DNA of 64,000 bases from contig VXQT01000032.1 in the NCBI GenBank assembly GCA_009838915.1, positions 11,016 through 75,015 of the forward strand, read 5' to 3'. This document shows, one piece after another, positions 1-64,000 of the stretch (positions are counted from its first letter, which is position 1; each line of letters begins with the position of its first letter). The notes beneath the pieces are model-generated. The model was not told the DNA's origin. It did not search any database and saw only the letters and a list, made by a program, of their open reading frames with translations. The stretch comes from Chloroflexota bacterium (GTDB taxonomy: Bacteria > Chloroflexota > Dehalococcoidia > Bin125). The position numbers and the translations under genes were made by a program.

Positions 1-25
1 ATGCCGAAGGCAGAGGGGGGCGCCC

Positions 26-829
26 GTGGAGTACCTCGCCGAACTCGAAGCCGCACAGGAAGCCGCCCGCCGAGGCGGCGACATCCTCCAGCGCTACCGC
101 GAATCCGGCGCGCGATACGGCTGGAAGCACGGCGATCCCCTGCAAGGTCGCGCCTACGAAATCGTCTCGGAAGCCGACGTCGAGGTCGACCACGCACTGC
201 GTGACACGCTGCAAGGCGCGTTCCCTGACGACGCCTGGCTCTCGGAAGAGGCCCACGACGACCGCGAGCGGCTGCTGCACCGCCGAGTCTGGATTGTCGA
301 TCCGCTGGACGGCACGCGCGAGTTTCTCCAGGGCGTGCCCGAGTACGCCGTCTCGATCGCGCTGGCGTTCAACGGTCAGCCGGTGCTCGGCGTCGTCTTC
401 AACCCCGACGCGGACGAGATGTTCGCAGCGACCATGGACTCGGAAGACGAGCGCTTCGAACTCGACGAAGCGACATCGCTCGCGGATAGCTTCATGCTGG
501 TCGGACGCGGCGAGTGGCACTACCGCGAACTGCCGCCCGTGCCTGACGGCACCCGCGTGATGCCGGTCGGCTCCATCGCCTACCGCATGGCCCTGCTCGC
601 CAGCGGGCAGGGCTGCCTCGTCTTCACACCGGGACGCCGCAGCGAGTGGGACCTCGCCGCGGGCGCGGCTCTCCTGACAGCGGCCGGCGCGACCGTGACC
701 GACATCGACGGCAGGCCGTTGCAGTTCAACCAGGCCGAGCCCTCGGTGAAGGGGCTAATCGCCGCGCGACCCGAAATCCATAAGGACGCCCGCGAACTGT
801 GGGAGCGTTCGGGTTGGCGCATCCACTGA
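26..829 (+). CDS. Inositol monophosphatase family phosphatase (IMPase/CysQ-like)
   Basis: 267-aa ORF with the IMPase-fold motif WIVDPLDGTREF and the later G..AYRMALLASG region. GTG start at 26. The frame stays open to the window edge, so the start is tentative. Confidence 0.75.
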   Translation: MEYLAELEAAQEAARRGGDILQRYRESGARYGWKHGDPLQGRAYEIVSEADVEVDHALRDTLQGAFPDDAWLSEEAHDDRERLLHRRVWIVDPLDGTREFLQGVPEYAVSIALAFNGQPVLGVVFNPDADEMFAATMDSEDERFELDEATSLADSFMLVGRGEWHYRELPPVPDGTRVMPVGSIAYRMALLASGQGCLVFTPGRRSEWDLAAGAALLTAAGATVTDIDGRPLQFNQAEPSVKGLIAARPEIHKDARELWERSGWRIH

Positions 830-906
830 CCCAGGCGATCCATGTACGCGTCTCGTACTCTGCCCGTGCGACTCGTGCGGAGTGTCGGCCTGAAAGGTGG
901 TGCGAA

Positions 907-1686
907 GTGGCTAATCTCGATAATCGGACTGCGGTCGTGACCGGCGGCGGACGCGGCATTGGCCGCGCCATCGCGCTCGAGCTGGCCCGCCACGGAGCCG
1001 ATGTGGTCGTCTCATCGCGGACGATGGAACAACTTGCGTCGGTGGTCGCGGAGATTGAGGCGCTGGGCCAATCCGGGTTGGCCGTAGTCGCCGACGCCCT
1101 GGACCGAGAGCAGGCGAAGGACCCGGTGCGGCGCGGCGTCGAACGCTTCGGCGCCTGCGACATCCTGATCAACAATGTCGGCGGCGGGGCGCCGCTGCGT
1201 GGCTCGCAGGACGCGTTCACCCACGACGACGATGTCTTCGAGGCGAACCTGGCGCTCAACCTGACCTCTGCCTACTGGACGACGCGCGAGGCGCTGCCGC
1301 ATATGCGCGATGCCGGCTACGGGCGAGTCATCAACATCGGCTCGGGCTACGCCAAGCGCTCCGGCGGCGCGCTGGCCTACACCGCAGCCAAGCACGGACT
1401 GGTGGGCTTCACGCGTGCGCTGGCCCACGACACGGCAGCGCACGGCATCACCGTCAACTGCCTGTGCCCGGGATGGACCAATACTGCGCTGGTCGACTGG
1501 GAGGCGATGGGACGCGCCGCCGGCATCTCGGCCGAAGCAGCCCACGCCATGCGCGCCGCAGAGAACCTCCAGGATCGCGTGCTGGAACCGGAAGAGTTGG
1601 GGCCCATGGCCGCCCTGCTGGCCGCGCCAGAGTCGGCCGGCATCACGGGCCAGGTGATCAGTGTCGACGGCGGCTACAAGGTGTGA
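907..1686 (+). CDS. Short-chain dehydrogenase/reductase (FabG-like SDR)
   Basis: TGGGRGIG Rossmann motif, NNVG, catalytic YTAAK (YxxxK). GTG at 907 is preceded by the SD-like AAGGTGG. The ORF-track start at 799 would overlap the upstream gene. Confidence 0.85.
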   Translation: MANLDNRTAVVTGGGRGIGRAIALELARHGADVVVSSRTMEQLASVVAEIEALGQSGLAVVADALDREQAKDPVRRGVERFGACDILINNVGGGAPLRGSQDAFTHDDDVFEANLALNLTSAYWTTREALPHMRDAGYGRVINIGSGYAKRSGGALAYTAAKHGLVGFTRALAHDTAAHGITVNCLCPGWTNTALVDWEAMGRAAGISAEAAHAMRAAENLQDRVLEPEELGPMAALLAAPESAGITGQVISVDGGYKV

Positions 1687-1699
1687 TGCAGATCTCCCT

Positions 1700-1725
1700 C
1701 TCCCCCCGCCCATACGCGGGGGGAG
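1700..1725. repeat. GC-rich hairpin (CTCCCCCCGC-N6-GCGGGGGGAG) between convergent genes; partial member of REP-like family 1
   Basis: Perfect 10-bp inverted repeat read directly. The same arms occur at 7151-7173 and 46633-46655. There is no U-tract, so it is not a canonical intrinsic terminator. Confidence 0.6.
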
Positions 1726-1738
1726 ACCAGACGATTCC

Positions 1739-3244
1739 CTAGCCGGACGCGTACAACTCCAGCTCGCCGCGCAGCAACTCATCGCCGACCAGCTTGAGGA
1801 TCTTCTCGAGCTGGTCGAAATCCCACTCGCCGACGAATGAGATGGCCGAGCCCTCGGCGCCGGCGCGGCCGGTGCGGCCGACTCGGTGGACGTAGTCCTC
1901 GGGCGTCTGCGGCAGGTCGAAGTTGACGACGTGCTGCACATCGGGAATGTCGAGACCACGAGCGGCGACGTCAGTGGCGATCAGGAACTGCAGATCACCC
2001 GCGCGGAACTGGCCCATGACGCGATCGCGCTTGCGCTGATCGCGGTCGCCGTGGATCGCGTCGGCGTTGAGGCCGCGGTCCTGCAGCCGCCTGACCAGAC
2101 GGTCGACCGTCACCTTCATGTTGCAAAACACCAGCGTGCGGCCTGAGAGCTCGGGTAGCAGCTCTTCCACCGCGCGGATCTTGTCGCGGTCGGCGACCTC
2201 GTAGTAGCGCTGGTAGATGCCCTCCGCCGTCGCCGTCTCGGGCGCGATGTGGATGTGTTCGGGATCGCGCATGAACTGGTGGATCAACGACTTGATCGGT
2301 GTAGGCACGGTTGCCGAGAAGAGCGCGGTCTGGCGATCGTCGGGGCAGCGGCGCAGGATGCGGCGCATGTCGGGATAGAACCCGATGTCCAGCATCCGGT
2401 CGGCCTCGTCCAGCACGGCCATGCGCACGTGGTTGAGCCGCAGGCTGCGCCGTTCGAGATGATCGATCACGCGACCCGGCGTGCCGACCACGATTTGCGG
2501 ACGCCGCTCGAGGTTGGCGAAGTCGTCCGACAGCCGCCGGCCGCCCATCAGGACGGTCGCCTCGAGGCCGCCGGCGCGGGCGAAGAAGTCGAGCACGGAA
2601 CCGACCTGCTGCGCCAGCTCCCGCGTCGGCGTGAGGATGATCGCCTGGCATTCGCCCAGGTCCGGGTCGCAGGCTTGCACGGCCGGCAGGCCGAAGGCGA
2701 CCGTCTTGCCGGTCCCGGTTTGCGCCTGCCCGACCACGTCGTGGCCGTCCAGCATGAGCGGAATCGACTGCGCCTGGATCGGCGTCGGTTCCTCAAACTT
2801 GAGCGCGGTCAACGCCGACAACATGCGTTCCGACAGGCCGAGATCGCCGAACGCGCTCGGCCAGTCGTCGGATGAAATTCGCTCGAGTTCGTCCAACGCC
2901 GGCAGCTTGTAGCCGCCGGAGAGCAGCGCCTTCTGCGTCGCGCTCTGCGGAGCGGACGGCGCGCCATTGTCGGAGCGCCGCCGATTGTTCCGGCGGCGCC
3001 CTGAGCGAGCACGTGATCGATCGCCGCTCGCCGGCGCGGGGGATGGCGCCGGAGCCTGAGTCGAGGTCTGCGAGCGGGCCGAGCGCGGCTTGCGCTTGCG
3101 CCGACGTCGTCGCGGACGTCCGTCAACCGGCGCAGCGCCGTTGGAGGAGTTTCCAGGTGAGGAAGGAGAGGGAGGGGGTGGTTGGGTGTCCTGCGAGTTC
3201 GCAGGTTCAGGGGATTTGCTCAACAGCCGCCGAAGGATACTCAA
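1739..3244 (-). CDS. DEAD-box ATP-dependent RNA helicase with an R/S/P-rich N-terminal extension
   Basis: Motifs AQTGTGKT, PTRELA, VLDEADRMLD (DEAD), SAT and HRVGRTGRAG. The first ~110 aa are low-complexity and basic (RRRRRKRK, RRRNNRRR). Confidence 0.9.
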   Translation of the reverse strand: MSILRRLLSKSPEPANSQDTQPPPPSPSSPGNSSNGAAPVDGRPRRRRRKRKPRSARSQTSTQAPAPSPAPASGDRSRARSGRRRNNRRRSDNGAPSAPQSATQKALLSGGYKLPALDELERISSDDWPSAFGDLGLSERMLSALTALKFEEPTPIQAQSIPLMLDGHDVVGQAQTGTGKTVAFGLPAVQACDPDLGECQAIILTPTRELAQQVGSVLDFFARAGGLEATVLMGGRRLSDDFANLERRPQIVVGTPGRVIDHLERRSLRLNHVRMAVLDEADRMLDIGFYPDMRRILRRCPDDRQTALFSATVPTPIKSLIHQFMRDPEHIHIAPETATAEGIYQRYYEVADRDKIRAVEELLPELSGRTLVFCNMKVTVDRLVRRLQDRGLNADAIHGDRDQRKRDRVMGQFRAGDLQFLIATDVAARGLDIPDVQHVVNFDLPQTPEDYVHRVGRTGRAGAEGSAISFVGEWDFDQLEKILKLVGDELLRGELELYASG

Positions 3245-3335
3245 ACGTTCCGCCGCACTATGCGCATCTCGATGCGCAATTCGAGGCGCGTCTTGCGCCA
3301 GTCAACTTGTCTATGCCATTCAGCCTATCAGCAGG

Positions 3336-3755
3336 TCAGTCGGACTCGCGCGGAGTGAGGGCGACCAACGGTATCCGGCGCGACGTTTTCTCCTGGTAGC
3401 CCGCGTAGGGCGAGTACATTGAAATCAAGCGCTCCCAGATCGCCTCGCGCTCTTCGCCCTCGAGCTCCGAGGCCACGACATCCTCCGCCCCGCGCGCCGC
3501 GGACCAGATGCGGCAATTCGGTTCGGCCAGCAGGTTCTTCCACCACTGCGGATGCTCGGAGTACCCGCCGTAGGACGCCACCACGATCACGCGAGGTCCG
3601 TAATCAAGATACAGCAGCAAGACCGCCCGCTCTTGACCCGACGTACGTCCCATCGTCCAGAGGCGCAGGGTCGGCGGCCCCTGCAGCCGCCCGCGCATCA
3701 TCGTAAAGATCGGACTCTGCAGCCGCGTCAGCGCCTTGATCAGTCGAGGTCCCAT
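3336..3755 (-). CDS. Deazaflavin (F420)-dependent nitroreductase family protein (Ddn/DUF385-like)
   Basis: 139 aa. The pattern VVASYGGYSEHPQWWKNLLAEP ... REAIWERLISMYSPYAGYQEKTSRRIPLVALTP matches the family consensus from memory. Confidence 0.7.
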   Translation of the reverse strand: MGPRLIKALTRLQSPIFTMMRGRLQGPPTLRLWTMGRTSGQERAVLLLYLDYGPRVIVVASYGGYSEHPQWWKNLLAEPNCRIWSAARGAEDVVASELEGEEREAIWERLISMYSPYAGYQEKTSRRIPLVALTPRESD

Positions 3756-3773
3756 ACGTCGATGCTAGCCGAA

Positions 3774-5399
3774 TCAACGACCCCGTCGTATCAACGGCAG
3801 ATAGCGATCGAGCAGCTCGCTCGGCGAGCGGGAGTCGCCACGGACCGTGTGAGCGGCGACGACGCCGTCGGGCCGGACGATGACCGCCTCGGACTCGGCG
3901 TAGGGCGTGTTTGTGGCGTGGAGCATTTGCTCGATGCGGATCGGGAAGCCGCGGGCGCGGTAGTCGTCGACGGACGATCGCCAGGCCGCCCCTTCCGCCT
4001 CGACGGCGCCGCAGATCATGACGACGTAGTCGGTACCGAACCAGTCGAGCGTTGAGAGCGTGCGCTGCGGGTCGAGCCAGGCGTGTGGGGCGCGGCGGCC
4101 GCCTCGGACAACGGGAATGAAATCGCGGTGTTCGTTCTCGACCGTCGGCGGCGGCTCTGTTTCCGCCTGGCACAGCGCCGAGCGGTACTCGTAAGCCATG
4201 ATCATGCCCTCGTAGCTGCCGTACTGATGACAGTTGCGCTCCGCCTCGGCCATGTCGCCGTCGCTCATGTAGGTGCGCACGATGTTTGCCGCCAACTGTC
4301 CATTTTCGATGCTGAGCGCGACCCGGTGTTCGGCGACCGGCCGGTGCTCCTCCTCGTAGGTGTCGAGCAGCGAGTCGGGCGCGTGCCCCTGCAGCACGTA
4401 GGCCAGCTTCCAGATCAGGTTGTGCGCGCCCGAGAATCCCGCGTTGCTGCCCATGCCGCCGGTGGGGATGAAGGCGTGCGCCGCGTCGCCGGCGAGGAAG
4501 ATGCGCCCATTCGAGAAGTGCTTCGAGAGGCCGGCGATGAAGCGCCAGGGTCTGATGCTCTGGATCTCGAGGTCGAGCTCGGAGGCATCCACGCCGACCG
4601 CCTCGACGATGTACTCGCGCGCCGTCTCGACGGGCAGGTCGCCGCGCTCAGGGTCCCAGTTGGGCAGCTGCACCCGCCAACGCAGCGCGCCGTCCATCGG
4701 CTGGTACACGCCCATGCCGTACCGGGTCAGCATGAACAACAGACCACCTACCCGGTTGCCGACCCAGCGCGAGAGATCGGCCTCGAAGAGGATATCCTGC
4801 ATGTAGACGTCGAACGTCTGGCCGCCGAGCGGACAGCTGATCAGCTCGCGCGTGGCGCTGTTCACGCCGTCGGCGGCGACGACGTACCGGGCACGGACTT
4901 GTTCGACCTGATCGGTGTCGCGATCGCGCAGATTGGCGCTGCAGCCGTCAGCGTCCTGTTCCAGGTCCTCGGCGTTGGTGTAGAAGCGCACCTCCGCCGC
5001 TGGTTGCTCGCGCGCCGCCTTCCACAGCGTTTCCTCGATCAGATCCTGCGCGCCCATGACCGGCATGCTGGGGCTGTAGTCGACCGGCGCCATCTGGAAC
5101 GACTCGGTCGGCACCTGGGCGATCTGCGGGCCGGTGAGGCTGTGAATCCAGCGGTTCTGACGCGTCCAGAGGTCGCCGATGCCGGTTGCCTCGACCTCTC
5201 GCTGGACGCCGAAGCGGCGCAGCAGCTCCATCGTCCTGCGGTCGTAGAGCCGCGCCCGCGGATGGTCGCTTGTGTGCGGCCGCCGGTCGACCAGCACGTG
5301 CTCAATCCCGAGGCTCGAGAGCAGCAACGAGCAGGTCAATCCGATCAGGCTGCCGCCGATCACCAGCACCTGCGTCTCGCGGATCTCAGTCATCAACAA
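3774..5399 (-). CDS. FAD-dependent aromatic-ring monooxygenase (PheA/TfdB-type hydroxylase)
   Basis: N-terminal dinucleotide fold VLVIGGSLIGL, DG motif VVAADGVNS, GD motif LAGDAAHAFIPTGGMG. The 541-aa size includes a C-terminal thioredoxin-like extension typical of this class. Confidence 0.8.
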   Translation of the reverse strand: MLMTEIRETQVLVIGGSLIGLTCSLLLSSLGIEHVLVDRRPHTSDHPRARLYDRRTMELLRRFGVQREVEATGIGDLWTRQNRWIHSLTGPQIAQVPTESFQMAPVDYSPSMPVMGAQDLIEETLWKAAREQPAAEVRFYTNAEDLEQDADGCSANLRDRDTDQVEQVRARYVVAADGVNSATRELISCPLGGQTFDVYMQDILFEADLSRWVGNRVGGLLFMLTRYGMGVYQPMDGALRWRVQLPNWDPERGDLPVETAREYIVEAVGVDASELDLEIQSIRPWRFIAGLSKHFSNGRIFLAGDAAHAFIPTGGMGSNAGFSGAHNLIWKLAYVLQGHAPDSLLDTYEEEHRPVAEHRVALSIENGQLAANIVRTYMSDGDMAEAERNCHQYGSYEGMIMAYEYRSALCQAETEPPPTVENEHRDFIPVVRGGRRAPHAWLDPQRTLSTLDWFGTDYVVMICGAVEAEGAAWRSSVDDYRARGFPIRIEQMLHATNTPYAESEAVIVRPDGVVAAHTVRGDSRSPSELLDRYLPLIRRGR

Positions 5400-5611
5400 C
5401 CTCCGCTCTGAGCGGAATCGTATCGAAGTATCAGGTCAGCGAGCAGGGCGAGTTTCCCGCCTGCGCGGGAATGACGGTGCATTGGCCGCGAAACATCGCC
5501 GAAATGTTTGCGCAATCGAAACGACACATGCGCGCAACGCTTGTGAAACCAATCACGCCCCTCCTGTTCATAGGTTGCTGAGCAGACCGGAACTCGGGAA
5601 GGGAGGCTTCT

Positions 5612-7111
5612 ATGACCGTAGCCCGCACGTTAGCCGGTAGTGTCAGGACCCCGTCGATCTCATTCGGCGCGGTCCGCAAACCTGGACTGGGGTTGTTCCT
5701 CGGCATCCTCACCGGCCTCTTGGCCACCTTCGGCATTGCCTACGGGCAAAGCGTTGAAGAGAACGCGGCCGCGCTGGCCGACATCATCCTCGCCGTCGAC
5801 ACGATCTGGTTCGTGATCGCCGGCATCCTCGTGTTCTTCATGCAGGCCGGCTTCGGATTGCTCGAAGCCGGGTTCGTGCGTGTCAAGAACACGACCAACA
5901 TCCTGATGAAGAACGTGCTCGACGCCTCGCTCGGCGCGGTCGTCTGGTGGGCGGTCGGCTTCGGCTTCGCCTTCGGCGGCTCGCAGGGCGGCTTCATCGG
6001 CGGCGACTCGTTCTTCCCCGCGCTCGGCGGACTGACCGAGACCGATGGCGTCTCCGAGGCGGCCGTCTTCTTCTTCCAGTGGGCGTTCGCGGCTACCGCC
6101 GCGACAATCGTCTCCGGCGCGCTGGCCGAGCGGACCAAGTTCTCCGCCTACCTCTTCTACACGGTGTTCGTGACCGGGATCATTTACCCGATCGTGATCC
6201 ACTGGGGCTGGGGCGGCGGCTGGCTCGGCGACCGCGGCTTCATGGACTACGCAGGCTCCACCCTCGTCCACTCGGTCGGCGCGTGGGCCGGACTGATGGG
6301 CGCCATCCTCGTCGGACCGCGAATCGGCAAGTACGTCGGCTCCGAGGTCCGCGCGATTCCCGGACACAACATGACCCTGGCCACGCTGGGCATGTTCATC
6401 CTCTGGTTCGGCTGGTACGGCTTCAACCCCGGCTCGACCCTTGGCCTCTCCGGCGGACTCGCCACCGAGGCCGCCTGGATCGCGATCAACACCACCCTCT
6501 CAGCCGGCGCCGGCGCGATCGTCGCCGTCGCCGTGGCCAAGGTGCGATACGGCAAGGCAGACCTTGGCTTGACGCTCAACGGCGCGCTCGCCGGCCTGGT
6601 CTCGATCACGGCAGGCTGCGGCTTCGTCGAGCCCTGGGCGGCCCTGTTGATCGGCGCCATCGGCGGCGGCGTGGTCGTCTTCGCGGTCGAGTTCTTCGAC
6701 CGGCTCAAGATCGACGATCCGGTCGGCGCCATCTCCGTCCACGGCGCCTGCGGCGTCTGGGGCACGATGGCGGTCGGTCTGTTCGCCACCGCCGGCGCGG
6801 CCGAGGCCTGGGGCGCACCCGGCCACGGTCTGTTCATGGGCGGCGGCTTCCGCGCCCTGCTCGAGCAACTGATCGGTGTCCTCGCCATCTTCGGCTGGAC
6901 CACGGTGACCGCCGGCGTGCTGTTCTTCGTGATCAAGCACACCATCGGACTCCGAGTCCCGGAGAACGAGGAACTCGCCGGACTTGACGTGCAGGAGCAC
7001 GGCATCGGCGCCTACCCCGAGTTCCCCACAGTCGCGCCCGGCGTGGCGGTCGAGGTCTCGGCGGGCGAAGAGCTGCCCGCAGCCAGTCCCGCCGGTGGCG
7101 GAGGCGACTAA
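5612..7111 (+). CDS. amt: Ammonium transporter (Amt family)
   Basis: Polytopic membrane protein with DYAGSTLVHSVGAWAGL, WFGWYGFNPGS and ISVHGACGVWGT signatures. Confidence 0.92.
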   Translation: MTVARTLAGSVRTPSISFGAVRKPGLGLFLGILTGLLATFGIAYGQSVEENAAALADIILAVDTIWFVIAGILVFFMQAGFGLLEAGFVRVKNTTNILMKNVLDASLGAVVWWAVGFGFAFGGSQGGFIGGDSFFPALGGLTETDGVSEAAVFFFQWAFAATAATIVSGALAERTKFSAYLFYTVFVTGIIYPIVIHWGWGGGWLGDRGFMDYAGSTLVHSVGAWAGLMGAILVGPRIGKYVGSEVRAIPGHNMTLATLGMFILWFGWYGFNPGSTLGLSGGLATEAAWIAINTTLSAGAGAIVAVAVAKVRYGKADLGLTLNGALAGLVSITAGCGFVEPWAALLIGAIGGGVVVFAVEFFDRLKIDDPVGAISVHGACGVWGTMAVGLFATAGAAEAWGAPGHGLFMGGGFRALLEQLIGVLAIFGWTTVTAGVLFFVIKHTIGLRVPENEELAGLDVQEHGIGAYPEFPTVAPGVAVEVSAGEELPAASPAGGGGD

Positions 7112-7120
7112 GCCGAACTC

Positions 7121-7182
7121 GGTGTGCCCCCCTCTGTCCCTACGGGACATCTCCCCCCGCTCGCGCGGGGGGAGAGGGGAAT
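7121..7182 (+). repeat. REP-like family 1 element (two adjacent hairpins) between amt and the PII gene
   Basis: GGTGTGCCCCCCTCTGTCCCTACGGGACATCTCCCCCCGCTCGCGCGGGGGGAGAGGGGA is near-identical to the reverse complement of 46628-46686. Confidence 0.8.
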
Positions 7183-7222
7183 CGGCACAATGGAGAGAAC
7201 CAGTTGAGGAAGGAACACGATC

Positions 7223-7561
7223 ATGAAAATGGTGATCGCCATCATCCGCCCGGAGCGACTCTCGGTGGTTCGCACGGCGCTGGAGGAAATCGGGATTGTC
7301 TCGATGACCATCTCGGAAGTTCGCGGACGGGGCGCGCAGAAGGGCGTCGTCCAGGAGTATCGCGGACAGCAGGTGCAGGTCGACTACCTGCCCAAGATCA
7401 AGATCGAGATCGTGATCAACACGACTCCCTTGGACGACGTGATTGACGCGATTGTCGAGAACGCGGCCAGCGGCCAGATCGGCGACGGCAAGATCTTCGT
7501 GCTCGACGTCGAGGACGCCGTCCGTGTGCGCACCCGTGAACGGGGACCGGCCGCCGTCTAG
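7223..7561 (+). CDS. glnK: Nitrogen regulatory protein P-II (GlnK/GlnB)
   Basis: 112 aa. MKMVIAIIRP start, T-loop RGRGAQKG..EYRG, and GDGKIFV near the C-terminus. Adjacent to amt. Confidence 0.9.
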   Translation: MKMVIAIIRPERLSVVRTALEEIGIVSMTISEVRGRGAQKGVVQEYRGQQVQVDYLPKIKIEIVINTTPLDDVIDAIVENAASGQIGDGKIFVLDVEDAVRVRTRERGPAAV

Positions 7562-7683
7562 GAGCCTGCCGCTGCTCAGCAAGTGGGCAGGCGGTAGACC
7601 GACGGCCGATCCCCCTCCGCGGGGACCGGTTGGGGCGGGGATTGCTCGCAAGAGCGGTCCCCGCTTCACGCGTTTCAGGCGGA

Positions 7684-7727
7684 GCCCCCTCCGTCACTCT
7701 GTGACACCTCCCCCAGAGGGGGAGGTA
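7684..7727 (+). repeat. REP-like family 2 element
   Basis: GCCCCCTCCGTCACTCTGTGACACCTCCCCCAGAGGGGGAGGTA. The reverse complement of 20521-20563 differs at only a few loop positions. Confidence 0.8.
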
Positions 7728-7752
7728 CATCGCGGTCTACCCTGACCTCCCT

Positions 7753-10700
7753 ATGTCCCTCACGATTGAGCTGCTTCCGGACCCTGCCGCCAACGACCTG
7801 CGGCTGACCCAGCTCGCCGCCGACCGCTCGACTCCACTCGAGCGGCTCAACGTCCTCTACGGCTCCGGCCTGCAGCGGCTCGTTGCTCAGCGCATGTTGA
7901 CCGAGGCCGCCGGCGGCGGTCTCGCCGCCGTCTACGGCTTCACGCCCGTGGACCTGGCCGAAGCCGCCGCGCGTCTGGGCCGTCCGCCCGAGCGTCTCGC
8001 CTGGCCGCCGGGAGCCGACCTCGTGGCGCTCCGGCGCATGCTCGACTCACTCGATCTCGATCGCTTTGACGCGCACGCGCCTGGTCTCGCCCCGGCGCTG
8101 CTGCGCACGCTCACTGACCTGCGCGAGGCGGCGCTCTCGCCGGACGATTTGCCGGATGGCGACATCCGAACCGTCTTCGGCGCGTGGCGAGACATTGTGG
8201 CGACCGTCGAGGATCGCAGCTCGCGCTACGAAGACGCGATCAGCCAGACGACTCCCGATGCCGCCTACCGTGAGGCGCTCGGCGGCGCGCCGCTCATCGT
8301 CTCGGGCATCTACGACCTCACCCGCGTCCAGCGCCTGCTGCTCGCCCGCATATCGGAAGCGGTCGAAGTCCACATGCTGTTAGTCGCGCCGGACGACGAT
8401 CCCCGCTCGCCGCCGCTCAGGACGCTGGACGCGTTGCGCCGCGAGACCGCAGCCCGGGTGATCCGCTCCCCGATCCCAACGTCGTCCCGAGCGCCCGAGC
8501 GCTACTTCAGCAGCGGCGATCCGACCGCCGAAGCCGACGAGATCGCCTCGCGCATCCTCGGACTCGGACGCGATGGGATCGCGTTCCACCGGGTCGCGAT
8601 CCTGCACCAACAGGGCGCGCCCGGCGACGAGCGGCTCGCAGCTTCGCTGGCCCGCGCCGACATTCCGGTTTGGCGTGTCGGCGGACGGCAGATCGCCGCG
8701 ACGCCGCCTGGACACGCCTCGCTGGTGCTCTGCCGGCTGTTGTTGGCGCCGACAAGCGTCGAGCGTTCCGCTCTAATCGACTGGCTGTCGCACCGCTCGC
8801 TGCGTGATCGTCCGCTGGACATCACCCGACGGCCGGGCGTGTGGGACCGCATCGCCGTCGAGGCCGGACTCAGTCACGGCCTGCACACAATGCGGAACAG
8901 TCTGGAAGACCACTTTGAAGTCTCGCGCGATGAAGGCGGTCGCGATCTCCTCCAGATCATCACCGACCTGGGCGAGCGCAGCCGCGCGCTCGAAGCCGCC
9001 GAGTCCTGGGGCCATGCGGCTGACATCCTGATTGACGCCCTGCACGACTACATCGAGGAGCGTCCCGACCTCGTGGTGTTGCTTGATGCCGTCCGTTCGA
9101 CGATCAACCAGCTCGCGGGCAACGACGCCTTCGGCGCCGCCTGGACGATGCAAGACGGTTTCACGGCCATCGGGCGGGCGCTCGAGTCGCAGGTGGTCCG
9201 CGATCCCCGGCGATTGGTCGGCGGCGTCAACATCGGGGCTGCGACTGGTCCCGTGCGCGGCATCCGTTACGACGCGATCTTCGCGGCCGGCGTCGCCGAG
9301 CGCGTGCTTCCCGCCGCCGGCCGCCAGGATCCGCTGCTGGGCGACGACCAGCGCGCCGCAATCAATGCCCGCATCCCCGCTGCGCTCGCCCTGCAACGCG
9401 AGCGAGGCGACAGCGATCGGCACGCCTGGGCGCTGATGCGCCGCGCCGCCGTGCGGCAGTTCACGCCGAGCTGGAGCCGACGCAGCAGCGCAGTCGGCGG
9501 GCCGGCCAGGGCCTCGGCGCTGATCCTCGAGGCCGCCTCCGACTCGTTGCCCGCGGAGCTGCGCTACTCCGAGCAGGCATTGAGCGACGCCGGCCGCATC
9601 GAGCGCATCGCCTCTCCCGGAGTTGCCGACGCCGAACACCGCGCCGCCCCGGCCGACGCGGTCGACAGTTCCGCCTTCAACCTCGCCCTGCTCCAGCTTC
9701 CCTATACCGATACCCGCGCGCTGCTCCCCGAACTCTGGCCGCAGGCCGACGCGTCGTTGCACGCCCGTGCGCGGCGCAGCGCTCGGGACTTCACCGAGTT
9801 CGACGGACGACTCGATCCCGAACTCATCGAGGAATGGCGGCCGCTCGAGCAGTCATGGACACCGGCGGCGCTGGAGACCTTTGTCACTTGCCCGTACCGC
9901 TTCTACCTGCGTTACGTGATCGGCGCACGGGGCGAACCTGCGCCGCAGCGAGTCGACCGCCGGGCACGATGGGTGTTCGATCGATTGGTCCATCGCATCC
10001 TCTCGAGCTGGGTGCGCGAGTACGAGCACTTCAAGACCGACCGCACCTGGTTCGAGTACGCCGATAGTGCCAGCTATCTCAACGCCGTTGCCCGCCGCAT
10101 CCTCGACTCCGACGCAGGCGCAGCCGCGCTCGGCCCGCCGGCCGGTGCGGCGGCGGCCCGCAATGAGGTCATGCGAATCCTGGAGCGTGCCCGACGACGC
10201 GAGGCGGCCAACGCTCGCGATGGCTGGCGGCCGCTTGCAGTCCATGTCTCCTACGACGGCGCGCAGGTCCGCGTGCAGGGCGGCCGCGCACTGAGGTTCC
10301 GCGGCATGATCGACCGCATTGATATCCACGTCGGAGGCAGGCATCGCGCGCTCAGCCTGTTCACGGAGCCCGATCCGCCCGACGTGCGCGGCTTCGTCAA
10401 CGGCTCGTCCTTTCTCTCGGTCGCTCACCTTTGCGCGCTCAACCAACGGGGAGTCGCGATACGAGACGCCGAAGTGGAACACCGAGCGATCGACGCCGAC
10501 GGCGCTGTCTCCTCGCAGGTGCTTGCCGGTGAGTCGCTCGCGACGCGCGGTGGAAGCGCGGCGCCAAGCGACGGCGAGCGACTGCGCCGCACGCTTGCGG
10601 TCGTCGCCGATCAGCTCGAGGCCGCAAACTTCATCCCCAATCCCGGCGCGCCGCCGCAGAATCGGCCCAATTGCGCCCGCTGTACGTTCGAGTCCACCTG

Positions 10701-10794
10701 CACACCCGACCTGGGCCGGCGCTACCAGTTCAAGGCCCGGCACGACCCTGAGCGCGTCCGCGACCTGGAATCCCTGAGGCGGCTGCGCATATGA
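7753..10794 (+). CDS. addB: AddB-type helicase-nuclease subunit (PD-(D/E)XK nuclease with Fe-S cysteine cluster, no Walker A seen)
   Basis: 1013 aa. C-terminal nuclease region (GMIDRIDI) is flanked by one Cys (VTCPYRF) and CARCTFESTC (CxxCxxxxxC), as in AddB. ATGA overlap with the downstream UvrD-like gene. Confidence 0.65.
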   Translation: MSLTIELLPDPAANDLRLTQLAADRSTPLERLNVLYGSGLQRLVAQRMLTEAAGGGLAAVYGFTPVDLAEAAARLGRPPERLAWPPGADLVALRRMLDSLDLDRFDAHAPGLAPALLRTLTDLREAALSPDDLPDGDIRTVFGAWRDIVATVEDRSSRYEDAISQTTPDAAYREALGGAPLIVSGIYDLTRVQRLLLARISEAVEVHMLLVAPDDDPRSPPLRTLDALRRETAARVIRSPIPTSSRAPERYFSSGDPTAEADEIASRILGLGRDGIAFHRVAILHQQGAPGDERLAASLARADIPVWRVGGRQIAATPPGHASLVLCRLLLAPTSVERSALIDWLSHRSLRDRPLDITRRPGVWDRIAVEAGLSHGLHTMRNSLEDHFEVSRDEGGRDLLQIITDLGERSRALEAAESWGHAADILIDALHDYIEERPDLVVLLDAVRSTINQLAGNDAFGAAWTMQDGFTAIGRALESQVVRDPRRLVGGVNIGAATGPVRGIRYDAIFAAGVAERVLPAAGRQDPLLGDDQRAAINARIPAALALQRERGDSDRHAWALMRRAAVRQFTPSWSRRSSAVGGPARASALILEAASDSLPAELRYSEQALSDAGRIERIASPGVADAEHRAAPADAVDSSAFNLALLQLPYTDTRALLPELWPQADASLHARARRSARDFTEFDGRLDPELIEEWRPLEQSWTPAALETFVTCPYRFYLRYVIGARGEPAPQRVDRRARWVFDRLVHRILSSWVREYEHFKTDRTWFEYADSASYLNAVARRILDSDAGAAALGPPAGAAAARNEVMRILERARRREAANARDGWRPLAVHVSYDGAQVRVQGGRALRFRGMIDRIDIHVGGRHRALSLFTEPDPPDVRGFVNGSSFLSVAHLCALNQRGVAIRDAEVEHRAIDADGAVSSQVLAGESLATRGGSAAPSDGERLRRTLAVVADQLEAANFIPNPGAPPQNRPNCARCTFESTCTPDLGRRYQFKARHDPERVRDLESLRRLRI

Positions 10795-13700
10795 CGAACC
10801 CGGAGTTGCCCGCCGATCAAGAGGTCCGCGAGCGGATTATCAACGAGCTGGACACCTCGTTCTTCCTCGAAGCCGGGGCAGGCTCGGGCAAGACCTCCGT
10901 CATCGTTTCAAGGGTCGTCAACCTCGTGCGCAGCGGGGTCGCTCCGTCCGAGATCGTCGCCATCACCTTCACCGAGAAGGCTGCCGGAGAGCTGCGCGAC
11001 CGTATCCGCGCCGAGCTGGCCGCGGTTGGGGAACTGGCCGCCCTGCGCGATCTCGACCTCGCCCCGTTCCAGACGATTCACGCCTTCGCCGCAGCCATCC
11101 TTCGCGAGTGCGCGCTCGAGGCCGGACTCGATCCCGACGTTCGCGTTCTCGACCAACTCCAGGAAGACCTCCGCTTTGCCCAGGCGTGGCGCTCCTGGTT
11201 GTGGAGCAGCGACGCTCCGCGGGATGACTTGCAACGCGCACTCGACCTGGGACTCTCACTCGACGACCTTCAACTGGCCGCGCAGCAGCTCTCGCGGAAT
11301 CGAGACCTGGACGGAGGCGAACTTGCGCTCGCCTCCGACGAAGAGGCGCCGGAGGACCAGCGCGCCCGAGACTCGGCCCTCGCTGAACTCACTGCCGCCG
11401 TTCGCGGGTTCATCTCCGCCGATGCCGCGCAACGCCGACGCGACGGCGCGCTCTCCTACGACGACCTGTTGCTCGATGCTCGGGATCTGCTGGTTCGGTC
11501 GACCGAAGCGCGGGATGAACTGCGCCGCCGCTATCGGACCATCCTGGTCGACGAGTTCCAGGACACCGACCCGCTCCAGGCGCAGATCGCGCTGCTGCTC
11601 GCCGCCGATCCCGACACCGAGGACTGGACCACCGCAGTGCCGGGTCCCGGTCGACTTGTGCTCGCCGGCGACCCGAAGCAGTCGATCTACCGCTTCCGCC
11701 GCGCCGACATCGACGTTTATGAGCAGGTCCGCGAGATCTTCGAGTCCTCACCGCAGACCTGCGCCATCGCCGGGCTCTCGGTCAGCTTCCGCTCCAGGCC
11801 CAGGTTGTGCGCGTGGCAGAATCGGATCCTGCCCGCCGTCCTCAAGCCGGACGCCGACTTCCCTCGCGCCCAGGCGCGATGGTCCGCCTCCACGCCCCAC
11901 CGAAGCGATCGCGGTATCGGCGTCGCGGTCATCCCCGGCAACCGTCAGTTCGACCGTGCCCCCGACGCTCGCGCCGCCGAGTCGGGGATGATTGCCAGCC
12001 TGATCACGCACATGCACGGCGCGGCTTCGGGCCTCGGTCAGCTTCCGTCTGAGGACACTGAACGCGCGCCCCAATTCCGCGACATCGCCATCCTGTTCCG
12101 CACCCGTGCCGGAGCGGACATCTACACCGCCGCGCTCGACGGGGCCGGCATCCCCTACCACTTCGACAGCGGACAGGGCTTCTACCAGAGACCGGAGATC
12201 CGCGCCGTCGCCCACCTGCTGCAGGCGCTCGACGATCCGCAGGACGAGGTCGCCGCCATCGCCGTGCTCAAATCGCCCCTGATCGCGGCGTCCGACCAGG
12301 AGTTGTTCGACTTGCGAGGAGCGCTCGGCGCGGCGCCGCTGCTGCTGCAACCAGCTGCGTTGCCCGAAGATTATGAGGGCCGCCTGCGGGCGCCGATCAG
12401 ACAACTGGCCGCGTTGCGCGAGGAGTTGCCGCGCTTCCCCTTGCCCGAGCTCGTCGATCACGTCATCCGAAGCTCCGACCTGCTCGTTGCGCAGGCCGTC
12501 GGCGTCGACCCGCCGCAGATGCGGCAGCGCCAGGCCAACTTGCGGATGCTCGTCCAGCGTGCGGCGCACTTCGCCGACAACCACGACGACGCGATGCGTC
12601 CCTTCGTCCGCTGGCTCAGCCAGCGAGGCGTGCGCAATCTGCCCGAGTCCGAGTCGCCGACCACCGAAGCGGACGACGATGCGGTACGCATCCTCACCAT
12701 CCACCAGGCCAAGGGTCTTGAATTCCCCATCGTCATCCTGCCCAAGTTGCAGGACTGGACCGGCGCGGGCGTGGACTTCATCGTCGATCGCGCCAACGAG
12801 CGGGTCGAGTTCAAGCTCGGCGACGATCGCTCGCCGTTCCGCAGCGCCGGCTATCTCGCCGCCTTGCGCCGAGACCGCGCCTACGCCGATGCCGAAGCGC
12901 GGCGCATGCTCTACGTGGCTGCGACCCGCGCCCGCGACTGGCTCATCCTGTCATCGTTCCCTGCCGACAGCCTCGCCGGACGCGACTCGTTCCACACGTT
13001 CCTCGAAGATGCCGCGCCGCACTGGCTAAGTCGCGACGCCGACTCCGATGTAATCGTCGTCTCGCCGCGCGCACTCGACGCGCCGTCTCCCCCGTCGGTC
13101 GAGCGTTCGCTGCCGCCGCACGACTCACTGCTCGAAGAATGGACGCAGCGCCGCGAAGATGCGTTCACCGGCGGCCGAAGGCGGATCGAGACCACGACGC
13201 CATCGAGCATCGGCGATCATGCGTCCCCGGAGCACGAAGACATCAAATCTGAGCGTGCAGAGCAGGATCGGGATCAAACCTCAGTTGACCCGCTCGAATT
13301 CGGCAGCGCGGTCCACGACGCGCTGGAAGCCGCCGATTTCGACGACCCGGCCATCACCCGCGAGCGGACAATCCGTATCTGCCGGTCGCGTCGCGCTCCC
13401 GAGGAACAGGTGCTCGCGCATGTTGAGCGAGCGATGGAATCACCGCTGCTTCAGCGAGCGCGCGCGGCGCAAGTCGTACGCCGCGAACTGCCCTTGGCAG
13501 CGATCGCACAGGACGATGAGCAGACCACGATCACCGAGGGCATCGCCGACCTCGTCTTCAGCGACGCCGGCCGCTGGGTGCTCGTCGACTACAAGTCCGA
13601 CGCGCAGCTGCCGCCGGATCGACTTGCGGCCTATCGTGCGCAAGTGCGGCGCTATGCCACAATGCTCGAGGCCGCTGGCATCGTCATTGACGAGGCGTAT

Positions 13701-13802
13701 CTCCTCCTGACCGCGACGGGCGAAGCCGTACCGGTCCCGGTAGCGCCCGACGCTGACTCCGGCGACGCACTGCCGATATCGTCTGAGCCGACCGCCGATT
13801 GA
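10791..13802 (+). CDS. addA: AddA-type UvrD/Rep-family helicase with C-terminal RecB-like nuclease
   Basis: Walker A GAGSGKTS, VDEFQDTDP, LTIHQAKGLEFP, YVAATRAR, and the C-terminal nuclease motif DLVF...VLVDYKSD. Confidence 0.75.
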   Translation: MTNPELPADQEVRERIINELDTSFFLEAGAGSGKTSVIVSRVVNLVRSGVAPSEIVAITFTEKAAGELRDRIRAELAAVGELAALRDLDLAPFQTIHAFAAAILRECALEAGLDPDVRVLDQLQEDLRFAQAWRSWLWSSDAPRDDLQRALDLGLSLDDLQLAAQQLSRNRDLDGGELALASDEEAPEDQRARDSALAELTAAVRGFISADAAQRRRDGALSYDDLLLDARDLLVRSTEARDELRRRYRTILVDEFQDTDPLQAQIALLLAADPDTEDWTTAVPGPGRLVLAGDPKQSIYRFRRADIDVYEQVREIFESSPQTCAIAGLSVSFRSRPRLCAWQNRILPAVLKPDADFPRAQARWSASTPHRSDRGIGVAVIPGNRQFDRAPDARAAESGMIASLITHMHGAASGLGQLPSEDTERAPQFRDIAILFRTRAGADIYTAALDGAGIPYHFDSGQGFYQRPEIRAVAHLLQALDDPQDEVAAIAVLKSPLIAASDQELFDLRGALGAAPLLLQPAALPEDYEGRLRAPIRQLAALREELPRFPLPELVDHVIRSSDLLVAQAVGVDPPQMRQRQANLRMLVQRAAHFADNHDDAMRPFVRWLSQRGVRNLPESESPTTEADDDAVRILTIHQAKGLEFPIVILPKLQDWTGAGVDFIVDRANERVEFKLGDDRSPFRSAGYLAALRRDRAYADAEARRMLYVAATRARDWLILSSFPADSLAGRDSFHTFLEDAAPHWLSRDADSDVIVVSPRALDAPSPPSVERSLPPHDSLLEEWTQRREDAFTGGRRRIETTTPSSIGDHASPEHEDIKSERAEQDRDQTSVDPLEFGSAVHDALEAADFDDPAITRERTIRICRSRRAPEEQVLAHVERAMESPLLQRARAAQVVRRELPLAAIAQDDEQTTITEGIADLVFSDAGRWVLVDYKSDAQLPPDRLAAYRAQVRRYATMLEAAGIVIDEAYLLLTATGEAVPVPVAPDADSGDALPISSEPTAD

Positions 13803-13828
13803 CTTCCGCCCCACCAGAGGAGCCGCCC

Positions 13829-15391
13829 ATGGCCGACAATCCGCCCACGCCCCAGCAGATTCGCGAGGACCTCTCCCTGCGCAGACAGAAGGTCGTCTCG
13901 GAGATGGGCTCGCCCGAGCGCATCGAGCGCCAACACGCCCGCGGCCGCCTGACGATCCGCGAGCGGCTCGACCGGCTCTTCGATCCGGGCAGCTTCCGCG
14001 AGATCGGCACCTTCGCCGTCTCCGAGGTACCCGACGTGCGCGACCGCACCCCCGGCGACGGCAAGATTGGCGGCTGGGGCACGATCGACGGCCGCGCCGC
14101 CACCGCCTGCGGCGACGACGTGACGGTGCTGCACGGGTCGTCATCCGTCGTCGGCGGACGGCGAATGAAGCGCATCTATGAGCAGTCGCTCCAGCAAGGC
14201 GTGCCCTTCGTCTACTTCGGCGAGACCGGCGGCGCGCGCCTGCCGGATTCGCTGGGTTCCGAGGGCTTTAGCAAGATCGCCGCGTCGGTCGAGATGGGCC
14301 GCCGACGCCGACGCATTCCACTCGCGACCGCAATCGTCGGCGAGTCCTTCGGCGGCTCCAGCTTCCACAGCGCGTACTCCGACTTCACCGTTCAGGTGCG
14401 CGGCGCGGCGCTCAACGTCTCCTCGCCGCGGGTGATTGAGATCGCCACCGGCGAGCGCATCTCACTCCAGGACCTCGGCGGCGTCGATATCCACCTCGAC
14501 ATCACCGGCCAGATCGACCGTGCAGCCGAGGACGAGGACGACGCCATTGCGCAGATCAAGCGCTTCCTCTCCTACTTGCCCTCCAACTGCCGAGAACTGC
14601 CGCCCGTCCTTGACGGCTACGACCATGCCGAGCCGGATCCGGGATTGGCCGACCTCGTACCTACGCGCCGACAGCGCGCCTATGACATGCACCGCGTGAT
14701 CGCGCGGATTGTCGACAATGGCGAAGTGCTGGACCTGAAGCCGCGCTTCGGACGTTCGTTGATCACGACGCTGGCTCGCATCGGCGGTCAGTCGGTGGGC
14801 ATCCTCGCCTCCAATCCGATGTTCAACGCCGGCGCGCTTGATCCCAACACCTGCGACAAGGGCACACAGTTTCTGTGCATGTGCGAGGCGTTCAACATCC
14901 CCACGATCTGGTTGCAAGACGTTCCGGGCTTCATCGTCGGCTCGCAGCCCGAGCACGCGCGCCTGCTGCACAAGGCGATCATGTTCCTCGAAGCGCTCTC
15001 CCTGCTCACGGTGCCGCGCTTCACGATCGTCATGCGCAAGGCCTTCGGGTTGGCCTACTTCTCGCTCAACGGCGGCAACGACAACAACATGCTCTCAACC
15101 GCCTGGCCGGGCGCGGAGATCTCGTTCATGGACCCCGGCGTCGGCGTCAACGTTGTCCACGCGCGCGACATCGCCGAGGCCGCCGACTCCAATGCCGAAC
15201 GCCAACGGCTAGTCGACGAGTGGACGCTCGGCCACGAACCCTGGGGCGCGGCGGGCATCATGAATCTGGACGAGATCATTGACCCCGCCGACACACGCCG
15301 CTGGCTGCTCGAAGCCGTCCAGCGCTTCCCCGTCACTCCGCCCCGACGAGGCGAGACCAAAGAGCTCGCCAGTTGGCCAACCTGCGTCTGA
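13829..15391 (+). CDS. Acyl-CoA carboxylase carboxyltransferase (beta) subunit
   Basis: The ERIERQHARGRLTIRERLDRLFDPGSF opening and double crotonase-like CT domains are typical of propionyl-/methylcrotonyl-CoA carboxylase beta chains. Start at ATG 13829, with 13799 as an alternative. Confidence 0.85.
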   Translation: MADNPPTPQQIREDLSLRRQKVVSEMGSPERIERQHARGRLTIRERLDRLFDPGSFREIGTFAVSEVPDVRDRTPGDGKIGGWGTIDGRAATACGDDVTVLHGSSSVVGGRRMKRIYEQSLQQGVPFVYFGETGGARLPDSLGSEGFSKIAASVEMGRRRRRIPLATAIVGESFGGSSFHSAYSDFTVQVRGAALNVSSPRVIEIATGERISLQDLGGVDIHLDITGQIDRAAEDEDDAIAQIKRFLSYLPSNCRELPPVLDGYDHAEPDPGLADLVPTRRQRAYDMHRVIARIVDNGEVLDLKPRFGRSLITTLARIGGQSVGILASNPMFNAGALDPNTCDKGTQFLCMCEAFNIPTIWLQDVPGFIVGSQPEHARLLHKAIMFLEALSLLTVPRFTIVMRKAFGLAYFSLNGGNDNNMLSTAWPGAEISFMDPGVGVNVVHARDIAEAADSNAERQRLVDEWTLGHEPWGAAGIMNLDEIIDPADTRRWLLEAVQRFPVTPPRRGETKELASWPTCV

Positions 15392-15410
15392 CTCTTCTCG
15401 GGACGAGCGC

Positions 15411-16148
15411 TTAGGTAGCCCGGCGCTCCCGCATCCGACGCGACATCGCCTCCGAGGGCTTGGCTTGCTTGTGGCCGGTCTCCAGCTTGTTGCGCACTTC
15501 GCGCAGGATTCGCGGCGCAAGCCGATCCTCGTGCAGCAAGATGAACTCGATCACCGCATCCGGGTCGCGGATGCCCAGCTCCCTCAGCGCCCAACTCAAC
15601 GCCTTGACGTGCAAGTCGGCCCGATCGTCCACGAACAACTCACAGATCGCCAGCGTCCGCGCGGCGTCGCCTTTGCCCAGGTGACGCTCGTTCAAGGCGA
15701 TCGTCGATACCAGTCCCGTCCGACGCCACCAGAAGTCCGACGATGTCGCCCACTTCATGACCCGTGCATCGGTGATCTGGCCCCGCTGCCAGGCAGGGCC
15801 GCTGAGCTTGCGCGCAAAGTGATCGACCGACGCCCAGCCGTCCATCGTCCGACCCAGGCGCTCGAGCTCCCGCCAGTTAAGCAGTGCGAACGCCCCCTGG
15901 TGCATCCAGGCCAGGTCGAACGCGACCATCCGCGACTCGTATGCCGATCCGTGCTCGACTCTGCGCACTCGGCCGCTGCCGCCGTGCTCCACCAGGAAGT
16001 TGCACAGCTCGAGGACATCCTCGCCCCGAGCAGACTTCAACTCCTTCGCCTCCCGCCGCGCGATCTTGCGCAACTCCGGAGTCATCAGCACCTTGGGTGA
16101 ATCGAGGATCTCGCGCAGCAGCGCTTCGCTTCGTTCAGACTCCTGCAT
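15411..16148 (-). CDS. DNA alkylation repair protein (AlkD-like HEAT-repeat family)
   Basis: 245 aa with features of the DNA alkylation repair enzyme family: WASVDHFA, SDFWWRRTGLVSTI and VKALSWALRE. Confidence 0.65.
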   Translation of the reverse strand: MQESERSEALLREILDSPKVLMTPELRKIARREAKELKSARGEDVLELCNFLVEHGGSGRVRRVEHGSAYESRMVAFDLAWMHQGAFALLNWRELERLGRTMDGWASVDHFARKLSGPAWQRGQITDARVMKWATSSDFWWRRTGLVSTIALNERHLGKGDAARTLAICELFVDDRADLHVKALSWALRELGIRDPDAVIEFILLHEDRLAPRILREVRNKLETGHKQAKPSEAMSRRMRERRAT

Positions 16149-17616
16149 CGGCCGCGCTCCTTCCCGCGACTCGGCCGAAGACGCTGCCCGCCATCAGACC
16201 CGAACCGCCGGCGTAGTTGTTGTAGAACAACCCGCCGACCAGCTCCCCCGCCGCGTACAGCCCCGGCATCGGCCGATCCTCGGTATCCAGCACCTGTCCA
16301 CTGCGCGGCTCAATCTTCAAACCACCGAACGTGAACGTGATCCCGCAGGTCACCGCATAGCCCAGGTACGGCGGCGAATCGAAGGGCAGCGCCCAGTTCG
16401 ACTTCGGCGGCCGGACGCTGTCGTCGGTGCTCACACCGTCGAGCGTTGACGGGTTGAAATCCTCGATCCGATCCCACCGGATCGCGGCGTTGTATTCGTC
16501 GACCGTTTCGGTCAGGAGTTGCGGATCGATGCCCAGCGCCTCGGCGAGTTCCGGAACGCTGTCCGCCGTCGCCATCGTCGCCTGGCGCACGCGGTACTCG
16601 TCGCGCAGCAGGCCGACCGTACGCTGATCAAAGAGTTGGAACGCCACCCGTTGCGGCTGTTCCAGGATCTCGCGCCCGTACTTCGCATACGTGTAGTTGC
16701 GAATGTCTGCGCCCTCGTCGACGAAGCGCCGGCCGTCGATATTGACGATCAATCCATAGGGATACGAGTGCTTCTGGTAGAGGTCGGCAACAATCCGGTT
16801 ACCCGTCGGCGGCGCGTTGAGATCCCAGGCCACTGCGTGCGCGCCCGACCAATTGCCGAACGGCTGCGCGCCCACCTCAATCGCTGCCTGGATCGCGTCG
16901 CCAGTGTTGAACCTCGAGCCGCGAACCTTGGCCATATCCCAGCCGGGACCCAGATAGCGAGTCCGCATCTCGATGTTCGCCTCGAAGCCGCCCGCCGCGA
17001 GCACCACCGCGTCCGCTTCCAGTTGCTCCACCGAGTCCTCGGTCCACAACTCCACACCGCGAATTCGCCTGCCCTCCGTGAGCAGGCCCACCACTTTGCT
17101 GTCGTAGCGCACCGTGCAGCCTGTGCGCTTCGCCGCTTCGAACTCCTGGTCCGAAAGGCCTTTGCCCGCGCCCACGGCCTCAACCGTCAGACCGCCGTAG
17201 AAGACCAGTTTGCCGCCGACCTCGTTCGCCTGCCGACCGGTCATCAGCGTGAACTTGACGCCCCGGCCGTGCAGCCACTCCATCGTCGGCGCGGCCTCGC
17301 GCACCAGAGTCGAGGCCATACCATCGTCGATCAGTCCGTCGGTTACCCGCGCCAGGTCGTCGCGGAACATCGCCGTCGTGTAGGAGCCAACGTCCACCCG
17401 CTCAATCTCCGCCTCGCTCAGGTCCGGAATGATGCGCAGGATGTCGGACATCCCCTCGTACGGGAAGCGGAACCCGCCGCCGGTGAAGTAGGTGTTGCCG
17501 CCGCGCTCGCCCTCGGGCGCCTTCTCCAGCACGGTCACCTCCGCGCCGTGCTCCCGTGCGGACAGGGCAGCGCAGAGCGCCGCATTCCCCGCACCCACCA
17601 CGATCACATGCGTCAC
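16135..17616 (-). CDS. FAD-binding dehydrogenase, TcuA (tricarballylate dehydrogenase)/fumarate-reductase flavoprotein-like
   Basis: HVIVVGAGNAALCAALSAREHGAEVTVLEKAP...GGNTYFTGGGFRF N-terminus, and C-terminal GLYAAGELVGG. Confidence 0.65.
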   Translation of the reverse strand: MTHVIVVGAGNAALCAALSAREHGAEVTVLEKAPEGERGGNTYFTGGGFRFPYEGMSDILRIIPDLSEAEIERVDVGSYTTAMFRDDLARVTDGLIDDGMASTLVREAAPTMEWLHGRGVKFTLMTGRQANEVGGKLVFYGGLTVEAVGAGKGLSDQEFEAAKRTGCTVRYDSKVVGLLTEGRRIRGVELWTEDSVEQLEADAVVLAAGGFEANIEMRTRYLGPGWDMAKVRGSRFNTGDAIQAAIEVGAQPFGNWSGAHAVAWDLNAPPTGNRIVADLYQKHSYPYGLIVNIDGRRFVDEGADIRNYTYAKYGREILEQPQRVAFQLFDQRTVGLLRDEYRVRQATMATADSVPELAEALGIDPQLLTETVDEYNAAIRWDRIEDFNPSTLDGVSTDDSVRPPKSNWALPFDSPPYLGYAVTCGITFTFGGLKIEPRSGQVLDTEDRPMPGLYAAGELVGGLFYNNYAGGSGLMAGSVFGRVAGRSAADAGV

Positions 17617-17617
17617 G

Positions 17618-19336
17618 TCAGCTCCTTACCTGCGTCTCTGTGTCTCCGACTGCTAGCGGCGGCTGTCCTTCGGCTCCGTTGCGTCCGTCGCGCGGCCCAA
17701 TGGCCGTCTTCTGACCCCGGAACAGCGGCACCATCCCCGAGATCTCGTCCTCGATCGCGACCCGCACGACCCTGACGCCTTCCACAGCCTTACCAGCCGC
17801 TCGTTCGGCCACCCCGCGGACGCCGCGTTGACCGCCGAACAGCGAGAACAGGATCGCAGGCGACGCCGCCAACGCGGCTACGACCAGCGCCGCGCGGAAG
17901 CCTTGCATGACGGCCTCTCCGCTCTCCGCTGCGACTCCGTGGTCCAGTGCAAAGCTCGCGGCAACCGACGTCATGATCGCCACGCCCACCGACGTGCCGA
18001 ACGCGTTACCGAACGTGCGCGCCGTCGTCTGCGAGGCCGAGGCAGTGCCCAACCGCTCTGGAGGCACCGCCGACATGATCACCGACGTGTTGGGTGAGCT
18101 GAACGTCGAGGTGCCGATCCCCAGCAGCAGCATCCGCATGGCGAAGTCAACCGGCGAGGTGTCCGCGGTCGTGCGCGAGAGCAGGAAGAGCGCCAGGCAG
18201 ACAATCACCATCCCGGCAGTGGTCAATGGGCGAGAGCCGAAGCGGTCGGATAAGCGGCCCGAAATCGGCGACCAGAGCAGCATCATCAGTGACAGCGGCA
18301 TCATCATCATCGCCGTCTCAGTCGGGGAGAACCCGCGCCCTGCCTGCAGCACGATCGGCCCCAGAATGAACGTGAAACTCAGCCCGAAGAACTGCAGGAT
18401 CGCGGCCAGGATGCCAAATGAGAATCCGCGTCCCTTGAACAGACCCAGGTCGACCACCGGCGAGGGTGAGCGCCGCTCGACGATGATGAACCAGACCATG
18501 AAGACGAGTCCGGCGGCAATGACGACGGTGACGAGCGTCGACGTGATGCCGAGGTCCCGGGCCCGGTTGATGCCGAAGGTCAGACAAGCCAGCATCCCGA
18601 ACAGCAGGATCGCGCCGGGCACGTCCAGGCCCTTGGGACGCTGCTCGCTGGGCGCGTCGACCAACAGCCGCCAGGCGAGGACGGCGGCGATCAGGCCGAA
18701 CGGCACGCGCGTCCAGAAGATCGCCCGCCAGTCCAATAGGTCGATCAGCACTCCGCCAAGGATCGGTCCGGCCGCCGCGCCCGCGCCCACGGTCGAGACA
18801 ATCAGTCCCAGCCCGGTACCGCGCTTCGAGGGCGGGAACGCCGCCGTGATGATCGCCGCGCCGTTGGCCATCGTCATTGCGGCGCCGATCGCCTGCAGCA
18901 CCCGCGAGCCGACCAGCTCCTCCAGCGAGCCGGCGATCGAAGACAGGAGCGTCGCCACGGTGAAGAGAACGTAGCCCCAGGCGTAGAGCCTTTTGCGGCC
19001 GTAGAGGTCGCCCATCCGGCCCATCGTCAACGAGAGCCCGGTGCTGACCACGATGAACGCGAGCGCCACCCAGATCACGTCGTCCAGTGGCCGATCAAAC
19101 TCGGTCGTCAGCGTGTCCAGGGCGATGTTGGTGATCGTGTTGTCCATGACACCGAGAAAGGTGCCCACGCAGACCACAATCGCCGCCACCCAGTGATAGG
19201 GAATCGGCCCCAACGACGGACCCGTCACCAGAGGCCGGTCGTCACTTGCTCCACGATCGCTCGCCCGGCGCTGACGCTCCCCCCGTTGGGGGGAGCTGCC
19301 GAAGGCTGAGGGGGGCTCCCCGTTCCTCTGCGCCAT
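17618..19336 (-). CDS. MFS transporter, DHA2 (EmrB/QacA-like, 14-TMS) family
   Basis: MFS motif GRMGDLYGRKRLY and many TM segments. The N-terminal ~35 codons overlap GC-rich palindromic sequence (19270-19325), so the true start may be further downstream. Confidence 0.8.
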   Translation of the reverse strand: MAQRNGEPPSAFGSSPQRGERQRRASDRGASDDRPLVTGPSLGPIPYHWVAAIVVCVGTFLGVMDNTITNIALDTLTTEFDRPLDDVIWVALAFIVVSTGLSLTMGRMGDLYGRKRLYAWGYVLFTVATLLSSIAGSLEELVGSRVLQAIGAAMTMANGAAIITAAFPPSKRGTGLGLIVSTVGAGAAAGPILGGVLIDLLDWRAIFWTRVPFGLIAAVLAWRLLVDAPSEQRPKGLDVPGAILLFGMLACLTFGINRARDLGITSTLVTVVIAAGLVFMVWFIIVERRSPSPVVDLGLFKGRGFSFGILAAILQFFGLSFTFILGPIVLQAGRGFSPTETAMMMMPLSLMMLLWSPISGRLSDRFGSRPLTTAGMVIVCLALFLLSRTTADTSPVDFAMRMLLLGIGTSTFSSPNTSVIMSAVPPERLGTASASQTTARTFGNAFGTSVGVAIMTSVAASFALDHGVAAESGEAVMQGFRAALVVAALAASPAILFSLFGGQRGVRGVAERAAGKAVEGVRVVRVAIEDEISGMVPLFRGQKTAIGPRDGRNGAEGQPPLAVGDTETQVRS

Positions 19337-19447
19337 CGCCGCCTCTTCACCGACCCGCTGGAAGCCGTTCCGCGCGCGCCGCTCGGTCAGTTTAGATGGT
19401 CGATTCGGATGGACGAACTAACTTGGCCAACGCCGTAGACTCAGCGC

Positions 19448-20509
19448 ATGACCACCGCCGACACATACACCATCGCCGACGAACTCTCCGCCATCGACTA
19501 CTGCTACGAGCAGGGCTGGACCGACGGACTGCCCGTTGTGCCGCCGGCCCGCGAGCGGGTTGAGCGCTTCCTCATGGCCGCAGGCCGACCGCCTGAGGAG
19601 GTCGTCGCCCGGCACCCGGCCACGGGACGCGCGTGCAACGTGCAGTCGGCCGCGATCAACGCCGTCATGGCCGGCTGCCTGCCGCAATACTTCCCCACCG
19701 TGCTGGCCGCGCTCGAGGCGATGAACGAGGACGCCTACAACTTCCACGGATCGACCGCCAGCACCGGCGGCTCGACTCCCGTCGTGGTCGTCTCCGGTGA
19801 CATCCGCGACGAGATCGACATGAACGCGAGCGTCAACGTCTTCGGACCCGGTAACCGCGCCAACGCGACCATCGGCCGCGCAGTCCGGCTGATCATCATG
19901 AACGTCTTCCAGATGATCCCCGGCGTCTCCGACCGCTCGACCACCGGCTGGCCGGGCAAGTACGCCTGCTGCATCGCCGAGAACATCCTCAACAGCCCCT
20001 GGGAGCCGCTGCATGAGTCGCTGGGCTTCCCGCCGGAGGTCTCGACCGCGACCGTCTTCGCCGCCTCCGGCTTCTACAACATCGAGAATCACTACACCTC
20101 GAACCCCGAAGCGCTGCTCGACACCTTCGCCGACGCCATGGCCTCGCTGGGCGCGCTGACCGACGGACAGTCGTTGGTGGTGATGTCGCCGGAACACGCC
20201 GAGATCGCCGCGTCCGGCGGCATGTCGCGCCAGGATGTCCAGGCCTATCTCTTCGAGCACGCCGACCGCGATCGCGACACGATGGAGCGGATCGGCAAGT
20301 GGCCGGAAGGACAGCCGCTGGACGGTCTGGCCGAGCGCCCCTTCGACATGTCCGAGAACCGCTTCCACCGAGGCCGCAGCGCCGATGACATCCTCTTGGT
20401 TGTTGCCGGCGGCGAAGCGGGCGGGCACTCCGCCTTCCTGCCCTCCTGGAGCCGGGGCCGCAACTCGATCTACCAGACCAAGGCAATCGGCGTCTGCCTC
20501 GACTGCTAG
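19448..20509 (+). CDS. Conserved-looking hypothetical protein (353 aa), upstream of the UGSC selenoprotein candidate
   Basis: Protein-like composition (YCYEQGWTDGLPVVPP, GKYACCIAEN, C-terminal GVCLDC). No domain recognised. The antisense 382-aa ORF has a typical G/R/V/D-rich shadow composition. Confidence 0.6.
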   Translation: MTTADTYTIADELSAIDYCYEQGWTDGLPVVPPARERVERFLMAAGRPPEEVVARHPATGRACNVQSAAINAVMAGCLPQYFPTVLAALEAMNEDAYNFHGSTASTGGSTPVVVVSGDIRDEIDMNASVNVFGPGNRANATIGRAVRLIIMNVFQMIPGVSDRSTTGWPGKYACCIAENILNSPWEPLHESLGFPPEVSTATVFAASGFYNIENHYTSNPEALLDTFADAMASLGALTDGQSLVVMSPEHAEIAASGGMSRQDVQAYLFEHADRDRDTMERIGKWPEGQPLDGLAERPFDMSENRFHRGRSADDILLVVAGGEAGGHSAFLPSWSRGRNSIYQTKAIGVCLDC

Positions 20510-20520
20510 CCGCCGTTCAA

Positions 20521-20563
20521 TACCTCCCCCTCTGGGGGAGGTGTCACGAAGTGACGGAGGGGG
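20521..20563 (-). repeat. REP-like family 2 element (inverted copy of 7684-7727)
   Basis: TACCTCCCCCTCTGGGGGAGGTGTCACGAAGTGACGGAGGGGGC. Its 3' GGAGG lies about 10 nt upstream of ATG 20572. Confidence 0.8.
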
Positions 20564-20571
20564 CATCCACC

Positions 20572-21099
20572 ATGCCGCTGGAACTGCTCGACCCGACCGG
20601 TGAACCCGCGCCGACCGGATTCCGCGCCGCGCCGCGACTGACCGCGCTCGACAGTCTGCGCATCGGCCTGTTCTCCAACGGCAAGGTCAACGCCGACCGC
20701 CTGCTGCGCTATACCGCCGAGGTCTTCGAGCGCGAGGCCGGCTGCCGAGTCGCTGTCGACACGGGCAAACCTAACGCCAGCCGCATCGCCGAGCCGCAGG
20801 TGTTGGAACGGATCGCCAACGACGTCGACTTCCTGATCACAGCGGTCGGCGATTGAGGATCCTGTTCAACGTGCAGTGTGCACGACGGGATCAGTTTTGA
20901 GCAGACCGGCAAGCCCGGCCTCGTGCTCTGCACCCATCCGTTCGATCCCACCGGCCGAATGATCGCCAGAACCCTCGGCATGCCCGACTTCCAATACGCC
21001 CTCGTCGATCACCCCATCGGAAGCGCCGCCACCGAGGAACTGCAAGCCCGGGCCCTCGACGCCTACGAGCAGGGTCGGCGAATCCTCTTGGGCGCGTAG
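20572..21099 (+). CDS. Candidate selenoprotein, UGSC-motif family (in-frame TGA at 20854-20856 read as Sec)
   Basis: ORFs 20551-20856 and 20878-21099 share one frame and are separated only by a single TGA. Read-through gives ...DFLITAVGD-U-GSCSTCSVHDG... (UxxCxxC). A hairpin starts right after the TGA. The downstream piece has only a GTG start, and that GTG straddles the apical loop and descending arm of the hairpin. Confidence 0.6.
20857..20892 (+). promoter_or_regulatory. SECIS-like stem-loop immediately 3' of the in-frame UGA
   Basis: GAUCC (20858-62) pairs with GGAUC (20888-92). The upper stem is CGUGCA (20870-75) with UGCACG (20879-84), and the apical loop is GUG. The upper stem begins 13 nt after the UGA, and the GUGCA/UGCAC arms resemble the E. 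coli fdhF SECIS as I recall it. Confidence 0.5.
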
Positions 21100-21131
21100 A
21101 TTGAATCTTTCCTACTCGGGGATGTCCGCAT

Positions 21132-22286
21132 TCATTCCGGTCCCACCAACTCCCGACCGATAAGGATCCGGCGAATCTCCGATGTGCCCGCGCCGATCTC
21201 CAACAGCTTGGCGTCGCGGACGTAGCGGGCGACGCGGCTCTCGTTCATGTAGCCATAGCCACCGTGGATTTGCACCGCCTTGTCTGCGACCCGGCTGGAC
21301 ATCTCCGCCGAGTAGAGGATGGCGGCGGCCGCCTCTTTGTTGCTGCGCAAGCCCCGCGCGGCCGACTCCTCCACGACATGCGCCGTCCGATAGACCAGCC
21401 AGCGCGCCGCTTCCAGCTCGGTGTACATGTCCGCGAGCATCGCCTGGATGAGCTGGAAGTCGCCGATCCGCTGACCGAACTGCCTGCGGTTGCGGGCGTA
21501 CTCGACGGCCTCGTCCAACGCCGCCTGGGCGATGCCCAGCGGCTCGCCGGCGAGGAAGGCCCGCTCCACCGCCAGCCCCTGCATCATCACCCCGGCGCCC
21601 GCGCCCTCGCCGCGCAGCACGTTGGAAGCGGGCACGACGCAGTCTTCGAGGATTAACTCAGCGGTTGGCGAGCCGCGATGGCCGACCTTATCCAGCACCT
21701 GCCCCACGCTGAATCCTTCGAAGTCCGACTCGACGATGAATGCCGTCACGCCACGCGACCCGGCGTCGGGATCCGTCTTGGCGTAGAGCACCAGCGTGTC
21801 GGCGACCGACCCATTCGTGATGAACATCTTCGAGCCGTTGAGCCGGTAGACGTCGCCGTCGCGCACTGCCGTGGTGCGGATGCCCATCGCGTCCGACCCG
21901 GCCTCCGGCTCGGTCAGCGCCAGCGCCCCAATCTGCGTGCCGTCGCAGAGGCCGGGAAGGTACTGTCGCTTCTGCGCTTCCGAGCCGTTGGCGGCGAGGT
22001 TGTTCGCGCACAGGTTCGCGTGCGCTCCGTATGACAACGCCACCGACGCGCTGGCCCGGGCAATCTCCTCCGTCGCGATCACGCCGGCCAGCAGACCGGC
22101 ATTGGAACCGCCGTACTGTTCGTCAATCGTGACGCCGAGCAGTCCCAGTTCGCCCAGCATCGGCCACAAGTGCATGGGAAACTGATCGTGACGATCGATG
22201 TCATCAGCGATTGGATCAATCTCGGCGCGCACGAAGTCTCGTACGGTTTGTTGTACTAAACGTTGCGCCTCGTTAAGTTCAATCAT
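21132..22286 (-). CDS. Acyl-CoA dehydrogenase (isovaleryl-CoA dehydrogenase-like)
   Basis: LTEPEAGSD, QIHGGYGY and EIGAGTSEIRR motifs. Start taken at MIELNEAQ (ATG 22286), not the ORF-track start at 22421. Confidence 0.88.
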   Translation of the reverse strand: MIELNEAQRLVQQTVRDFVRAEIDPIADDIDRHDQFPMHLWPMLGELGLLGVTIDEQYGGSNAGLLAGVIATEEIARASASVALSYGAHANLCANNLAANGSEAQKRQYLPGLCDGTQIGALALTEPEAGSDAMGIRTTAVRDGDVYRLNGSKMFITNGSVADTLVLYAKTDPDAGSRGVTAFIVESDFEGFSVGQVLDKVGHRGSPTAELILEDCVVPASNVLRGEGAGAGVMMQGLAVERAFLAGEPLGIAQAALDEAVEYARNRRQFGQRIGDFQLIQAMLADMYTELEAARWLVYRTAHVVEESAARGLRSNKEAAAAILYSAEMSSRVADKAVQIHGGYGYMNESRVARYVRDAKLLEIGAGTSEIRRILIGRELVGPE

Positions 22287-22364
22287 GTTTATATGTCCCT
22301 GAGTCGCGAATCGCCTGCCCGATTCGTCCTGAGCATACATCCGCACCGCTGATAGAATCGGCGC

Positions 22365-22874
22365 ATGATCAGCGCTTCCGACCGCACTTCTCGATTCCAG
22401 GAGTCCCTGGTCGCTGCCCAAGGCGAGATCGCCTATCTCGACTCATGGGACGAACTCTGGGACTTCGCCGCATCACTCGGCGACGACACGCCGGTAGTTT
22501 CACCCGCCGCTCATGGGTTCCTGCGGCGCGGCGACCTACCCGACGCCGAAGACCCGCTGCGCTCGATCGCCGACCGCTCAGTCGGCATCACGGTCGCGGC
22601 GCTCGGCGTTGCCGAGACCGGCTCGCTGTTGCTTGTCGAACGAGCGCCGGTAGACCGCGCCGTGTCTCTTCTCACCCGCCACCTGGTGATCGCCGTCGGT
22701 CAGGACGACATCGTCGATGAACTCGCCGAGGGATTCCGCTGGCTCGCCGATCAGCCGCGAGCCGCCGCCTACGCGACCTTCGTCACCGGGCCGTCGCGCA
22801 CTGCGGACATCGAGCGATCGCTAACCATCGGCGTGCAGGGACCGAGTCGGCTGACGGCGGCGGTGCTGACATGA
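22365..22874 (+). CDS. lutC: LutC-like lactate utilisation protein (LUD domain)
   Basis: 169 aa. GVAETGSLLL and LVIAVGQDDIV are typical of LutC/YkgG. ATGA overlap with the next gene. Confidence 0.7.
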   Translation: MISASDRTSRFQESLVAAQGEIAYLDSWDELWDFAASLGDDTPVVSPAAHGFLRRGDLPDAEDPLRSIADRSVGITVAALGVAETGSLLLVERAPVDRAVSLLTRHLVIAVGQDDIVDELAEGFRWLADQPRAAAYATFVTGPSRTADIERSLTIGVQGPSRLTAAVLT

Positions 22875-25042
22875 TCGCCGAGTTCACGGAGCGCTATCGA
22901 CGCGCCGTCAACGATCCCGATCTGCGCCCGCGCCTGCTCGCCTTTCAGCGCTCCTGGCGCGAGAGCCGAGACGCCCAGGTCGCCTTGCTCGAGCAACGAA
23001 CCGAGCGCTCGTTCGACGAGCTGCGCCGCGACTTCGCCGAGGTCAAGGATGCCACACTCGATCGGATCGACGACTACATCGCCGAGTTCCGCGCCAACGC
23101 CGAAGCGGCGGGCGCAACGGTCGTCGAACTGACCACGGCCGAAGAGGCGGTCGAGTATATCGCGGGCGTTTGTAAGGCGCGCGGCATCGACCTGGTGGTC
23201 AAGAGCAAGTCGATGGTCTCGGAAGAGATCGAGCTGAACGATGAACTCGCCGAGCGCGGGATCACGGCAATCGAGACCGACCTCGGCGAGTGGCTGCTAC
23301 AACTCGCCGAGCAGCGGCCGTCGCACCTGGTCATGCCTGCGATTCACCAGAAGCGGCAATACGTGGCCGAGATTCTCGGCGAAGAACTGGGCCGCGAATT
23401 CGATCCGGATGACATCCCGGCCATGGTCGCCAGCGCCCGCGAGGGCCTGCGCCGTCACTACCTCGCCGCCGGCACGGGGCTGACCGGCGCGAATGCGCTC
23501 GTCGCCGAGACCGGCAGCATCATGGTCGTCACCAACGAGGGCAATATGCGACTCGCCACGTCGTTGCCCGACGTGCACTTCGTCACCGCCGGGATCGAGA
23601 AGCTGATCCCCACCTGGGCTGACGCCGAGCGTCAGCTCCAACTGCTGCCGCGTTCGGCTACGGCACAGACGCTGAGCACCTACACAACCTGCATCACCGG
23701 CGCCCAACCGGGCAAGGAGATGCACATCATCCTGCTCGACAACGGCCGCCGCGAGATGCGACTCGACGACACGATCGGAGCGGCGCTGCGCTGCATCCGC
23801 TGCGGCGCGTGCGCCAACGTCTGCCCGCCCTACCAGGTCGTCGGCGGGCACACCTTCGGCCACATCTACACGGGCGCGATCGGCCTCGTGAATACCGCCT
23901 TCCATCACGACGTCGAGGCCGCCGCCGGTCCACAGGGGCTGTGCGTCTCCTGCGGCGCGTGCGAGACGGTCTGTCCCGTCGCCATCCCGCTGCCCAGGCA
24001 GATCCTCCAGATCCGCAGACGGACCACGGAATCGGGCCACGCGCCGCGCTGGGAACGCTGGCTGCTGCGAGCCTGGTCGGCGCCGCAACTCTTCCGCGCC
24101 GCAATGAAGCTGGGCGCGGTTGCCTCGACTCTTGCCCGCGCCGTGGGATTGGTGCGTCGCGACCACATTCGTCTGCCCTTGCCCCGCCGCCTGAACTGGC
24201 GGTCCATTCCCGCCATTCCCAGCCAGACCGGCAGCGACCTGATTGACAACCGGCAGCCGCAGCCGACCCTCGAGTCAACGCCCGCTTCCGGCACCACGGT
24301 CGACTTGTTCGCGCAGTGCCTCGCCAATCGTCTGATGCCCGACACGGTCGACGCCTCCGCTCGGCTGATCGAAGCGGGCGGCGCGAACGTCAACGTCCCG
24401 CCCAACCAACACTGCTGCGGCCTGCCCGCCTTCGACGCCGGCGACTGGGAGACTGCCCGTCGGATGGCCCGCGCCGCCATCGATGCGCTCAGCCGCGCGG
24501 ACCACCGGATCGTCACGCCCGCGACCAGTTGCGTGATCTCGATGCGTGACCACTGGCCGCAACTCTTCCGCGACGAACCCCAAACTCTGTCTCGCGCCAA
24601 CGCGGTCGCGGATCGCGTCCACGACCTTGCCGCCTGGCTGGACGGCCCCGGCCGGCTGCCCGACGGCTGCCTGGAGCAGGAGGAATCGGGCTCGTGGACG
24701 GCGCACCGATTCTGCCAATCGTCCAATCGCGGCGAACCAGGGGCGCGCATCGACCTGCTCGTGGAGCGGCTGACGGGCGAGACTTCATTGCCGTTGGAGG
24801 AAGCGGAGGTCTGTTGCGGATTCGGCGGGCTCACCTCGATCGCCGCGCCCGAGGTCGGCGAGGGCATCATCGAGCGCAAGCTCGAGTGCATCATGGCGAG
24901 CGGTTGCGAAACGCTGCTGACCAACAATCCCGGCTGCGCCCTGCATCTGCGAGCCGGCGCAGTGGCCCGCGGAGCATCGCACAACACGCAGCACTACGCC
25001 GACTTCCTCGCCTCCCGCCTGCCCGACGATCCGCCAAGCTGA
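22871..25042 (+). CDS. LutB-LutA fusion: LUD-domain 4Fe-4S protein fused to a CCG-domain (Fe-S) oxidoreductase
   Basis: The N-terminal ~440 aa are LutB-like (AETGSIMVVTNEGN, CIRCGACANVCP, CVSCGACETVCP). The C-terminal ~270 aa are LutA/GlcF-like with two CCG motifs (HCCGLPAF, VCCGFGG). Confidence 0.8.
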   Translation: MIAEFTERYRRAVNDPDLRPRLLAFQRSWRESRDAQVALLEQRTERSFDELRRDFAEVKDATLDRIDDYIAEFRANAEAAGATVVELTTAEEAVEYIAGVCKARGIDLVVKSKSMVSEEIELNDELAERGITAIETDLGEWLLQLAEQRPSHLVMPAIHQKRQYVAEILGEELGREFDPDDIPAMVASAREGLRRHYLAAGTGLTGANALVAETGSIMVVTNEGNMRLATSLPDVHFVTAGIEKLIPTWADAERQLQLLPRSATAQTLSTYTTCITGAQPGKEMHIILLDNGRREMRLDDTIGAALRCIRCGACANVCPPYQVVGGHTFGHIYTGAIGLVNTAFHHDVEAAAGPQGLCVSCGACETVCPVAIPLPRQILQIRRRTTESGHAPRWERWLLRAWSAPQLFRAAMKLGAVASTLARAVGLVRRDHIRLPLPRRLNWRSIPAIPSQTGSDLIDNRQPQPTLESTPASGTTVDLFAQCLANRLMPDTVDASARLIEAGGANVNVPPNQHCCGLPAFDAGDWETARRMARAAIDALSRADHRIVTPATSCVISMRDHWPQLFRDEPQTLSRANAVADRVHDLAAWLDGPGRLPDGCLEQEESGSWTAHRFCQSSNRGEPGARIDLLVERLTGETSLPLEEAEVCCGFGGLTSIAAPEVGEGIIERKLECIMASGCETLLTNNPGCALHLRAGAVARGASHNTQHYADFLASRLPDDPPS

Positions 25043-25050
25043 GGTCAGCC

Positions 25051-25965
25051 ATGCCTACCGTGATCGATGTCCACGTCCACCTCTGCCGCACCGCACAACA
25101 GGAGGCGATCGTCTTCCCGCGCCCGGGCCTCCCGCTCGAGTGGCGCTGGGCCAACGGCGATGCCTGCGGCGAGTACATGACCCGTAACGATGTCGAAGCC
25201 ATAGTCGGGCTCAACTACATGGTCGTGCCAGAGATGTTCGAGCAGCAACGCGCCCGCCGACCCGAGGCATCGGATGGGGAGATCCACGAGATGCTGCGCC
25301 AACGCGTACGCGACTTCAACACCTGGACCTTGGAACGGCAGGCCGAGGATCCGCGCCTTCGCACCTTCCTCTGCTGCGACATCGGCACCTGGGGCGAGAC
25401 CGAGCCATTGATGGAAGAACTGGAGCGCGGTGTCGCGATGGGCGCGCGAGGCGTCAAGATGCACCCTGGCCTGGGCCGCTACTTCCCCTCCGACGAGCGG
25501 ATGATGCCGCTCTACGCACGGCTGGAAGAGCTGGGCCTGCCGATCCTCAGCGACACGGGGGCGCTGCGCGGCGGACCCGGCGACGACGTCTACGGCATGC
25601 CCGACCACTTCATTCCCGTCTTCGAGCGATTCCCCCGCCTACAGTTCATCATGGCCCACATGCCCGGCGCCTACTGGGATCAGCGCATCCGCATCGCCGA
25701 CCGCTTCCCCCAGGTCATCTTCGACACCGCCGGGGGCTTCGACGACGGTCACTTCACCTGCCGCGACGGCCGACGCGCCTGCGCGCTGGAAGACGCCGCC
25801 CGCCTGATCCGGCGCCTGGGCGTCGAGCGAGTCCTGTTCGGTTCAGACGCTCCCGGCGCGGACCAGCAACCCCAGGTCCTGCAACTCCTGCGCTCCGGCC
25901 TCACCGACCGGGAGCTGGACCAGGTCCTCGCCGAGAACGCGCGACCCGTGCTGGGTCTGAACTGA
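25051..25965 (+). CDS. Amidohydrolase-2 family metal-dependent hydrolase
   Basis: MPTVIDVHVHL start (HxH metal motif), internal GVKMHP, and later MAHMPG and FGSDAP. The ORF-track start at 24694 lies inside the upstream gene, so I trimmed to ATG 25051. Confidence 0.75.
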   Translation: MPTVIDVHVHLCRTAQQEAIVFPRPGLPLEWRWANGDACGEYMTRNDVEAIVGLNYMVVPEMFEQQRARRPEASDGEIHEMLRQRVRDFNTWTLERQAEDPRLRTFLCCDIGTWGETEPLMEELERGVAMGARGVKMHPGLGRYFPSDERMMPLYARLEELGLPILSDTGALRGGPGDDVYGMPDHFIPVFERFPRLQFIMAHMPGAYWDQRIRIADRFPQVIFDTAGGFDDGHFTCRDGRRACALEDAARLIRRLGVERVLFGSDAPGADQQPQVLQLLRSGLTDRELDQVLAENARPVLGLN

Positions 25966-25977
25966 CCGTGCCGCCTG

Positions 25978-26901
25978 CTATGACAGATGCGCCTGCAGGA
26001 AGTCAATCTCAGCCGCCTGATACGCGTTGTCGCCGTCACTCAGCGCCAACAGATGCCATCCTCGTTCGACCGTGAACAGTTCAGCCCCGGGGATTGTGTT
26101 CGCCGCGTGCTCCGCGTGGGCGAACGGGACGTCGCCGTCGTGTGTGCCGTGCACCACTAGCGTCGGGCATTGGACCTGGTCGAGAGGAAGCCGGTCGGCG
26201 GACTCGAACTGTTCCATGTCGTTCTCGAACCCGGCCCGTAGCCTTCCGAACGGGGGACCGTCAAACAGTTGGTGCAAGATATCCATTTTCTCCGGGTCGG
26301 CAATCACGTTGGCGGTGATCCGCATGACATCCGCCGAGTCCAGGGTGCTTTCCATCTTGACCATCTGTCCGACCGCGAGGCGAGGTGTGCGCCGCAAGAG
26401 CTTCCCCTGGGCCCAGAACGCCAATGAACTCATCGCCAACGCCACGGTCAGCCGTGACACTTGCGGCCGATACGCGCTCGAGATCGCCACTTCCAGGATC
26501 AATCCCTTGACGCGCTGCGGGTGCCGAGCGGCAAACTCAATGCTGCTCGGTCCGCCACCGGAGATCCCGTAAGCGGCGACCTGATCAATCTCGAGCTCAT
26601 CGAGTAGCGCGGCCGCCGCATCAGCCTGATCGGCAAACGTGCGACCCGTCTCGAGCGGCGTGCGCAGATATCCCGGCCGCGACGGCGTGATCGTCCCGAA
26701 CCCCGCCGCCCTCAGCGGTTCGCCGAAGTAGCTCGCGTGATGCCCCTGCGGCGTGCCGTGGAAGATCAGCACGTACGGCGCGTCGCCGTGTCGGGCGAAC
26801 TCGACAGGACCGCGCGGCGTCTCGATCACTTCGGAGGCCGCGTTCAGCGCAGCAAGCCTGTTCGCTCCAGGAGCCTTCAATCCGAACGGCATGAATAGCA
26901 A
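25978..26901 (-). CDS. Alpha/beta hydrolase
   Basis: Nucleophile elbow GISGGG, HG oxyanion region (IFHGTPQGHH), and C-terminal VVHGTHDGDVP. Confidence 0.75.
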   Translation of the reverse strand: MLFMPFGLKAPGANRLAALNAASEVIETPRGPVEFARHGDAPYVLIFHGTPQGHHASYFGEPLRAAGFGTITPSRPGYLRTPLETGRTFADQADAAAALLDELEIDQVAAYGISGGGPSSIEFAARHPQRVKGLILEVAISSAYRPQVSRLTVALAMSSLAFWAQGKLLRRTPRLAVGQMVKMESTLDSADVMRITANVIADPEKMDILHQLFDGPPFGRLRAGFENDMEQFESADRLPLDQVQCPTLVVHGTHDGDVPFAHAEHAANTIPGAELFTVERGWHLLALSDGDNAYQAAEIDFLQAHLS

Positions 26902-26942
26902 TCCTATCGCCGAGTGCTTCCGCGTCGCCCCGACACCGGATT

Positions 26943-28688
26943 TCAGTGCGAGCCGTTGCCGCCGATCGTAGATCGCTGCGGCCGGACTCTCGCGACCAGC
27001 GCAGGATCGTTGGCCCAGCCACCGCCGAACCTGCCATTGCCATTCGCACCGTTCGATGCGCCGACCGAGACCGGCGAACCGTCATGCCTCGGAGGCCCGA
27101 GCGCGCCTTCGGGTACCTCAGGCAGGTCGTGCTCTCCGGTTCGCAGACGCTTCTCCCGCAATGTGATCACGGCGAAGAACGCCACGACTCCGACACCGGC
27201 GGACAGCCAGAAGTTGCTCGTGATTGCAATGGCCAGCGCCTCCGGCAGCGCTTCAAGTACCTGCAGGAAGCCCGCTTCGCCGATCTGCGCCAACAGTCCG
27301 CTGCTCGCCTCCTCGCTCAGTAGCTGCGTCGGATCGGCGTGCGCCGCCAGATCTGTCGGCAGCCGCGCCGCGAGCTCGCTCGTCAGCCGACCGGTCACCA
27401 GCGCCCCGACCAGCGTCACGCCAATGATCGCGCCCATCTCCTCGAAGAACTGGGTCGCCCCCGAGACGGTACCCAACATGCTCTGCGGCAGCGCGTTCTG
27501 GGCCGCCGTCATCAGCGCGGGATAGAGAATCCCCAGTCCGGCGCCGAACAGGACCAGTCGCCAGATCACGTCGACCGCATCGGTCTCGGTGCTGAGCTGG
27601 GTCATCAGCCAACCGCTGATCACAATGATCACGGTCGCCACGATCGACATCGCCTTGTAGCGACCGGTCCGCGAGACGACTTGCCCGCCAACCGTCGCGG
27701 CGATCACCAACGAGATGATCTGGGTGCTGAGCAACAACCCCGACTCGGTCGGCGAGTAGCCCAGCACACCCTGCATGAAGTAGGCGAGGAAGAACGAGAC
27801 GCCGAACAAGCCGCCGCCGATCACGGCCATCACCAGCGCCGCGACGCGGAAGGTGTGATTGCGGAACAACGTGCCGGGCAGGATCGGCTCCCTGGCCGAC
27901 CGTTCGGCGCCAATGAACGCCAGCACGCCCAACGCGGAGACGCCGAACAGCACCAGCGTCTTGATGTCCAACCAGGGCGTCCCGGTCGAGACCAGGCCCA
28001 GCGCGAGCATTGCCGGCATCAGGGCCAGCAGCATCGCCCCTATCCCCAGCCAGTCGATCACTACCTTGCGCGGCGGCGGACGCAGCCAGGGCATGATGAA
28101 CGCGATCGAAGCGAAGGCCAGCGCGGCCAGCGGCAGGATCGACCAGAACACCCAGCGCCAGTTGAGTGCGTCGACAATCAGACCGCCCAGCAGCGGCCCA
28201 ACCAATCCGCCGACGCCGAAGACGGCGGCGAAGATGCCCATGTACTTGGCCCGCTCTGCCGGGGGAAAGAGATCTCCGGAGATCGCGAACGTGTTGCCCA
28301 TCAGCACGCCGCCGCCGATGCCCTGCAATGCGCGGAAACCGATCAACATCTCCATCGAGGTGGCGAACCCGGCCAGCGCCGTCGCGCCGGCGAAGATCAC
28401 CAGTCCCCCGAGCAGGAACGGCTTGCGCCCGTACACATCGGACATCCGACCGGCGATCGCCACGGCTGGCACCGAGGTCGCCATGAAGGCCGATTCCATA
28501 AACGCGATCAGGTCAATCCGGCCCAGATCGGCGGCCAGTACCGGCGTCGCCGTCGCCACGATCGAGTGCTGCACCGCCGACAGGAACATGACCACGACTG
28601 CGCTGCCCAGGATCACCATCTTGGTCCGGTGCGGCAGAGCAAATCCGACGGTCGCGGCGGTCGGCGTGGTAGGGGCGGCGTGAGCCAT
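26943..28688 (-). CDS. MFS transporter, DHA2 family
   Basis: GRMSDVYGRKPFLL motif and ~14 TM segments. Start taken at MAHAAPTT (codon 27 of the ORF-track model). Second DHA2 paralogue in this window. Confidence 0.8.
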   Translation of the reverse strand: MAHAAPTTPTAATVGFALPHRTKMVILGSAVVVMFLSAVQHSIVATATPVLAADLGRIDLIAFMESAFMATSVPAVAIAGRMSDVYGRKPFLLGGLVIFAGATALAGFATSMEMLIGFRALQGIGGGVLMGNTFAISGDLFPPAERAKYMGIFAAVFGVGGLVGPLLGGLIVDALNWRWVFWSILPLAALAFASIAFIMPWLRPPPRKVVIDWLGIGAMLLALMPAMLALGLVSTGTPWLDIKTLVLFGVSALGVLAFIGAERSAREPILPGTLFRNHTFRVAALVMAVIGGGLFGVSFFLAYFMQGVLGYSPTESGLLLSTQIISLVIAATVGGQVVSRTGRYKAMSIVATVIIVISGWLMTQLSTETDAVDVIWRLVLFGAGLGILYPALMTAAQNALPQSMLGTVSGATQFFEEMGAIIGVTLVGALVTGRLTSELAARLPTDLAAHADPTQLLSEEASSGLLAQIGEAGFLQVLEALPEALAIAITSNFWLSAGVGVVAFFAVITLREKRLRTGEHDLPEVPEGALGPPRHDGSPVSVGASNGANGNGRFGGGWANDPALVARVRPQRSTIGGNGSH

Positions 28689-28862
28689 CAGGAGTCCATT
28701 GGCAGGTTCCCGGCGGAACCTCAGACAGGCTCGAACATACCAGTAAACTTCGAGAGTCCGAAGCATCTCCGCCGCACAACTAGCGGCTTCGTGCGAAGTT
28801 ACACGCCTTCAAACGAGACGCGCTGATCGAGGGACGCCGACGCACGGCCTTAGACTCGCCGC

Positions 28863-30038
28863 ATGAGCAACCAACCGGACCGCAGCGACCTGCGCAACCT
28901 CCAGGACAAGACGGCTATCGTCGGCGTCGGTACGACCGAGTTCGGCGCCATCTACCGCGACCTCGATCCTGAGCGCTCGGCATACGAACTCGGGCTGATC
29001 GCCTTCCGCGAGGCGCTCAAGGACGCCGGACTCAAGCGCACCGACGTAGACGGCGTGATCGTCTCGCGCCTACCGCACTATGGGCGGATGTGCGAGATGA
29101 TTGGACTGCGACACCCGCGCTTCGTCAATGTGCTGCCCGGCGAGGGGCGACAGTCGGGCATCGCCCTGCAGTACGCGGCGCTCGCCGTCGCCAACGGGAT
29201 GGCCGATGTGGTCGCCTGCATCTACGGCAATAACGGTCGCTCGGCCGGCGCGAAGTACGGCGGCGAGAGCCGCGGCATCTCGACCCAGGCGATGTTCGAG
29301 GCGCCCTACGGGATGACCTCGCCCGGCGCGGTCACTTCAATGATGTTTCGACGCCACCAGTACCGCTACGGCACTACGACCGAGCCGCTGGGACATCTCG
29401 CGATCTCCAACCGAGCCAACGCCGCGCTGAATCCCAATGCCGTGATGCAGCGTCCAATCACAATGGACGACTACCAATCCGCGCGCTTCATCGCCGAGCC
29501 GCTATGCCTGCTTGACTACTGCCTGATCAATGACGGCGGCGTCTGTTTCATCGTCACCTCGGCCGAACGCGCCCGCGACCTGAATCACACGCCGGTGCTG
29601 ATTCACGCGACGTCTCAGGCGTCAGACATCACCCCCGTCTACGTGGCCGACGACTTCTGGCACGAGCCGATGTCGCAGATCGCGGACGACCTGTTCGCTA
29701 TCTCGGAGGCGCAGCGCGAGGATCTCGCCTTTGCGCAGCTCTACGACAACTTCACGCCGACGATGTTGTTCACGCTTGAAGGCATGGGATTCTGCGAACC
29801 GGGCGAAGGCGGCGACTGGATCACTTCCGAGCGGATCGGTCTGCGCGGCGAGTTGCCACTCAACACAGGCGGCGGACACACCAGCGAGTCCTACATGCAG
29901 GGCTGGGCACTGCACGTCGAAGCGGTGCGCCAGCTCCGCCAGGAGTGCGGCGAGCGCCAGGTCGACGACGCCCAATACGGCCTCTACGCCTGCGCCGCGC
30001 CGCTTGCCACCGGACACATTCTGCGCCGCGGTGACTAG
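28863..30038 (+). CDS. Thiolase-like protein (SCP-x/lipid-transfer-type thiolase)
   Basis: 391 aa. Thiolase fold with the C-terminal NTGGGHTSESY region. Paired with a DUF35 gene, as in BbsAB- or Ltp-type systems. Confidence 0.75.
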   Translation: MSNQPDRSDLRNLQDKTAIVGVGTTEFGAIYRDLDPERSAYELGLIAFREALKDAGLKRTDVDGVIVSRLPHYGRMCEMIGLRHPRFVNVLPGEGRQSGIALQYAALAVANGMADVVACIYGNNGRSAGAKYGGESRGISTQAMFEAPYGMTSPGAVTSMMFRRHQYRYGTTTEPLGHLAISNRANAALNPNAVMQRPITMDDYQSARFIAEPLCLLDYCLINDGGVCFIVTSAERARDLNHTPVLIHATSQASDITPVYVADDFWHEPMSQIADDLFAISEAQREDLAFAQLYDNFTPTMLFTLEGMGFCEPGEGGDWITSERIGLRGELPLNTGGGHTSESYMQGWALHVEAVRQLRQECGERQVDDAQYGLYACAAPLATGHILRRGD

Positions 30039-30050
30039 GGGGGACAACCG

Positions 30051-30491
30051 ATGACTACCGAATCACCGACTCCGGAGCTGAGTTACGAGAAGCCGCTGCC
30101 GCCGGTCCTTGAGTTGACCAAGCCGTTCTGGGACGGCTGCCGCGAGGGGATTCTGCAGATTCAGTTCTGCAACATCTGTGATCTACCCTGGTTCCCGCCG
30201 GCTGAGGCCTGCCCGCGTTGTCTGCAGGACGACTGGGAGTGGCGTCCGATCTCCGGGCACGGCACGGTCTGGTCCTGGATCCGGATGTGGCAGAGGTACT
30301 TCCCCGGCTGGTCGCCCGAGGAATATCCCTACACCGTCGCCCTGATCAAGCTCGAAGAAGGCCCCTACATGTATTCGACCCTGGTCGATATAGAGGACCA
30401 GGACGTCAGTTGCGACCTCGCGGTCGAGGTCGACTTCCGCAAGGTCAACGACGAGATCACGCTGCCTGTGTTTCGCCCGAGGAGCGCGTAG
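30051..30491 (+). CDS. Zn-ribbon/OB-fold protein (DUF35 family)
   Basis: 146 aa. Cys4 ribbon CNIC...CPRC followed by an OB-fold region (GTVWSW). Confidence 0.8.
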   Translation: MTTESPTPELSYEKPLPPVLELTKPFWDGCREGILQIQFCNICDLPWFPPAEACPRCLQDDWEWRPISGHGTVWSWIRMWQRYFPGWSPEEYPYTVALIKLEEGPYMYSTLVDIEDQDVSCDLAVEVDFRKVNDEITLPVFRPRSA

Positions 30492-31658
30492 CTAGGACCG
30501 AGTCGCCAACTCTCTCAGCACCTCACCCTGATGCTCCGCGAGCGCCGGGGCGGGACGAGTCGGGGTGGCAACTGGAGTTCCCTCGAAGTCCCAGGGTGGG
30601 GCGACCTGGCGCATGACGGATCCGTCCGACTGTTCCAGGTCGATGATGGTGCCAACTGCTCCCACCTGTGGATCCTGACTCAGCCGCTCGTAATCGTGCA
30701 TGGGGAAGGCCCAGCCGCCGTGGCGCTCCACGATCTCCATGACCTGCTCGGCGTCGAAGCCGGCGAATCCCCGTTCCCAGAGCGGCGTCAGTTCGGCGGC
30801 GTAGCGACCGGCGCCCCCGGCGCCATCGGTGCGGAGCTTGTCATAGTCGGGATGTTCGCGCGCCCAGCCCATGTCCAGTTCGTCGATCAACGACTCAAAC
30901 GCATCGCCGCGGATTCTCGCCAGCGAGAAGTAGATGGGCAAATCTCTGCATTGATAACCGTGGTCGGGTGGCTTGACGTAGCTGTCGAGATGGAAACCCC
31001 ACCACTCATCGGGGTTCGACAGCGCCACCCAGAGCGTCGAACGCATTGCGATCAGGCTGCCGAAGAGCGAGACCTCGACACGTTGGCCGCCGGTGGGACT
31101 TGACGGATCGCTATCGTCGCGGGCGTAGAGCGCGGCGCAGATCACCTGGATCGCGTTGTTGGCCGCGAAGACCGAGCCGATGTCGCTGCCGTGGCGCACC
31201 GGTGGCTCGCCCAGGTTGCCGAGCGACGATGTTGCCTCGCTCGCCATCTGCGTACCGATTTCCGATGCCGGTCTGTCGGCCCAGGGTCCCTGCGGTCCGA
31301 AGCCGGAGATGGCGCAGTAGACGAGGCCGGGAGCATTGAGCCGCTCCCAGCTCAGCTCCGCCGGCAGTCCAAACTTGTCCACCACCGCGACATCCGCCTG
31401 CGAGAGCAAATGACGGGCCGTCTCCACATCCTGGTCGGACGACCAGTCCAACACGATCCCGCGCTTGCTCCGATTGAGGGTGCGGAACACTGGCGAATCA
31501 TCATCGAGTGCGGGCGCCCATCCACGCGACCGATCACCCTGCGGCGGCTCGATCTTGACGACATCGGCGCCGGCGTCTCCCAGCGACATCGCGGTGTACG
31601 GCCCGGCGACTCCCCCGGCGATTTCCACCACGCGATACCCGTCGAGCGGTCCCGGCAC
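30492..31658 (-). CDS. Family III CoA-transferase (CaiB/BaiF family)
   Basis: GPLDGYRVVEIAGGVAGPY...GADVVKIEPPQGD N-terminus. Confidence 0.85.
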   Translation of the reverse strand: MPGPLDGYRVVEIAGGVAGPYTAMSLGDAGADVVKIEPPQGDRSRGWAPALDDDSPVFRTLNRSKRGIVLDWSSDQDVETARHLLSQADVAVVDKFGLPAELSWERLNAPGLVYCAISGFGPQGPWADRPASEIGTQMASEATSSLGNLGEPPVRHGSDIGSVFAANNAIQVICAALYARDDSDPSSPTGGQRVEVSLFGSLIAMRSTLWVALSNPDEWWGFHLDSYVKPPDHGYQCRDLPIYFSLARIRGDAFESLIDELDMGWAREHPDYDKLRTDGAGGAGRYAAELTPLWERGFAGFDAEQVMEIVERHGGWAFPMHDYERLSQDPQVGAVGTIIDLEQSDGSVMRQVAPPWDFEGTPVATPTRPAPALAEHQGEVLRELATRS

Positions 31659-31659
31659 G

Positions 31660-32877
31660 TTAGTCGCCGATCACCGGCGCGGGCTCGTCGGCAGTCGTGC
31701 TTCGCGCGGCCAGCTCATCGAGGATCTCGCCCGTATGCTCACCGGGCAGACATGCGCCGAACCAGCGAGCAGGTGTGCGCGAGAGCTCCCAGGGCGCGCC
31801 GCCGGTCCAGACCTTGCCCCAGCCTGAAGTCTCGACTTCACGCAGATATTGATTCTCGATCGCCTGTGCATGGTGCTGCAGGGTCTCAAAGGAGATCGGA
31901 TAGCCGCAGGGAACTCCGGCCGCGCTCAGCCTCAACATCCAGTAGTGCCTGGGCCGTTGGATGAATCCCGCCTGGAGCAGCGCCGCCAGTTCGACTCGCC
32001 GTGCCACGCGCTCACGGTTGGTGCGCCACCGCGGATCGGTGTCCAACTCGTCGATCCCCTCGACCTCCGCCTCCGATTCGCGCATCACGGCGGCGAAGCG
32101 CTGCCACTCGTCCTCACCGGTCACCGAGACGCCGATCCAATCGCCCCACTGACATTGAAACGCCTGATCGGGCGCCGTCGCGAACGCAGCCGATCCCTGC
32201 GGCTGGTGCAGTGCTCCGCTGCTGAGATACTCGGCGATCCGCCCGCTCTGCAGAGCCATGCCTGCGCGCAGCATGCCCACATGGATGCGCTGGCCCTTGC
32301 CGGTCCGCTTGCGCGCCAGCAACCCCATGAGCACGGCCTGCGCCGCGACATTGCCGGTGGTTGCGTCGATCTGCGCCATGTGCCGGTATACCTCGGGCCG
32401 CTCGCCCTCCGCACCGCTCACCGACCAGAATCCCGTGAAGTACTGCGCCTGGACATCGGCGCCCGGCTTGTCACGCATCGGCCCCACTTCGCCCCAGCCG
32501 GTGATCGCGGTGTAGATGATGTCGGGATTGACGGCCTTGACCTGTTCGTAGCCCACACCCATGCGCTCGGCCGCGCCGGGGCGCATGTTGATCAGGAAGA
32601 CGTCGCACGTCTGGAGCAACTCATAGGCCGTCTGACGGTCCGTCGCCGACTTCAAGTCAAGGAAGAGCCCGCGCTTGTTTTGATTCCAGGTCATGTAGCC
32701 GATCGACGTGCCACTGATCGTCGGTGGCACGCCCGCGCCCAGGGTGCGCGGATCGACCGAGGGCTGCTCGATGTGAATCACGTCAGCGCCCAGCGCGCCA
32801 AGCTGCGTCGATGCCCACGGACCCACCATCCACAGCGTCAAGTCAAAGACACGTACTCCGTCAAGCGGTCCGGGCAT
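31660..32877 (-). CDS. Family III CoA-transferase (CaiB/BaiF family), second paralogue
   Basis: GPLDGVRVFDLTLWMVGPW...GADVIHIEQP. It sits 1 nt upstream of the other CoA-transferase, so a heteromeric enzyme is possible. Confidence 0.85.
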   Translation of the reverse strand: MPGPLDGVRVFDLTLWMVGPWASTQLGALGADVIHIEQPSVDPRTLGAGVPPTISGTSIGYMTWNQNKRGLFLDLKSATDRQTAYELLQTCDVFLINMRPGAAERMGVGYEQVKAVNPDIIYTAITGWGEVGPMRDKPGADVQAQYFTGFWSVSGAEGERPEVYRHMAQIDATTGNVAAQAVLMGLLARKRTGKGQRIHVGMLRAGMALQSGRIAEYLSSGALHQPQGSAAFATAPDQAFQCQWGDWIGVSVTGEDEWQRFAAVMRESEAEVEGIDELDTDPRWRTNRERVARRVELAALLQAGFIQRPRHYWMLRLSAAGVPCGYPISFETLQHHAQAIENQYLREVETSGWGKVWTGGAPWELSRTPARWFGACLPGEHTGEILDELAARSTTADEPAPVIGD

Positions 32878-32926
32878 TGCAGCCTCCGTCCACGATCGCC
32901 GTCAGTGACCATGATAGGTCCGCCGT

Positions 32927-33244
32927 TCAACCCCCGCCGCGCTGAGCCTTGAGCATGAACCGCTCCAGGAGCGAGTCCAGATCCTCCTCCGACTTGGCCG
33001 TGAAGACGAAGAAGTGCTCATCGATCTTGGTCGGCAGCCTCGGGTGTATCGGCGCCTGTTCCGTTCGCCAGAGCACGGTCCACCCGTCGCCCGACATTGC
33101 CGCGTTGGGCCGGACCACCCCGTCCGGATCAGTCGCGCCCGGCTGCGGCAGATCGATGTCCGCCGCGCCCAGTTGTTCCAGATACTGGCGAAGCAACCAG
33201 ATCGGCACGCCGCGGAGCGTCATCTCTCTGACCGCTTGAGCCAC
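32927..33244 (-). CDS. Hypothetical protein (105 aa), first gene of the CoA-transferase operon
   Basis: The ORF has protein-like composition and no recognised domain. Same strand as the CoA-transferases, 49 nt upstream of them. Confidence 0.4.
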   Translation of the reverse strand: MAQAVREMTLRGVPIWLLRQYLEQLGAADIDLPQPGATDPDGVVRPNAAMSGDGWTVLWRTEQAPIHPRLPTKIDEHFFVFTAKSEEDLDSLLERFMLKAQRGGG

Positions 33245-33368
33245 CTCGGTCTCCTTGGAGTCCTTCGAAGTCGCGTGATAACTGCGTTACCGTACTGCGA
33301 ACCTCGTGTATCGTTACGCGATACGAGTGAATCCGTCGGCGGGGCGGATGCTCGATGAGGAGGACACG

Positions 33369-35363
33369 ATGAGCGAGCGTTCCTACTGGCAACGCATGAG
33401 CCGCAAGCGAATGAGCCGCCGCGGCATTCTCCGGGCTTCGGCCCGCGCCGGCGTCGGCGCGGCCGGACTGGCCCTGGTCGGCTGTGGGGACGATGACGAC
33501 GATCAGGCCGTGACCCAGGTCCAGTCGCAACAGCAACAGGACCAACCTCAGGCCCAACAGCAGGCCATGCAGCAGCAACAACAGCAGGCCATGCAGCAGG
33601 ACCAGGCCGATCAGGCAGCCCAGCAACAGGCAGCTCAGCAGCAGGCCCAGGAGCAGACGGCTCAGGAGCAGGCCGAGCAACAGGCCGCTCAGCAACAGGC
33701 CATGGTCTCCGACAAGAAGTACGGCGGCTACCTGATCGAGCAGTCAGCCAATGTGTACGAGACCTACGACGCGCAGCGCACGGTCGCCTCGCCTGTGCTC
33801 CAGGTCCTTGCTCGGGTGCAGTCCAAGATCCTGCGCTTCGCCCATCCGGACACGGGCGTCCTCGAGGGCGACCTGGCCGAGGCCTGGGAACTGCCCGACT
33901 CGACCACCGTCGTCTTGCACCTGCGTGACGGCGTGAACTGGCACTCGGACGGCCCCGGCGCCAACCACCCGGCCGCAGCTCCGGGCCGCGCGCTGACCAC
34001 CCAGGACATCGTCTGGAACATCGATCGCCAGCGCAACAAGCTGCTGGAGAGCGGCGAAGAGGCCGGCAACTTCGGCCGATCCGCCTACTGGGGCGGCGTC
34101 TCCTCGATCGACCAGGCCGACAACAGCGTCACCCTCAACCTGGTCGAGCCGGACGCAACCTTCGTCCAGGGCTTCGCCAACGAGTTCAACCTGATCAACC
34201 AGCCCGAACTCGTCGGCGGCACCGAAGACCAGTACACCGAAGTCGACGCCTCCAAGGTGATCGGCACCGGACCCAATATCCTCACCCGCTGGGACCCGGG
34301 CGAGGGTATCTCGGCCGTCAGGAACCCTGAATTCTACGGCCTGCCCAACAAGCCCTACCTCGACGGTTGGGTCTGGGTGCAAACCTTCCAGGACCCCAAC
34401 GCCTATCGGATCGCGTTCGAGCAGAAGCAGGTCGACTCGATGACCGACCCTGACCCGAACACGATCCTCGCCATCCACGACGACCTGATCGACGAGACCT
34501 ACCTCACCTTCCAGGGCGTCGCCAACACGGTGGCAATCTTCACGCCGTCGAACAAGGCGCCGTGGAACGACTTGCGCCTGACCCGAGCCATCGACCTGGC
34601 GACCAACCGCCGTCAGCTCATCCAGCAGCTCCACAACGGCCTGGGCAAGGTCTCCGGTCCGGTCTCCTGGATGCAGGAGGCATGGGCAATCCCGCAGGAA
34701 GAGCTGGAAACGATCCCCGGTTACCGTGTCGACAAGGACGCCGACATCGAAGAGGCGCGTGCGCTTTGGGACGCCGCCGGTGGACCGGACCTCGGACAGA
34801 TCGACTGGGTCACCTCCGAACTCTGGGCATCCCGCGCCGCATGGTCGGCGACGCCGGGCATCATCGCCGAGATGTTCAACCAGGCCTTCGGCACCGACCA
34901 GTTCAACGGCATCACCAAGCCCTACCTGGAGATCATCCCGTCCTGGATCGCCAAGGACTTCGACCCGTTCTTCAGCTGGATCCCGAACATCGAGATCCCC
35001 GACGCGCGGGCCGACATGATCGGCGCCTTCACCACCGGCGCCGGCTCCAACTACTGGGACGTCTCCGACCCCTACATCGACGAGACGTTGATCGCCGCCA
35101 AGCAGGAACTCGACTACGAGACCGCCTACCAGATGGTCCGCGACGTGCAGGCCTACGTGATGGAGCGCGGTCAGTTCGGTCGCAGCATCTGCTACAACTA
35201 CATCTACCCCTGGATCGGGTACAACTACAACAAGATCGAGAAGAAGACCGACGAGGAAGGCTGGAACTTCCTTGCCGTCAGTCTCCAGGCGATGGAGCAC
35301 TACCTCGATCTCGACGACCCGTCTGCGTCCGACCGCCAGGCGCCGTCGCCGGTTCCGCTCTGA
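33369..35363 (+). CDS. ABC transporter substrate-binding protein, family 5 (peptide/nickel/opine type), Tat-lipoprotein with Q-rich linker
   Basis: Twin-arginine/lipobox signal SRRGILRASARAGVGAAGLALVGCG, then a ~65-aa Gln/Ala-rich linker, then an SBP_bac_5-like body. Start ATG 33369 is tentative. Confidence 0.8.
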   Translation: MSERSYWQRMSRKRMSRRGILRASARAGVGAAGLALVGCGDDDDDQAVTQVQSQQQQDQPQAQQQAMQQQQQQAMQQDQADQAAQQQAAQQQAQEQTAQEQAEQQAAQQQAMVSDKKYGGYLIEQSANVYETYDAQRTVASPVLQVLARVQSKILRFAHPDTGVLEGDLAEAWELPDSTTVVLHLRDGVNWHSDGPGANHPAAAPGRALTTQDIVWNIDRQRNKLLESGEEAGNFGRSAYWGGVSSIDQADNSVTLNLVEPDATFVQGFANEFNLINQPELVGGTEDQYTEVDASKVIGTGPNILTRWDPGEGISAVRNPEFYGLPNKPYLDGWVWVQTFQDPNAYRIAFEQKQVDSMTDPDPNTILAIHDDLIDETYLTFQGVANTVAIFTPSNKAPWNDLRLTRAIDLATNRRQLIQQLHNGLGKVSGPVSWMQEAWAIPQEELETIPGYRVDKDADIEEARALWDAAGGPDLGQIDWVTSELWASRAAWSATPGIIAEMFNQAFGTDQFNGITKPYLEIIPSWIAKDFDPFFSWIPNIEIPDARADMIGAFTTGAGSNYWDVSDPYIDETLIAAKQELDYETAYQMVRDVQAYVMERGQFGRSICYNYIYPWIGYNYNKIEKKTDEEGWNFLAVSLQAMEHYLDLDDPSASDRQAPSPVPL

Positions 35364-35405
35364 TCCGACAACGTTCTTCGGCCACAACCAGGAACGAATT
35401 CACGG

Positions 35406-35440
35406 CATCCCCGCTGTTCTCGCGCAGAACAGCGGGGATG
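35406..35440 (+). promoter_or_regulatory. Strong intercistronic hairpin between the SBP and permease genes
   Basis: Perfect 15-bp arms CATCCCCGCTGTTCT / AGAACAGCGGGGATG with a 5-nt loop. No U-tract. Hairpins in this position typically stabilise SBP mRNA or attenuate read-through. Confidence 0.55.
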
Positions 35441-35532
35441 TCCGTTACCCTCAGTGAACGCTCAGCGAATCTATTCCCCGCGGATGGCAGCGTCCCGAAC
35501 GATGCCCATCAGCCGATTGCAGGACGAACGCG

Positions 35533-36489
35533 ATGCAGGGCTACATCATCCGCAGGATTATCGGCGCCGTGTTCGTCGTCTTCCTGGTCGGCACGTTCTC
35601 CTTCTTCGCAATTCGCGTGCTCCCGGGAGACTTCGCTACCGCGTCGCTGGGATTGGACGCCGGAAGCGCTTCTGCGGAGAACATCGCCCAGCGCAAGGCC
35701 GACCTGGGCCTCGATCTGCCGATCGGCGAGCAGTACGCCAACTGGCTCTGGGATACGGTTCGGCTTGATCTCGGCACGTCGTTCCTGACCCAGAACTCCG
35801 TCTGGTACGAGATCGGACGCTCGCTGCCCTATTCGATTGAGCTGGGCGTACTGATCATGATCGTCGGCTTCACCGTCGCGATCCCGGTCGGCCTGATTTC
35901 CGCCATCTTCCAGGACAAGGCGCTCGACTACAGCTTGCGCGGACTCGCCATCCTGGCGCTCGCCGCGCCCGTCTTCTGGACGGCGGCCATCGCCTCGCTC
36001 GTCGTGCTGCAATGGGACCTCTTTCTGATCGACGTGATCGGGCAACCGCATCTCTGGGAAGACCCCGGCAGAGCAATCACCTGGTACCTGATCCCGATGT
36101 TCGCCGGAGGCTTCGCCGGTACGGCCACGACAATGCGGCTGCTGCGCTCGCAGATGCTCGAAGTTCTGCGCCAGGATTATGTCCGCACCGCGCGCTCCAA
36201 GGGACTGACCGAGTCGGCCGTGATCATCCGCCACGCCCTGCGCAACGCATTGCTGCCCGTGCTCACCGTGATGGGCGTCACGATCGCGACGATCATCGGC
36301 TCGCAGGTCATCCTCGAGAACATGTTCAACATCCCCGGCATCGGCAACAAGGTGCTGACCTCGCTGTTCGCCCGCGACAACCCCGTCTTCCAGTCGGTGG
36401 TGCTGATCATCGCCGTCTTCACCGTGCTCACCAACCTCGTCGTCGACATCATGTACGGCATCATCGACCCGCGCATTCGGCTCTCGTAG
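35533..36489 (+). CDS. ABC transporter permease (DppB/OppB-like)
   Basis: MQGYIIRRIIGAVFVVF start and the EAA-loop region DYVRTARSKGL. Confidence 0.88.
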   Translation: MQGYIIRRIIGAVFVVFLVGTFSFFAIRVLPGDFATASLGLDAGSASAENIAQRKADLGLDLPIGEQYANWLWDTVRLDLGTSFLTQNSVWYEIGRSLPYSIELGVLIMIVGFTVAIPVGLISAIFQDKALDYSLRGLAILALAAPVFWTAAIASLVVLQWDLFLIDVIGQPHLWEDPGRAITWYLIPMFAGGFAGTATTMRLLRSQMLEVLRQDYVRTARSKGLTESAVIIRHALRNALLPVLTVMGVTIATIIGSQVILENMFNIPGIGNKVLTSLFARDNPVFQSVVLIIAVFTVLTNLVVDIMYGIIDPRIRLS

Positions 36490-36513
36490 CATGATTTTCG
36501 TAAGAGGACGCAG

Positions 36514-37494
36514 ATGAGCCAGATCGCCGATCCCACCGTCGTCCCGCTGCGTGATCCCACGATCCTCGAGCGACTGCGCAACGCCACGGTCAGCCTCGGC
36601 CGCTTCCTGCGCGGCAAGCCGCTGGGCGGCTCCGGGTTGATCGTGGTCGTCATCTTCATCCTCGTGGCGCTGCTCGCCCCCGTCATCCAGCGCCACGACC
36701 CGGACCAGATTTTCGAAGGTCCCAATCCCGACTACAAGGCCAACCCGACCGTGATCGAACTGGCCCGCAACCCCGACATCGGCTCGCCGGTGGTCGTCGA
36801 GCAATTCATCGAACCCTCGGGCGGACACTGGTTCGGTACCGACAAGTTCGGCCGCGACATCTGGTCGCAGGTCATTCACGGCGCTCGATTGAGTCTGATC
36901 GTCGGGTTGGGCGCATCGGTGATCGCCGTGGTCGGCGGACTGATCATCGGCATGATCTCGGCTTACTACGCCGGCATCGTCGACCTGTTGATTCAACGGC
37001 TGGTTGACATGCTTCAGGCGATCCCGTTCCTGGTCCTGGTGCTGGTCTTTACCCAGATCACGGAGCGCTCTGTTCTCAATGTGGTCCTATGGCTCGGCGT
37101 CGCCGGCCTGGCGATTACGACCAGGCTGATCCGCTCGGCCGTGCTCGGCGTGCGCGAGAGCGAGTTCGTGCTGGCCGCCCGGGTCGTCGGCGCGAGCGAC
37201 CTGCGGATCATGATCCGCCACGTGCTGCCCAACTGCGTCGCCGTGCTGATCATCGCGTTCAGCATCGGCATCGGCGCCTACATCCTTGCCGAGGCATCCA
37301 TCTCCTTCCTCGGCGCGGGGCCGCAGGGCATCCCGAGCTGGGGCCAGATGGTCCAGGCCGGACGCGGTTCGCTCGACCTGCATCCCTGGCAGACCGTCTT
37401 CGCCGGCGGCGCGATCATGTTGATCGTGCTCGGCTTCAACCTGCTTGGCGACGCGCTCAGGGACGTGCTTGATCCACGCCTGCGCGGCGCTTGA
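36514..37494 (+). CDS. ABC transporter permease (DppC/OppC-like)
   Basis: HWFGTDKFGRDIWS motif and EFVLAARVVGAS EAA loop. Confidence 0.88.
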   Translation: MSQIADPTVVPLRDPTILERLRNATVSLGRFLRGKPLGGSGLIVVVIFILVALLAPVIQRHDPDQIFEGPNPDYKANPTVIELARNPDIGSPVVVEQFIEPSGGHWFGTDKFGRDIWSQVIHGARLSLIVGLGASVIAVVGGLIIGMISAYYAGIVDLLIQRLVDMLQAIPFLVLVLVFTQITERSVLNVVLWLGVAGLAITTRLIRSAVLGVRESEFVLAARVVGASDLRIMIRHVLPNCVAVLIIAFSIGIGAYILAEASISFLGAGPQGIPSWGQMVQAGRGSLDLHPWQTVFAGGAIMLIVLGFNLLGDALRDVLDPRLRGA

Positions 37495-38908
37495 CGCCGT
37501 TCGCCAGCGCCTCCGCCAGACGCCTGAACATCACCATGTGGATCGGCCAGAGCGCGTACCAGTAGACCAGTCCCCATACGCCGGCTGGATGAAAGTGCGC
37601 CTGTAACTGCGCGATCGAGCCGTCGCCGTCCGGCCGCACCGAGAGCTCCAGCACCGCCGACCCCGGCAGCTTCATCTCCGCGACCAGCGTCAGGCTCCGG
37701 TCCGGCTCCACCGCCGCGACCCGCCAGAAGTCGAGCGGGTCGTCAACCCGCAGCTCAGTCGGATGCCGCCGCCCCCGCCGCATCCCGACTCCGCCCAGCA
37801 GCCGATCGATTGCGCCGCGCAGCCGCCACAGCCAGGTCGCGTAGTACCAACCGCGCGCGCCGCCAATCGATGAGATGTCGTCCCAAACCTGGTCCGCCGA
37901 TCGAGCCGTGCTCACCTCGACGCGCACCGACTTGTCGAACCACGACACATCATGCCGCTGTCGGCGGTAACGGAAGCCGCCCTCGGTCCAGCGGATCGTC
38001 AGCGCCGCCGAACGCTCCTCCTCCAGCGCCTGAGCCACCGCTTCGCGGTAACTGGTCCCGTCAATCGGAGTCAGCTCGCGCAACTCGTCGGGACGCTCGG
38101 AGACCAGGTCATGCTTCAGTCCGTCGATCAGCGGACGCGCAATGCTGGCCGGAACCGCCGTCACCAGGTCGAGCCAGTACGACGAGAGCCTCGGACTCAG
38201 CACCGGCAGCGGCACGATCCGCACCTCGCGGCCCACGACCGCGCCAAACTGCCGAAGCAGGTCGCCGTAGCTCAGCGTCTCGGGACCGACCGCATCGTAA
38301 GTGTGCGACTCCCCGTCGTCCTCAAACGCCAACAGACCGACCAAGTAGGCCAACAGATCGTCAAGCGCGATCGGTTGGCTGCGCGACCGCACCCAGCGCG
38401 GCGCAAGCATGACCGGCAGGTGATAGACCAGGTCGCGGATCACCTCGAACGCCGCCGAGCCCGGCCCCACGACGATCCCGGCGCGCAACTCGGTCACCGG
38501 TACCGGACCGCCGCGCAGAATCTCGCCGGTTTCCAATCGCGACGCCAGGTGCGGCGACGCCCCGACCGGAGGCTGCAAGCCTCCCAGGTAGATGATCCGC
38601 CGCACGCCCACATCCGCAGCCGCATCGCGGAAGTTCGCCGCCGCGCGCCGGTCCAGCTCGGAGAACTCCTTGCCCGCCGCCATCGAGTGCACCAGGTAGT
38701 AAGCGATGTCCACGCCGTCGAGCGCCTCCTTCAGCGAGTCGAGCTCAAGGGCGTCGGCGCGTACGCACTCCACGCCGTCCCAGCCGCGGGCCCGCAGCGC
38801 ATCCACTCGACGGGCCGCCGCACGCACGTCATGGCCTGCCGCGGCGAGACGAGGCGCCAGATGTCCGCCCACATACCCGCTCGCGCCGAGGATCAGGACT
38901 CGCGTCAT
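37457..38908 (-). CDS. NAD(P)H-binding atypical SDR fused to a DUF2867-like C-terminal domain
   Basis: MTRVLILGASGYVGGHL Rossmann start. The 483-aa architecture matches NmrA-like plus DUF2867 proteins as I recall them. Confidence 0.65.
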   Translation of the reverse strand: MTRVLILGASGYVGGHLAPRLAAAGHDVRAAARRVDALRARGWDGVECVRADALELDSLKEALDGVDIAYYLVHSMAAGKEFSELDRRAAANFRDAAADVGVRRIIYLGGLQPPVGASPHLASRLETGEILRGGPVPVTELRAGIVVGPGSAAFEVIRDLVYHLPVMLAPRWVRSRSQPIALDDLLAYLVGLLAFEDDGESHTYDAVGPETLSYGDLLRQFGAVVGREVRIVPLPVLSPRLSSYWLDLVTAVPASIARPLIDGLKHDLVSERPDELRELTPIDGTSYREAVAQALEEERSAALTIRWTEGGFRYRRQRHDVSWFDKSVRVEVSTARSADQVWDDISSIGGARGWYYATWLWRLRGAIDRLLGGVGMRRGRRHPTELRVDDPLDFWRVAAVEPDRSLTLVAEMKLPGSAVLELSVRPDGDGSIAQLQAHFHPAGVWGLVYWYALWPIHMVMFRRLAEALANGVKRRAGVDQARP

Positions 38909-38954
38909 ACATCAACGCTACGCCGAGGCAACGGCGCACTGCACTCGCGCCGGA

Positions 38955-39413
38955 TCAGCGGCGCGACATCGCCTCCAGCACTCGAAACTCCGTGTAATCC
39001 TCGGGCAGCCCCTCGTCAACTGCGGCCTGGCGCATCGCCTCGAGCGCGTCGTTCCAACCCTCCGTCCAACCAACCGCAAACTGCTCGCCGTATGGCGTGT
39101 CCGCGCCTTCCCCGGCGATGACAATCCGCTCTCCCAATCGCTCCACTTCACCATGAGGCAGCCCATCGGCGTAGCCCTGATTCTCGACGGCGACGTACGC
39201 CTTTGCGTACGCCGCCTCCTCCGCCCTCCGCAAATCGTCGGAAGTGCGCAGGTTGAACGGGTCCAGCGTCGCGCCGATTAGCGCCGCCAGGAGCACGCCC
39301 ATCACCGTCGCGACCATCGTGTGCCGACCGATCGGGTCGCGGCCGCGACGCCACCACGAGCGCTCCTGCTCGTCCGTACCCCAAGTCTGCAAGGACGTTC
39401 TGCGCTGAGTCAT
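38955..39413 (-). CDS. Small single-pass membrane protein, type 1 (copy A) of the triplicated two-gene module
   Basis: Basic N-terminus with WWRRG, TM MVATVMGVLLAALIGA, AAYAKAYVAV, and C-terminal FAVGWTEGWNDALEAM. ATG 39413 overlaps the stop of copy B (ATGA). Confidence 0.6.
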   Translation of the reverse strand: MTQRRTSLQTWGTDEQERSWWRRGRDPIGRHTMVATVMGVLLAALIGATLDPFNLRTSDDLRRAEEAAYAKAYVAVENQGYADGLPHGEVERLGERIVIAGEGADTPYGEQFAVGWTEGWNDALEAMRQAAVDEGLPEDYTEFRVLEAMSRR

Positions 39414-39820
39414 TGACGCAGCGCCTCCCACGCCTCAAACGCCGATTCCACTTCCAGCTTGTTGCGCTTCGCGGTATGCAGCGCCAGATCAATCGCCGCA
39501 TTCCAGGAGAACTCGTACGAACGTCGCAGGGCGTCCGCGGGATCGCCCGAGGCGAGCAACTCGGGCAGCGCCAACTGTGCTCGTCCGGCGCCGTCCAGCC
39601 GACCGCGCTCGAACGCCGCCTCGTAGCCGTCGATCCGGCCCTCCCGCTCGCCCCGCACCTCCGCCTTGGCGATCTCCTCGGGCGTGACCTGATCCAGGAC
39701 CGAGATCATCCAGCCGATCGCCGCCGTCACGGCCATCGCCGCGAGCAACGAGATCAGCACTTGTCGCGGCAGGTCGTAGCGAAGCAGGCGCATTCCGTGA
39801 GCGTACACGCGAACCCGCAT
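39410..39820 (-). CDS. Small single-pass membrane protein, type 2 (copy B)
   Basis: YDLPRQ, TM VLISLLAAMAVTAAIGWMI, EGRIDGYEAAFERGRLDG, YEFSWNAAIDLAL, C-terminal WEALRQ. Start taken at ATG 39820 (AGGGG 8-12 nt upstream). The ORF-track start at 39994 would overlap copy C. Confidence 0.55.
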   Translation of the reverse strand: MRVRVYAHGMRLLRYDLPRQVLISLLAAMAVTAAIGWMISVLDQVTPEEIAKAEVRGEREGRIDGYEAAFERGRLDGAGRAQLALPELLASGDPADALRRSYEFSWNAAIDLALHTAKRNKLEVESAFEAWEALRQ

Positions 39821-39869
39821 CTGCAGCCCCTGTGAACACAGGGGCCCGTTCCGCGCGTGACTCACGAGA

Positions 39870-40346
39870 TCAACGTCGATCAATCCCCAAGAGCAGATCG
39901 CGTTCCCGCTGCAACTCATCCGCCGGCGCCTCGGACTCGGTGGCTCGCAGCATGGCGTCGAGCGCCGCGTTCCAGCCGTCGGTCCAGCCCTCACGAATTC
40001 CCCGCACCCAGGCAGCGTCGCCGTCCTTGTGCTCCAGTCCGAGCAGGATCAGGTGGCGCTGCCGACCCAGTTCGACGCCGCGCCGCTGCCCTTCCTCGTA
40101 GGCGGCTTCATACGCCGCATTGAACGCCGCCATCTCCTTATCCGGCAGATCAAACTCCGTCGTCACACCGAGTGGATCGAATGCCACGCCCACCACCGCG
40201 ACTAGCGCAATCGCCACGACGAACGCCAGGATCGAGTGCATGCCCGTGAAGTCGGCGCCGCGCTGCCACCATGCGCCCGCCGCGGGGTCGCTACTGCGGT
40301 AGTTGCTCAAACCATGCCGCCGGGTACGTCTCGGTTGTCTGCTCAT
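39870..40346 (-). CDS. Small single-pass membrane protein, type 1 (copy C)
   Basis: WWQRG, TM ILAFVVAIALVAVVGVAF, AAFNAAYEAAYEEG, VRGIREGWTDGWNAALDAM. ATGA overlap with copy D. Confidence 0.6.
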   Translation of the reverse strand: MSRQPRRTRRHGLSNYRSSDPAAGAWWQRGADFTGMHSILAFVVAIALVAVVGVAFDPLGVTTEFDLPDKEMAAFNAAYEAAYEEGQRRGVELGRQRHLILLGLEHKDGDAAWVRGIREGWTDGWNAALDAMLRATESEAPADELQRERDLLLGIDRR

Positions 40347-40762
40347 CGGCGCAGTGACTCCCAGTACGTCATCCGCCTGAGCTGAATCACCGGCGTATGC
40401 GACGCTTCCTCAATCGCCCGATCGATCGCCTCGTTCCAGGCCAGATCGAAGGCAAACTCGCGGCCCTCATCGAACGTCCCAGTCGACACGAGGCTGTCGA
40501 CATCACCGCGCGCCGCGAAGAACCCGTCTTCCTCGCCATCGCGCAACCCCTCCGCAAACCCGCGCGCCCGACCCTCGACCTGCCCGGTCTCCTCAATACT
40601 CTCCACCTGCGACGGCGGAATCCGCCAGAAGAACGTGATGATCAGTCCACAGGCAATCGCAACCGCGAGTCCCAGCACAAACGCCTTCGCGCTCTGCCTG
40701 GGGATGTCGTACTGCCAGAGCGACTTAACGAAAGACACGAATGACACTCTTACTGAACACAA
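40343..40762 (-). CDS. Small single-pass membrane protein, type 2 (copy D)
   Basis: YDIPRQ, TM AFVLGLAVAIACGLIITFFW, EGRARGFAEGLRDGEEDG, FAFDLAWNEAIDRAI, C-terminal YWESLRR. The start is TTG at 40762 or GTG at 40747 or 40738 (uncertain). Confidence 0.55.
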   Translation of the reverse strand: MCSVRVSFVSFVKSLWQYDIPRQSAKAFVLGLAVAIACGLIITFFWRIPPSQVESIEETGQVEGRARGFAEGLRDGEEDGFFAARGDVDSLVSTGTFDEGREFAFDLAWNEAIDRAIEEASHTPVIQLRRMTYWESLRR

Positions 40763-40780
40763 TCGTTGATCCGACGGATC

Positions 40781-41266
40781 TCACTGCTGCGGAACACGGC
40801 GCGGCTCCGTGTCCAACGCTGTGAGCTCACGCGAGTCGGGGCTCAGGCCTGCCTCGAGCGATGCCGCGAACATCGCATCCAGCGCATCGTTCCAACCCTC
40901 TGCCCATCCTTGGCGAACGCCCTCTGCCCACGCTGAGTCGCCTGACGGCCCAGACGCGAACACAAGCAGTGCAAGTTCATACGTCATGCGTTGTTCCAAA
41001 GCGGACTCGTAAGATTCGTCATATGCGGCGTCGTAGGCGTTGCTCAACGCCTCATACCTAATCTCTTCTACGTCGCCTCGCGTGGTCTGCATCTGCTGTG
41101 GCACAACCTCCAACAGCACCCAGCCGATCAATGCCGCAGTTGCCGCGCCAATCAAGAACCACGCCAGCATCCGCCTTGACGACTCGTCGGGAGGTCGCCA
41201 CATTGCGAGCCTTACGAGATCTCGTGAGCTGCCAGTCGGTGGAGTGAGCGGTGTTCCCAGACTCAT
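40781..41266 (-). CDS. Small single-pass membrane protein, type 1 (copy E)
   Basis: TM MLAWFLIGAATAALIGWVLL, ALSNAYDAAYDESY, AEGVRQGWAEGWNDALDAM. ATGA overlap with copy F. Confidence 0.6.
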   Translation of the reverse strand: MSLGTPLTPPTGSSRDLVRLAMWRPPDESSRRMLAWFLIGAATAALIGWVLLEVVPQQMQTTRGDVEEIRYEALSNAYDAAYDESYESALEQRMTYELALLVFASGPSGDSAWAEGVRQGWAEGWNDALDAMFAASLEAGLSPDSRELTALDTEPRRVPQQ

Positions 41267-41670
41267 CTTCGCAGCTCAATCCACTGGGTGTGCTCTTCCT
41301 CGTGGAGCCGCTGTCTCGGCACTCGCCGGCTGAGCGTCTCGATCGCGTCATTCCAGGCGTAGCGATACGTGGGTTGGTAACCGAGATCAAAGCTCTCGCT
41401 CGCGGTCAAACGGGGGAGCTCTTCGGAAGCTCGACGCTGAGCCTCATCAATGGCGTTCTCTTTTGCTTCCTGCTGAGCCAGATACACCCCTCGCGTTGCT
41501 CCGGCGGTCTCGACTTGATTGCGATAGGACTCAGGAATGCCACTCGGCCACGGTGTTGCTACAACCGCCAGGACGGCCACCACGATCGCGACCAGCGTAA
41601 ATCCCGCCAAGAAGGCGACCAGACTCAGCGGCCAGGCACGGATCTTGAGCAACTTGAACGTCCGCTTCAA
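41263..41670 (-). CDS. Small single-pass membrane protein, type 2 (copy F)
   Basis: Basic N-terminus MKRTFKLLKIR, TM LSLVAFLAGFTLVAIVVAVLAVVA, YRYAWNDAIETL, C-terminal QWIELRR. The TTG start overlaps the stop of the MoaD-like gene (TTGA). Confidence 0.55.
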   Translation of the reverse strand: MKRTFKLLKIRAWPLSLVAFLAGFTLVAIVVAVLAVVATPWPSGIPESYRNQVETAGATRGVYLAQQEAKENAIDEAQRRASEELPRLTASESFDLGYQPTYRYAWNDAIETLSRRVPRQRLHEEEHTQWIELRR

Positions 41671-41951
41671 TGGTGCTCGGACCCCCCTGCGACCGGGGGA
41701 AAGATGTCCAGTTCGCTGTCGGGGTTTACCCGGCTTTGCAGGCCCTCGACGTGGCGGATGTCTCGGCCGTCGACCATGATCGCGACGAAGCGGCGCACCG
41801 TGCCGTCATCGTCGAAGAGCTGCGCGCGGAGTCCGTCGTAGTCGTCGGCGAGGCGCTCCAGGACGGCGCCAATCGTGTCCGGCGGGTCGGACAACTCGAC
41901 GCTGCGGCCGCCGACAATGGGCCGCAGCGTCGCGTAGAAGCGGATCTGCAT
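41667..41951 (-). CDS. MoaD/ThiS-family ubiquitin-like sulfur-carrier protein with a 4-residue extension after the GG motif
   Basis: MQIRFYATLRPIVGGRSVEL ... DSELDIFPPVAGG-SEHH. Beta-grasp sulfur-carrier pattern. Start taken at ATG 41951. Confidence 0.7.
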   Translation of the reverse strand: MQIRFYATLRPIVGGRSVELSDPPDTIGAVLERLADDYDGLRAQLFDDDGTVRRFVAIMVDGRDIRHVEGLQSRVNPDSELDIFPPVAGGSEHH

Positions 41952-41961
41952 GGGCGTCCTG

Positions 41962-42079
41962 TGGGCCCTCACCCCAGCCCTCTCCCAGGGGGAGAGGGAG
42001 TTTAGAAGGAGAGCCCTTCGCTCAACGGATGACGAGTTCCCAACCCCTCTCCCTGAGGGAGAGGGTTAGGGTGAGGGCC
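41962..42079. repeat. Inverted pair of REP-like family 3 units (GGGCCCTCACCC-N3-CCCTCTCCC-N3-GGGAGAGGG)
   Basis: The left unit (41962-41997) and right unit (42043-42079) are reverse complements of each other, and each contains its own 9-bp hairpin. They lie between the AOR and MoaD-like genes. Confidence 0.75.
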
Positions 42080-42095
42080 CTCGCGGCTTTGATTC

Positions 42096-43958
42096 CTACG
42101 CAATGATCTCCAGCTCGCGCAGCTTGGCCTCGCCGACAACGCCGTCGTCCCAGCCTCGGGCGTCGTAGTACTGCTCCTTCATCTGGTCGAGCTCGCAGAC
42201 GTGGCCTTCCGCCGGGCCGCTGCCCGGTTCGGTCAGGAAGCGCTCGGGCAGCGAGTCGTCGCTGCCGTCGAAGCCGGCCAGGTTGTTGTAGTAGCGCTCG
42301 AGGTTGTAGATGCGCTCGCCGGCGACCATCACGTCCTCTTCGGACATCGGCAGGCCGACGACAGTCTCGTAGAGCGCCGCGTACTCAGGCGCGCCCACCG
42401 CGAAGGCGGAGAACTTGCACAGGTCGAGCGAGTCGGAGAAGGCGTGCAGGTCCTGGAAGATCTTGAGCAGCGGACCCTTGCCGTCCCACTCCAGCGGGTC
42501 GGTCTGCACGGGAATGCCCAGCAGCTCCGAGGCCGGCGTGTAGCCGCGCAGGTGGCAGGCGCCGCGATTCGAGGTGGCGTAGCCCAGGCCCTCGCCCTTG
42601 ATCCCGCGCGGGTCGTAGGCCGGCACCGCCTGGCCCTTGACCGTCATCGAGATCTCCGGGTGGCCCCAGGCCGCCGCCGCCTTGGCCGTTCCCTGAGCCA
42701 GCGTCTGACCGATCGAGGACGAACCCATCGCCATCTCCTCGGCCACGCGGACCATGCCCGCGCCGTCGCCCCAGTCGAGCGGCGTGTCGACGTAGCCGCG
42801 CTCCGATGCCTCCATGTACATCGAGATCACGTTGCCGATCTCGATCGCGTCCATGCCGTAGTCGTTGCACTGGTCGATCACCTTGGCGATCACCGCCGGG
42901 TCGTCGTTGCCGCAGTTTGCGCCCAGCGACCAGGCCGGCTCATACTCGAACGACTCCATCTTCAGGCCCGCGTGCGGACCCTCGGTGATCTCGACTTCTT
43001 TCTTGCAGGCCACCGGACAGGCGTGACAGGTCGGCTCGGCGGTCAGGAAGTCATCGCGCATCGTCTCGCCTGAGACCGCGTTGGCCGCCTCCGGCGTGGT
43101 CTGCGTCGCCTGCGAATTCTTCGTGCCCAATCCGCCGACCGCGTTGACCGCGTTCATCAGCACGTTGGTCCCGAACGCCGAGAGCGCGCCCGAGCCCTCC
43201 TTGAGCGAACCGTCGTCGTTGACCGACGACGGCGCCGTCACCGGCGACTCCATGATCAGCTTGAGGTGCGCGCCCTGCGCCTCGCGGAAGGCCTGACGCT
43301 TCTCGCCCTGCTCCGGTCGCCAGCGTCCCTCGCGCGTGCCGCGCACGACCACGCACTTCAGATTCTTCATCCCGGCAACCGCGCCGGTGCCGCCACGACC
43401 GGCCGCGCGGTCGTCCTCGTTGAGGAAAGAAGCAAACAGCACGCCGTTCTCGCCAGCCTGCCCAATCGACATCACCGAGACATCGGTCTTGTTACCGCTG
43501 TCAGAGCCGAAGTGGGCCACCGTGTCGTGGATGCCCTTGCCCCAGATCTCGGAGGCGTCGCGAATGGCAACCTCGCCGTTCTCAACTTCCAGATAGACCG
43601 GCGAGTTCGCCTTGCCCGTGATCAGAACCGCGTCGAAACCGGCCCAGCGCAGCCGCGCCGCCGACCAGCCGCCCATGTGCGAGTCGGTCACCGTGCCCGT
43701 CAGCGGGGACTTGGTCACGAAGGCCAGGCGTCCCGACATCGTCACCTCGGTGCCGGTCAGCGGTCCGTTGACCAGCGCCAGCATGTTGTCGGGAGAACTG
43801 GGATCGACATCCGCGCCGTTGTCGAGCAGGTACTTGACCCCCAGCCCGCGAGCGCCGATGTACTTGCGTGCGTCGTCCTCATTGATACCTTCGTAGGAGA
43901 CCGAGCGGTCAGTCAGATTGACCCGAGCCACCCGATTCGCAAAACCGCCAAGTGCCAT
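42096..43958 (-). CDS. aor: Aldehyde:ferredoxin oxidoreductase (tungsten/molybdopterin AOR family)
   Basis: ~620 aa. N-terminal FANRVARVNLTD, 4Fe-4S/pterin ligand region EPTCHACPVACKK, and GNRGACHLRGY-type segment SNRGACHLRGY. Confidence 0.88.
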   Translation of the reverse strand: MALGGFANRVARVNLTDRSVSYEGINEDDARKYIGARGLGVKYLLDNGADVDPSSPDNMLALVNGPLTGTEVTMSGRLAFVTKSPLTGTVTDSHMGGWSAARLRWAGFDAVLITGKANSPVYLEVENGEVAIRDASEIWGKGIHDTVAHFGSDSGNKTDVSVMSIGQAGENGVLFASFLNEDDRAAGRGGTGAVAGMKNLKCVVVRGTREGRWRPEQGEKRQAFREAQGAHLKLIMESPVTAPSSVNDDGSLKEGSGALSAFGTNVLMNAVNAVGGLGTKNSQATQTTPEAANAVSGETMRDDFLTAEPTCHACPVACKKEVEITEGPHAGLKMESFEYEPAWSLGANCGNDDPAVIAKVIDQCNDYGMDAIEIGNVISMYMEASERGYVDTPLDWGDGAGMVRVAEEMAMGSSSIGQTLAQGTAKAAAAWGHPEISMTVKGQAVPAYDPRGIKGEGLGYATSNRGACHLRGYTPASELLGIPVQTDPLEWDGKGPLLKIFQDLHAFSDSLDLCKFSAFAVGAPEYAALYETVVGLPMSEEDVMVAGERIYNLERYYNNLAGFDGSDDSLPERFLTEPGSGPAEGHVCELDQMKEQYYDARGWDDGVVGEAKLRELEIIA

Positions 43959-44051
43959 GATCGTTCCCTTCACCATCGCTCTGGTTTGCGCGTCAAAGAT
44001 AGCGGATTGCCGCAGCGTTCCCGAGCCGGCGTCTCTTGCAAATCCGAGTGC

Positions 44052-45686
44052 CTACGGCCGCATCCCGTAACGCACCCGAACGCCCAGTTGACTCGGCAGC
44101 TGCGTCTCGTAGGCGATCTTCAGCCACTCAGCCAACATTGGTCGCGTGTCTCGAGGATCGATGATGTCCTCGACCGCGAACGCCTCGGCCGCAGAGAACG
44201 GGTCGCGCAGCGCAATCAGCCGCTCTTCGATCGCCGCGCGATGCGCGACCGGATCTTCCGCTGCCTCGATTTCGCGTCGATAGGCGGCTGCGACCCCGCC
44301 CTCGATCGGCAGCGAACCCCACTCGCCCGACGGCCAGGCGATGCGGAAACAGAAGCGGCTGAAATCCTGATGCGCGCCGCCAGCGACTCCGTAGAGCCGC
44401 CGCACGACCACCGTCGCCCAGGGCACCCGCGAATCGTTGATCGCCGCCGCCGCCTTCACTCCGGCGCGCAGCGTGCCCGCCGACTCGCCCGGCCGACCGA
44501 TCAGGAATCCCGGCTGGTCGGCCAGGTTCACAATCGGCAGGTGGAAGACATCGCACATGTCGACGAATTTCTCGAACTTGCGCGCCTCCTTGGCGCCCAT
44601 CGCGCCGCCGTAGTGCATCGGATCGTTGGCCAGCACGCCGATCGGCATCCCGCCGATCCGCACGAGTCCCGTCACCTGCGCCCGACCGAAGTAGCGCCCG
44701 ATCTCGAAGAACGATCCTCGGTCAACGACCAACTCAATCATGCGGCGCACGTTGTAGCCGCGATTGCGATGCTTCGGGATGATCGAGGCGAGCCGCTCCT
44801 CCCGCCGGTCGAGTGGATCGTCATACTTCATCACCGGCGGAAGCTGATGCACGTTGGTCGGGAGGTAGGAGAGGAACCTGCGAATCTGGCGCATGGCGTC
44901 CGCCTCGTCCTCGGCGTCGTTGTCGACCACGCCGCTGCTGCGCGCGTGGACCTCGTAGCCGCCCAATTCCTCCTTGGTCAGCTTCTCGCCCATCGACCGT
45001 TCGACCAGCGGCGGACCGCCGGCGAACACTTGCGACGAGCCGCGCACCATCACCGAGAAGTGCGAGGCCGGAACCTCCGCCGCCGGCAGACCCGCGACCG
45101 AACCCAGCGCCGCCGAGACCACCGGCGACTGCGACATCAACGTGCCCCAGCGCTCAGGCCAGAACAGCTCCGGCAGGTAGGTCCGACCCATCTCGGCGGT
45201 CGCGCGGATGTCGCCGCCGAACCCGTCGATCAGGCGGATCATCGGGATCTTCATTTCGATCGCCAGCGACTCGATATGCCCCGACTTGTCGCCGCCGCTG
45301 TGAATCCGAATCTTGCCGCCGTTCCCCGACTCGGCCTCGGAGCCGCTGCGCGGCCGCGAGGTGAAGTCGCCGCCCGACACCGCGACCGGACGTCCATCGA
45401 TCTGTCCGGTGCCGATCACGGTCGCCGCCGGATGAAACCCAACCAGTTCGCCGTCGTCGTCGTAGTAGCCGGCGCCCGCCAGGATGCCGCGCTCGCGGAA
45501 CGAATCCTGGTCGAGCAGCAGGTCGATTCGCTCACGAACCGTGAGATTGCCCCGCTCATGCTGCTGCTGTACGCGGTCCGCGCCGCCCATCTGCTTCGCC
45601 AACTCACGTCGGCGCTCAATCTGATCAATCTCCGCTTGCCAGATTGACTCTGAGGACTCAGCCCTGGCTTTGGTCTGGTCTGCCAT
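44052..45686 (-). CDS. Acyl-CoA carboxylase carboxyltransferase (beta) subunit, second paralogue
   Basis: AKQMGGADRVQQQHERGNLTVRERIDLLLDQDSF opening and CT domain throughout. Start taken at MADQTK (ATG 45686). Confidence 0.85.
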   Translation of the reverse strand: MADQTKARAESSESIWQAEIDQIERRRELAKQMGGADRVQQQHERGNLTVRERIDLLLDQDSFRERGILAGAGYYDDDGELVGFHPAATVIGTGQIDGRPVAVSGGDFTSRPRSGSEAESGNGGKIRIHSGGDKSGHIESLAIEMKIPMIRLIDGFGGDIRATAEMGRTYLPELFWPERWGTLMSQSPVVSAALGSVAGLPAAEVPASHFSVMVRGSSQVFAGGPPLVERSMGEKLTKEELGGYEVHARSSGVVDNDAEDEADAMRQIRRFLSYLPTNVHQLPPVMKYDDPLDRREERLASIIPKHRNRGYNVRRMIELVVDRGSFFEIGRYFGRAQVTGLVRIGGMPIGVLANDPMHYGGAMGAKEARKFEKFVDMCDVFHLPIVNLADQPGFLIGRPGESAGTLRAGVKAAAAINDSRVPWATVVVRRLYGVAGGAHQDFSRFCFRIAWPSGEWGSLPIEGGVAAAYRREIEAAEDPVAHRAAIEERLIALRDPFSAAEAFAVEDIIDPRDTRPMLAEWLKIAYETQLPSQLGVRVRYGMRP

Positions 45687-45787
45687 GATCTTCTCCCAGT
45701 ACTCACTGAAGTATCGCCCAGGTCGGACGCAACGCGAATCGGCGCTATCTTCAGTGCAACCTGATACGGCAATCCCGGAGGCCGGAA

Positions 45788-46600
45788 ATGCCCACATCCG
45801 CCATCTCAATCGAACCCCTGACGCCCAGCATTGGCGCGACCGTGCACGGCGTCGATCTGACCCAGCCGCTCGACGAAGAGACCTTCCAGTTCATCCACGA
45901 CGCCTGGATGGAACACCTGGTGCTCTTCTTCCGCGATCAGCCGATGACTCCGGACCAACACCTGACCTTCGGGCGCATGTTCGGCGACCTGCACATTCAT
46001 CCCGCCGCGCCGTACGAGCACGGCAACCCCGAACTCATGCGCATCTACACCGACAAAGACTCGTTCCGCAACAACGGCGAGCGCTGGCACTCGGATGTCT
46101 CTGCGGACGAAGAACCGCCGATGGCGTCCATCCTGCACATCCACAGCATCCCCTCACAGGGCGGCGACACCTGCTGGTCCAACATGTACGCCGCCTGGGA
46201 CGGGCTCTCGCCGCAGATGCAGGCGCTGCTCGAGCCGCTCACCGCGCTACACGCCGCCGACTACTCCGGACAGTACGGAGACCACAAGCCGCAGCGCGAG
46301 TCGCCGCGCGCCGTCCACCCGATCGCGCGCACCCATCCGGTCACGGGACGTAAGGCGCTGTTCGTCAACTCCAGCTTTACCAGGCGGATTAACGAACTGC
46401 CGATCGAGGAGAGCGACGCGCTACTCGGATTCCTCTTCGAGCACGTCAAAAACGTCAACTTCCACTGCCGATTCAAGTGGGAGGCCAACTCGGTCGCCCT
46501 CTGGGACAACCGCTGCACCCAGCACATGGCGATCTGGGACTACTACCCGGAGTCTCGAGGCGGCATTCGCGTCACCGTCAAGGGCGACAAGCCTTTCTGA
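45788..46600 (+). CDS. TauD/TfdA-family Fe(II)/2-oxoglutarate-dependent dioxygenase
   Basis: 270 aa. WHSDVS (HxD facial triad), GGDTCWSNM, and a C-terminal region typical of taurine dioxygenase relatives. Confidence 0.85.
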   Translation: MPTSAISIEPLTPSIGATVHGVDLTQPLDEETFQFIHDAWMEHLVLFFRDQPMTPDQHLTFGRMFGDLHIHPAAPYEHGNPELMRIYTDKDSFRNNGERWHSDVSADEEPPMASILHIHSIPSQGGDTCWSNMYAAWDGLSPQMQALLEPLTALHAADYSGQYGDHKPQRESPRAVHPIARTHPVTGRKALFVNSSFTRRINELPIEESDALLGFLFEHVKNVNFHCRFKWEANSVALWDNRCTQHMAIWDYYPESRGGIRVTVKGDKPF

Positions 46601-46627
46601 CCGCTTCGAACAGCTGGGGATCGGAAG

Positions 46628-46762
46628 CTCCCTCTCCCCCCGCGCCAGCGGGGGGAGATGTCCCGTAGGGACATAGGGGGGCACGCCCGAAGTCGTGCGC
46701 GCGGAGCCCCCTTCTGTCTTCGGCATCTCCCCCCGCCTGACGGCGAGGGGAGAGGGGAGTCG
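46628..46762. repeat. Two REP-like family 1 units in opposite orientation between convergent genes
   Basis: 46628-46686 is the reverse complement of 7121-7182 with a few mismatches. 46701-46762 is a more diverged direct-orientation copy (GCCCCCTTCTGTC...CATCTCCCCCCGC...GGGGAGAGGGGA). Confidence 0.75.
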
Positions 46763-47806
46763 TCAGCCGATCGCCAGTCCGGCCAGATCACGCGCCGTGT
46801 CCCTTGAGACGTCGGGGCAGGTCATGGGGAAGACCTCGGTGCCGTGGATCGTGCCCATCACCTGGCGGCAGCGGGCGGGCACGCCCGACTCGAGCAAGAG
46901 GCGGTAGAAGGCGATGCCCTCGTCCCTGAGCGGGTCGCACTCATTGACTGAGATCACCGTGGTCGGCAGACCGATCACGTCCTCCGCCGACGCGAACAGC
47001 GGCCAGGCGAGCGGGTCCTCGGCCTCGAACGCCTCGATCCCGTAACCCATCGCACCCGTGTTGTTGTGCAGGTCGAGCAGGATGCCGTTGTTCTCAATCG
47101 TCGAGGGCAGGTCGTCTCGCGGCCAGCTTCCGGCGATGTAGGGGCAGAGCGCGTACAAACCCTTGACCAGGCCAATGTCGCCCTCGCGCAAGAGCTTCAT
47201 TCCCGTCGCTAGGGTCAGATTCCCGCCGCCGCTCTCGCCGGCGATGATGATTCGCGAGCGGTCAATTCCCAGCCGCTCGGCGTTCTCCGACAGCCAGCGC
47301 AGACCCGAGGCGCAGTCGTTGAGGCCGGCCGGGTAGGGCGCGACCTCGGGCGCCGACGACGGCGTCACGGCGTTGCGGAAGTCGACCATCGCCACGGCGA
47401 CGCCGTTCTGCGCGATGATCCGTCCCCAAGCCTTGTAGTTGCCGTCGTAGCACGACATTGACGCCATGCCGCCGCCGTGGATGTAGTAGACCCCCGGCAG
47501 TGGTCCGTCCGACGTTCCGTTCCCGTTGGGCACAATCATCTGCACGTTGATCGTGTTGCCGTCGGGCGCGGAGACGAAGGTTTCGGTCGTGATCGTCAGA
47601 CCGTCGGAGGGGGCGATTTCCTCCGTGTCGCTCATGCCCAGGAACGCTGCCAGACCCTCGCGCATGGCGACCGCTTCGTCCGAGCTTGCCTGCGCCAGGA
47701 TCTCCTCGCGGCTGGCCGCGTCGGGCTGGCCGGGGATGTCCAGCTCGCCGAACATCGCCTTGATTCGCGGGTCGATCCGTGGGTCTTCCGAGAGCTTGCT
47801 CATCAT
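46763..47806 (-). CDS. Alpha/beta hydrolase, hormone-sensitive-lipase-type esterase
   Basis: HGGG oxyanion motif (YYIHGGGM) and GESGGG nucleophile elbow. Start ATG 47806 is tentative. Confidence 0.8.
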   Translation of the reverse strand: MMSKLSEDPRIDPRIKAMFGELDIPGQPDAASREEILAQASSDEAVAMREGLAAFLGMSDTEEIAPSDGLTITTETFVSAPDGNTINVQMIVPNGNGTSDGPLPGVYYIHGGGMASMSCYDGNYKAWGRIIAQNGVAVAMVDFRNAVTPSSAPEVAPYPAGLNDCASGLRWLSENAERLGIDRSRIIIAGESGGGNLTLATGMKLLREGDIGLVKGLYALCPYIAGSWPRDDLPSTIENNGILLDLHNNTGAMGYGIEAFEAEDPLAWPLFASAEDVIGLPTTVISVNECDPLRDEGIAFYRLLLESGVPARCRQVMGTIHGTEVFPMTCPDVSRDTARDLAGLAIG

Positions 47807-47941
47807 CGCCGCCTTCCAGCCGGTCCTATGTCTGGGCACAAGCTACTACTCGGATAGGCCCTGTCCCTGACTTGCTCAGGGACCCGCTCGGCTTACGCCC
47901 TAGCCTGAGCGGAACCGCACAATAGAAAGGACGCGCGACGC

Positions 47942-48265
47942 ATGAGCAACATCGCCATCTGGGTCAAGGTGAAGGTCAAGCGGGAAGGGCTGGACAAGTT
48001 CCTGCACGCGATCGAGGTCGACGCGCTCGGCTCGGAGGGAGACGAACCGGGCTGCCTGCGTTTCAACGTCTTGCAGGACGCCGCGGACGAACTGACCTAC
48101 TACTTCTACGAGGTCTACGAGGACGAAGCCGCGCTGGACGCCCATCGCCAGGCCCCGCACTACGCCGTCTGGTCCGCCGCCCGCGACACCCTCGACGGAG
48201 ACATCGAGATCACAAGAACCGCCACGGTCTTTCCGTCCGATCAGGGCTACTGGTCGAAGGGCTGA
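47942..48265 (+). CDS. Antibiotic biosynthesis monooxygenase (ABM) domain protein
   Basis: 107 aa. Ferredoxin-like ABM pattern (YYFYEVYEDEAALDAHRQAPHY). Confidence 0.7.
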   Translation: MSNIAIWVKVKVKREGLDKFLHAIEVDALGSEGDEPGCLRFNVLQDAADELTYYFYEVYEDEAALDAHRQAPHYAVWSAARDTLDGDIEITRTATVFPSDQGYWSKG

Positions 48266-48271
48266 GCGGGG

Positions 48272-48811
48272 TCAGGGGCGGGGGGAGGGCTTGAGCTGGA
48301 GCGGCAGGCCGGCGGCGATGAAGGTGACTTCGTCGGCGTTGGCGGCGATCTGTTGATTGACCCTGCCGAGCTGATCGGCAAAAGCGCGGCCCAGGGGAGT
48401 TGACGGCACGATGCCGAGGCCGACCTCGTTGCTGACCACGATCCAGGATGAGTCGCCGTCCTGATAGCAGTCGAGCAGGCGGGAGGTCTCGTCGAGGACG
48501 TTGAGGTCGGATTGGGCCAGCATCAGGTTGGTGACCCAGAGCGTAAGACAGTCGAGCAACACAACCTCGTAGCGGTCGGCGACGGGAGCGAGTTCACCGA
48601 CGATGTCCAGCGGTGTTTCCAGCGTGTCCCACTCGGCCGGCCGATCCTTGCGATGCTTCTGAATCCGCGCCGACATGTCATCGTCCAACGCCTCGGCCGT
48701 GGCCACAAACAGCACTCGACCTGCTCTAGCTCGCTCATGCGCCAGGCGTTGGGCGTATGTGCTCTTGCCGGCGCGCCGACCGCCGAGGATCAGGGTCAGT
48801 CGCTTGCTCAC
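48272..48811 (-). CDS. cobU: Adenosylcobinamide kinase / adenosylcobinamide-phosphate guanylyltransferase
   Basis: P-loop ILGGRRAGKSTYA, SNEVGLGIVP motif, ~180 aa. Confidence 0.88.
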   Translation of the reverse strand: MSKRLTLILGGRRAGKSTYAQRLAHERARAGRVLFVATAEALDDDMSARIQKHRKDRPAEWDTLETPLDIVGELAPVADRYEVVLLDCLTLWVTNLMLAQSDLNVLDETSRLLDCYQDGDSSWIVVSNEVGLGIVPSTPLGRAFADQLGRVNQQIAANADEVTFIAAGLPLQLKPSPRP

Positions 48812-48814
48812 GGC

Positions 48815-49492
48815 TTACTCCTCCTCGGTCGGGTCGAGGTCGTCCAGGTGTCCCGTGTCGTTCCACAACTCGAGGACGCCGGTCTCGGGATAGGTGCCTA
48901 CGATTGAGAGCGCGGCGACATCCAGCCGCACGCGCCAGAAGTGCTCGGGCGGCAGATCAAGCAGGCAGACCAGCAGCGCCCGCAGGCTGCCGCCGTGTCC
49001 GACGACCAGCACTGCCTCGTCCGGCGCGTGACGCTGCGCGGTCTCTGCATGGAAGCGGCGCACGCGCTCGAGCACGTCGAAGGTGTTCTCGCCGCCCGGT
49101 CCGGCAAAGTCCTCGCTGCGGCCGGACAGTCGGCGCGAGAGCCGATCGGCGTCGCGGGCCTCGACCTCGGCGATGGTCAGGCCTTCCCACTCGCCGTAGG
49201 AGAACTCGCGCAGCTCCGGAGTCGCCAGGACCTGCGGGTCGGACCCATCGACCAGCAGGCGCGCGCTCTGCATCGTGCGCGAGAGATCGCTGGCGTAGAC
49301 GGCTGCGAAACTGGTCCCGTTCAGCCGCCTGCCCAGTGCGGCGATCTGACGCCGGCCTCGCGCGTTGAGCGGGATGTCGCTCTGCCCCTGGATGCGCCGA
49401 GCGCGGTTCCAGTCCGTCTCCCCGTGCCGGACCAGGTACCAGGTCAGGGACTGGACTTGCTCAACAGGTTGGCGACTGGCTTCATTGGTCAT
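48815..49492 (-). CDS. cobC: Histidine phosphatase family protein, probable alpha-ribazole phosphatase
   Basis: RHGETDWN catalytic motif and a position between cobS and cobU. Start taken at MTNEAS (ATG 49492). Confidence 0.7.
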   Translation of the reverse strand: MTNEASRQPVEQVQSLTWYLVRHGETDWNRARRIQGQSDIPLNARGRRQIAALGRRLNGTSFAAVYASDLSRTMQSARLLVDGSDPQVLATPELREFSYGEWEGLTIAEVEARDADRLSRRLSGRSEDFAGPGGENTFDVLERVRRFHAETAQRHAPDEAVLVVGHGGSLRALLVCLLDLPPEHFWRVRLDVAALSIVGTYPETGVLELWNDTGHLDDLDPTEEE

Positions 49493-49502
49493 GACTCCAT
49501 GC

Positions 49503-50264
49503 CTACCAGATGGGCGCGCTAAAGAGATCGGGCAGGGCGGGTGCGAGCGCAATGCCGAGGAGCAGCGCGAGCACTTCGCTCAGCTCGTTGACCGCGCCGT
49601 AGGCGTCTCCGGTCATGCCGCCGAGCTTGCCCACGAGCCAGCGTCCCAGGCCCAGCGCCGCGACCGAGACCGCGCCGAGCAGGACGAGTCCGCCGGGTCC
49701 GAGGAAGACAACCGACGCCGAAACCGCCGTGAGCAACCCCATGGCAACGTGCCACGGTGGACCGTCCTGCTGCAGCGAGGCGCCTACGCCCTGGGCTCGC
49801 GCGTAGCGGAAGGCGACCATGGTCAGCAGCATGCCGAATCGTGAGAGGACGGGAAACGCCAGCAGGAGGCCGATGCGCGCGTCGTCGGGCGTGCTCGCGA
49901 GCAGGCTCCACTTCACCGCGATCAGCGCCGCGCCGCCGATCACGGCGAAGGCGCCAACGTGCGTGTCGCGCAGGATGCGCAGTCGATCCTCGGCCGTGTA
50001 TCCACCGAAGAGGCCGTCGCAGCAGTCGAGGAATCCCTCGGCGTGAAGCGCACGGGTCAGGATCAGCAGCGCGCAGAGCAACAGCGCCCCGATGACGATC
50101 GGCGGCAGTCCCTCGCGAGCGGCGGCGTCGAGTCCGACCAGGGCCGCGCCCAGGGCGAGTCCGACGAAAGGAAACCAGGCGCGCGCCGCGCTGCCCGGCG
50201 GCTCGCCGGCCGGCGTGACCGGCAGGATCGTGAGGAAGCCGAACGCGTGCCGCAGGCTGTTCAC
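49503..50264 (-). CDS. cobS: Adenosylcobinamide-GDP ribazoletransferase (cobalamin synthase)
   Basis: AFGFLTILPV motif and a polytopic membrane protein. GTG 50264 overlaps the cobT stop (GTGA). The ORF-track start at 50330 would overlap cobT by 70 nt. Confidence 0.85.
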   Translation of the reverse strand: MNSLRHAFGFLTILPVTPAGEPPGSAARAWFPFVGLALGAALVGLDAAAREGLPPIVIGALLLCALLILTRALHAEGFLDCCDGLFGGYTAEDRLRILRDTHVGAFAVIGGAALIAVKWSLLASTPDDARIGLLLAFPVLSRFGMLLTMVAFRYARAQGVGASLQQDGPPWHVAMGLLTAVSASVVFLGPGGLVLLGAVSVAALGLGRWLVGKLGGMTGDAYGAVNELSEVLALLLGIALAPALPDLFSAPIW

Positions 50265-51328
50265 TCGCGAGGCTCGTTCGTCGCGTCCGAGACTCCCGCC
50301 TCTCCGAACGTGGCCATCTCGTTGAGGCAAGCGGCCGCCGCATCCACGATGCCCATGGCCAGCAGTGCGCCCGATCCCTCGCCGAGCCGCATGTCGAGAT
50401 CAAGCAGCGGCTTCAGCCGTAACTGTTCCAGGGCGATGCCGTGTCCGCGCTCCGCCGAGCGATGGCCGGCAATCAGATAGTCGCGGCTCATGGGCACAAT
50501 CGACTGTGCGACGAGCGCAGCCGCAGCCGTGATGAATCCGTCCAGCACGACGGGCGTACGCCGCGAGGCCGCGCCCAGCACGACCCCGGCCAGGACGCCA
50601 ATCTCGAATCCGCCGAGTGTGCGCAGCACGTCCACACCGTCCGTCGGATCAGGCCGGTTAACGGCAATCGCCTGTTTGACCACGGCAACTTTCCTGGCAA
50701 GCTGTTCATCGCTGCGCGACGCGCCTCGCCCAGTGACGTTCTCTGCCGGACGTCCGCAGAGCACCGAGACTACTGCTGCGGCTGAGGTCGTGTTGGCGAT
50801 GCCCATGTCTCCGACGCCGATGATGTCGTCGTAGGCCGCCGCGGCGCGCGCGATCCTGGCGCCCGCGTCGAGCGCCGTTTCAGCCTGCTCCAGCGTCATC
50901 GCCGGGCCTTCAGCGATGTTCTGCGTTCCGAATCCCAGCCGCAGCGAGACCAGCTCGTCCGAGGGACCGACCGGCACGGCGACTCCGGCGTCGACGATGG
51001 TCAGATCGACGCCGGCTCGCTGCGCCAGCGTGTTCACGGCCGCGCCACCCTGGAGGTAGTTCTGCACCATCTGCGCAGTGACTTCTTGCGGATAGCTGCT
51101 CACGCCGCTCGCTGCGACGCCGTGATCGGCGGCAGCCAGGATCAGCTTCTTGCGATAGGCGCGCGGATGCTCGTCGCCTTGCATGCCGGCTAGCAGGATT
51201 GACAGCTCCTCCAACCTTCCCAGGCTGCCCGGCGGCTTCGTCAACTGCCGCTGGCGCTGCTCCGCCGCCGTCATGGCTTCGCGGTCGAGCGGTTCGATGA
51301 TCCGGAGGATGTCGTCGAGCATGATCAT
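50261..51328 (-). CDS. cobT: Nicotinate-nucleotide--dimethylbenzimidazole phosphoribosyltransferase
   Basis: LTKPPGSLGRLEEL and GDMGIANTTSAAA motifs. Confidence 0.9.
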   Translation of the reverse strand: MIMLDDILRIIEPLDREAMTAAEQRQRQLTKPPGSLGRLEELSILLAGMQGDEHPRAYRKKLILAAADHGVAASGVSSYPQEVTAQMVQNYLQGGAAVNTLAQRAGVDLTIVDAGVAVPVGPSDELVSLRLGFGTQNIAEGPAMTLEQAETALDAGARIARAAAAYDDIIGVGDMGIANTTSAAAVVSVLCGRPAENVTGRGASRSDEQLARKVAVVKQAIAVNRPDPTDGVDVLRTLGGFEIGVLAGVVLGAASRRTPVVLDGFITAAAALVAQSIVPMSRDYLIAGHRSAERGHGIALEQLRLKPLLDLDMRLGEGSGALLAMGIVDAAAACLNEMATFGEAGVSDATNEPRE

Positions 51329-51347
51329 CTCAAGAGACCCGCGCTCC

Positions 51348-51929
51348 CTAGAACTCGATGCCCGGCTGGGCCTTGATCCCCTGATCTTCGAACGGATGCT
51401 TGATCAGTGTCATCTCGGTAACCAGATCGGCGTAGTCGATCAGTTCCTGCGGCGCGTAACGGCCGGTGATGATCACGTGCATCGCCTCGGGACGCTGCTT
51501 GAGCGTCTCGATCACATCGCTCACGGCGACCCACTCGTAGTGCATCGCATAAGTGAACTCGTCGAGCACGATCAGGTCTTCCTCGCCCGCCAGGATCGCC
51601 TGCTTGCAGCGCTCCCACTGGGCGACGGCGAGGGCCGTCGTCTCGTCCATGTCCTTGGACAGCCAGGTGAAGCCGTCGCCCAACGACTCGATCGGCAGGC
51701 CGATCCGCTCGGCCGCGCGATGCTCGCCGAAGCGGGCGGTCGAGTGCTTGATGAACTGGAACATGCGCACGTTGAAGTCGCGGCCCCAGGCGCGGAAGAG
51801 CACGCCGAGCGCAGCCGTCGTCTTGCCCTTGCCGTCGCCTGTGTTGACGATCACCAGTCCGCGACGCACACGCGGACCTCGAGGCGCGGGCCGTTCCGGC
51901 GCCTGACCGGGATTCCTAGCTGATGACAC
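51348..51929 (-). CDS. cobO: Cob(I)yrinic acid a,c-diamide / cob(I)alamin adenosyltransferase
   Basis: GLVIVNTGDGKGKTTAALG P-loop and the LDEFTYA motif. Confidence 0.88.
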   Translation of the reverse strand: MSSARNPGQAPERPAPRGPRVRRGLVIVNTGDGKGKTTAALGVLFRAWGRDFNVRMFQFIKHSTARFGEHRAAERIGLPIESLGDGFTWLSKDMDETTALAVAQWERCKQAILAGEEDLIVLDEFTYAMHYEWVAVSDVIETLKQRPEAMHVIITGRYAPQELIDYADLVTEMTLIKHPFEDQGIKAQPGIEF

Positions 51930-52854
51930 CGGCGGCCTCGCTCTCGTCGCGGCGCGGAATGCCGGCTTCCCGCGCGGACGCAGTCTCGCCGACGCCGAGA
52001 TCCGCGTCGGGCTCCTCGTCCACTGCGGCGATCAGGCTGACCATCAGCGCACCCGTCGCGGGGTCGCGATGAATCTCGGAGCGAACGCCGAAGGCGTCTT
52101 CAATCGTCCCGGGCGTCAGCACCTCTGCCGCAATGCCCTCGGCCAGGACCCGACCCTCGGCCAGCACGACGAGCCGATCGCAGAAGCGGGCGGCGAGATT
52201 GAGATCGTGGATCGCGGCCACTGCCGTCAGTCCATCGTCAACGAGCCGGCGCACCAGCGACATGATCTTGAGCTGATGCAGAATGTCGAGGTTAGAGGTC
52301 GGCTCGTCCAGCAGTAGAACTCTCGGCTCCTGCGCCAGCGCGCGGGCGATGAAGACGCGCTGGCGCTCGCCGCCCGAGAGCGTGTCCAGCGTCCGTTCGG
52401 CAAAGCGATCGGTCTCGGTCAACCGCATCGCCTCGCCTGCGATCCGGTCGTCGTCTTCGCCCTCGACTTGCAGCCGTCCGAGGTGCGGATAGCGGCCCAT
52501 CAGCACCAGCTCGAACGTCGTGAATCCCTGTGTGTAGGGCGCGATCTGCGGGACCAGCGCCAACGTTGACGCGATCCGCTTCGCGCCCAGAGTGCGCAGA
52601 TCCTCGCCTTCAAGACTGATCGCCCCTTGCTCAATCTTGAGCACACTGGAGATGGCGCGCAACAGCGTCGACTTGCCCGCGCCGTTTGGACCGATCAGTC
52701 CCACGAACTGTCCGCGTCTGGCCTGCAGATCGACACGGTCGAGCAGCCGCTTGGCCTCGACGCTGAACGAGACCGCTTGCGCATCGATCGCGGACGGCGA
52801 CGCGCCGTTGGGCGTACTCACAGACCGTTCTCCCTTCGGCGGCGCGTCGGTCAC
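51916..52854 (-). CDS. ABC transporter ATP-binding protein (FecE/BtuD-like)
   Basis: Walker A GPNGAGKST, signature LSGGERQRV, Walker B LLLDEPTS. Downstream of a B12 riboswitch. Confidence 0.88.
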   Translation of the reverse strand: MTDAPPKGERSVSTPNGASPSAIDAQAVSFSVEAKRLLDRVDLQARRGQFVGLIGPNGAGKSTLLRAISSVLKIEQGAISLEGEDLRTLGAKRIASTLALVPQIAPYTQGFTTFELVLMGRYPHLGRLQVEGEDDDRIAGEAMRLTETDRFAERTLDTLSGGERQRVFIARALAQEPRVLLLDEPTSNLDILHQLKIMSLVRRLVDDGLTAVAAIHDLNLAARFCDRLVVLAEGRVLAEGIAAEVLTPGTIEDAFGVRSEIHRDPATGALMVSLIAAVDEEPDADLGVGETASAREAGIPRRDESEAAGVIS

Positions 52855-53939
52855 AGCGAATAGACCTGTCGCTTATTGCGGATCAGCAAGAAGATGAAGA
52901 ACGGCGCGCCGACGAACGCGGTCAGTACGCCCAGGCGGAACTCCGCCGGCGCGATGATCGTGCGCGCCACCGTGTCGACGGCGAGGACGAACACCGCGCC
53001 GCCCAGGGCGCTCATGGGAATCAAGACCCGATTGTCCGGGCCCAGCAGCAGACGCATGATGTGCGGAATGACCAAGCCGACGAATGCGATTACGCCGCTG
53101 ACGGCCACCGCAGCGCCGGTCGCCAGCGCGGCCGTGACCAGCAACAGCACCCGCATCCGACCGACCCGCACGCCCATCGAGCGCGCCTCGTCGTCACCCA
53201 GCATCAGCAAGTTCAGGTCGCGAGACAGCAGCAGCAGCAGGAACGCGCTGCCGAGAATCAGCGGCGACGCGATCCTGGCGTGGTCCCAGGACCGCGAGTC
53301 GAGTCCGCCCGCGAGCCAGAACAGCACTTCGCGCAGCGCCTCGTTGTCAGGCAGGAACAGAATGATCGCCGAAACCACGGCGCCGAGAAACGCGTTGATC
53401 GCGACGCCGGCCAGCAGCAATGTCGCCATCGAGAATCGGCCGCCGATCGCTGCGATCGCGTAGACGAGGAACGCGGCCGCGATCGCGCCGACGAAGGCGA
53501 ACACCGGCAGCGCCATCAGGAACAGCGCCGCCGCCCCCGTTGAGATCGCCACCACCGCCCCCAGCGCGCCGCCGGCCGAGACGCCGATGATCCCCGGATC
53601 GGCCATCGGATTGCGGAACAGCCCCTGCATCGTCGCGCCAGCCACGCCCAGGGCGATACCCACCGACGCTCCCACCACCAGCCGCGGCAGGCGGATCTGT
53701 TCAATGACCAGTTGCTCGGTGCGCCCGAAGTCGGGCACGTCGATCCCAAGTGGCGAGAACAGGATCCAGGCGACATGCGTGAGCGGAATCTCGACCGGAC
53801 CAAGGCCGAGCGAGACCAGCCCGACGACAATCACCAGCGCGAGCAGCGCCACAGTACCGACAGCAAGCCGAGTGCCAACGCCCATCCGGCGGTAACCGCG
53901 GAGCGTCGGTCGGCGAGACATCCAGGAGGGAGGCGACAT
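52851..53939 (-). CDS. FecCD-family ABC permease (BtuC-like)
   Basis: Polytopic FecCD pattern (RLPRLVVGASVGIALGVAGATMQGLFRNPMADPGIIGVS). The start is uncertain (ATG 53939 or 53921). The ORF-track start at 54062 abuts the riboswitch. Confidence 0.85.
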   Translation of the reverse strand: MSPPSWMSRRPTLRGYRRMGVGTRLAVGTVALLALVIVVGLVSLGLGPVEIPLTHVAWILFSPLGIDVPDFGRTEQLVIEQIRLPRLVVGASVGIALGVAGATMQGLFRNPMADPGIIGVSAGGALGAVVAISTGAAALFLMALPVFAFVGAIAAAFLVYAIAAIGGRFSMATLLLAGVAINAFLGAVVSAIILFLPDNEALREVLFWLAGGLDSRSWDHARIASPLILGSAFLLLLLSRDLNLLMLGDDEARSMGVRVGRMRVLLLVTAALATGAAVAVSGVIAFVGLVIPHIMRLLLGPDNRVLIPMSALGGAVFVLAVDTVARTIIAPAEFRLGVLTAFVGAPFFIFLLIRNKRQVYSL

Positions 53940-54067
53940 TCCGGCAACGGCCAACGAGAAACCTCCAGCGTCTCCGCTAGAGGTTGTGGGTTCGACCTGA
54001 CCGGCGCTTCCGCATTCGGAGCCCGGAGATCGAGGGACCTCTCTACTGCGGAGAGTTGTCACCTCAT

Positions 54068-54232
54068 CGTCCAGGCAGGTCTCCTGGCTTGCGGAGGGAG
54101 GCTGCGCGGCGCTCTTCCCATCGACGCTCGGTCGACAGTGGACGCCGTTTCCCTTTCCGGCTCTTTCGAGCCCCGCTCACAGTGGCGCTACCGCGGCGGA
54201 TTCTCACCGCCTTCCCTATTCTCCCGGGACGG
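54068..54232 (-). promoter_or_regulatory. Cobalamin (B12) riboswitch
   Basis: The minus strand reads AGGGAAGGCGGTGAGAATCCGCCGCGGTAGCGCCACTGT ... GGGAAG ... AAGCCAGGAGACCTGCC. The B12 box is at 54074-54090 and GCCACTG is at 54180-54186. It lies directly 5' of the BtuCD-like/cob operon. Confidence 0.85.
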
Positions 54233-54297
54233 GCACCTGGACGATTACTGCTGAGCGAAGGCTACCACAGGCTGGCGCCGACGCCCGCTCCAGGCCG

Positions 54298-55008
54298 TCA
54301 GTCGATGCCCAGCACGCCATAGTGACCATCGAGGATCAGACGGACCGAGACGTACACGCCCACCATCGGAATCAGGATCCAGACCGCGTTGGGGCCGAGC
54401 AGGTATATGTAGAAGTCTCGTGCCGTGAGCAACCGTCGCTTCTGTCCGACGAAGAAACTGACCAGGTAGAGCGAGGACGCATAGACCCACTGCCAGAAGA
54501 GCATCGCCCCGACGATGCCGGCAGCCATCGCCGGTATCACCCCCCCGGTGTAGGCCGCGTACAGCATCAACGTCGGCGCGATCGTCACGAACCCGTTGCC
54601 GATATCGATGTTGAATCCGTATGTGTTCCGATCCGCGTAGGCCGAGTCGAACATCGAGTAGGTCGCCCAGACTTCGGCCCAGACCGTGGGCGAGAACGCG
54701 CGCCGCAATGGCACCCGGCCAGTCAGGAACACGAGGGCGGGCGTGCGGCCGCCGTCACGCTGCCACTCACTCCAGTGCTCCGCGCGTCGCTCGATCTGGT
54801 CGCGGCGGAGGTACAGGCAAATCTCCCAGTAGCAGATCAGCAGATTGATTGAGAAGAACAGGCTGAACAGGAAGTGGAAGGCGTCCAGTCCGTCATGCAA
54901 CGCGTAGCGGACGGCGATCCCGGGCAGCGCCAGGAGCACGATTGCGAGCACGCCGAGCAAACCCGCGGGCGCGCTCCATCTTCCCGGTTGCTCGCTGGCT
55001 TCGGTCAA
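54298..55008 (-). CDS. EBP/EXPERA-like 4-TM membrane protein, candidate sterol C8(9)->C7 isomerase
   Basis: 236 aa and about 4-5 TM. WATYSMFDSAYADRN resembles the EBP segment WKEYAKGDSRY, and YIYLLGPNAVWILIPMV resembles the EBP segment FVFMNALWLVLPGV (human EBP recalled from memory). Divergent from the sterol operon. Confidence 0.45.
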   Translation of the reverse strand: MTEASEQPGRWSAPAGLLGVLAIVLLALPGIAVRYALHDGLDAFHFLFSLFFSINLLICYWEICLYLRRDQIERRAEHWSEWQRDGGRTPALVFLTGRVPLRRAFSPTVWAEVWATYSMFDSAYADRNTYGFNIDIGNGFVTIAPTLMLYAAYTGGVIPAMAAGIVGAMLFWQWVYASSLYLVSFFVGQKRRLLTARDFYIYLLGPNAVWILIPMVGVYVSVRLILDGHYGVLGID

Positions 55009-55189
55009 TCTGCCCGACCTCCCTCAGGCCGAAACTCAACCCCGCGCTCGCTGCCAAGCAGGTGTGCAGGATAGCGCTGCGCCATTGGCGCTCGACGAAC
55101 ATCTGCGTCGTCTTGAAGCTCCCAAACGCACGCCCTATTGTCTGGTACATATTCCACGGCGACGACCGAGCGCCCTCTCCGGGAGCCGA

Positions 55190-56284
55190 ATGGCCTCAGA
55201 CGCACTAGCCAGCCCAACCGACACTGCCGAACCTCCGGTGCTGCTGACCGGAGCCGCCGGACATGTCGGCGCCAATCTCGTGCGCCGCTTGCTTGACGAC
55301 GGCGTCCGAGTTCGAGTGCTGCTCAGGCCGGAGGACAACAACGAGTCCGTGGAGGGACTGGACGTCGAGCGCGCCTATGGCGACATTCGTGACCTGGAAG
55401 CCACCAGGCAGGCGATCGCCGGTTGTCACCGCGTCTATCACACCGCCGCGCTCGTCTCGACCATCGACGGCGACGACGCCCATCGCCGCGACGTGTTCGA
55501 ATCGAACGTGATCGGCACCCGCAACGTGCTCCAGGCCGCACGGGAAATGGAAGCTGGACGCGTCGTGGTTACCGGCTCGTTCAGCGCTGTCGGATACGAC
55601 CTGGACGACTCCTCTATTCCGACGAGAGAAACGATGCCGTTCTATCCGATGGAACGCACGATGCCCTACGAGCGCAGCAAGGCGATGGTCGAAACCGAAT
55701 GCTGGCATGCAGCGGCGGGCGGACAGGACGTGCTAATCGCCACGTCGTGCGCGGTTGTCGGCGGCAACGATTTCTTTCCGTCCAGAATGGGGAGAACGCT
55801 GTGCGACTTCGCCAATCGCAAGCTCCATGCCTATGTCGACGGCGGGTTCGAGTTCGTCGCGGCGCATGACATCGCAGAGGGCCACGTGCTCTGCATGGAG
55901 CGCGGAAGGTCAGGGCAGAAGTACATCTTCAGCTCCGAGTATCAGACGATTTCCGACATGCTGGATCACTTCCAGGCGGTCACAGGTGTCAAGCGTCCGC
56001 GTCGACAGATACCGCTCGGACTGATGCTCCCGTTCGCCGAGCTGTCGAGCCGCATGCTCAGCCGCTTCTGGCCGAGTTATCCGCAGCGCTTCACCCCCGG
56101 CGCGATCCGTCTGTTGCAGCAATGTCGACACGCCGACACGAGCAAGGCGAAAGAGGAACTCGGGTTCCAGCCGACCACGATTCGCAGCGCAGTCCAGGAT
56201 GCCTACGCGTTTCACTATCGGCGCGAGGCGATCACCAATCCGAACGCCATGCGCCCGGAAGCGCTGACTGCGGGAAGCGAATAG
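55190..56284 (+). CDS. Extended SDR, 3-beta-HSD/NAD-dependent epimerase family (SdmB-like candidate sterol C-4 decarboxylating dehydrogenase)
   Basis: LLTGAAGHVGANLV Rossmann motif and catalytic YERSK (YxxxK). First gene of the sterol operon. Start taken at MASDAL (ATG 55190). Confidence 0.6.
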   Translation: MASDALASPTDTAEPPVLLTGAAGHVGANLVRRLLDDGVRVRVLLRPEDNNESVEGLDVERAYGDIRDLEATRQAIAGCHRVYHTAALVSTIDGDDAHRRDVFESNVIGTRNVLQAAREMEAGRVVVTGSFSAVGYDLDDSSIPTRETMPFYPMERTMPYERSKAMVETECWHAAAGGQDVLIATSCAVVGGNDFFPSRMGRTLCDFANRKLHAYVDGGFEFVAAHDIAEGHVLCMERGRSGQKYIFSSEYQTISDMLDHFQAVTGVKRPRRQIPLGLMLPFAELSSRMLSRFWPSYPQRFTPGAIRLLQQCRHADTSKAKEELGFQPTTIRSAVQDAYAFHYRREAITNPNAMRPEALTAGSE

Positions 56285-56339
56285 CTATGCCGTCTCGCAT
56301 GGGTCCGGTTGCTTCCGCCGAAACGGATAAGCTCGCAGT

Positions 56340-57449
56340 ATGAGCATCGAGACGCAGCCCCGCACGGACGGTCCACCGACGGCGGAAGACGCCGCCAATC
56401 TGCGCCAGCAAGCACGGGCGGTGGGGATGAACCCCGACTATTGGTACGCCGTCGAGGAAGTGCGCAACGTCAAGCCGGGCTCGGTGACAGAAGTCGTCTT
56501 CTGGAAACAGTCGATCGCCCTCTTCCGCTCCGAGGACGGGTCGTTTCACGCGATGGAGAATCGCTGCCTGCATCGCCAGGTCAAACTCTCGCTCGGCGAA
56601 GTTGAGGGCTGCAGGCTCGTCTGCGGCTACCACGGCTGGGGATACGACGAGGAAGGGCACGTTGTCGACATTCCGGACCTGTTCGGACGCACCAAGGTCC
56701 CGAGGCTCTCGGTGCGTTCGTATCCCGTACAGGTTCGTTACGGGTTGGTCTGGATCTTTCCCGGCGATCCGGCGCTGGCCGAGGAACGGCGGATTCCCGA
56801 GATTCCCGAACTCGAGGGCCCCGGACGCTGGGCTTGCGTGCCACTCAGGTTCGATCTCACCGCCCATCACTCGATCATCATCGACAACGTCAGCGACTTT
56901 TCCCACGCCTACCTGCACCGACAGTATCGACCGTTCGACGGCGCCACGCTGACCCGCCATGAGACGATCGGCGACAACGTGCACCTCGCCTACGAGACGC
57001 GCGTGGGCCGCGGACGCATCTCCGGCAAGTTCGTCGATCACGGCCGCCTCAACACCAATCACATGGAACTCTGTTACGAGTATCCCTATCAGCGCTCCAA
57101 CACCGACGACGAGATCAAGCACTGGCTCTTCGTGCTGCCGATCGACGAACGCACCACGCGGACGTTCTTCCTCTTCTACTTCCAGTCGCTCAAAATTCCG
57201 CTGTTACCGGTCCGCATTCCCCGCTGGGCAATGACCACAGTGTTGCGCCTGGCGAACCGGATGCTGATCGGGCCGCTGCTCTCACAGGACCGCTGGGCGG
57301 TGGAGGCGGAGCAGGCCGGCTATGAGCACAACTGGGACGCTCCGCCGATCGAGGTCAACCCGGTCGTGCGCTCATTCCAACAGGTGACGGTGCGCAAGTG
57401 GCGCGAACACCTGGAGCGCGAGGCGGCCGTGAACGCGAACGATGCCTGA
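56340..57449 (+). CDS. Rieske [2Fe-2S] non-heme iron oxygenase (SdmA-like candidate sterol C-4 methyl oxidase)
   Basis: Rieske ligands CLH (56565-56573) and CGYH (56622-56633). The catalytic domain has DNVSDFSHAYLH. Sits between the SDR and sterol reductase genes. Confidence 0.6.
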   Translation: MSIETQPRTDGPPTAEDAANLRQQARAVGMNPDYWYAVEEVRNVKPGSVTEVVFWKQSIALFRSEDGSFHAMENRCLHRQVKLSLGEVEGCRLVCGYHGWGYDEEGHVVDIPDLFGRTKVPRLSVRSYPVQVRYGLVWIFPGDPALAEERRIPEIPELEGPGRWACVPLRFDLTAHHSIIIDNVSDFSHAYLHRQYRPFDGATLTRHETIGDNVHLAYETRVGRGRISGKFVDHGRLNTNHMELCYEYPYQRSNTDDEIKHWLFVLPIDERTTRTFFLFYFQSLKIPLLPVRIPRWAMTTVLRLANRMLIGPLLSQDRWAVEAEQAGYEHNWDAPPIEVNPVVRSFQQVTVRKWREHLEREAAVNANDA

Positions 57450-58539
57450 CATCCCCTCGGCCTGGACGTCGGTGTCCGGCCAGCATGTGCTCGAAGCTGC
57501 GGCGCTCTTCGCTGGGTTCGTCGCCATCTTGCTGTTGGGCTCGAAGGTGCTGCCGGGACGCAAGCAGGATGGACGGCCGGACCCCGAAGGCGTCACACGC
57601 ACCTACCATCTCAACGGTCTCACGCTGTTCCTGGTCGTCATGCTGGTTGCGGTGCTGGGCGAAGTGTTCAATCTGTTCTCGCTCTCGATCTTGCACAGCC
57701 ACTTCGCCGAGCTGTTCATCGTCGCCAACGTTTTCGCCTGTGCGATGTCGCTGGGACTGTACTGGCAAGCGTCGCGCACCGAAGAGCAGTCACCCGGATT
57801 GCTGCGAGGCATCTTCTTCGGCCGACAGCTCAATCCGACCTGGTTCGGAGTCGATCTGAAACTGTTCAGCTATCGACCGTCCTTGATCGGCCTGGCCCTG
57901 TTCAACGTCTCATTCGCTGTCGTTCAGTGGGACGCGAACGGCGGGCTCTCGTTACAGATGATTCTCTACCAGGCCTTCACCCTGCTGTACGTATTCAACT
58001 ACTTCCAGTTTGAGTATGGAATGATCTACACGTGGGACATTGTCGCCGAGCGGTTCGGCTGGATGCTGGCCTGGGGCGATTATGTGCTGGTGCCGTTCTT
58101 TTACTGTCTCGGCGGCTGGTGGGTGCTTGAGGCAACGGGCTCATTGCACAGCGTCGCGGCGGCGGCGATCTGCGTACTGTTCGTTGTGGGATTCACGATG
58201 TTTCGCGGCGCAAACGAACAGAAGCATCGATTCAAGCAGGACGCCGAGGCATCGATCTGGGGACGGCCGGCCGAATCGCTCGAAGGACGCCTATTGGTAT
58301 CCGGGTTCTGGGGCCTAGGCCGACATCTGAACTACACCGGTGAGATCTGCGTGTACTTTGCCTGGGCCCTGACCACCAGCTTCGCCTCGTGGATACCGTT
58401 CGCCTTGCCCGTGTGGCTGACAGCGCTTCTCTGGCATCGATCGCGGCGCGATGACCGACGCTGCCGCCTCAAGTACGGCGAGTTGTGGCAGCGCTACACG
58501 CAGCGGGTGCCCCACGCCTTGATTCCGCGCGTCTACTAG
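57442..58539 (+). CDS. ERG4/ERG24-family sterol reductase (probable sterol C-14 reductase)
   Basis: Polytopic. GANEQKHRFK, GLGRHLNYTGEI and LWHRSRRDDRRCRLKYGELWQRY are hallmark motifs of eukaryote-type sterol reductases. 8-nt overlap with the upstream gene. Confidence 0.8.
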   Translation: MPDIPSAWTSVSGQHVLEAAALFAGFVAILLLGSKVLPGRKQDGRPDPEGVTRTYHLNGLTLFLVVMLVAVLGEVFNLFSLSILHSHFAELFIVANVFACAMSLGLYWQASRTEEQSPGLLRGIFFGRQLNPTWFGVDLKLFSYRPSLIGLALFNVSFAVVQWDANGGLSLQMILYQAFTLLYVFNYFQFEYGMIYTWDIVAERFGWMLAWGDYVLVPFFYCLGGWWVLEATGSLHSVAAAAICVLFVVGFTMFRGANEQKHRFKQDAEASIWGRPAESLEGRLLVSGFWGLGRHLNYTGEICVYFAWALTTSFASWIPFALPVWLTALLWHRSRRDDRRCRLKYGELWQRYTQRVPHALIPRVY

Positions 58540-58544
58540 ACTCG

Positions 58545-59960
58545 ATGCCTGAGGATCTTCCGAGGACTGCGATGGTTCAACTGCGCGATGCTCCCACGGC
58601 GACACCGGAAGCCCGACCGATCCCGGTGCTCGGTGGCGGCGCGCCCCTGCTTGGCCACCTCTGGGAGTTCCAGCGAGATCCCGTAGCGATGCTCGAGCGT
58701 GGACGCCGCGAGTTGGGCGATCTGTACCAGTTCAGCCTCGGACCGCGAAAGTTCGCGCTCTTTTCCGGACCCGACGCGCACGACGCCTTCTTCAGCGCGC
58801 CCGAAGATCAACTGAATGCCAAGGCGGTCTACCAGTTCACGGTCCCTATCTTCGGCCGCGGCGTCGCCTACGACGTGGCGCCGCAGATTATGGACGAACA
58901 GCTGGGATTCCTGTATCCGGCGCTGCGCGAAGCCGCGATGCAGCAGTTCGCCCGGATCATGTTCGAGGAGACCTCGCTGCTCGCCGACTCGATGGGCGAC
59001 TCGGGCGTGATCGACCTGCCCGAGACGATGAATCGGCTCACGGTCAACATCGCCAGCCGCAGCCTGATCGGACAGGAAGTCCGCGACCAGGTCGACGCCG
59101 GTTTCGCCGACGCGTATCACGATCTGCAGAAGGGCATCAACACGCTGGGGTTCTTTCTGCCTCGGTTGCCCACGCCGGCGCACCGCAGCCGCGACCGCGC
59201 GCGCCGGCGGGTGGCCGACCTCTTCGGCCGGATTATGAGCGCGCGGCGACGCGCGGAGCATCGTCCCGACGATTTCATGCAGTCGCTCATGGAGGCCGCC
59301 TACAGCGACGGCCGTTCCCTGAGCGACGATGAGATCACCGGCATTCTGCTGACGGTCCTGTTCGCCGGCCAGCACACAAGCGCCGTGCTCGCTACCTGGA
59401 CGGGCCTGGAGCTGCTTAGGGCGTCCTCCTACTCGGACCGGGTCAGGGACGAGACGCGCGACATCTACGGCGGTTCGGGCGAAATGAACCTTGAAGGCCT
59501 GAAGCAGCAGGTGACCACGGAACATGCCGTGCGCGAGTGCGAGCGACTGCATCCCCCGTTGATCATCCTGATCCGCAAGGTGCTCAGGACGATGCGCTAC
59601 GGCGATTACACAGTGCCGGCTGGCGCAATGGCCATGGTCTCGCCGGCGGTCTCCCATCGGCTGCCGCACCTGTTCGATGAGCCCGACCGCTTCAATCCCG
59701 ACCGCTTCGCTCCGCCGGCCCGCGAGGACAAGCAGCATCCCTACGCCTTGATCGGATTCGGCGGAGGCAAGCACCGCTGCATGGGTAAGCACTTCGCCGA
59801 GATGCAGGTCAAAGCGATCTGGACCGTGCTGCTGGATCGCTTCGAGTTCAGTCTCGACACCGAGTTTCCCTCGCCCAACTACGGCAGTTGGGTGACGGGT
59901 CCGGTCACCCCCTGCCGGCTCCGCTATCGGCGCCGCTCGCAGGGAAGCGTGTTCCGGTGA
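58545..59960 (+). CDS. cyp51: Cytochrome P450, CYP51-type sterol 14-alpha-demethylase
   Basis: Heme loop FGGGKHRCMG (59757-59786) and I-helix FAGQHTS. The N-terminal GHLWEFQRDPVAMLERGRRELGDLYQF...YQFTVPIFGRGVAYD parallels M. tuberculosis CYP51 as I recall it. Start at ATG 58545, with 58572 as an alternative. Confidence 0.8.
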   Translation: MPEDLPRTAMVQLRDAPTATPEARPIPVLGGGAPLLGHLWEFQRDPVAMLERGRRELGDLYQFSLGPRKFALFSGPDAHDAFFSAPEDQLNAKAVYQFTVPIFGRGVAYDVAPQIMDEQLGFLYPALREAAMQQFARIMFEETSLLADSMGDSGVIDLPETMNRLTVNIASRSLIGQEVRDQVDAGFADAYHDLQKGINTLGFFLPRLPTPAHRSRDRARRRVADLFGRIMSARRRAEHRPDDFMQSLMEAAYSDGRSLSDDEITGILLTVLFAGQHTSAVLATWTGLELLRASSYSDRVRDETRDIYGGSGEMNLEGLKQQVTTEHAVRECERLHPPLIILIRKVLRTMRYGDYTVPAGAMAMVSPAVSHRLPHLFDEPDRFNPDRFAPPAREDKQHPYALIGFGGGKHRCMGKHFAEMQVKAIWTVLLDRFEFSLDTEFPSPNYGSWVTGPVTPCRLRYRRRSQGSVFR

Positions 59961-62900
59961 CGGATGGCGATATCGGCCGTTATGACGTAGCGATCGTCGG
60001 CGCCGGGCCGGTCGGCAGCGTCTGCGCGATTGCTCACGCGCGCAAGGGCTACCGGGTCGCGCTGTTCGAGGCCAATCCGGCGGCGTCCAAGCGGCTGGCC
60101 GGCGAGTGGCTGCATCCTCCCGCCGTGCGGGTCCTGAGTGAACTCGGCATCTCCGTCGAGGGCGAGGTGCCAAGCACCTCGGGCGAAGGCTTCGCCGTGT
60201 TTCCCGAGGACGGCCGGGAGCCGATCGTCCTCCCATATGCCGACGGATCGCGCAGCCTGGTCTGCGAACACGCTGCCCTTGTCTCGCACCTGCGCCAGGT
60301 CGCCGGCAACGAGCCGGGCGTCGATCTGCGAGTCCACGCTCGCGTGCGCAGCGTCGAGGACGGGCGGATCACGTTCATGCAGGATGGCGTGGAACACACC
60401 GCTCTCGCTGAGCGCATCGTCGGTGCGGACGGGCGGTCGTCCGTCGTCCGACGATCCCTGGGGCTGAGCACGCAAACAAGAACCTGTTCGCGGATGATCG
60501 GGCTGACGCTCAAGGAGGTGGACTTGCCCCTGGAGGGCTACGGCCACGTCCTCAGCGGCGCGCCCGGTCCAATGCTGATCTACCGGCTGAACGAAGACAG
60601 TATCCGTGCGGTCATCGATATCCCACTTGACCTCTCGCCCCACGAGTGGAAGCGCCTGCTCTCCGACTCGTACGCACGTTGGGTTCCGGAGCCGCTGCGC
60701 CCCGCATTCCTCGATGCATGTACGGACGAGCGATTTGACGCCGCCGCCAATGTCGTCAGCCCGCGACTCACGTACGGAACCTCCCGCCGCGTGCTGATCG
60801 GCGACGCGGCGGGACACTACCACCCGCTGACCGCGACCGGGATGACACTGGGCTTCGGCGACGCGTTCGAACTGGCGGAGGGCGAGGAGTTCAGCGACTT
60901 CCGAAACCACCGATTCGAAGCCACGCGTGTGCCCGAGCTTCTGGCAATGGGCATCTACGAGGCCTTTGCCGATCAGCGGGTCGAAGGGACCGCCCTGCGC
61001 CAGGCAATGTACAGCCGATGGCGAGCCAGTTCCGGTGTGCGGGGCCGCACCATGCGGCTGCTCGGTTGTGAAGACACGAGGATTCGCAGCTTGAGTCGCG
61101 AGTTCTCGACGACGGTGCTCTGGGCGCTCCGGGCGAGACTGCCAAAGTCGTTCAGTCCCAACGCCTGGCGCGAGTATCGCGATGTCGCTCGGGGATTGAG
61201 CAATCGCCTGGCCTGGCTGCTGCGGGCCGCATGGCACCTCTACAGCGTCAGACGCGCAGGCGGGACCGGAACCGAACGCCCCACCGAGGCGCTCGCCCGC
61301 GCCTTCTTGACCTCAATGCCTTCAGGATCGCCGGCCCCGGATCGCACCGAGCAGCCTGGCGAGATCGAAGTAGACGCGCCCGATGCGAGCTTGGCCGTCC
61401 AGCGCGCCGTCGAGCGGCTGCTCAACCTCCAGACGGAGGACGGCGGCTGGGAAGGCGAGATGGTCTGGTGCCCGATGATCACGGCCCAATGGGTGCTGCT
61501 CCAGCACATCCTTGGTCGCCCGATCGACCCCGACCGTCGGCGCCGCCTGCTGCGCTACTTCGAGCAGTCGCGACTGGCCGATGGCCAATGGGGTCTGCAC
61601 GATCACTCCGCTCCGCACCTGTTCGTCACAACCCTGGTCTATGTCGCCGTCCGGGTGTTGGGCATCGAGCGGGACGATCCGTTGATTGCACCGGCGCTCC
61701 GCTTCATCCAGGCGGAAGGCGCGCTGGGCATCCCGAGCTGGGGCAAGTTCTGGCTGGCGCTGCTCAATCTCTACGACTGGGACGGACTCCACCCGGTACT
61801 GCCCGAGCTGTGGAGCTTGCCCCGCCGACTGCCGCTGCATCCCTCCAAGTGGTACTGCCACACGCGACTGATCTACATGGCCATGGCCGCGATCTTTGCA
61901 CGTCGATTCCAGGCGGCCGTGACGCCGTTGATCGGTTCCCTGCGCGAGGAGCTGTACCCCCAGGGCTACGAGACCGTCGACTTTCCTGCCGCCCGCAGCC
62001 GACTGCGCACGGCCGACCTGTTCGCCGCGCCGACGGTCTGGCTGCGAACTCTGTATCGCGGCGCGCAGCTTGTCCAGCGATTCCACCTCCCCCGCCTGCG
62101 CGAGCGGTCGGTCGACGCAATGGTTGAACAGATCAAATGGGAGTTGAACACCACCGACCACACCAGCATCTCGCCGGTCAGCGGACTGCTCAACATCCTC
62201 GCGCTGTGGTTGCACGATCCCGAGGATCCCGATGCGCAATGCGCCCTGGAGCAGGCCGAGCTCTGGTTCTGGGAAGACGAACAGCGCGGCGCGCGCCTGA
62301 CCGGCGCAAAGAGCGCCTCATGGGACAGCGGATTCGCGCTCCAGGCGCTCGCGACCGCAACCCACATCGAGGGCGTCCCCGACGCGCTTGAACGCGGACG
62401 CGAGTACCTGGGCCGCCAACAGATTGTCGCCAGTTTCCCCGGCTACCGCGAGGCCTATCGCAACGATCCGCAAGGCGGCTGGTGTTTCGCCGAGCGATGG
62501 CATGGCTGGCCCGTATCCGACTGCACGGCCGAAGCCGTGCTCGGCATCGTCGCCGCCGATCGCGCGTCGGGCGCAGATCCGGCCGGCACGGACGCGCTGC
62601 GCGACGGGGTGCGCTTCATGCTGCGCGCGCAGAATCGCGACGGCGGCTTCGGCAGCTACGAGGCGCAGCGCTCACGCTTCGATCTCGAACGCATCAATCC
62701 CGCCGAGATGTTCGGCGAGTCGATGACCGAACACTCGTACGTCGAGTGCGCCGCCTCGTGCATGGCGGCGATCGCCGCGTGGCGCAGGGCGGCGACTGCC
62801 GCCGGCCGCGAGCACGCGCCGAACGCCGTCGACGCGGATGCCGAGCGCGCCCTCGAGCGCGCCGACGCCTGGTTGCGCCGCACTCAAGGTGACGACGGCT

Positions 62901-63364
62901 CGTGGCGCGGCGTCTGGGGCGTGCAGTACATCTACGGCACCTTCTTCGGCATCCGAGGCCTGCTCGCCGGTGGTGCACCACCTGGAGATCCGGCGCTGCG
63001 ATCCGCCTGCCGCTGGCTGCTGGATCGGCAGCGTGACGACGGCGGCTGGGGGGAGCACCACAGCGGCTGCCTGAGCGGACAGTACGTCCCGCACGACGAG
63101 AGCCAGGTGATCCAGACCGCCTGGGCGCTAATCGCATTGCTCGAAGCGGGCGACGAACACTGGAGCGCCATCGCGCGAGGCGCGCGCTTCCTGGTCGATA
63201 GTCAATGCGAGGACGGCGGCTGGGCGCGCCAGGACATGGCCGGCGTCTTCTTCCGCACCGCCCTGCTCGACTACGTCCTCTACCGCCAGTACTTCCCGCT
63301 GCACGCGCTCGGACTCTACGAAGCCCGGCGAACTGCCCGCCACGTTGGATTGAACGACGGATAG
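59957..63364 (+). CDS. Fusion protein: squalene monooxygenase (N-terminal) + oxidosqualene cyclase (C-terminal)
   Basis: Single uninterrupted frame. The N-terminal half has YDVAIVGAGPVGS, GEWLHPPA, VGADGRSS and IGDAAGHYHPLTATGMT (squalene epoxidase pattern). The C-terminal half has QW-type repeats (LQTEDGGW, RAQNRDGGFG, RRTQGDDGSW, DRQRDDGGW, SQCEDGGW) and VSDCTAE at 62519-62533. GTG 59957 overlaps the cyp51 stop (GTGA). Confidence 0.8.
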   Translation: MTDGDIGRYDVAIVGAGPVGSVCAIAHARKGYRVALFEANPAASKRLAGEWLHPPAVRVLSELGISVEGEVPSTSGEGFAVFPEDGREPIVLPYADGSRSLVCEHAALVSHLRQVAGNEPGVDLRVHARVRSVEDGRITFMQDGVEHTALAERIVGADGRSSVVRRSLGLSTQTRTCSRMIGLTLKEVDLPLEGYGHVLSGAPGPMLIYRLNEDSIRAVIDIPLDLSPHEWKRLLSDSYARWVPEPLRPAFLDACTDERFDAAANVVSPRLTYGTSRRVLIGDAAGHYHPLTATGMTLGFGDAFELAEGEEFSDFRNHRFEATRVPELLAMGIYEAFADQRVEGTALRQAMYSRWRASSGVRGRTMRLLGCEDTRIRSLSREFSTTVLWALRARLPKSFSPNAWREYRDVARGLSNRLAWLLRAAWHLYSVRRAGGTGTERPTEALARAFLTSMPSGSPAPDRTEQPGEIEVDAPDASLAVQRAVERLLNLQTEDGGWEGEMVWCPMITAQWVLLQHILGRPIDPDRRRRLLRYFEQSRLADGQWGLHDHSAPHLFVTTLVYVAVRVLGIERDDPLIAPALRFIQAEGALGIPSWGKFWLALLNLYDWDGLHPVLPELWSLPRRLPLHPSKWYCHTRLIYMAMAAIFARRFQAAVTPLIGSLREELYPQGYETVDFPAARSRLRTADLFAAPTVWLRTLYRGAQLVQRFHLPRLRERSVDAMVEQIKWELNTTDHTSISPVSGLLNILALWLHDPEDPDAQCALEQAELWFWEDEQRGARLTGAKSASWDSGFALQALATATHIEGVPDALERGREYLGRQQIVASFPGYREAYRNDPQGGWCFAERWHGWPVSDCTAEAVLGIVAADRASGADPAGTDALRDGVRFMLRAQNRDGGFGSYEAQRSRFDLERINPAEMFGESMTEHSYVECAASCMAAIAAWRRAATAAGREHAPNAVDADAERALERADAWLRRTQGDDGSWRGVWGVQYIYGTFFGIRGLLAGGAPPGDPALRSACRWLLDRQRDDGGWGEHHSGCLSGQYVPHDESQVIQTAWALIALLEAGDEHWSAIARGARFLVDSQCEDGGWARQDMAGVFFRTALLDYVLYRQYFPLHALGLYEARRTARHVGLNDG

Positions 63365-63388
63365 AGTGGCCCTCGCCCTCGAGAACGA

Positions 63389-64000
63389 TCAGCGGCCGAC
63401 AATGGCGCGCAGCGCGAAGCGCGCGTTGGACGGCCGCTCCGCGATCCGGCGCATCAAGTACGGATACCAGCGCGCGCCGTAGGGAATGCTCATCCGCAGC
63501 CGCTCGCCGCGGGAGCGCATCGCCGCGCCCAGCTCGGGACGCACCCCGTACAGCATCTGGAATTCCCAGTAGCCGATAGTCGACTGGTCGTTGGCCAGTC
63601 TGCGAGCCGCGGCATGCAGCACCGGATCGTGGGTTGCCACGCCGACATCGGCCCCCGCTTGCCAGAGCTGCTCCAAGATCCCCGTGTAGGCCCGACGAAT
63701 CGGGCCCGCGCCGCTGTGCGCGATACGGCTCGACTCGCTGTAGGCGCCCTTGGTCAGACGCACCCGCGCGATGCCCTCGTCGATCAGCGCCTGTGCATCA
63801 TCCGGCGTGCGCCGCAGGTAGCTCTGCAGCGCGACGCCGGTCAGCTCCGACTCCGCCGCCGCCGTCCGATACAGCCTCAGCGTCGCGTCGACGGTGTGCG
63901 ACACCTCCATGTCGAGCTCGACCCGCACGCCGTTCTGCGATGCCGTCTCGACGATCGTCAACAACCCGCGCTCGGCCGTTTCGTAGGAGATGCCCAGGCC
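63389..64000 (-). CDS. Proline dehydrogenase (PutA PRODH-domain family), 5' end beyond window
   Basis: LQSYLRRT, VRLTKGAY, GVATHD, EFQMLYGVR and MRRIAERP are PRODH barrel motifs. The frame is open to the window end. Confidence 0.8.
   Translation of the reverse strand, partial: GLGISYETAERGLLTIVETASQNGVRVELDMEVSHTVDATLRLYRTAAAESELTGVALQSYLRRTPDDAQALIDEGIARVRLTKGAYSESSRIAHSGAGPIRRAYTGILEQLWQAGADVGVATHDPVLHAAARRLANDQSTIGYWEFQMLYGVRPELGAAMRSRGERLRMSIPYGARWYPYLMRRIAERPSNARFALRAIVGR

Follow-up and report, generated by a model that had tools for sequence, protein, structure and literature searches.

The window, a 64,000-nucleotide stretch of DNA from a sponge-symbiont Chloroflexota bacterium, carries next to a sterol operon an unannotated gene for an EBP-like membrane protein that stands an even chance of being the sterol nuclear double-bond isomerase, of the delta8-delta7 type, of the adjacent pathway. 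On its predicted structure, the protein almost certainly belongs to the EXPERA fold superfamily. Isomerization is the simplest reading because the EBP fold comes together with four of the five cavity residues of human EBP and a three-way operon linkage. Confidence in it is held down because a histidine is missing and because no OSC or CYP51 was found in many of the genomes carrying the gene. The operon type has been published before; the histidine-free bacterial EXPERA/EBP variant is new and makes a good candidate for this sterol step.

The original prediction had described, without a strand, a 236-amino-acid polytopic protein divergently paired with the sterol operon. The reading frame lies on the minus strand, and its product has five predicted transmembrane helices (Table 1). 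It contains both motifs that had been singled out for their likeness to human EBP, WATYSMFDSAY at residues 114 to 124 and NAVWILIP at residues 207 to 214. The divergent pairing holds as well, with the EBP-like gene starting at 55008 and the sdmB-like ORF opening at 55064 on the opposite strand. No σ70-type promoter or intrinsic terminator consensus was found around the EBP-like gene, including the intergenic region. The best database match is a 96%-identical protein, also of 236 amino acids, from a Chloroflexi MAG, where it is on record as a "hypothetical protein."

Table 1. Features of the EBP-like gene, its product, and the adjacent sterol operon (nucleotide positions are those of the window)
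Feature	Position	Strand	Basis or remark
EBP/EXPERA-like membrane protein gene	54298..55008	-	236 aa, TTG start; fold and profile matches to EBP
N207-P214 (NAVWILIP) codons	54367..54390	-	A2 alignment and column counts; N207 = EBP N193, W210 = EBP W196, P214 = EBP P200
D135-N138 codons	54595..54606	-	A2 alignment and column counts; D135 = EBP E122, N138 = EBP T125
W114-Y124 (WATYSMFDSAY) codons	54637..54669	-	A2 alignment and column counts; W114 = EBP W101, Y117 = EBP Y104, D121 = EBP D108, Y124 = EBP Y111
I58-E62 codons, TM2	54823..54837	-	Gapless extension of weak TM1-TM2 alignment; not secure
Predicted helices of the EBP-like protein	Residues 15-38 (TM1), 43-67 (TM2), 130-155 (TM3), 160-187 (TM4), 196-227 (TM5)		
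Inserted helical stretch and motif helix of the EBP-like protein	Residues 69-100 (insert), 107-117 (motif helix)		Between TM2 and TM3
Intergenic region, EBP-like gene to probable ATG of sdmB-like gene	55009..55189	.	Divergent; 55 to about 180 bp
sdmB-like NAD(P)-dependent epimerase/3-beta-HSD family gene, C-4 demethylation partner	55064..56284	+	Probable ATG at 55190
sdmA-like Rieske oxygenase gene	56340..57449	+	
ERG24-type sterol C-14 reductase gene (ERG4/ERG24)	57442..58539	+	E 6.5e-65 to PDB 4QUV, delta-14 sterol reductase
Cytochrome P450 gene at the CYP51 position of the cluster	58485..59960	+	Cluster order as in published clusters
Fused squalene epoxidase/oxidosqualene cyclase (SE/OSC) gene	59888..63364	+	Catalytic motif WPVSDCTAE

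The fold assignment draws on an AlphaFold2 model built from 114 sequences without templates (pLDDT, 95.1; pTM, 0.91). When this model was queried against the PDB with Foldseek, the best match was human EBP (8w0r_A; E 2.9e-3, probability 1.0, TM 0.65/0.71, rmsd 3.6) and the second was 6oht_A, with TM values of at most 0.27 for all matches beyond these two EBP entries. A VIA-align comparison against 48,161 representative chains likewise placed EBP first (6oht_A; Z 15.9, rmsd 2.7, 179 of 206 residues), above the warning level of about 13 for helical bundles. TMEM97, the sigma-2 receptor, followed (7m93_A; Z 11.3, 151 residues), and the next match had a Z of 8.0. The two EXPERA proteins with solved structures are the ones that head the list.

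In the model, the protein has the same five-helix fold as human EBP (EC 5.3.3.5; PDB 6OHT, 6OHU, and 8W0R; PF05241), and the two have in common the WxxYxxxDxxY motif helix, the NxxWxxxP motif of TM5, and a setting in a pathway that gives delta-8 sterols. However, their identity is only about 14%, a helical insert of approximately 30 residues separates TM2 from the motif helix in the EBP-like protein, and the EBP-like loci shown are all from bacterial MAGs, including genomes in which no OSC was found. With TMEM97 (PDB 7M93), the protein shares the EXPERA core fold, covering model residues 39 to 231; TMEM97, with four helices, lacks the first helix that is common to EBP and the EBP-like protein.

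At the sequence level, the homology to EBP/EXPERA put forward in the original prediction stands only in part: the fold, a weak but specific profile match, and language-model neighbors speak for it, whereas no direct Pfam match is significant. The proposed HMM search against EBP/EXPERA (PF05241) scored 11 bits (E 0.58), well below the gathering threshold of 25.7 bits, and with the window protein as direct query, sequence searches of Pfam, NCBIfam, and the PDB brought no significant match. Among 5.8 billion proteins, 404 matched the window protein, and among 1.84 billion cluster representatives, 266 did. No Pfam domain was recorded on any of the 120 matches listed, and all five that carry a name are called hypothetical.

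The A2 profile, built from 63 diverse homologs that are 21 to 96% identical to the window protein, had human EBP (6OHT) as its sole PDB match (E 0.061), pairing profile positions 103 to 223 with 6oht_A positions 103 to 221, which correspond to EBP residues 95 to 213. In this alignment, both motifs are in register with their human EBP counterparts, WKEYAKGDSRY and NALWLVLP. They also fall on near-invariant columns of a family of more than 400 proteins, so that the resemblance first noted by eye goes beyond chance. No PDB match was obtained with the A1 profile of close homologs, and the EBP match was lost with the larger and more gappy A3 profile (114 sequences), which makes the sequence evidence alone marginal. 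When the 63 members were scanned singly, 13 touched Pfam EBP at an E value below 1 (best, 0.0029), and any other Pfam family was touched by at most two of them. Ten divergent members scanned in the same way came no nearer (best E, 0.041), and the PF05241 cutoff was passed by no family member in 11 genomes. For divergent subfamilies, the names of the clusters were uninformative, and a metagenome scan gave only a contig of 1.4 kb. Of 30 feature neighbors in the ESM Atlas, 23 came from one family set, whose listed cluster has PF05241 on 20% of its members. The EBP-like proteins are a separate family beyond the reach of the Pfam model, found here in bacteria.

The polar cavity of human EBP is formed by His76, Glu80, Glu122, Asn193, and Trp196; His76 is the proposed proton donor, and the His76Ala and Glu80Ala variants are inactive (PMC6549186). 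EBP numbering was derived here from the chain offset in the A2 alignment and matches the residues given in that study. Across the 63 family members, D121, N138, Y181, and W210 are invariant; N55, E62, Y117, Y124, and D135 are conserved in 62, W114 and Y176 in 61, and N207 in 60. In addition to the correspondences in Table 1, the alignment pairs Q173, Y176, and Y181 with EBP Q158, Y160, and Y165. The D135 column holds Asp in 62 members and Glu in one, with Asp standing where EBP has Glu122. The equivalents of Glu122 (as Asp135), Thr125 (as Asn138), Asn193, and Trp196 are therefore conserved. From the alignment, E62 is probably the equivalent of Glu80, on which it falls only by gapless extension of a weak alignment scoring -1.1 bits. 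By the same weak TM2 alignment, position 58, which is Ile or Val in 61 of the 63 members, sits at His76, and no conserved His was found in any helix or motif tabulated for the 63 members. The original prediction had named acidic, His, and Trp residues as catalytic; the acidic residues and Trp are kept, together with Asn, and the counterpart of His76 is absent. The family is therefore EBP-like without an equivalent of the His76 proton donor.

These observations also bear on the possibility that the protein is a noncatalytic EXPERA-fold sterol binder, similar to TMEM97 or TM6SF2, that senses, chaperones, or traffics the sterols of the operon. TMEM97 is known for ligand and sterol binding and not as an isomerase, and EXPERA members such as TMEM97 are not established as isomerases. 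The fold is the same as that of TMEM97 (Z 11.3), a histidine that is essential in EBP is absent (PMC6549186), and EXPERA binding roles exist, as with TM6SF2, reported to be cholesterol bound (PMC13648352). Nevertheless, we regard a purely binding function as quite improbable. The model is nearer to EBP than to TMEM97 and has the fifth helix of EBP, and three buried carboxylates, two Asn residues, and one Trp are near-invariant across members that are 21 to 45% identical, a conservation that suits an active site better than a lipid-binding groove.

The content and order of the adjacent operon (sdmB, sdmA, ERG24, CYP51, and fused SE/OSC) are the same as in the published sponge-symbiont clusters, namely the msb locus, the CSGs, and the SMT clusters (PMC7074536, PMC9531527, PMC10070321). 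The cyclase motif has Val two residues ahead of Asp, the mark of the lanosterol-synthase type, a criterion that was also applied to MsbE (PMC7074536). The operon product should be a delta-8 sterol demethylated at C-14 and C-4, which is the classical substrate of EBP. A role for the EBP-like protein as a cyclopropyl-sterol isomerase was also considered and is unlikely, because the cyclase has the lanosterol-type Val in VSDCTAE.

From this setting, we infer a substrate and a reaction for the candidate isomerase. SE/OSC would supply lanosterol, CYP51 and ERG24 would carry out C-14 demethylation and delta-14 reduction, and SdmA and SdmB would demethylate C-4. The delta-8 sterol so formed would pass into the membrane cavity of the EBP-like protein, where protonation would give a C-8 carbocation stabilized by Trp210, and deprotonation would then yield the delta-7 isomer. 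With no histidine conserved in the family, a carboxylate-based proton relay is proposed, in which Glu62, Asp135, and Asp121, with Asn138 and Asn207, would replace the His76-Glu80-Glu122 triad of EBP. Counting against the isomerase reading are the subthreshold Pfam score, the loss of the EBP match with the A3 profile, the missing histidine, the weak TM2 mapping, the carriers in which OSC or CYP51 was not found, and a genome in which no FA_hydroxylase-type C-5 desaturase was found.

In GTDB, 316 species genomes were found to contain the EBP-like family. The 80 genomes shown are all MAGs, and many have isolate names that we take to be those of sponge sampling series. They belong to Chloroflexota, Gemmatimonadota, Gammaproteobacteria, Rhodothermales, Nitrospinota, Acidobacteriota, and Binatia. 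At 21 of the 80 loci, all from Chloroflexota, sterol-operon genes adjoin the EBP-like gene, with sdmB divergent and the other flank variable. Two further arrangements were observed. In a gammaproteobacterial MAG (L081), the EBP-like gene comes immediately after ERG24 and has the same orientation, and in a Longimicrobiales MAG (L044), the EBP-like gene adjoins sdmA-ERG24-CYP51-SE/OSC and an SMT gene, at a locus with a transposase on one side and an IS21 element on the other. Beyond the window, the clustering with sterol genes noted in the original prediction is therefore conserved, in three arrangements and three phyla. The remaining pattern is one of separation, with no sterol gene within 10 kb at 57 of the 80 loci. 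A scan of recurrent neighbors at such unlinked loci (thymidine kinase, an Hsp70-like protein, an M14 peptidase, and HEAT repeats) gave no lead. Linkage to the downstream same-strand FecCD, ABC ATPase, and CobT genes was rejected because this synteny is confined to the two closest relatives.

In a tree of 81 EBP-like proteins, Chloroflexota members form one clade, and proteins from all other phyla are intermingled with little distance between them, a pattern in keeping with horizontal transfer. Along this tree, linkage to the operon switches state at least five times.

The unlinked loci, with housekeeping genes as the recurrent neighbors scanned, would also fit a protein without any link to sterols, that is, a membrane protein enriched in sponge symbionts and brought near the operon by chance or shared mobility. 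Horizontal transfer among sponge symbionts appears to affect the EBP-like gene as well as the sterol clusters (PMC9531527), and this alone could create co-occurrence. Such an unrelated protein is very unlikely, given three independent arrangements with sterol genes in three phyla, a fold whose only relatives are two sterol-binding proteins, and the complete absence of PF01222 from the noncarrier Gemmatimonadota genomes sampled (0 of 187).

Co-occurrence with OSC, suggested in the original prediction as a check, proved incomplete; the constant partner of the EBP-like gene is an ERG4/ERG24-type reductase. With the window cyclase as query, 7 of 21 genomes with an unlinked EBP-like copy gave a match of 67 to 77% identity in a frame of at least 1,151 amino acids, and one of these seven (L044) has the operon within 10 kb. 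In the other 14, the search for OSC gave only matches of 29 to 42% identity or none. These 14 OSC-negative carriers and one additional carrier each have at least one PF01222 (ERG4/ERG24) gene, whereas a CYP51 query matched in only 1 of the 15 and found nothing in the other 14. Where neither OSC nor CYP51 was found, de novo delta-8 sterol synthesis therefore cannot supply the substrate.

The association with PF01222 recurs in two phyla, and over several others as well. Among 251 evenly sampled genomes from the class of the window (Dehalococcoidia), seven contain the family, all of them with PF01222, and 20 have PF01222 without the EBP-like gene. Within the genus of the window, five genomes have both the family and PF01222, and four have neither. 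Among 201 Gemmatimonadota genomes, PF01222 is present in 11, each with the EBP-like family; related genomes are not independent, and all co-occurrence counts are accordingly given without a P value. Three further Gemmatimonadota matches to the family profile come without PF01222 (a whole gene, a gene split over two frames, and a 43-residue match, which was discounted). None of 14 control genomes has PF01222. The overlap in Gemmatimonadota consists mostly of a divergent reductase paralog, with a score of about 1e-35.

The carriers in which OSC or CYP51 was not found favor a broader reading, in which the EBP-like protein works with an ERG4/ERG24-type reductase on host sterols. It would then be a sterol-remodeling enzyme acting mainly on the sterols of the sponge host, rather than catalyzing the canonical delta8-delta7 biosynthetic step. 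Its reaction could be another double-bond migration or an isomerization that feeds or follows delta-7, delta-14, or side-chain reduction. The reductase found in 15 of 15 such carriers, with a CYP51 match in only one of them, the 11-of-11 overlap in Gemmatimonadota with a mostly divergent paralog that the genome of the window also has, and the missing histidine, which hints at altered chemistry, all point in this direction. However, in the genomes checked the reductase paralog does not adjoin the EBP-like gene, the 20 Dehalococcoidia genomes have a reductase without the EBP-like gene, and the window gene adjoins a complete de novo operon whose delta-8 product is the classical EBP substrate. We consider remodeling instead of the biosynthetic step rather unlikely.

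A wider proposal, which we put forward tentatively and rate as possible but rather doubtful, is that the EBP-like protein and the ERG4/ERG24-type reductase form a horizontally mobile sterol-remodeling pair. With such a pair, sponge symbionts from seven or more phyla, the majority lacking OSC or CYP51, could rearrange the ring double bonds in host-derived sterols. The family would then be a bacterial, histidine-free branch of EXPERA, so that the EBP fold would not be purely eukaryotic as inferred previously (PMC8237579).

Clusters of the order seen in the window have been described as the msb locus, with genes msbA-F (Mohanty et al. 2020, PMC7074536), as CSGs in 115 of 537 Ircinia MAGs, reported to undergo purifying selection as well as horizontal transfer (Kelly et al. 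2022, PMC9531527), and as SMT clusters in Supplementary Data 1 of Brown et al. 2023 (PMC10070321). None of the three lists a C-8 isomerase for this cluster type; ERG2 is mentioned once, without detail, in PMC9531527. In addition, the genes at either end of msb are said to bear no resemblance to sterol genes (PMC7074536). The EBP-like neighbor is therefore an undescribed part of these clusters, and no paper on the family was found in open-access text. The more general statement of the original prediction, that C-8 isomerization had not been clearly assigned to a gene in bacterial sterol producers, calls for qualification: a homolog for this step is mentioned in a Calothrix cluster (PMC10202945), and ERG2-type homologs are reported for myxobacteria (PMC8237579). 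For the sponge-symbiont cluster type seen here, no such homolog is reported (PMC10070321, PMC7074536). The ERG2-type C-8 sterol isomerase of fungi and, by homology, myxobacteria (PF04622; PMC8237579) would share the proposed reaction with the EBP-like protein but belongs to an unrelated protein family.

Sponge-symbiont sterol clusters bear on whether sponges or bacteria are the origin of the 24-isopropyl sterane "sponge biomarkers" (PMC10070321). As published, these clusters end at C-14 and C-4 demethylation and side-chain methylation, leaving ring double-bond migration without an assigned enzyme. A candidate gene makes this step directly testable and helps to predict which sterols bacteria really can make. 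A bacterial EXPERA family that is widespread and linked with sterol genes also bears on the inference that EBP evolved within eukaryotes (PMC8237579), and the absent catalytic histidine makes the family a natural experiment on how EBP works. That the pairing with sterol reductases is nearly perfect where OSC was not found suggests that many symbionts modify host sterols and do not make their own.

The genome of the window (2.87 Mb, 95% complete) was searched for other sterol genes. Canonical EBP (PF05241), ERG2 (PF04622), and an FA_hydroxylase-type C-5 desaturase, the would-be user of a delta-7 product, were not found in it. Its best PF05241 match (contig C33, E 0.016) is a complex I/Mrp antiporter-type subunit near an SMT gene and was set aside as a chance match. 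Canonical EBP was found in none of 10 OSC-bearing relatives, whose best weak PF05241 matches are mostly the EBP-like family itself. The isomerase reading applies to genomes without another candidate isomerase. The second, divergent ERG4/ERG24 gene of this genome lies at C25:13326-14381. Three matches to the sterol methyltransferase C-terminal domain are located on contigs C20, C22, and C33; the SMT genes of this genome sit away from the operon.

In a Longimicrobiales MAG (L044), the EBP-like gene adjoining the sterol operon has a DUF772 transposase on one side and an IS21 integrase/IstB pair on the other, which suggests that the gene has been recently mobile. In the Gemmatimonadota genome G396, the gene is spread over two frames and may therefore represent a frameshift or a pseudogene; a PF01222 (ERG4/ERG24 reductase family) match was not found in this genome. 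The ERG24/EBP-like gene pair of a Gammaproteobacteria MAG (L081) lies divergent from a flavin amine-oxidase-family oxidoreductase, which could be another sterol-modifying enzyme.

Downstream of the window's EBP-like gene, genes for a CobT-like protein, an ABC ATPase and a FecCD permease are suspected, given the CobT neighbor, to form a cobalamin-related set. The synteny of these genes with the EBP-like gene is kept only in the two closest relatives. Just past the sterol operon, the window's own genome carries XamI-family endonuclease and Eco57I-type methylase genes.

Features at and beyond the sterol loci (own genome, source genome of the window)
Feature	Location	Strand	Remarks
DUF772 transposase, IS21 integrase/IstB pair	L044:7985-9457, L044:10898-13020		
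Split EBP-like gene	G396:C3:864975-865698		
Flavin amine-oxidase-family oxidoreductase	L081:7353-8711	minus	
CobT-like phosphoribosyltransferase, ABC ATPase, FecCD permease	window 50261-54062	minus	
XamI-family restriction endonuclease, Eco57I-type methylase	own genome C12 (L083:2673-5204)		about 2.7-5.2 kb beyond window end
Divergent second ERG4/ERG24-family reductase	own genome C25:13326-14381 (L085:7324-8457)	minus	Pfam E 2.6e-29; PDB 4QUV (delta-14 sterol reductase) E 1.6e-33
CYP51	G015:C1:3344388-3347054		69% identical to window's; adjoins ERG4/ERG24-like gene
Sterol methyltransferase C-terminal domain	own genome C20:22744-22938		
Sterol methyltransferase C-terminal domain	own genome C22:65053-65247		
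Sterol methyltransferase C-terminal domain	own genome C33:147895-148065 (L084:9035-10084)		

ERG4/ERG24-family matches similarly strong to that of the second reductase occur in many sampled genomes of the window's class and of Gemmatimonadota, including some in which no oxidosqualene cyclase (OSC) was found. Querying the CYP51-bearing Candidatus Palauibacter MAG (G015) with the window's cyclase did not reveal an OSC.

All three sterol methyltransferase matches of the own genome lie apart from the sterol operon. The match on C22 may be a fragment, as its open frame spans only 104 aa. The C33 match is directly preceded by three Proton_antipo_M (NADH:quinone oxidoreductase/Mrp antiporter-type) genes.

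What the first reader, a model, noticed from the sequence alone, without database searches (positions are those of the whole stretch)
59957..63364. Squalene monooxygenase and oxidosqualene cyclase encoded as a single ~1135-aa polypeptide
The epoxidase-like region (to about 61250) and the cyclase region (from about 61390) share one frame with no stop. They are joined by a ~45-aa Pro/Gly/Thr/Glu-rich linker (RRAGGTGTERPTE...SGSPAPDRTEQPGEIEVD). A fusion would channel 2,3-oxidosqualene directly from a monotopic monooxygenase to the cyclase. In the organisms I know of, these are separate genes. I cannot verify from memory whether such fusions have been reported.
Basis: seen in the sequence. Interest (0 to 1): 0.8.

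Follow-up and report, generated by a model that had tools for sequence, protein, structure and literature searches.

The report
Fused squalene epoxidase–lanosterol synthase gene
The window really does encode squalene epoxidase and oxidosqualene (lanosterol) cyclase as one 1135-residue protein at the end of a five-gene bacterial sterol operon, but this fusion is common in sponge-symbiont bacteria and was published in 2020 as MsbE, so it is real, untested biochemically and not new.

Summary
Observation confirmed. One open frame (GTG 59957 to TGA 63364, 1135 aa) holds an N-terminal FAD squalene-epoxidase domain and a C-terminal oxidosqualene-cyclase domain.

It is not an assembly artefact. The identical protein lies on five contigs from at least two separate assemblies. 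All 78 complete related loci (about 9 phylum-level groups, mostly sponge-symbiont MAGs) keep one uninterrupted frame.

The "45-aa linker" has two parts. Residues 436-457 are a conserved tail of the epoxidase, also present in an unfused relative and under purifying selection. Only about 18 residues (458-475) are a variable, probably disordered spacer.

The gene ends a colinear cassette: sdmB-like, sdmA-like, ERG24, CYP51, fusion. The cyclase keeps the catalytic VSDCTAE aspartate and has Val at human position 453, the bacterial lanosterol marker.

[quoted passage not shown] The cassette was reported in 115 of 537 Ircinia MAGs (Kelly 2022). I found no biochemical characterisation, and substrate channelling remains inference.

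A closely related unfused pair (stop, then 5 nt, then start) shows fusion is not obligatory. Interest is low to moderate.

The parts
55064..56284 (+). sdmB-like gene for an NAD(P)-dependent epimerase/3-beta-HSD family oxidoreductase. First gene of the sterol cassette, equivalent to msbA and to 'DFR' in Kelly 2022. The exact start is uncertain.
   Evidence: Pfam Epimerase E 4.5e-32 and 3Beta_HSD E 3.5e-17. It sits in the same position in about 65 of 80 related loci. Described as msbA.
56340..57449 (+). sdmA-like Rieske [2Fe-2S] oxygenase, a C-4 sterol demethylase type (equivalent to msbB).
   Evidence: Pfam Rieske E 7.6e-22 and VanA_C E 3e-12. Colinear in related loci at 68-92% identity.
57442..58539 (+). 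Sterol C-14 reductase of the ERG4/ERG24 family (equivalent to msbC).
   Evidence: Pfam ERG4_ERG24 E 1.7e-71. Colinear in related loci.
58485..59960 (+). Cytochrome P450 in the CYP51 (sterol 14-alpha-demethylase) position (equivalent to msbD). The longest ORF starts at 58485. Gene callers on identical contigs start it at positions equivalent to 58545 or 58572.
   Evidence: Pfam p450 E 2.3e-53. Gene calls of 471 and 462 aa in L082 and L083. Its stop overlaps the start of the fusion gene.
59957..63364 (+). Fused squalene epoxidase::oxidosqualene cyclase gene, 1135 codons plus stop. MsbE-type.
59957..61261 (+). Squalene epoxidase domain, residues 1-435. FAD motifs are GAGPVG 15-20, GADG 156-159 and GDAAGHYHP 282-290. 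Y209 corresponds to human Y335. Long amphipathic C-terminal helix at 401-433.
   Evidence: Pfam SE and FAD_binding_3. phmmer to human SQLE 6C6N, E 2.9e-22. Foldseek to 6C6N, TM 0.78 over 439 of 450 residues. Invariant columns. Helices from the model.
61262..61327 (+). Conserved C-terminal tail of the epoxidase, residues 436-457 (RRAGGTGTERPTEALARAFLTSMPS, short helix 442-451).
   Evidence: Conserved across 42 homologues. Has 8-10 synonymous against 1-2 non-synonymous changes. Aligns to the C-terminus of the stand-alone 477-aa SE in L081.
61328..61381 (+). True inter-domain spacer, residues 458-475 (GSPAPDRTEQPGEIEVDA). Variable in sequence and length, and predicted disordered.
   Evidence: Alignment. 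Non-synonymous changes at 0.39-0.67 per codon, against 0.07-0.22 in the domains. pLDDT below 50 for 435-471.
61382..63364 (+). Oxidosqualene cyclase (predicted lanosterol synthase) domain, residues 476-1135, plus the stop codon. Catalytic D855 lies in V853-S-D-C-T-A-E (codon 62519-62521). V853 (codon 62513-62515) corresponds to human V453.
   Evidence: Pfam. phmmer to human OSC 1W6K, E 8.5e-123 with residue alignment. Foldseek to 1W6K, TM 0.76. Invariant D855, C856, C931, H635, Y901, W987, F1098 and Y1106.

Best explanation
This is a genuine bifunctional enzyme and an orthologue, by architecture and gene order, of MsbE from sponge-symbiont bacteria. It is the last gene of a horizontally spread five-gene sterol cassette (sdmB-like, sdmA-like, ERG24, CYP51, SE::OSC) in a Dehalococcoidia (Chloroflexota) genome. 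The proposed mechanism follows.

- The N-terminal FAD monooxygenase domain epoxidises squalene to (3S)-2,3-oxidosqualene. Its reductase partner is not in the cluster.
- This domain sits on the membrane through its C-terminal amphipathic helices.
- The C-terminal class-II cyclase domain protonates the epoxide with D855 and cyclises it, most likely to lanosterol (Val853).
- A flexible spacer of about 18 residues tethers the two monotopic domains on the same membrane face.
- The tether fixes 1:1 stoichiometry and proximity, which may shorten the diffusion path of oxidosqualene.
- CYP51, ERG24 and SdmAB would then remove the C-14 and C-4 methyl groups.

Shown here: the single conserved ORF, the domain identities, the conserved catalytic residues, the synteny and the distribution. 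Inferred: both activities, the product, and any channelling benefit. The fusion most simply arose by loss of the stop and short spacer between adjacent, translationally coupled SE and OSC genes, as seen unfused in L081.
For: - **ORF and domains:** single ORF with both domain sets.
- **Independent assemblies:** identical protein on 5 contigs, including NCBI GCA_009845245.1 and ENA ERZ23491782.
- **Homologues:** the 120 listed homologues (62-86% identity; about 115 full-length at 1109-1168 aa, a few truncated) share the architecture.
- **Genomic loci:** all 78 complete loci keep one frame. They come from Chloroflexota, Nitrospirota, Actinomycetota, Binatota, Alpha- and Gammaproteobacteria, Acidobacteriota, Thermodesulfobacteriota and Gemmatimonadota.
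- **Synteny:** the cassette is colinear in about 65 of 80 loci.
- **Cyclase half:** matches human OSC at E 8.5e-123. D455, C456, C533, H232, Y503, W581, F696 and Y704 equivalents are all conserved and invariant in the family.
- **Product marker:** V853 corresponds to human V453, which tracks lanosterol production in tested bacteria (PMC4919349).
- **Epoxidase half:** passes the Pfam SE cutoff and keeps the FAD motifs and the Y335 equivalent. Its modelled fold covers nearly all of human SQLE, including the membrane-helical domain.
- **Junction:** under selection in frame.
- **Unfused relative:** a pair with a 5-nt gap exists in the same cassette.
- **Literature:** the same architecture and gene order are published.
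Against: - I found no biochemical data for any member of this fusion family.
- The epoxidase has Phe79 and His53 where human SQLE has Y195 and Q168. Y195F removes more than 90% of human SQLE activity (PMC6327030). However, every bacterial relative retrieved, fused or not, has the same F/H pair.
- The cyclase has A784 and H849 at human positions 381 and 449, and Met502 where human OSC has Tyr98. The product is therefore not certain.
- The structure model gives no confident inter-domain arrangement (pTM 0.50).
- An unfused lineage within the family shows that fusion is not required for function.
Confidence: 0.85

Rival explanations
1. The fusion is an assembly or sequencing artefact (a missed stop or frameshift), and the organism really has two genes.
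For: A closely related cassette, L081, does have two genes separated by TAG plus 5 nt and lying in different frames. A single indel could therefore convert one state to the other.
Against: The identical 1135-aa protein is on 5 contigs from at least two separate assemblies. All 78 complete loci from different species and assemblers, including long-read chromosomes, keep one frame. Synonymous changes far outnumber non-synonymous ones in the junction tail, and in-frame GC3 holds across it.
Confidence: 0.01
2. The gene is transcribed as one ORF but yields two proteins. Either the cyclase is initiated internally at ATG 61316 (M454), or the polypeptide is cleaved in the disordered spacer.
For: The spacer 458-475 is variable and predicted disordered. 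An unfused version works in a related lineage. M454 is present in most homologues.
Against: M454 is Ile in 8 of 42 homologues. No purine-rich ribosome-binding sequence precedes 61316. M454 lies inside the conserved epoxidase tail, upstream of where the stand-alone cyclase begins. The reading frame has been kept across about 9 phylum-level groups, which would be unnecessary if two proteins were made.
Confidence: 0.07
3. One domain has lost or changed its function. Either the epoxidase is inactive or acts on another substrate, or the cyclase makes cycloartenol, parkeol or an arborane-type product rather than lanosterol.
For: F79 and H53 replace the human Y195 and Q168 pair needed for SQLE activity. 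A784, H849 and V853 form a mixed signature at positions 381, 449 and 453, and Met502 replaces Tyr98. A divergent fused homologue, P0132, has lost the catalytic Asp. Degeneration therefore does occur in this superfamily.
Against: Both domains are highly conserved here, with a mean column identity of 75% and invariant catalytic and FAD motifs. Kelly et al. report omega 0.17 for this gene. The F/H pair is shared by all bacterial relatives retrieved, fused or unfused. V453 alone tracked the product in the tested bacteria. The downstream CYP51, ERG24 and SdmAB genes only make sense with a 4,4,14-trimethyl sterol product.
Confidence: 0.07

Closest known systems
MsbE of the msb locus, from a gammaproteobacterial symbiont of the sponge Melophlus sarasinorum (Mohanty et al. 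2020, Mar Drugs 18:124, PMC7074536)
   Same: [quoted passage not shown] The gene order is the same: msbA (NAD(P) oxidoreductase), msbB (Rieske), msbC (sterol reductase), msbD (14-demethylase), msbE.
   Different: The host phylum differs (Chloroflexota/Dehalococcoidia here). Identity to gammaproteobacterial members is about 62-65%. I could not compare directly with the MsbE sequence. No SMT (msbF-like) gene follows here; proline dehydrogenase on the opposite strand follows instead.
'Clusters of steroid genes' (ERG24-CYP51-LSS) in Ircinia sponge MAGs (Kelly et al. 2022, PMC9531527), and 'fused SMO/OSC homologs' in Aplysina aerophoba metagenomes (Brown et al. 2023, PMC10070321)
   Same: Same cassette and length: a mean of 5910 bp for the three genes, and an 'LSS' codon alignment of 3765 nt, which fits the fused gene. 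They report it in 115 of 537 MAGs across 10 phyla, with evidence of HGT and low omega. In Brown's Supplementary Data 1, one gene id hits both ERG1 and ERG7 and is followed by ERG11, ERG24, sdmA and sdmB.
   Different: In the section read, Kelly et al. call the gene only LSS/ERG7 and do not mention the epoxidase half. Brown et al. mention the fusion only in Methods. Neither tested the enzyme.
Adjacent but separate sqmo and osc genes of sterol-producing bacteria (Methylococcus capsulatus MCA2872 and MCA2873, Gemmata obscuriglobus), and the unfused pair found here in L081
   Same: Same two enzymes in the same order, in one operon. In L081 the cassette is otherwise the same, lacking only ERG24. 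That SE is 54% and that OSC 69% identical to the window protein.
   Different: These are two polypeptides. In L081 the SE ends in TAG, and the OSC starts 5 nt later in another frame. The gene adjacency in Methylococcus and Gemmata is from my own knowledge of the literature and was not checked here.
CYP51-ferredoxin natural fusion of Methylococcus capsulatus (PMC7947880)
   Same: It is another natural domain fusion within a bacterial sterol pathway.
   Different: It fuses an enzyme to its redox partner, not two consecutive pathway enzymes. The CYP51 in this window has no ferredoxin domain.

Membership tests
Squalene epoxidase (Pfam PF08491 SE; FAD-dependent monooxygenase, SQLE/ERG1 type) | Match to the SE family model above its curated threshold | tested here: met
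   PF08491 scores 78.1 bits against a cutoff of 20.1, over residues 154-385. FAD_binding_3 scores 80.5 bits.
Squalene epoxidase (Pfam PF08491 SE; FAD-dependent monooxygenase, SQLE/ERG1 type) | FAD-binding motifs: GxGxxG, the Glu at the end of beta-2, DG and GD | tested here: met
   G15-x-G17-x-x-G20, E38, R46, G156-A-D158-G159 and G282-D283 are invariant in 42 homologues. They align to the human SQLE motifs.
Squalene epoxidase (Pfam PF08491 SE; FAD-dependent monooxygenase, SQLE/ERG1 type) | Conserved active-site tyrosines of eukaryotic SQLE: the Y195 and Q168 pair, and Y335 | tested here: inconclusive
   The Y335 equivalent, Y209, is invariant. Y195 and Q168 are replaced by F79 and H53. The same F/H pair is in all bacterial relatives retrieved. 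Y195F inactivates the human enzyme.
Squalene epoxidase (Pfam PF08491 SE; FAD-dependent monooxygenase, SQLE/ERG1 type) | [quoted passage not shown] | tested here: met
   Foldseek to 6C6N gives TM 0.78 over 439 of 450 target residues. This is better than PqsL (0.66) and PHBH (0.71). The model is of moderate quality (pLDDT 71).
Squalene epoxidase (Pfam PF08491 SE; FAD-dependent monooxygenase, SQLE/ERG1 type) | Squalene 2,3-epoxidation activity with a reductase partner | not testable with these tools
No reductase gene lies in the cassette.
Oxidosqualene cyclase / lanosterol synthase (class II triterpene cyclase) | Two alpha/alpha-toroid cyclase domains (PF13249 and PF13243) with Q-x(2-3)-G-x-W/F repeats | tested here: met
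   E 1.6e-51 and 3.3e-57. Five repeats of the Q..G.W/F type, at Q492, Q892, Q977, Q1025 and Q1083. TM 0.76 to human OSC 1W6K.
Oxidosqualene cyclase / lanosterol synthase (class II triterpene cyclase) | OSC-type catalytic motif VxDCTAE (Asp455 with Cys456 and Cys533) rather than the DxDD of squalene-hopene cyclase | tested here: met
   V853-S-D855-C856-T-A-E859 and C931 are all invariant in the family.
Oxidosqualene cyclase / lanosterol synthase (class II triterpene cyclase) | Deprotonation and cation-stabilising residues: H232, Y503, W581, F696 and Y704 in human numbering | tested here: met
   H635, Y901, W987, F1098 and Y1106 align to them and are invariant.
Oxidosqualene cyclase / lanosterol synthase (class II triterpene cyclase) | Product-determining residues: V453 for lanosterol against I453 for cycloartenol; T381 and C/Q449 | tested here: inconclusive
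   V853 points to lanosterol by the bacterial rule. Position 381 is A784 and position 449 is H849, which is cycloartenol-like. Position 98 is Met.
MsbE-type fused SE::OSC in the msb / CSG sterol cassette of sponge symbionts | Single ORF with the epoxidase N-terminal and the cyclase C-terminal | tested here: met
   Description of MsbE.
MsbE-type fused SE::OSC in the msb / CSG sterol cassette of sponge symbionts | Gene order: oxidoreductase, Rieske oxygenase, sterol reductase, 14-demethylase, fusion | tested here: met
   Window 55064-63364. Same order in about 65 of 80 loci. Published order.
MsbE-type fused SE::OSC in the msb / CSG sterol cassette of sponge symbionts | Direct sequence similarity to MsbE itself (GenBank MT026193.1) | not tested
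The link is indirect, through 62-65% identity to gammaproteobacterial sponge-symbiont loci and through Kelly's BLASTn of CSGs to MT026193.1.

The most novel reading that the evidence does not exclude
The fusion may be more than a neutral stop-codon loss. The conserved epoxidase tail (residues 436-457) plus the short tether might hold the two monotopic active-site entrances together on one membrane face. Oxidosqualene would then be handed over without equilibrating in the bilayer. This would suppress over-oxidation to 2,3;22,23-dioxidosqualene and make the cassette a self-sufficient, easily transferred sterol module, which could explain its spread across about 9-10 phyla of sponge symbionts. 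No such natural epoxidase-cyclase channelling machine has been shown biochemically.
Probability: 0.25. Interest if true: 0.55.

Novelty: already known. Interest (0 to 1): 0.3.

Why it matters
Sterol synthesis by bacteria, and by sponge symbionts in particular, bears on how sterane and "sponge" biomarkers in old rocks are read. It also bears on how symbionts live inside a phagocytic host. The fused enzyme is the entry point of the most widespread bacterial sterol cassette in sponges, yet I found no expression or assay of it.

It also offers a natural template for the epoxidase-cyclase fusions that metabolic engineers build by hand.

One practical point: surveys that filter cyclases by length leave this whole family out. 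An example is the 600-800 aa filter in PMC12324236. Public annotations also tend to call the gene only "FAD-dependent oxidoreductase" or "lanosterol synthase".

Tried and rejected
- **Domain geometry from AlphaFold2.** I modelled the full protein with a 42-sequence alignment to see how the domains sit. Quality was moderate (pLDDT 71, pTM 0.50) and the linker was disordered. Nothing can be said about channel alignment.
- **Promoter and terminator scan of 54000-64000.** No promoter-like sites, and terminator-like sites no more frequent than in shuffles. Uninformative for this high-GC, non-sigma-70-consensus organism.
- **Taxonomy of divergent fused clusters.** The listing of cluster members returned almost no names for P0121-P0134.
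- **Literature on biochemistry.** Searches for MsbE, SMO-OSC, 'fused SMO' and 'bifunctional squalene epoxidase' found nothing beyond the three descriptive papers. Hoshino & Gaucher 2021 and the 2025 cyclase survey do not mention the fusion.
- **Artefact hypothesis.** Considered and rejected.
- **Internal start at M454.** Considered and rejected.
- **NJ tree of cyclase domains.** It places the unfused L081 inside the fused clade. It has no support values, so I do not decide between secondary fission and repeated fusion.
- **Opposite-strand ORFs.** The long ORFs such as 59924-61237 and 61322-62239 are the usual shadows of a 66% GC gene.
Full report
**1. The observation**

The + strand carries one open frame from 59888 to 63364. 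The likely start is GTG 59957. It overlaps the TGA of the upstream P450 gene in the sequence GGTGA. It also gives an N-terminus that matches homologues, which begin 7-8 residues before RYDVAIVGAGPVG. The product is 1135 aa.

Pfam finds these domains:
- FAD_binding_3, residues 9-307.
- Squalene epoxidase (SE), residues 154-385, at 78.1 bits against a cutoff of 20.1.
- SQHop_cyclase_N, residues 481-775.
- SQHop_cyclase_C, residues 786-1122.

No stop separates the two halves. GC3 stays the highest codon position through the junction.

**2. Not an artefact**

- The identical 1135-aa protein lies on five contigs, including NCBI GCA_009845245.1 and ENA ERZ23491782.
- A search of 5.8 billion proteins listed 120 homologues at 62-86% identity. 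About 115 of them are full-length (1109-1168 aa) and a few are truncated; they carry the same domain set.
- A scan of one genome per species gave 352 relatives. The best 80 loci all match the query end to end.
- In the 78 loci that do not run off a contig, a single frame of at least 1135 codons spans both halves.

**3. The junction**

*Conserved tail.* Residues 436-457 (RRAGGTGTERPTEALARAFLTSMPS) are conserved across 42 diverse homologues. Against four close relatives they show 8-10 synonymous and only 1-2 non-synonymous changes. They align to the C-terminus of a stand-alone 477-aa epoxidase. They therefore belong to the epoxidase.

*True spacer.* Residues 458-475 vary in sequence and length, with 0.39-0.67 non-synonymous changes per codon. 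They fall in the stretch modelled with pLDDT below 50.

*Internal start.* M454 (ATG 61316) lies inside the conserved tail. It is Ile in 8 of 42 homologues. No ribosome-binding sequence precedes it. A separately initiated cyclase is unlikely.

**4. The surroundings**

The gene closes a five-gene, same-strand cassette:

| Coordinates | Gene |
|---|---|
| 55064-56284 | NAD-dependent epimerase/3-beta-HSD family (SdmB-like) |
| 56340-57449 | Rieske oxygenase (SdmA-like) |
| 57442-58539 | ERG4/ERG24 sterol reductase |
| 58485 or 58545 to 59960 | P450 in the CYP51 position |
| 59957-63364 | SE::OSC fusion |

Genes overlap or abut, which suggests one operon. tblastn of these proteins against the 80 loci shows the same order and spacing in about 65 of them. 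In Binatia and Thermodesulfobacteriota the sdmAB pair lies downstream and inverted. About ten loci (for example L014, L017, L023, L027) show no recognisable cassette genes beside the fusion within the fetched flank.

By record title, the loci come from:
- Dehalococcoidia and other Chloroflexota (the closest, at 71-85%).
- Nitrospirales, Acidimicrobiales and Binatia.
- Alpha- and Gammaproteobacteria.
- Acidobacteriota, Thermodesulfobacteriota and Gemmatimonadota.

Many titles name sponge lineages or sponge bins, such as Porisulfidus, Poriferihabitaceae and Spongia_Bin9. The closest locus, L001, also shares the downstream proline dehydrogenase. The window is therefore most likely a sponge-associated Dehalococcoidia genome. 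The sponge origin is inferred from names and from the literature below.

**5. The two halves**

*Cyclase half.* It matches human OSC (1W6K) at E 8.5e-123. The residue alignment gives these equivalents, all invariant in the family:
- D855 in V-S-D-C-T-A-E corresponds to D455.
- C856 and C931 correspond to C456 and C533.
- H635 and Y901 correspond to H232 and Y503.
- W987, F1098 and Y1106 correspond to W581, F696 and Y704.

This is the OSC motif, not the DxDD of hopene cyclases. Position 453 is Val (V853). In the bacteria tested by Wei et al., V453 tracked lanosterol and I453 tracked cycloartenol (PMC4919349). Positions 381 and 449 are Ala and His, and position 98 is Met. Lanosterol is therefore the best guess, not a certainty.

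*Epoxidase half.* It matches human SQLE at E 2.9e-22. It keeps GxGxxG, DG, GD and the Y335 equivalent Y209. The modelled fold covers 439 of 450 residues of 6C6N at TM 0.78, including the C-terminal membrane-helical domain.

One departure: human Y195 and Q168 are F79 and H53 here. Y195F costs the human enzyme more than 90% of its activity (PMC6327030). Every bacterial relative I retrieved, fused or unfused, has the same pair. It is a clade trait rather than decay of this gene.

**6. Relatives without the fusion, and other fusions**

*Unfused relatives.* A search of 1.84 billion cluster representatives found stand-alone cyclases at 40-53% identity and stand-alone epoxidases at 42-53%. The contig of the closest stand-alone epoxidase (L081) carries sdmB, sdmA, CYP51, then SE (477 aa, ending TAG), then 5 nt, then OSC (666 aa, in another frame). 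That OSC is 69% identical to the window's cyclase half. It falls inside the fused clade in a rough NJ tree. Its epoxidase cluster has 13 members, 11 of them full length (477 aa), seen on several contigs, so the split is real. The fused and split states therefore interconvert by small changes, and fusion is not obligatory.

*Other fusions.* More distant fused SE::OSC clusters exist at 45-50% identity (P0121-P0126). Some members have a degenerate cyclase. A different architecture also exists: SE plus a cyclase-like fragment plus squalene synthase.

**7. What is already known**

- Mohanty et al. 2020 (PMC7074536) describe the msb locus of a gammaproteobacterial symbiont of Melophlus sarasinorum. 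Its genes are msbA (NAD(P) oxidoreductase), msbB (Rieske), msbC (sterol reductase) and msbD (demethylase). [quoted passage not shown] This is the same cassette.
- Kelly et al. 2022 (PMC9531527) report ERG24-CYP51-"LSS" clusters in 115 of 537 Ircinia MAGs from 10 phyla. The mean length is 5910 bp and the LSS codon alignment is 3765 nt, sizes that fit only the fused gene. They report HGT and omega 0.17.
- Brown et al. [quoted passage not shown] Their Supplementary Data list one gene hitting both ERG1 and ERG7.
- I found no paper that expressed or assayed the fused enzyme.

**8. Mechanism and verdict**

*Most likely (0.85):* a true bifunctional enzyme that turns squalene into lanosterol on the membrane. 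The two monotopic domains are tethered by a short flexible spacer. CYP51, ERG24 and SdmAB act next.

*What fusion provides:* it guarantees equal amounts and proximity of the two domains.

*What is not shown:* real channelling is plausible but unshown. My model could not address it (pTM 0.50).

*Rivals:* an assembly artefact (0.01), two products from one ORF (0.07), and one domain with changed or lost function (0.07).

*Verdict:* the finding is correct, but it is already in the literature and abundant in databases. It is worth an experiment rather than an announcement.

Noticed in passing
window 54057-54255 (-), with 52851-54062 (-), 51916-52854 (-), 50261-51328 (-) and 49503-50330 (-): A cobalamin riboswitch (91.4 bits) sits upstream of a FecCD permease and an ABC ATPase. 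These are followed by CobT-type phosphoribosyltransferase and CobS cobalamin-5-phosphate synthase genes. Together they look like a B12 uptake and salvage unit directly upstream of, and divergent from, the sterol cassette.
   Followed up: partly
L081 6001-9440: An unfused epoxidase (477 aa, TAG) and cyclase (666 aa, GTG) lie 5 nt apart and in different frames. They sit in an otherwise similar cassette that lacks ERG24. The cyclase is 69% identical to the window's and nests among fused forms in a rough tree. This is either a secondary fission or evidence of repeated fusion.
   Followed up: partly
proteins P0190, P0208, P0218, P0233, P0247 (database representatives, not in the window): A different natural fusion of about 1080-1190 aa: N-terminal squalene epoxidase, a short cyclase-like alpha/alpha-toroid fragment, then a C-terminal squalene/phytoene synthase domain. 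I found no description of this architecture in the papers read. Their source organisms are unknown.
   Followed up: partly
proteins P0132 and P0134 (database representatives): Fused SE::cyclase homologues at about 39% identity with eroded cyclase halves. P0132 has Lys where the catalytic Asp should be (PCAKTTAE instead of VSDCTAE) and large internal deletions. The cyclase domain is probably inactive.
   Followed up: no
L002 8001-11372 compared with window 59957-63364: Identity is uneven along the gene. The epoxidase half is 93% identical to the window but the cyclase half only 77%, whereas L001 is 86% and 85%. This suggests recombination within the fused gene among Dehalococcoidia relatives.
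   Followed up: no
window 58485-58572: The start of the CYP51-position P450 is ambiguous. The longest ORF (GTG 58485) overlaps the ERG24 stop by 55 nt. Gene callers on contigs that carry the identical fusion protein start it at positions equivalent to 58545 (471 aa) or 58572 (462 aa).
   Followed up: partly
window 59999-60200 (residues H53 and F79 of the fusion): All bacterial epoxidase relatives retrieved have His and Phe where human SQLE has the functionally required Q168 and Y195 pair. The bacterial enzymes may organise the active site differently.
   Followed up: partly
window 42096-43976 (-): A tungsten-type aldehyde:ferredoxin oxidoreductase (AFOR_N and AFOR_C, E 6.5e-125). This enzyme is usually linked with anaerobes. 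Here it is in the same genome stretch as an O2-dependent sterol pathway.
   Followed up: no
window 7753-13802 (+): Two adjacent genes of about 1000 aa each. One has a PD-(D/E)XK nuclease domain; the other has UvrD helicase plus PD-(D/E)XK domains. They are probably an AddAB-type helicase-nuclease pair.
   Followed up: no
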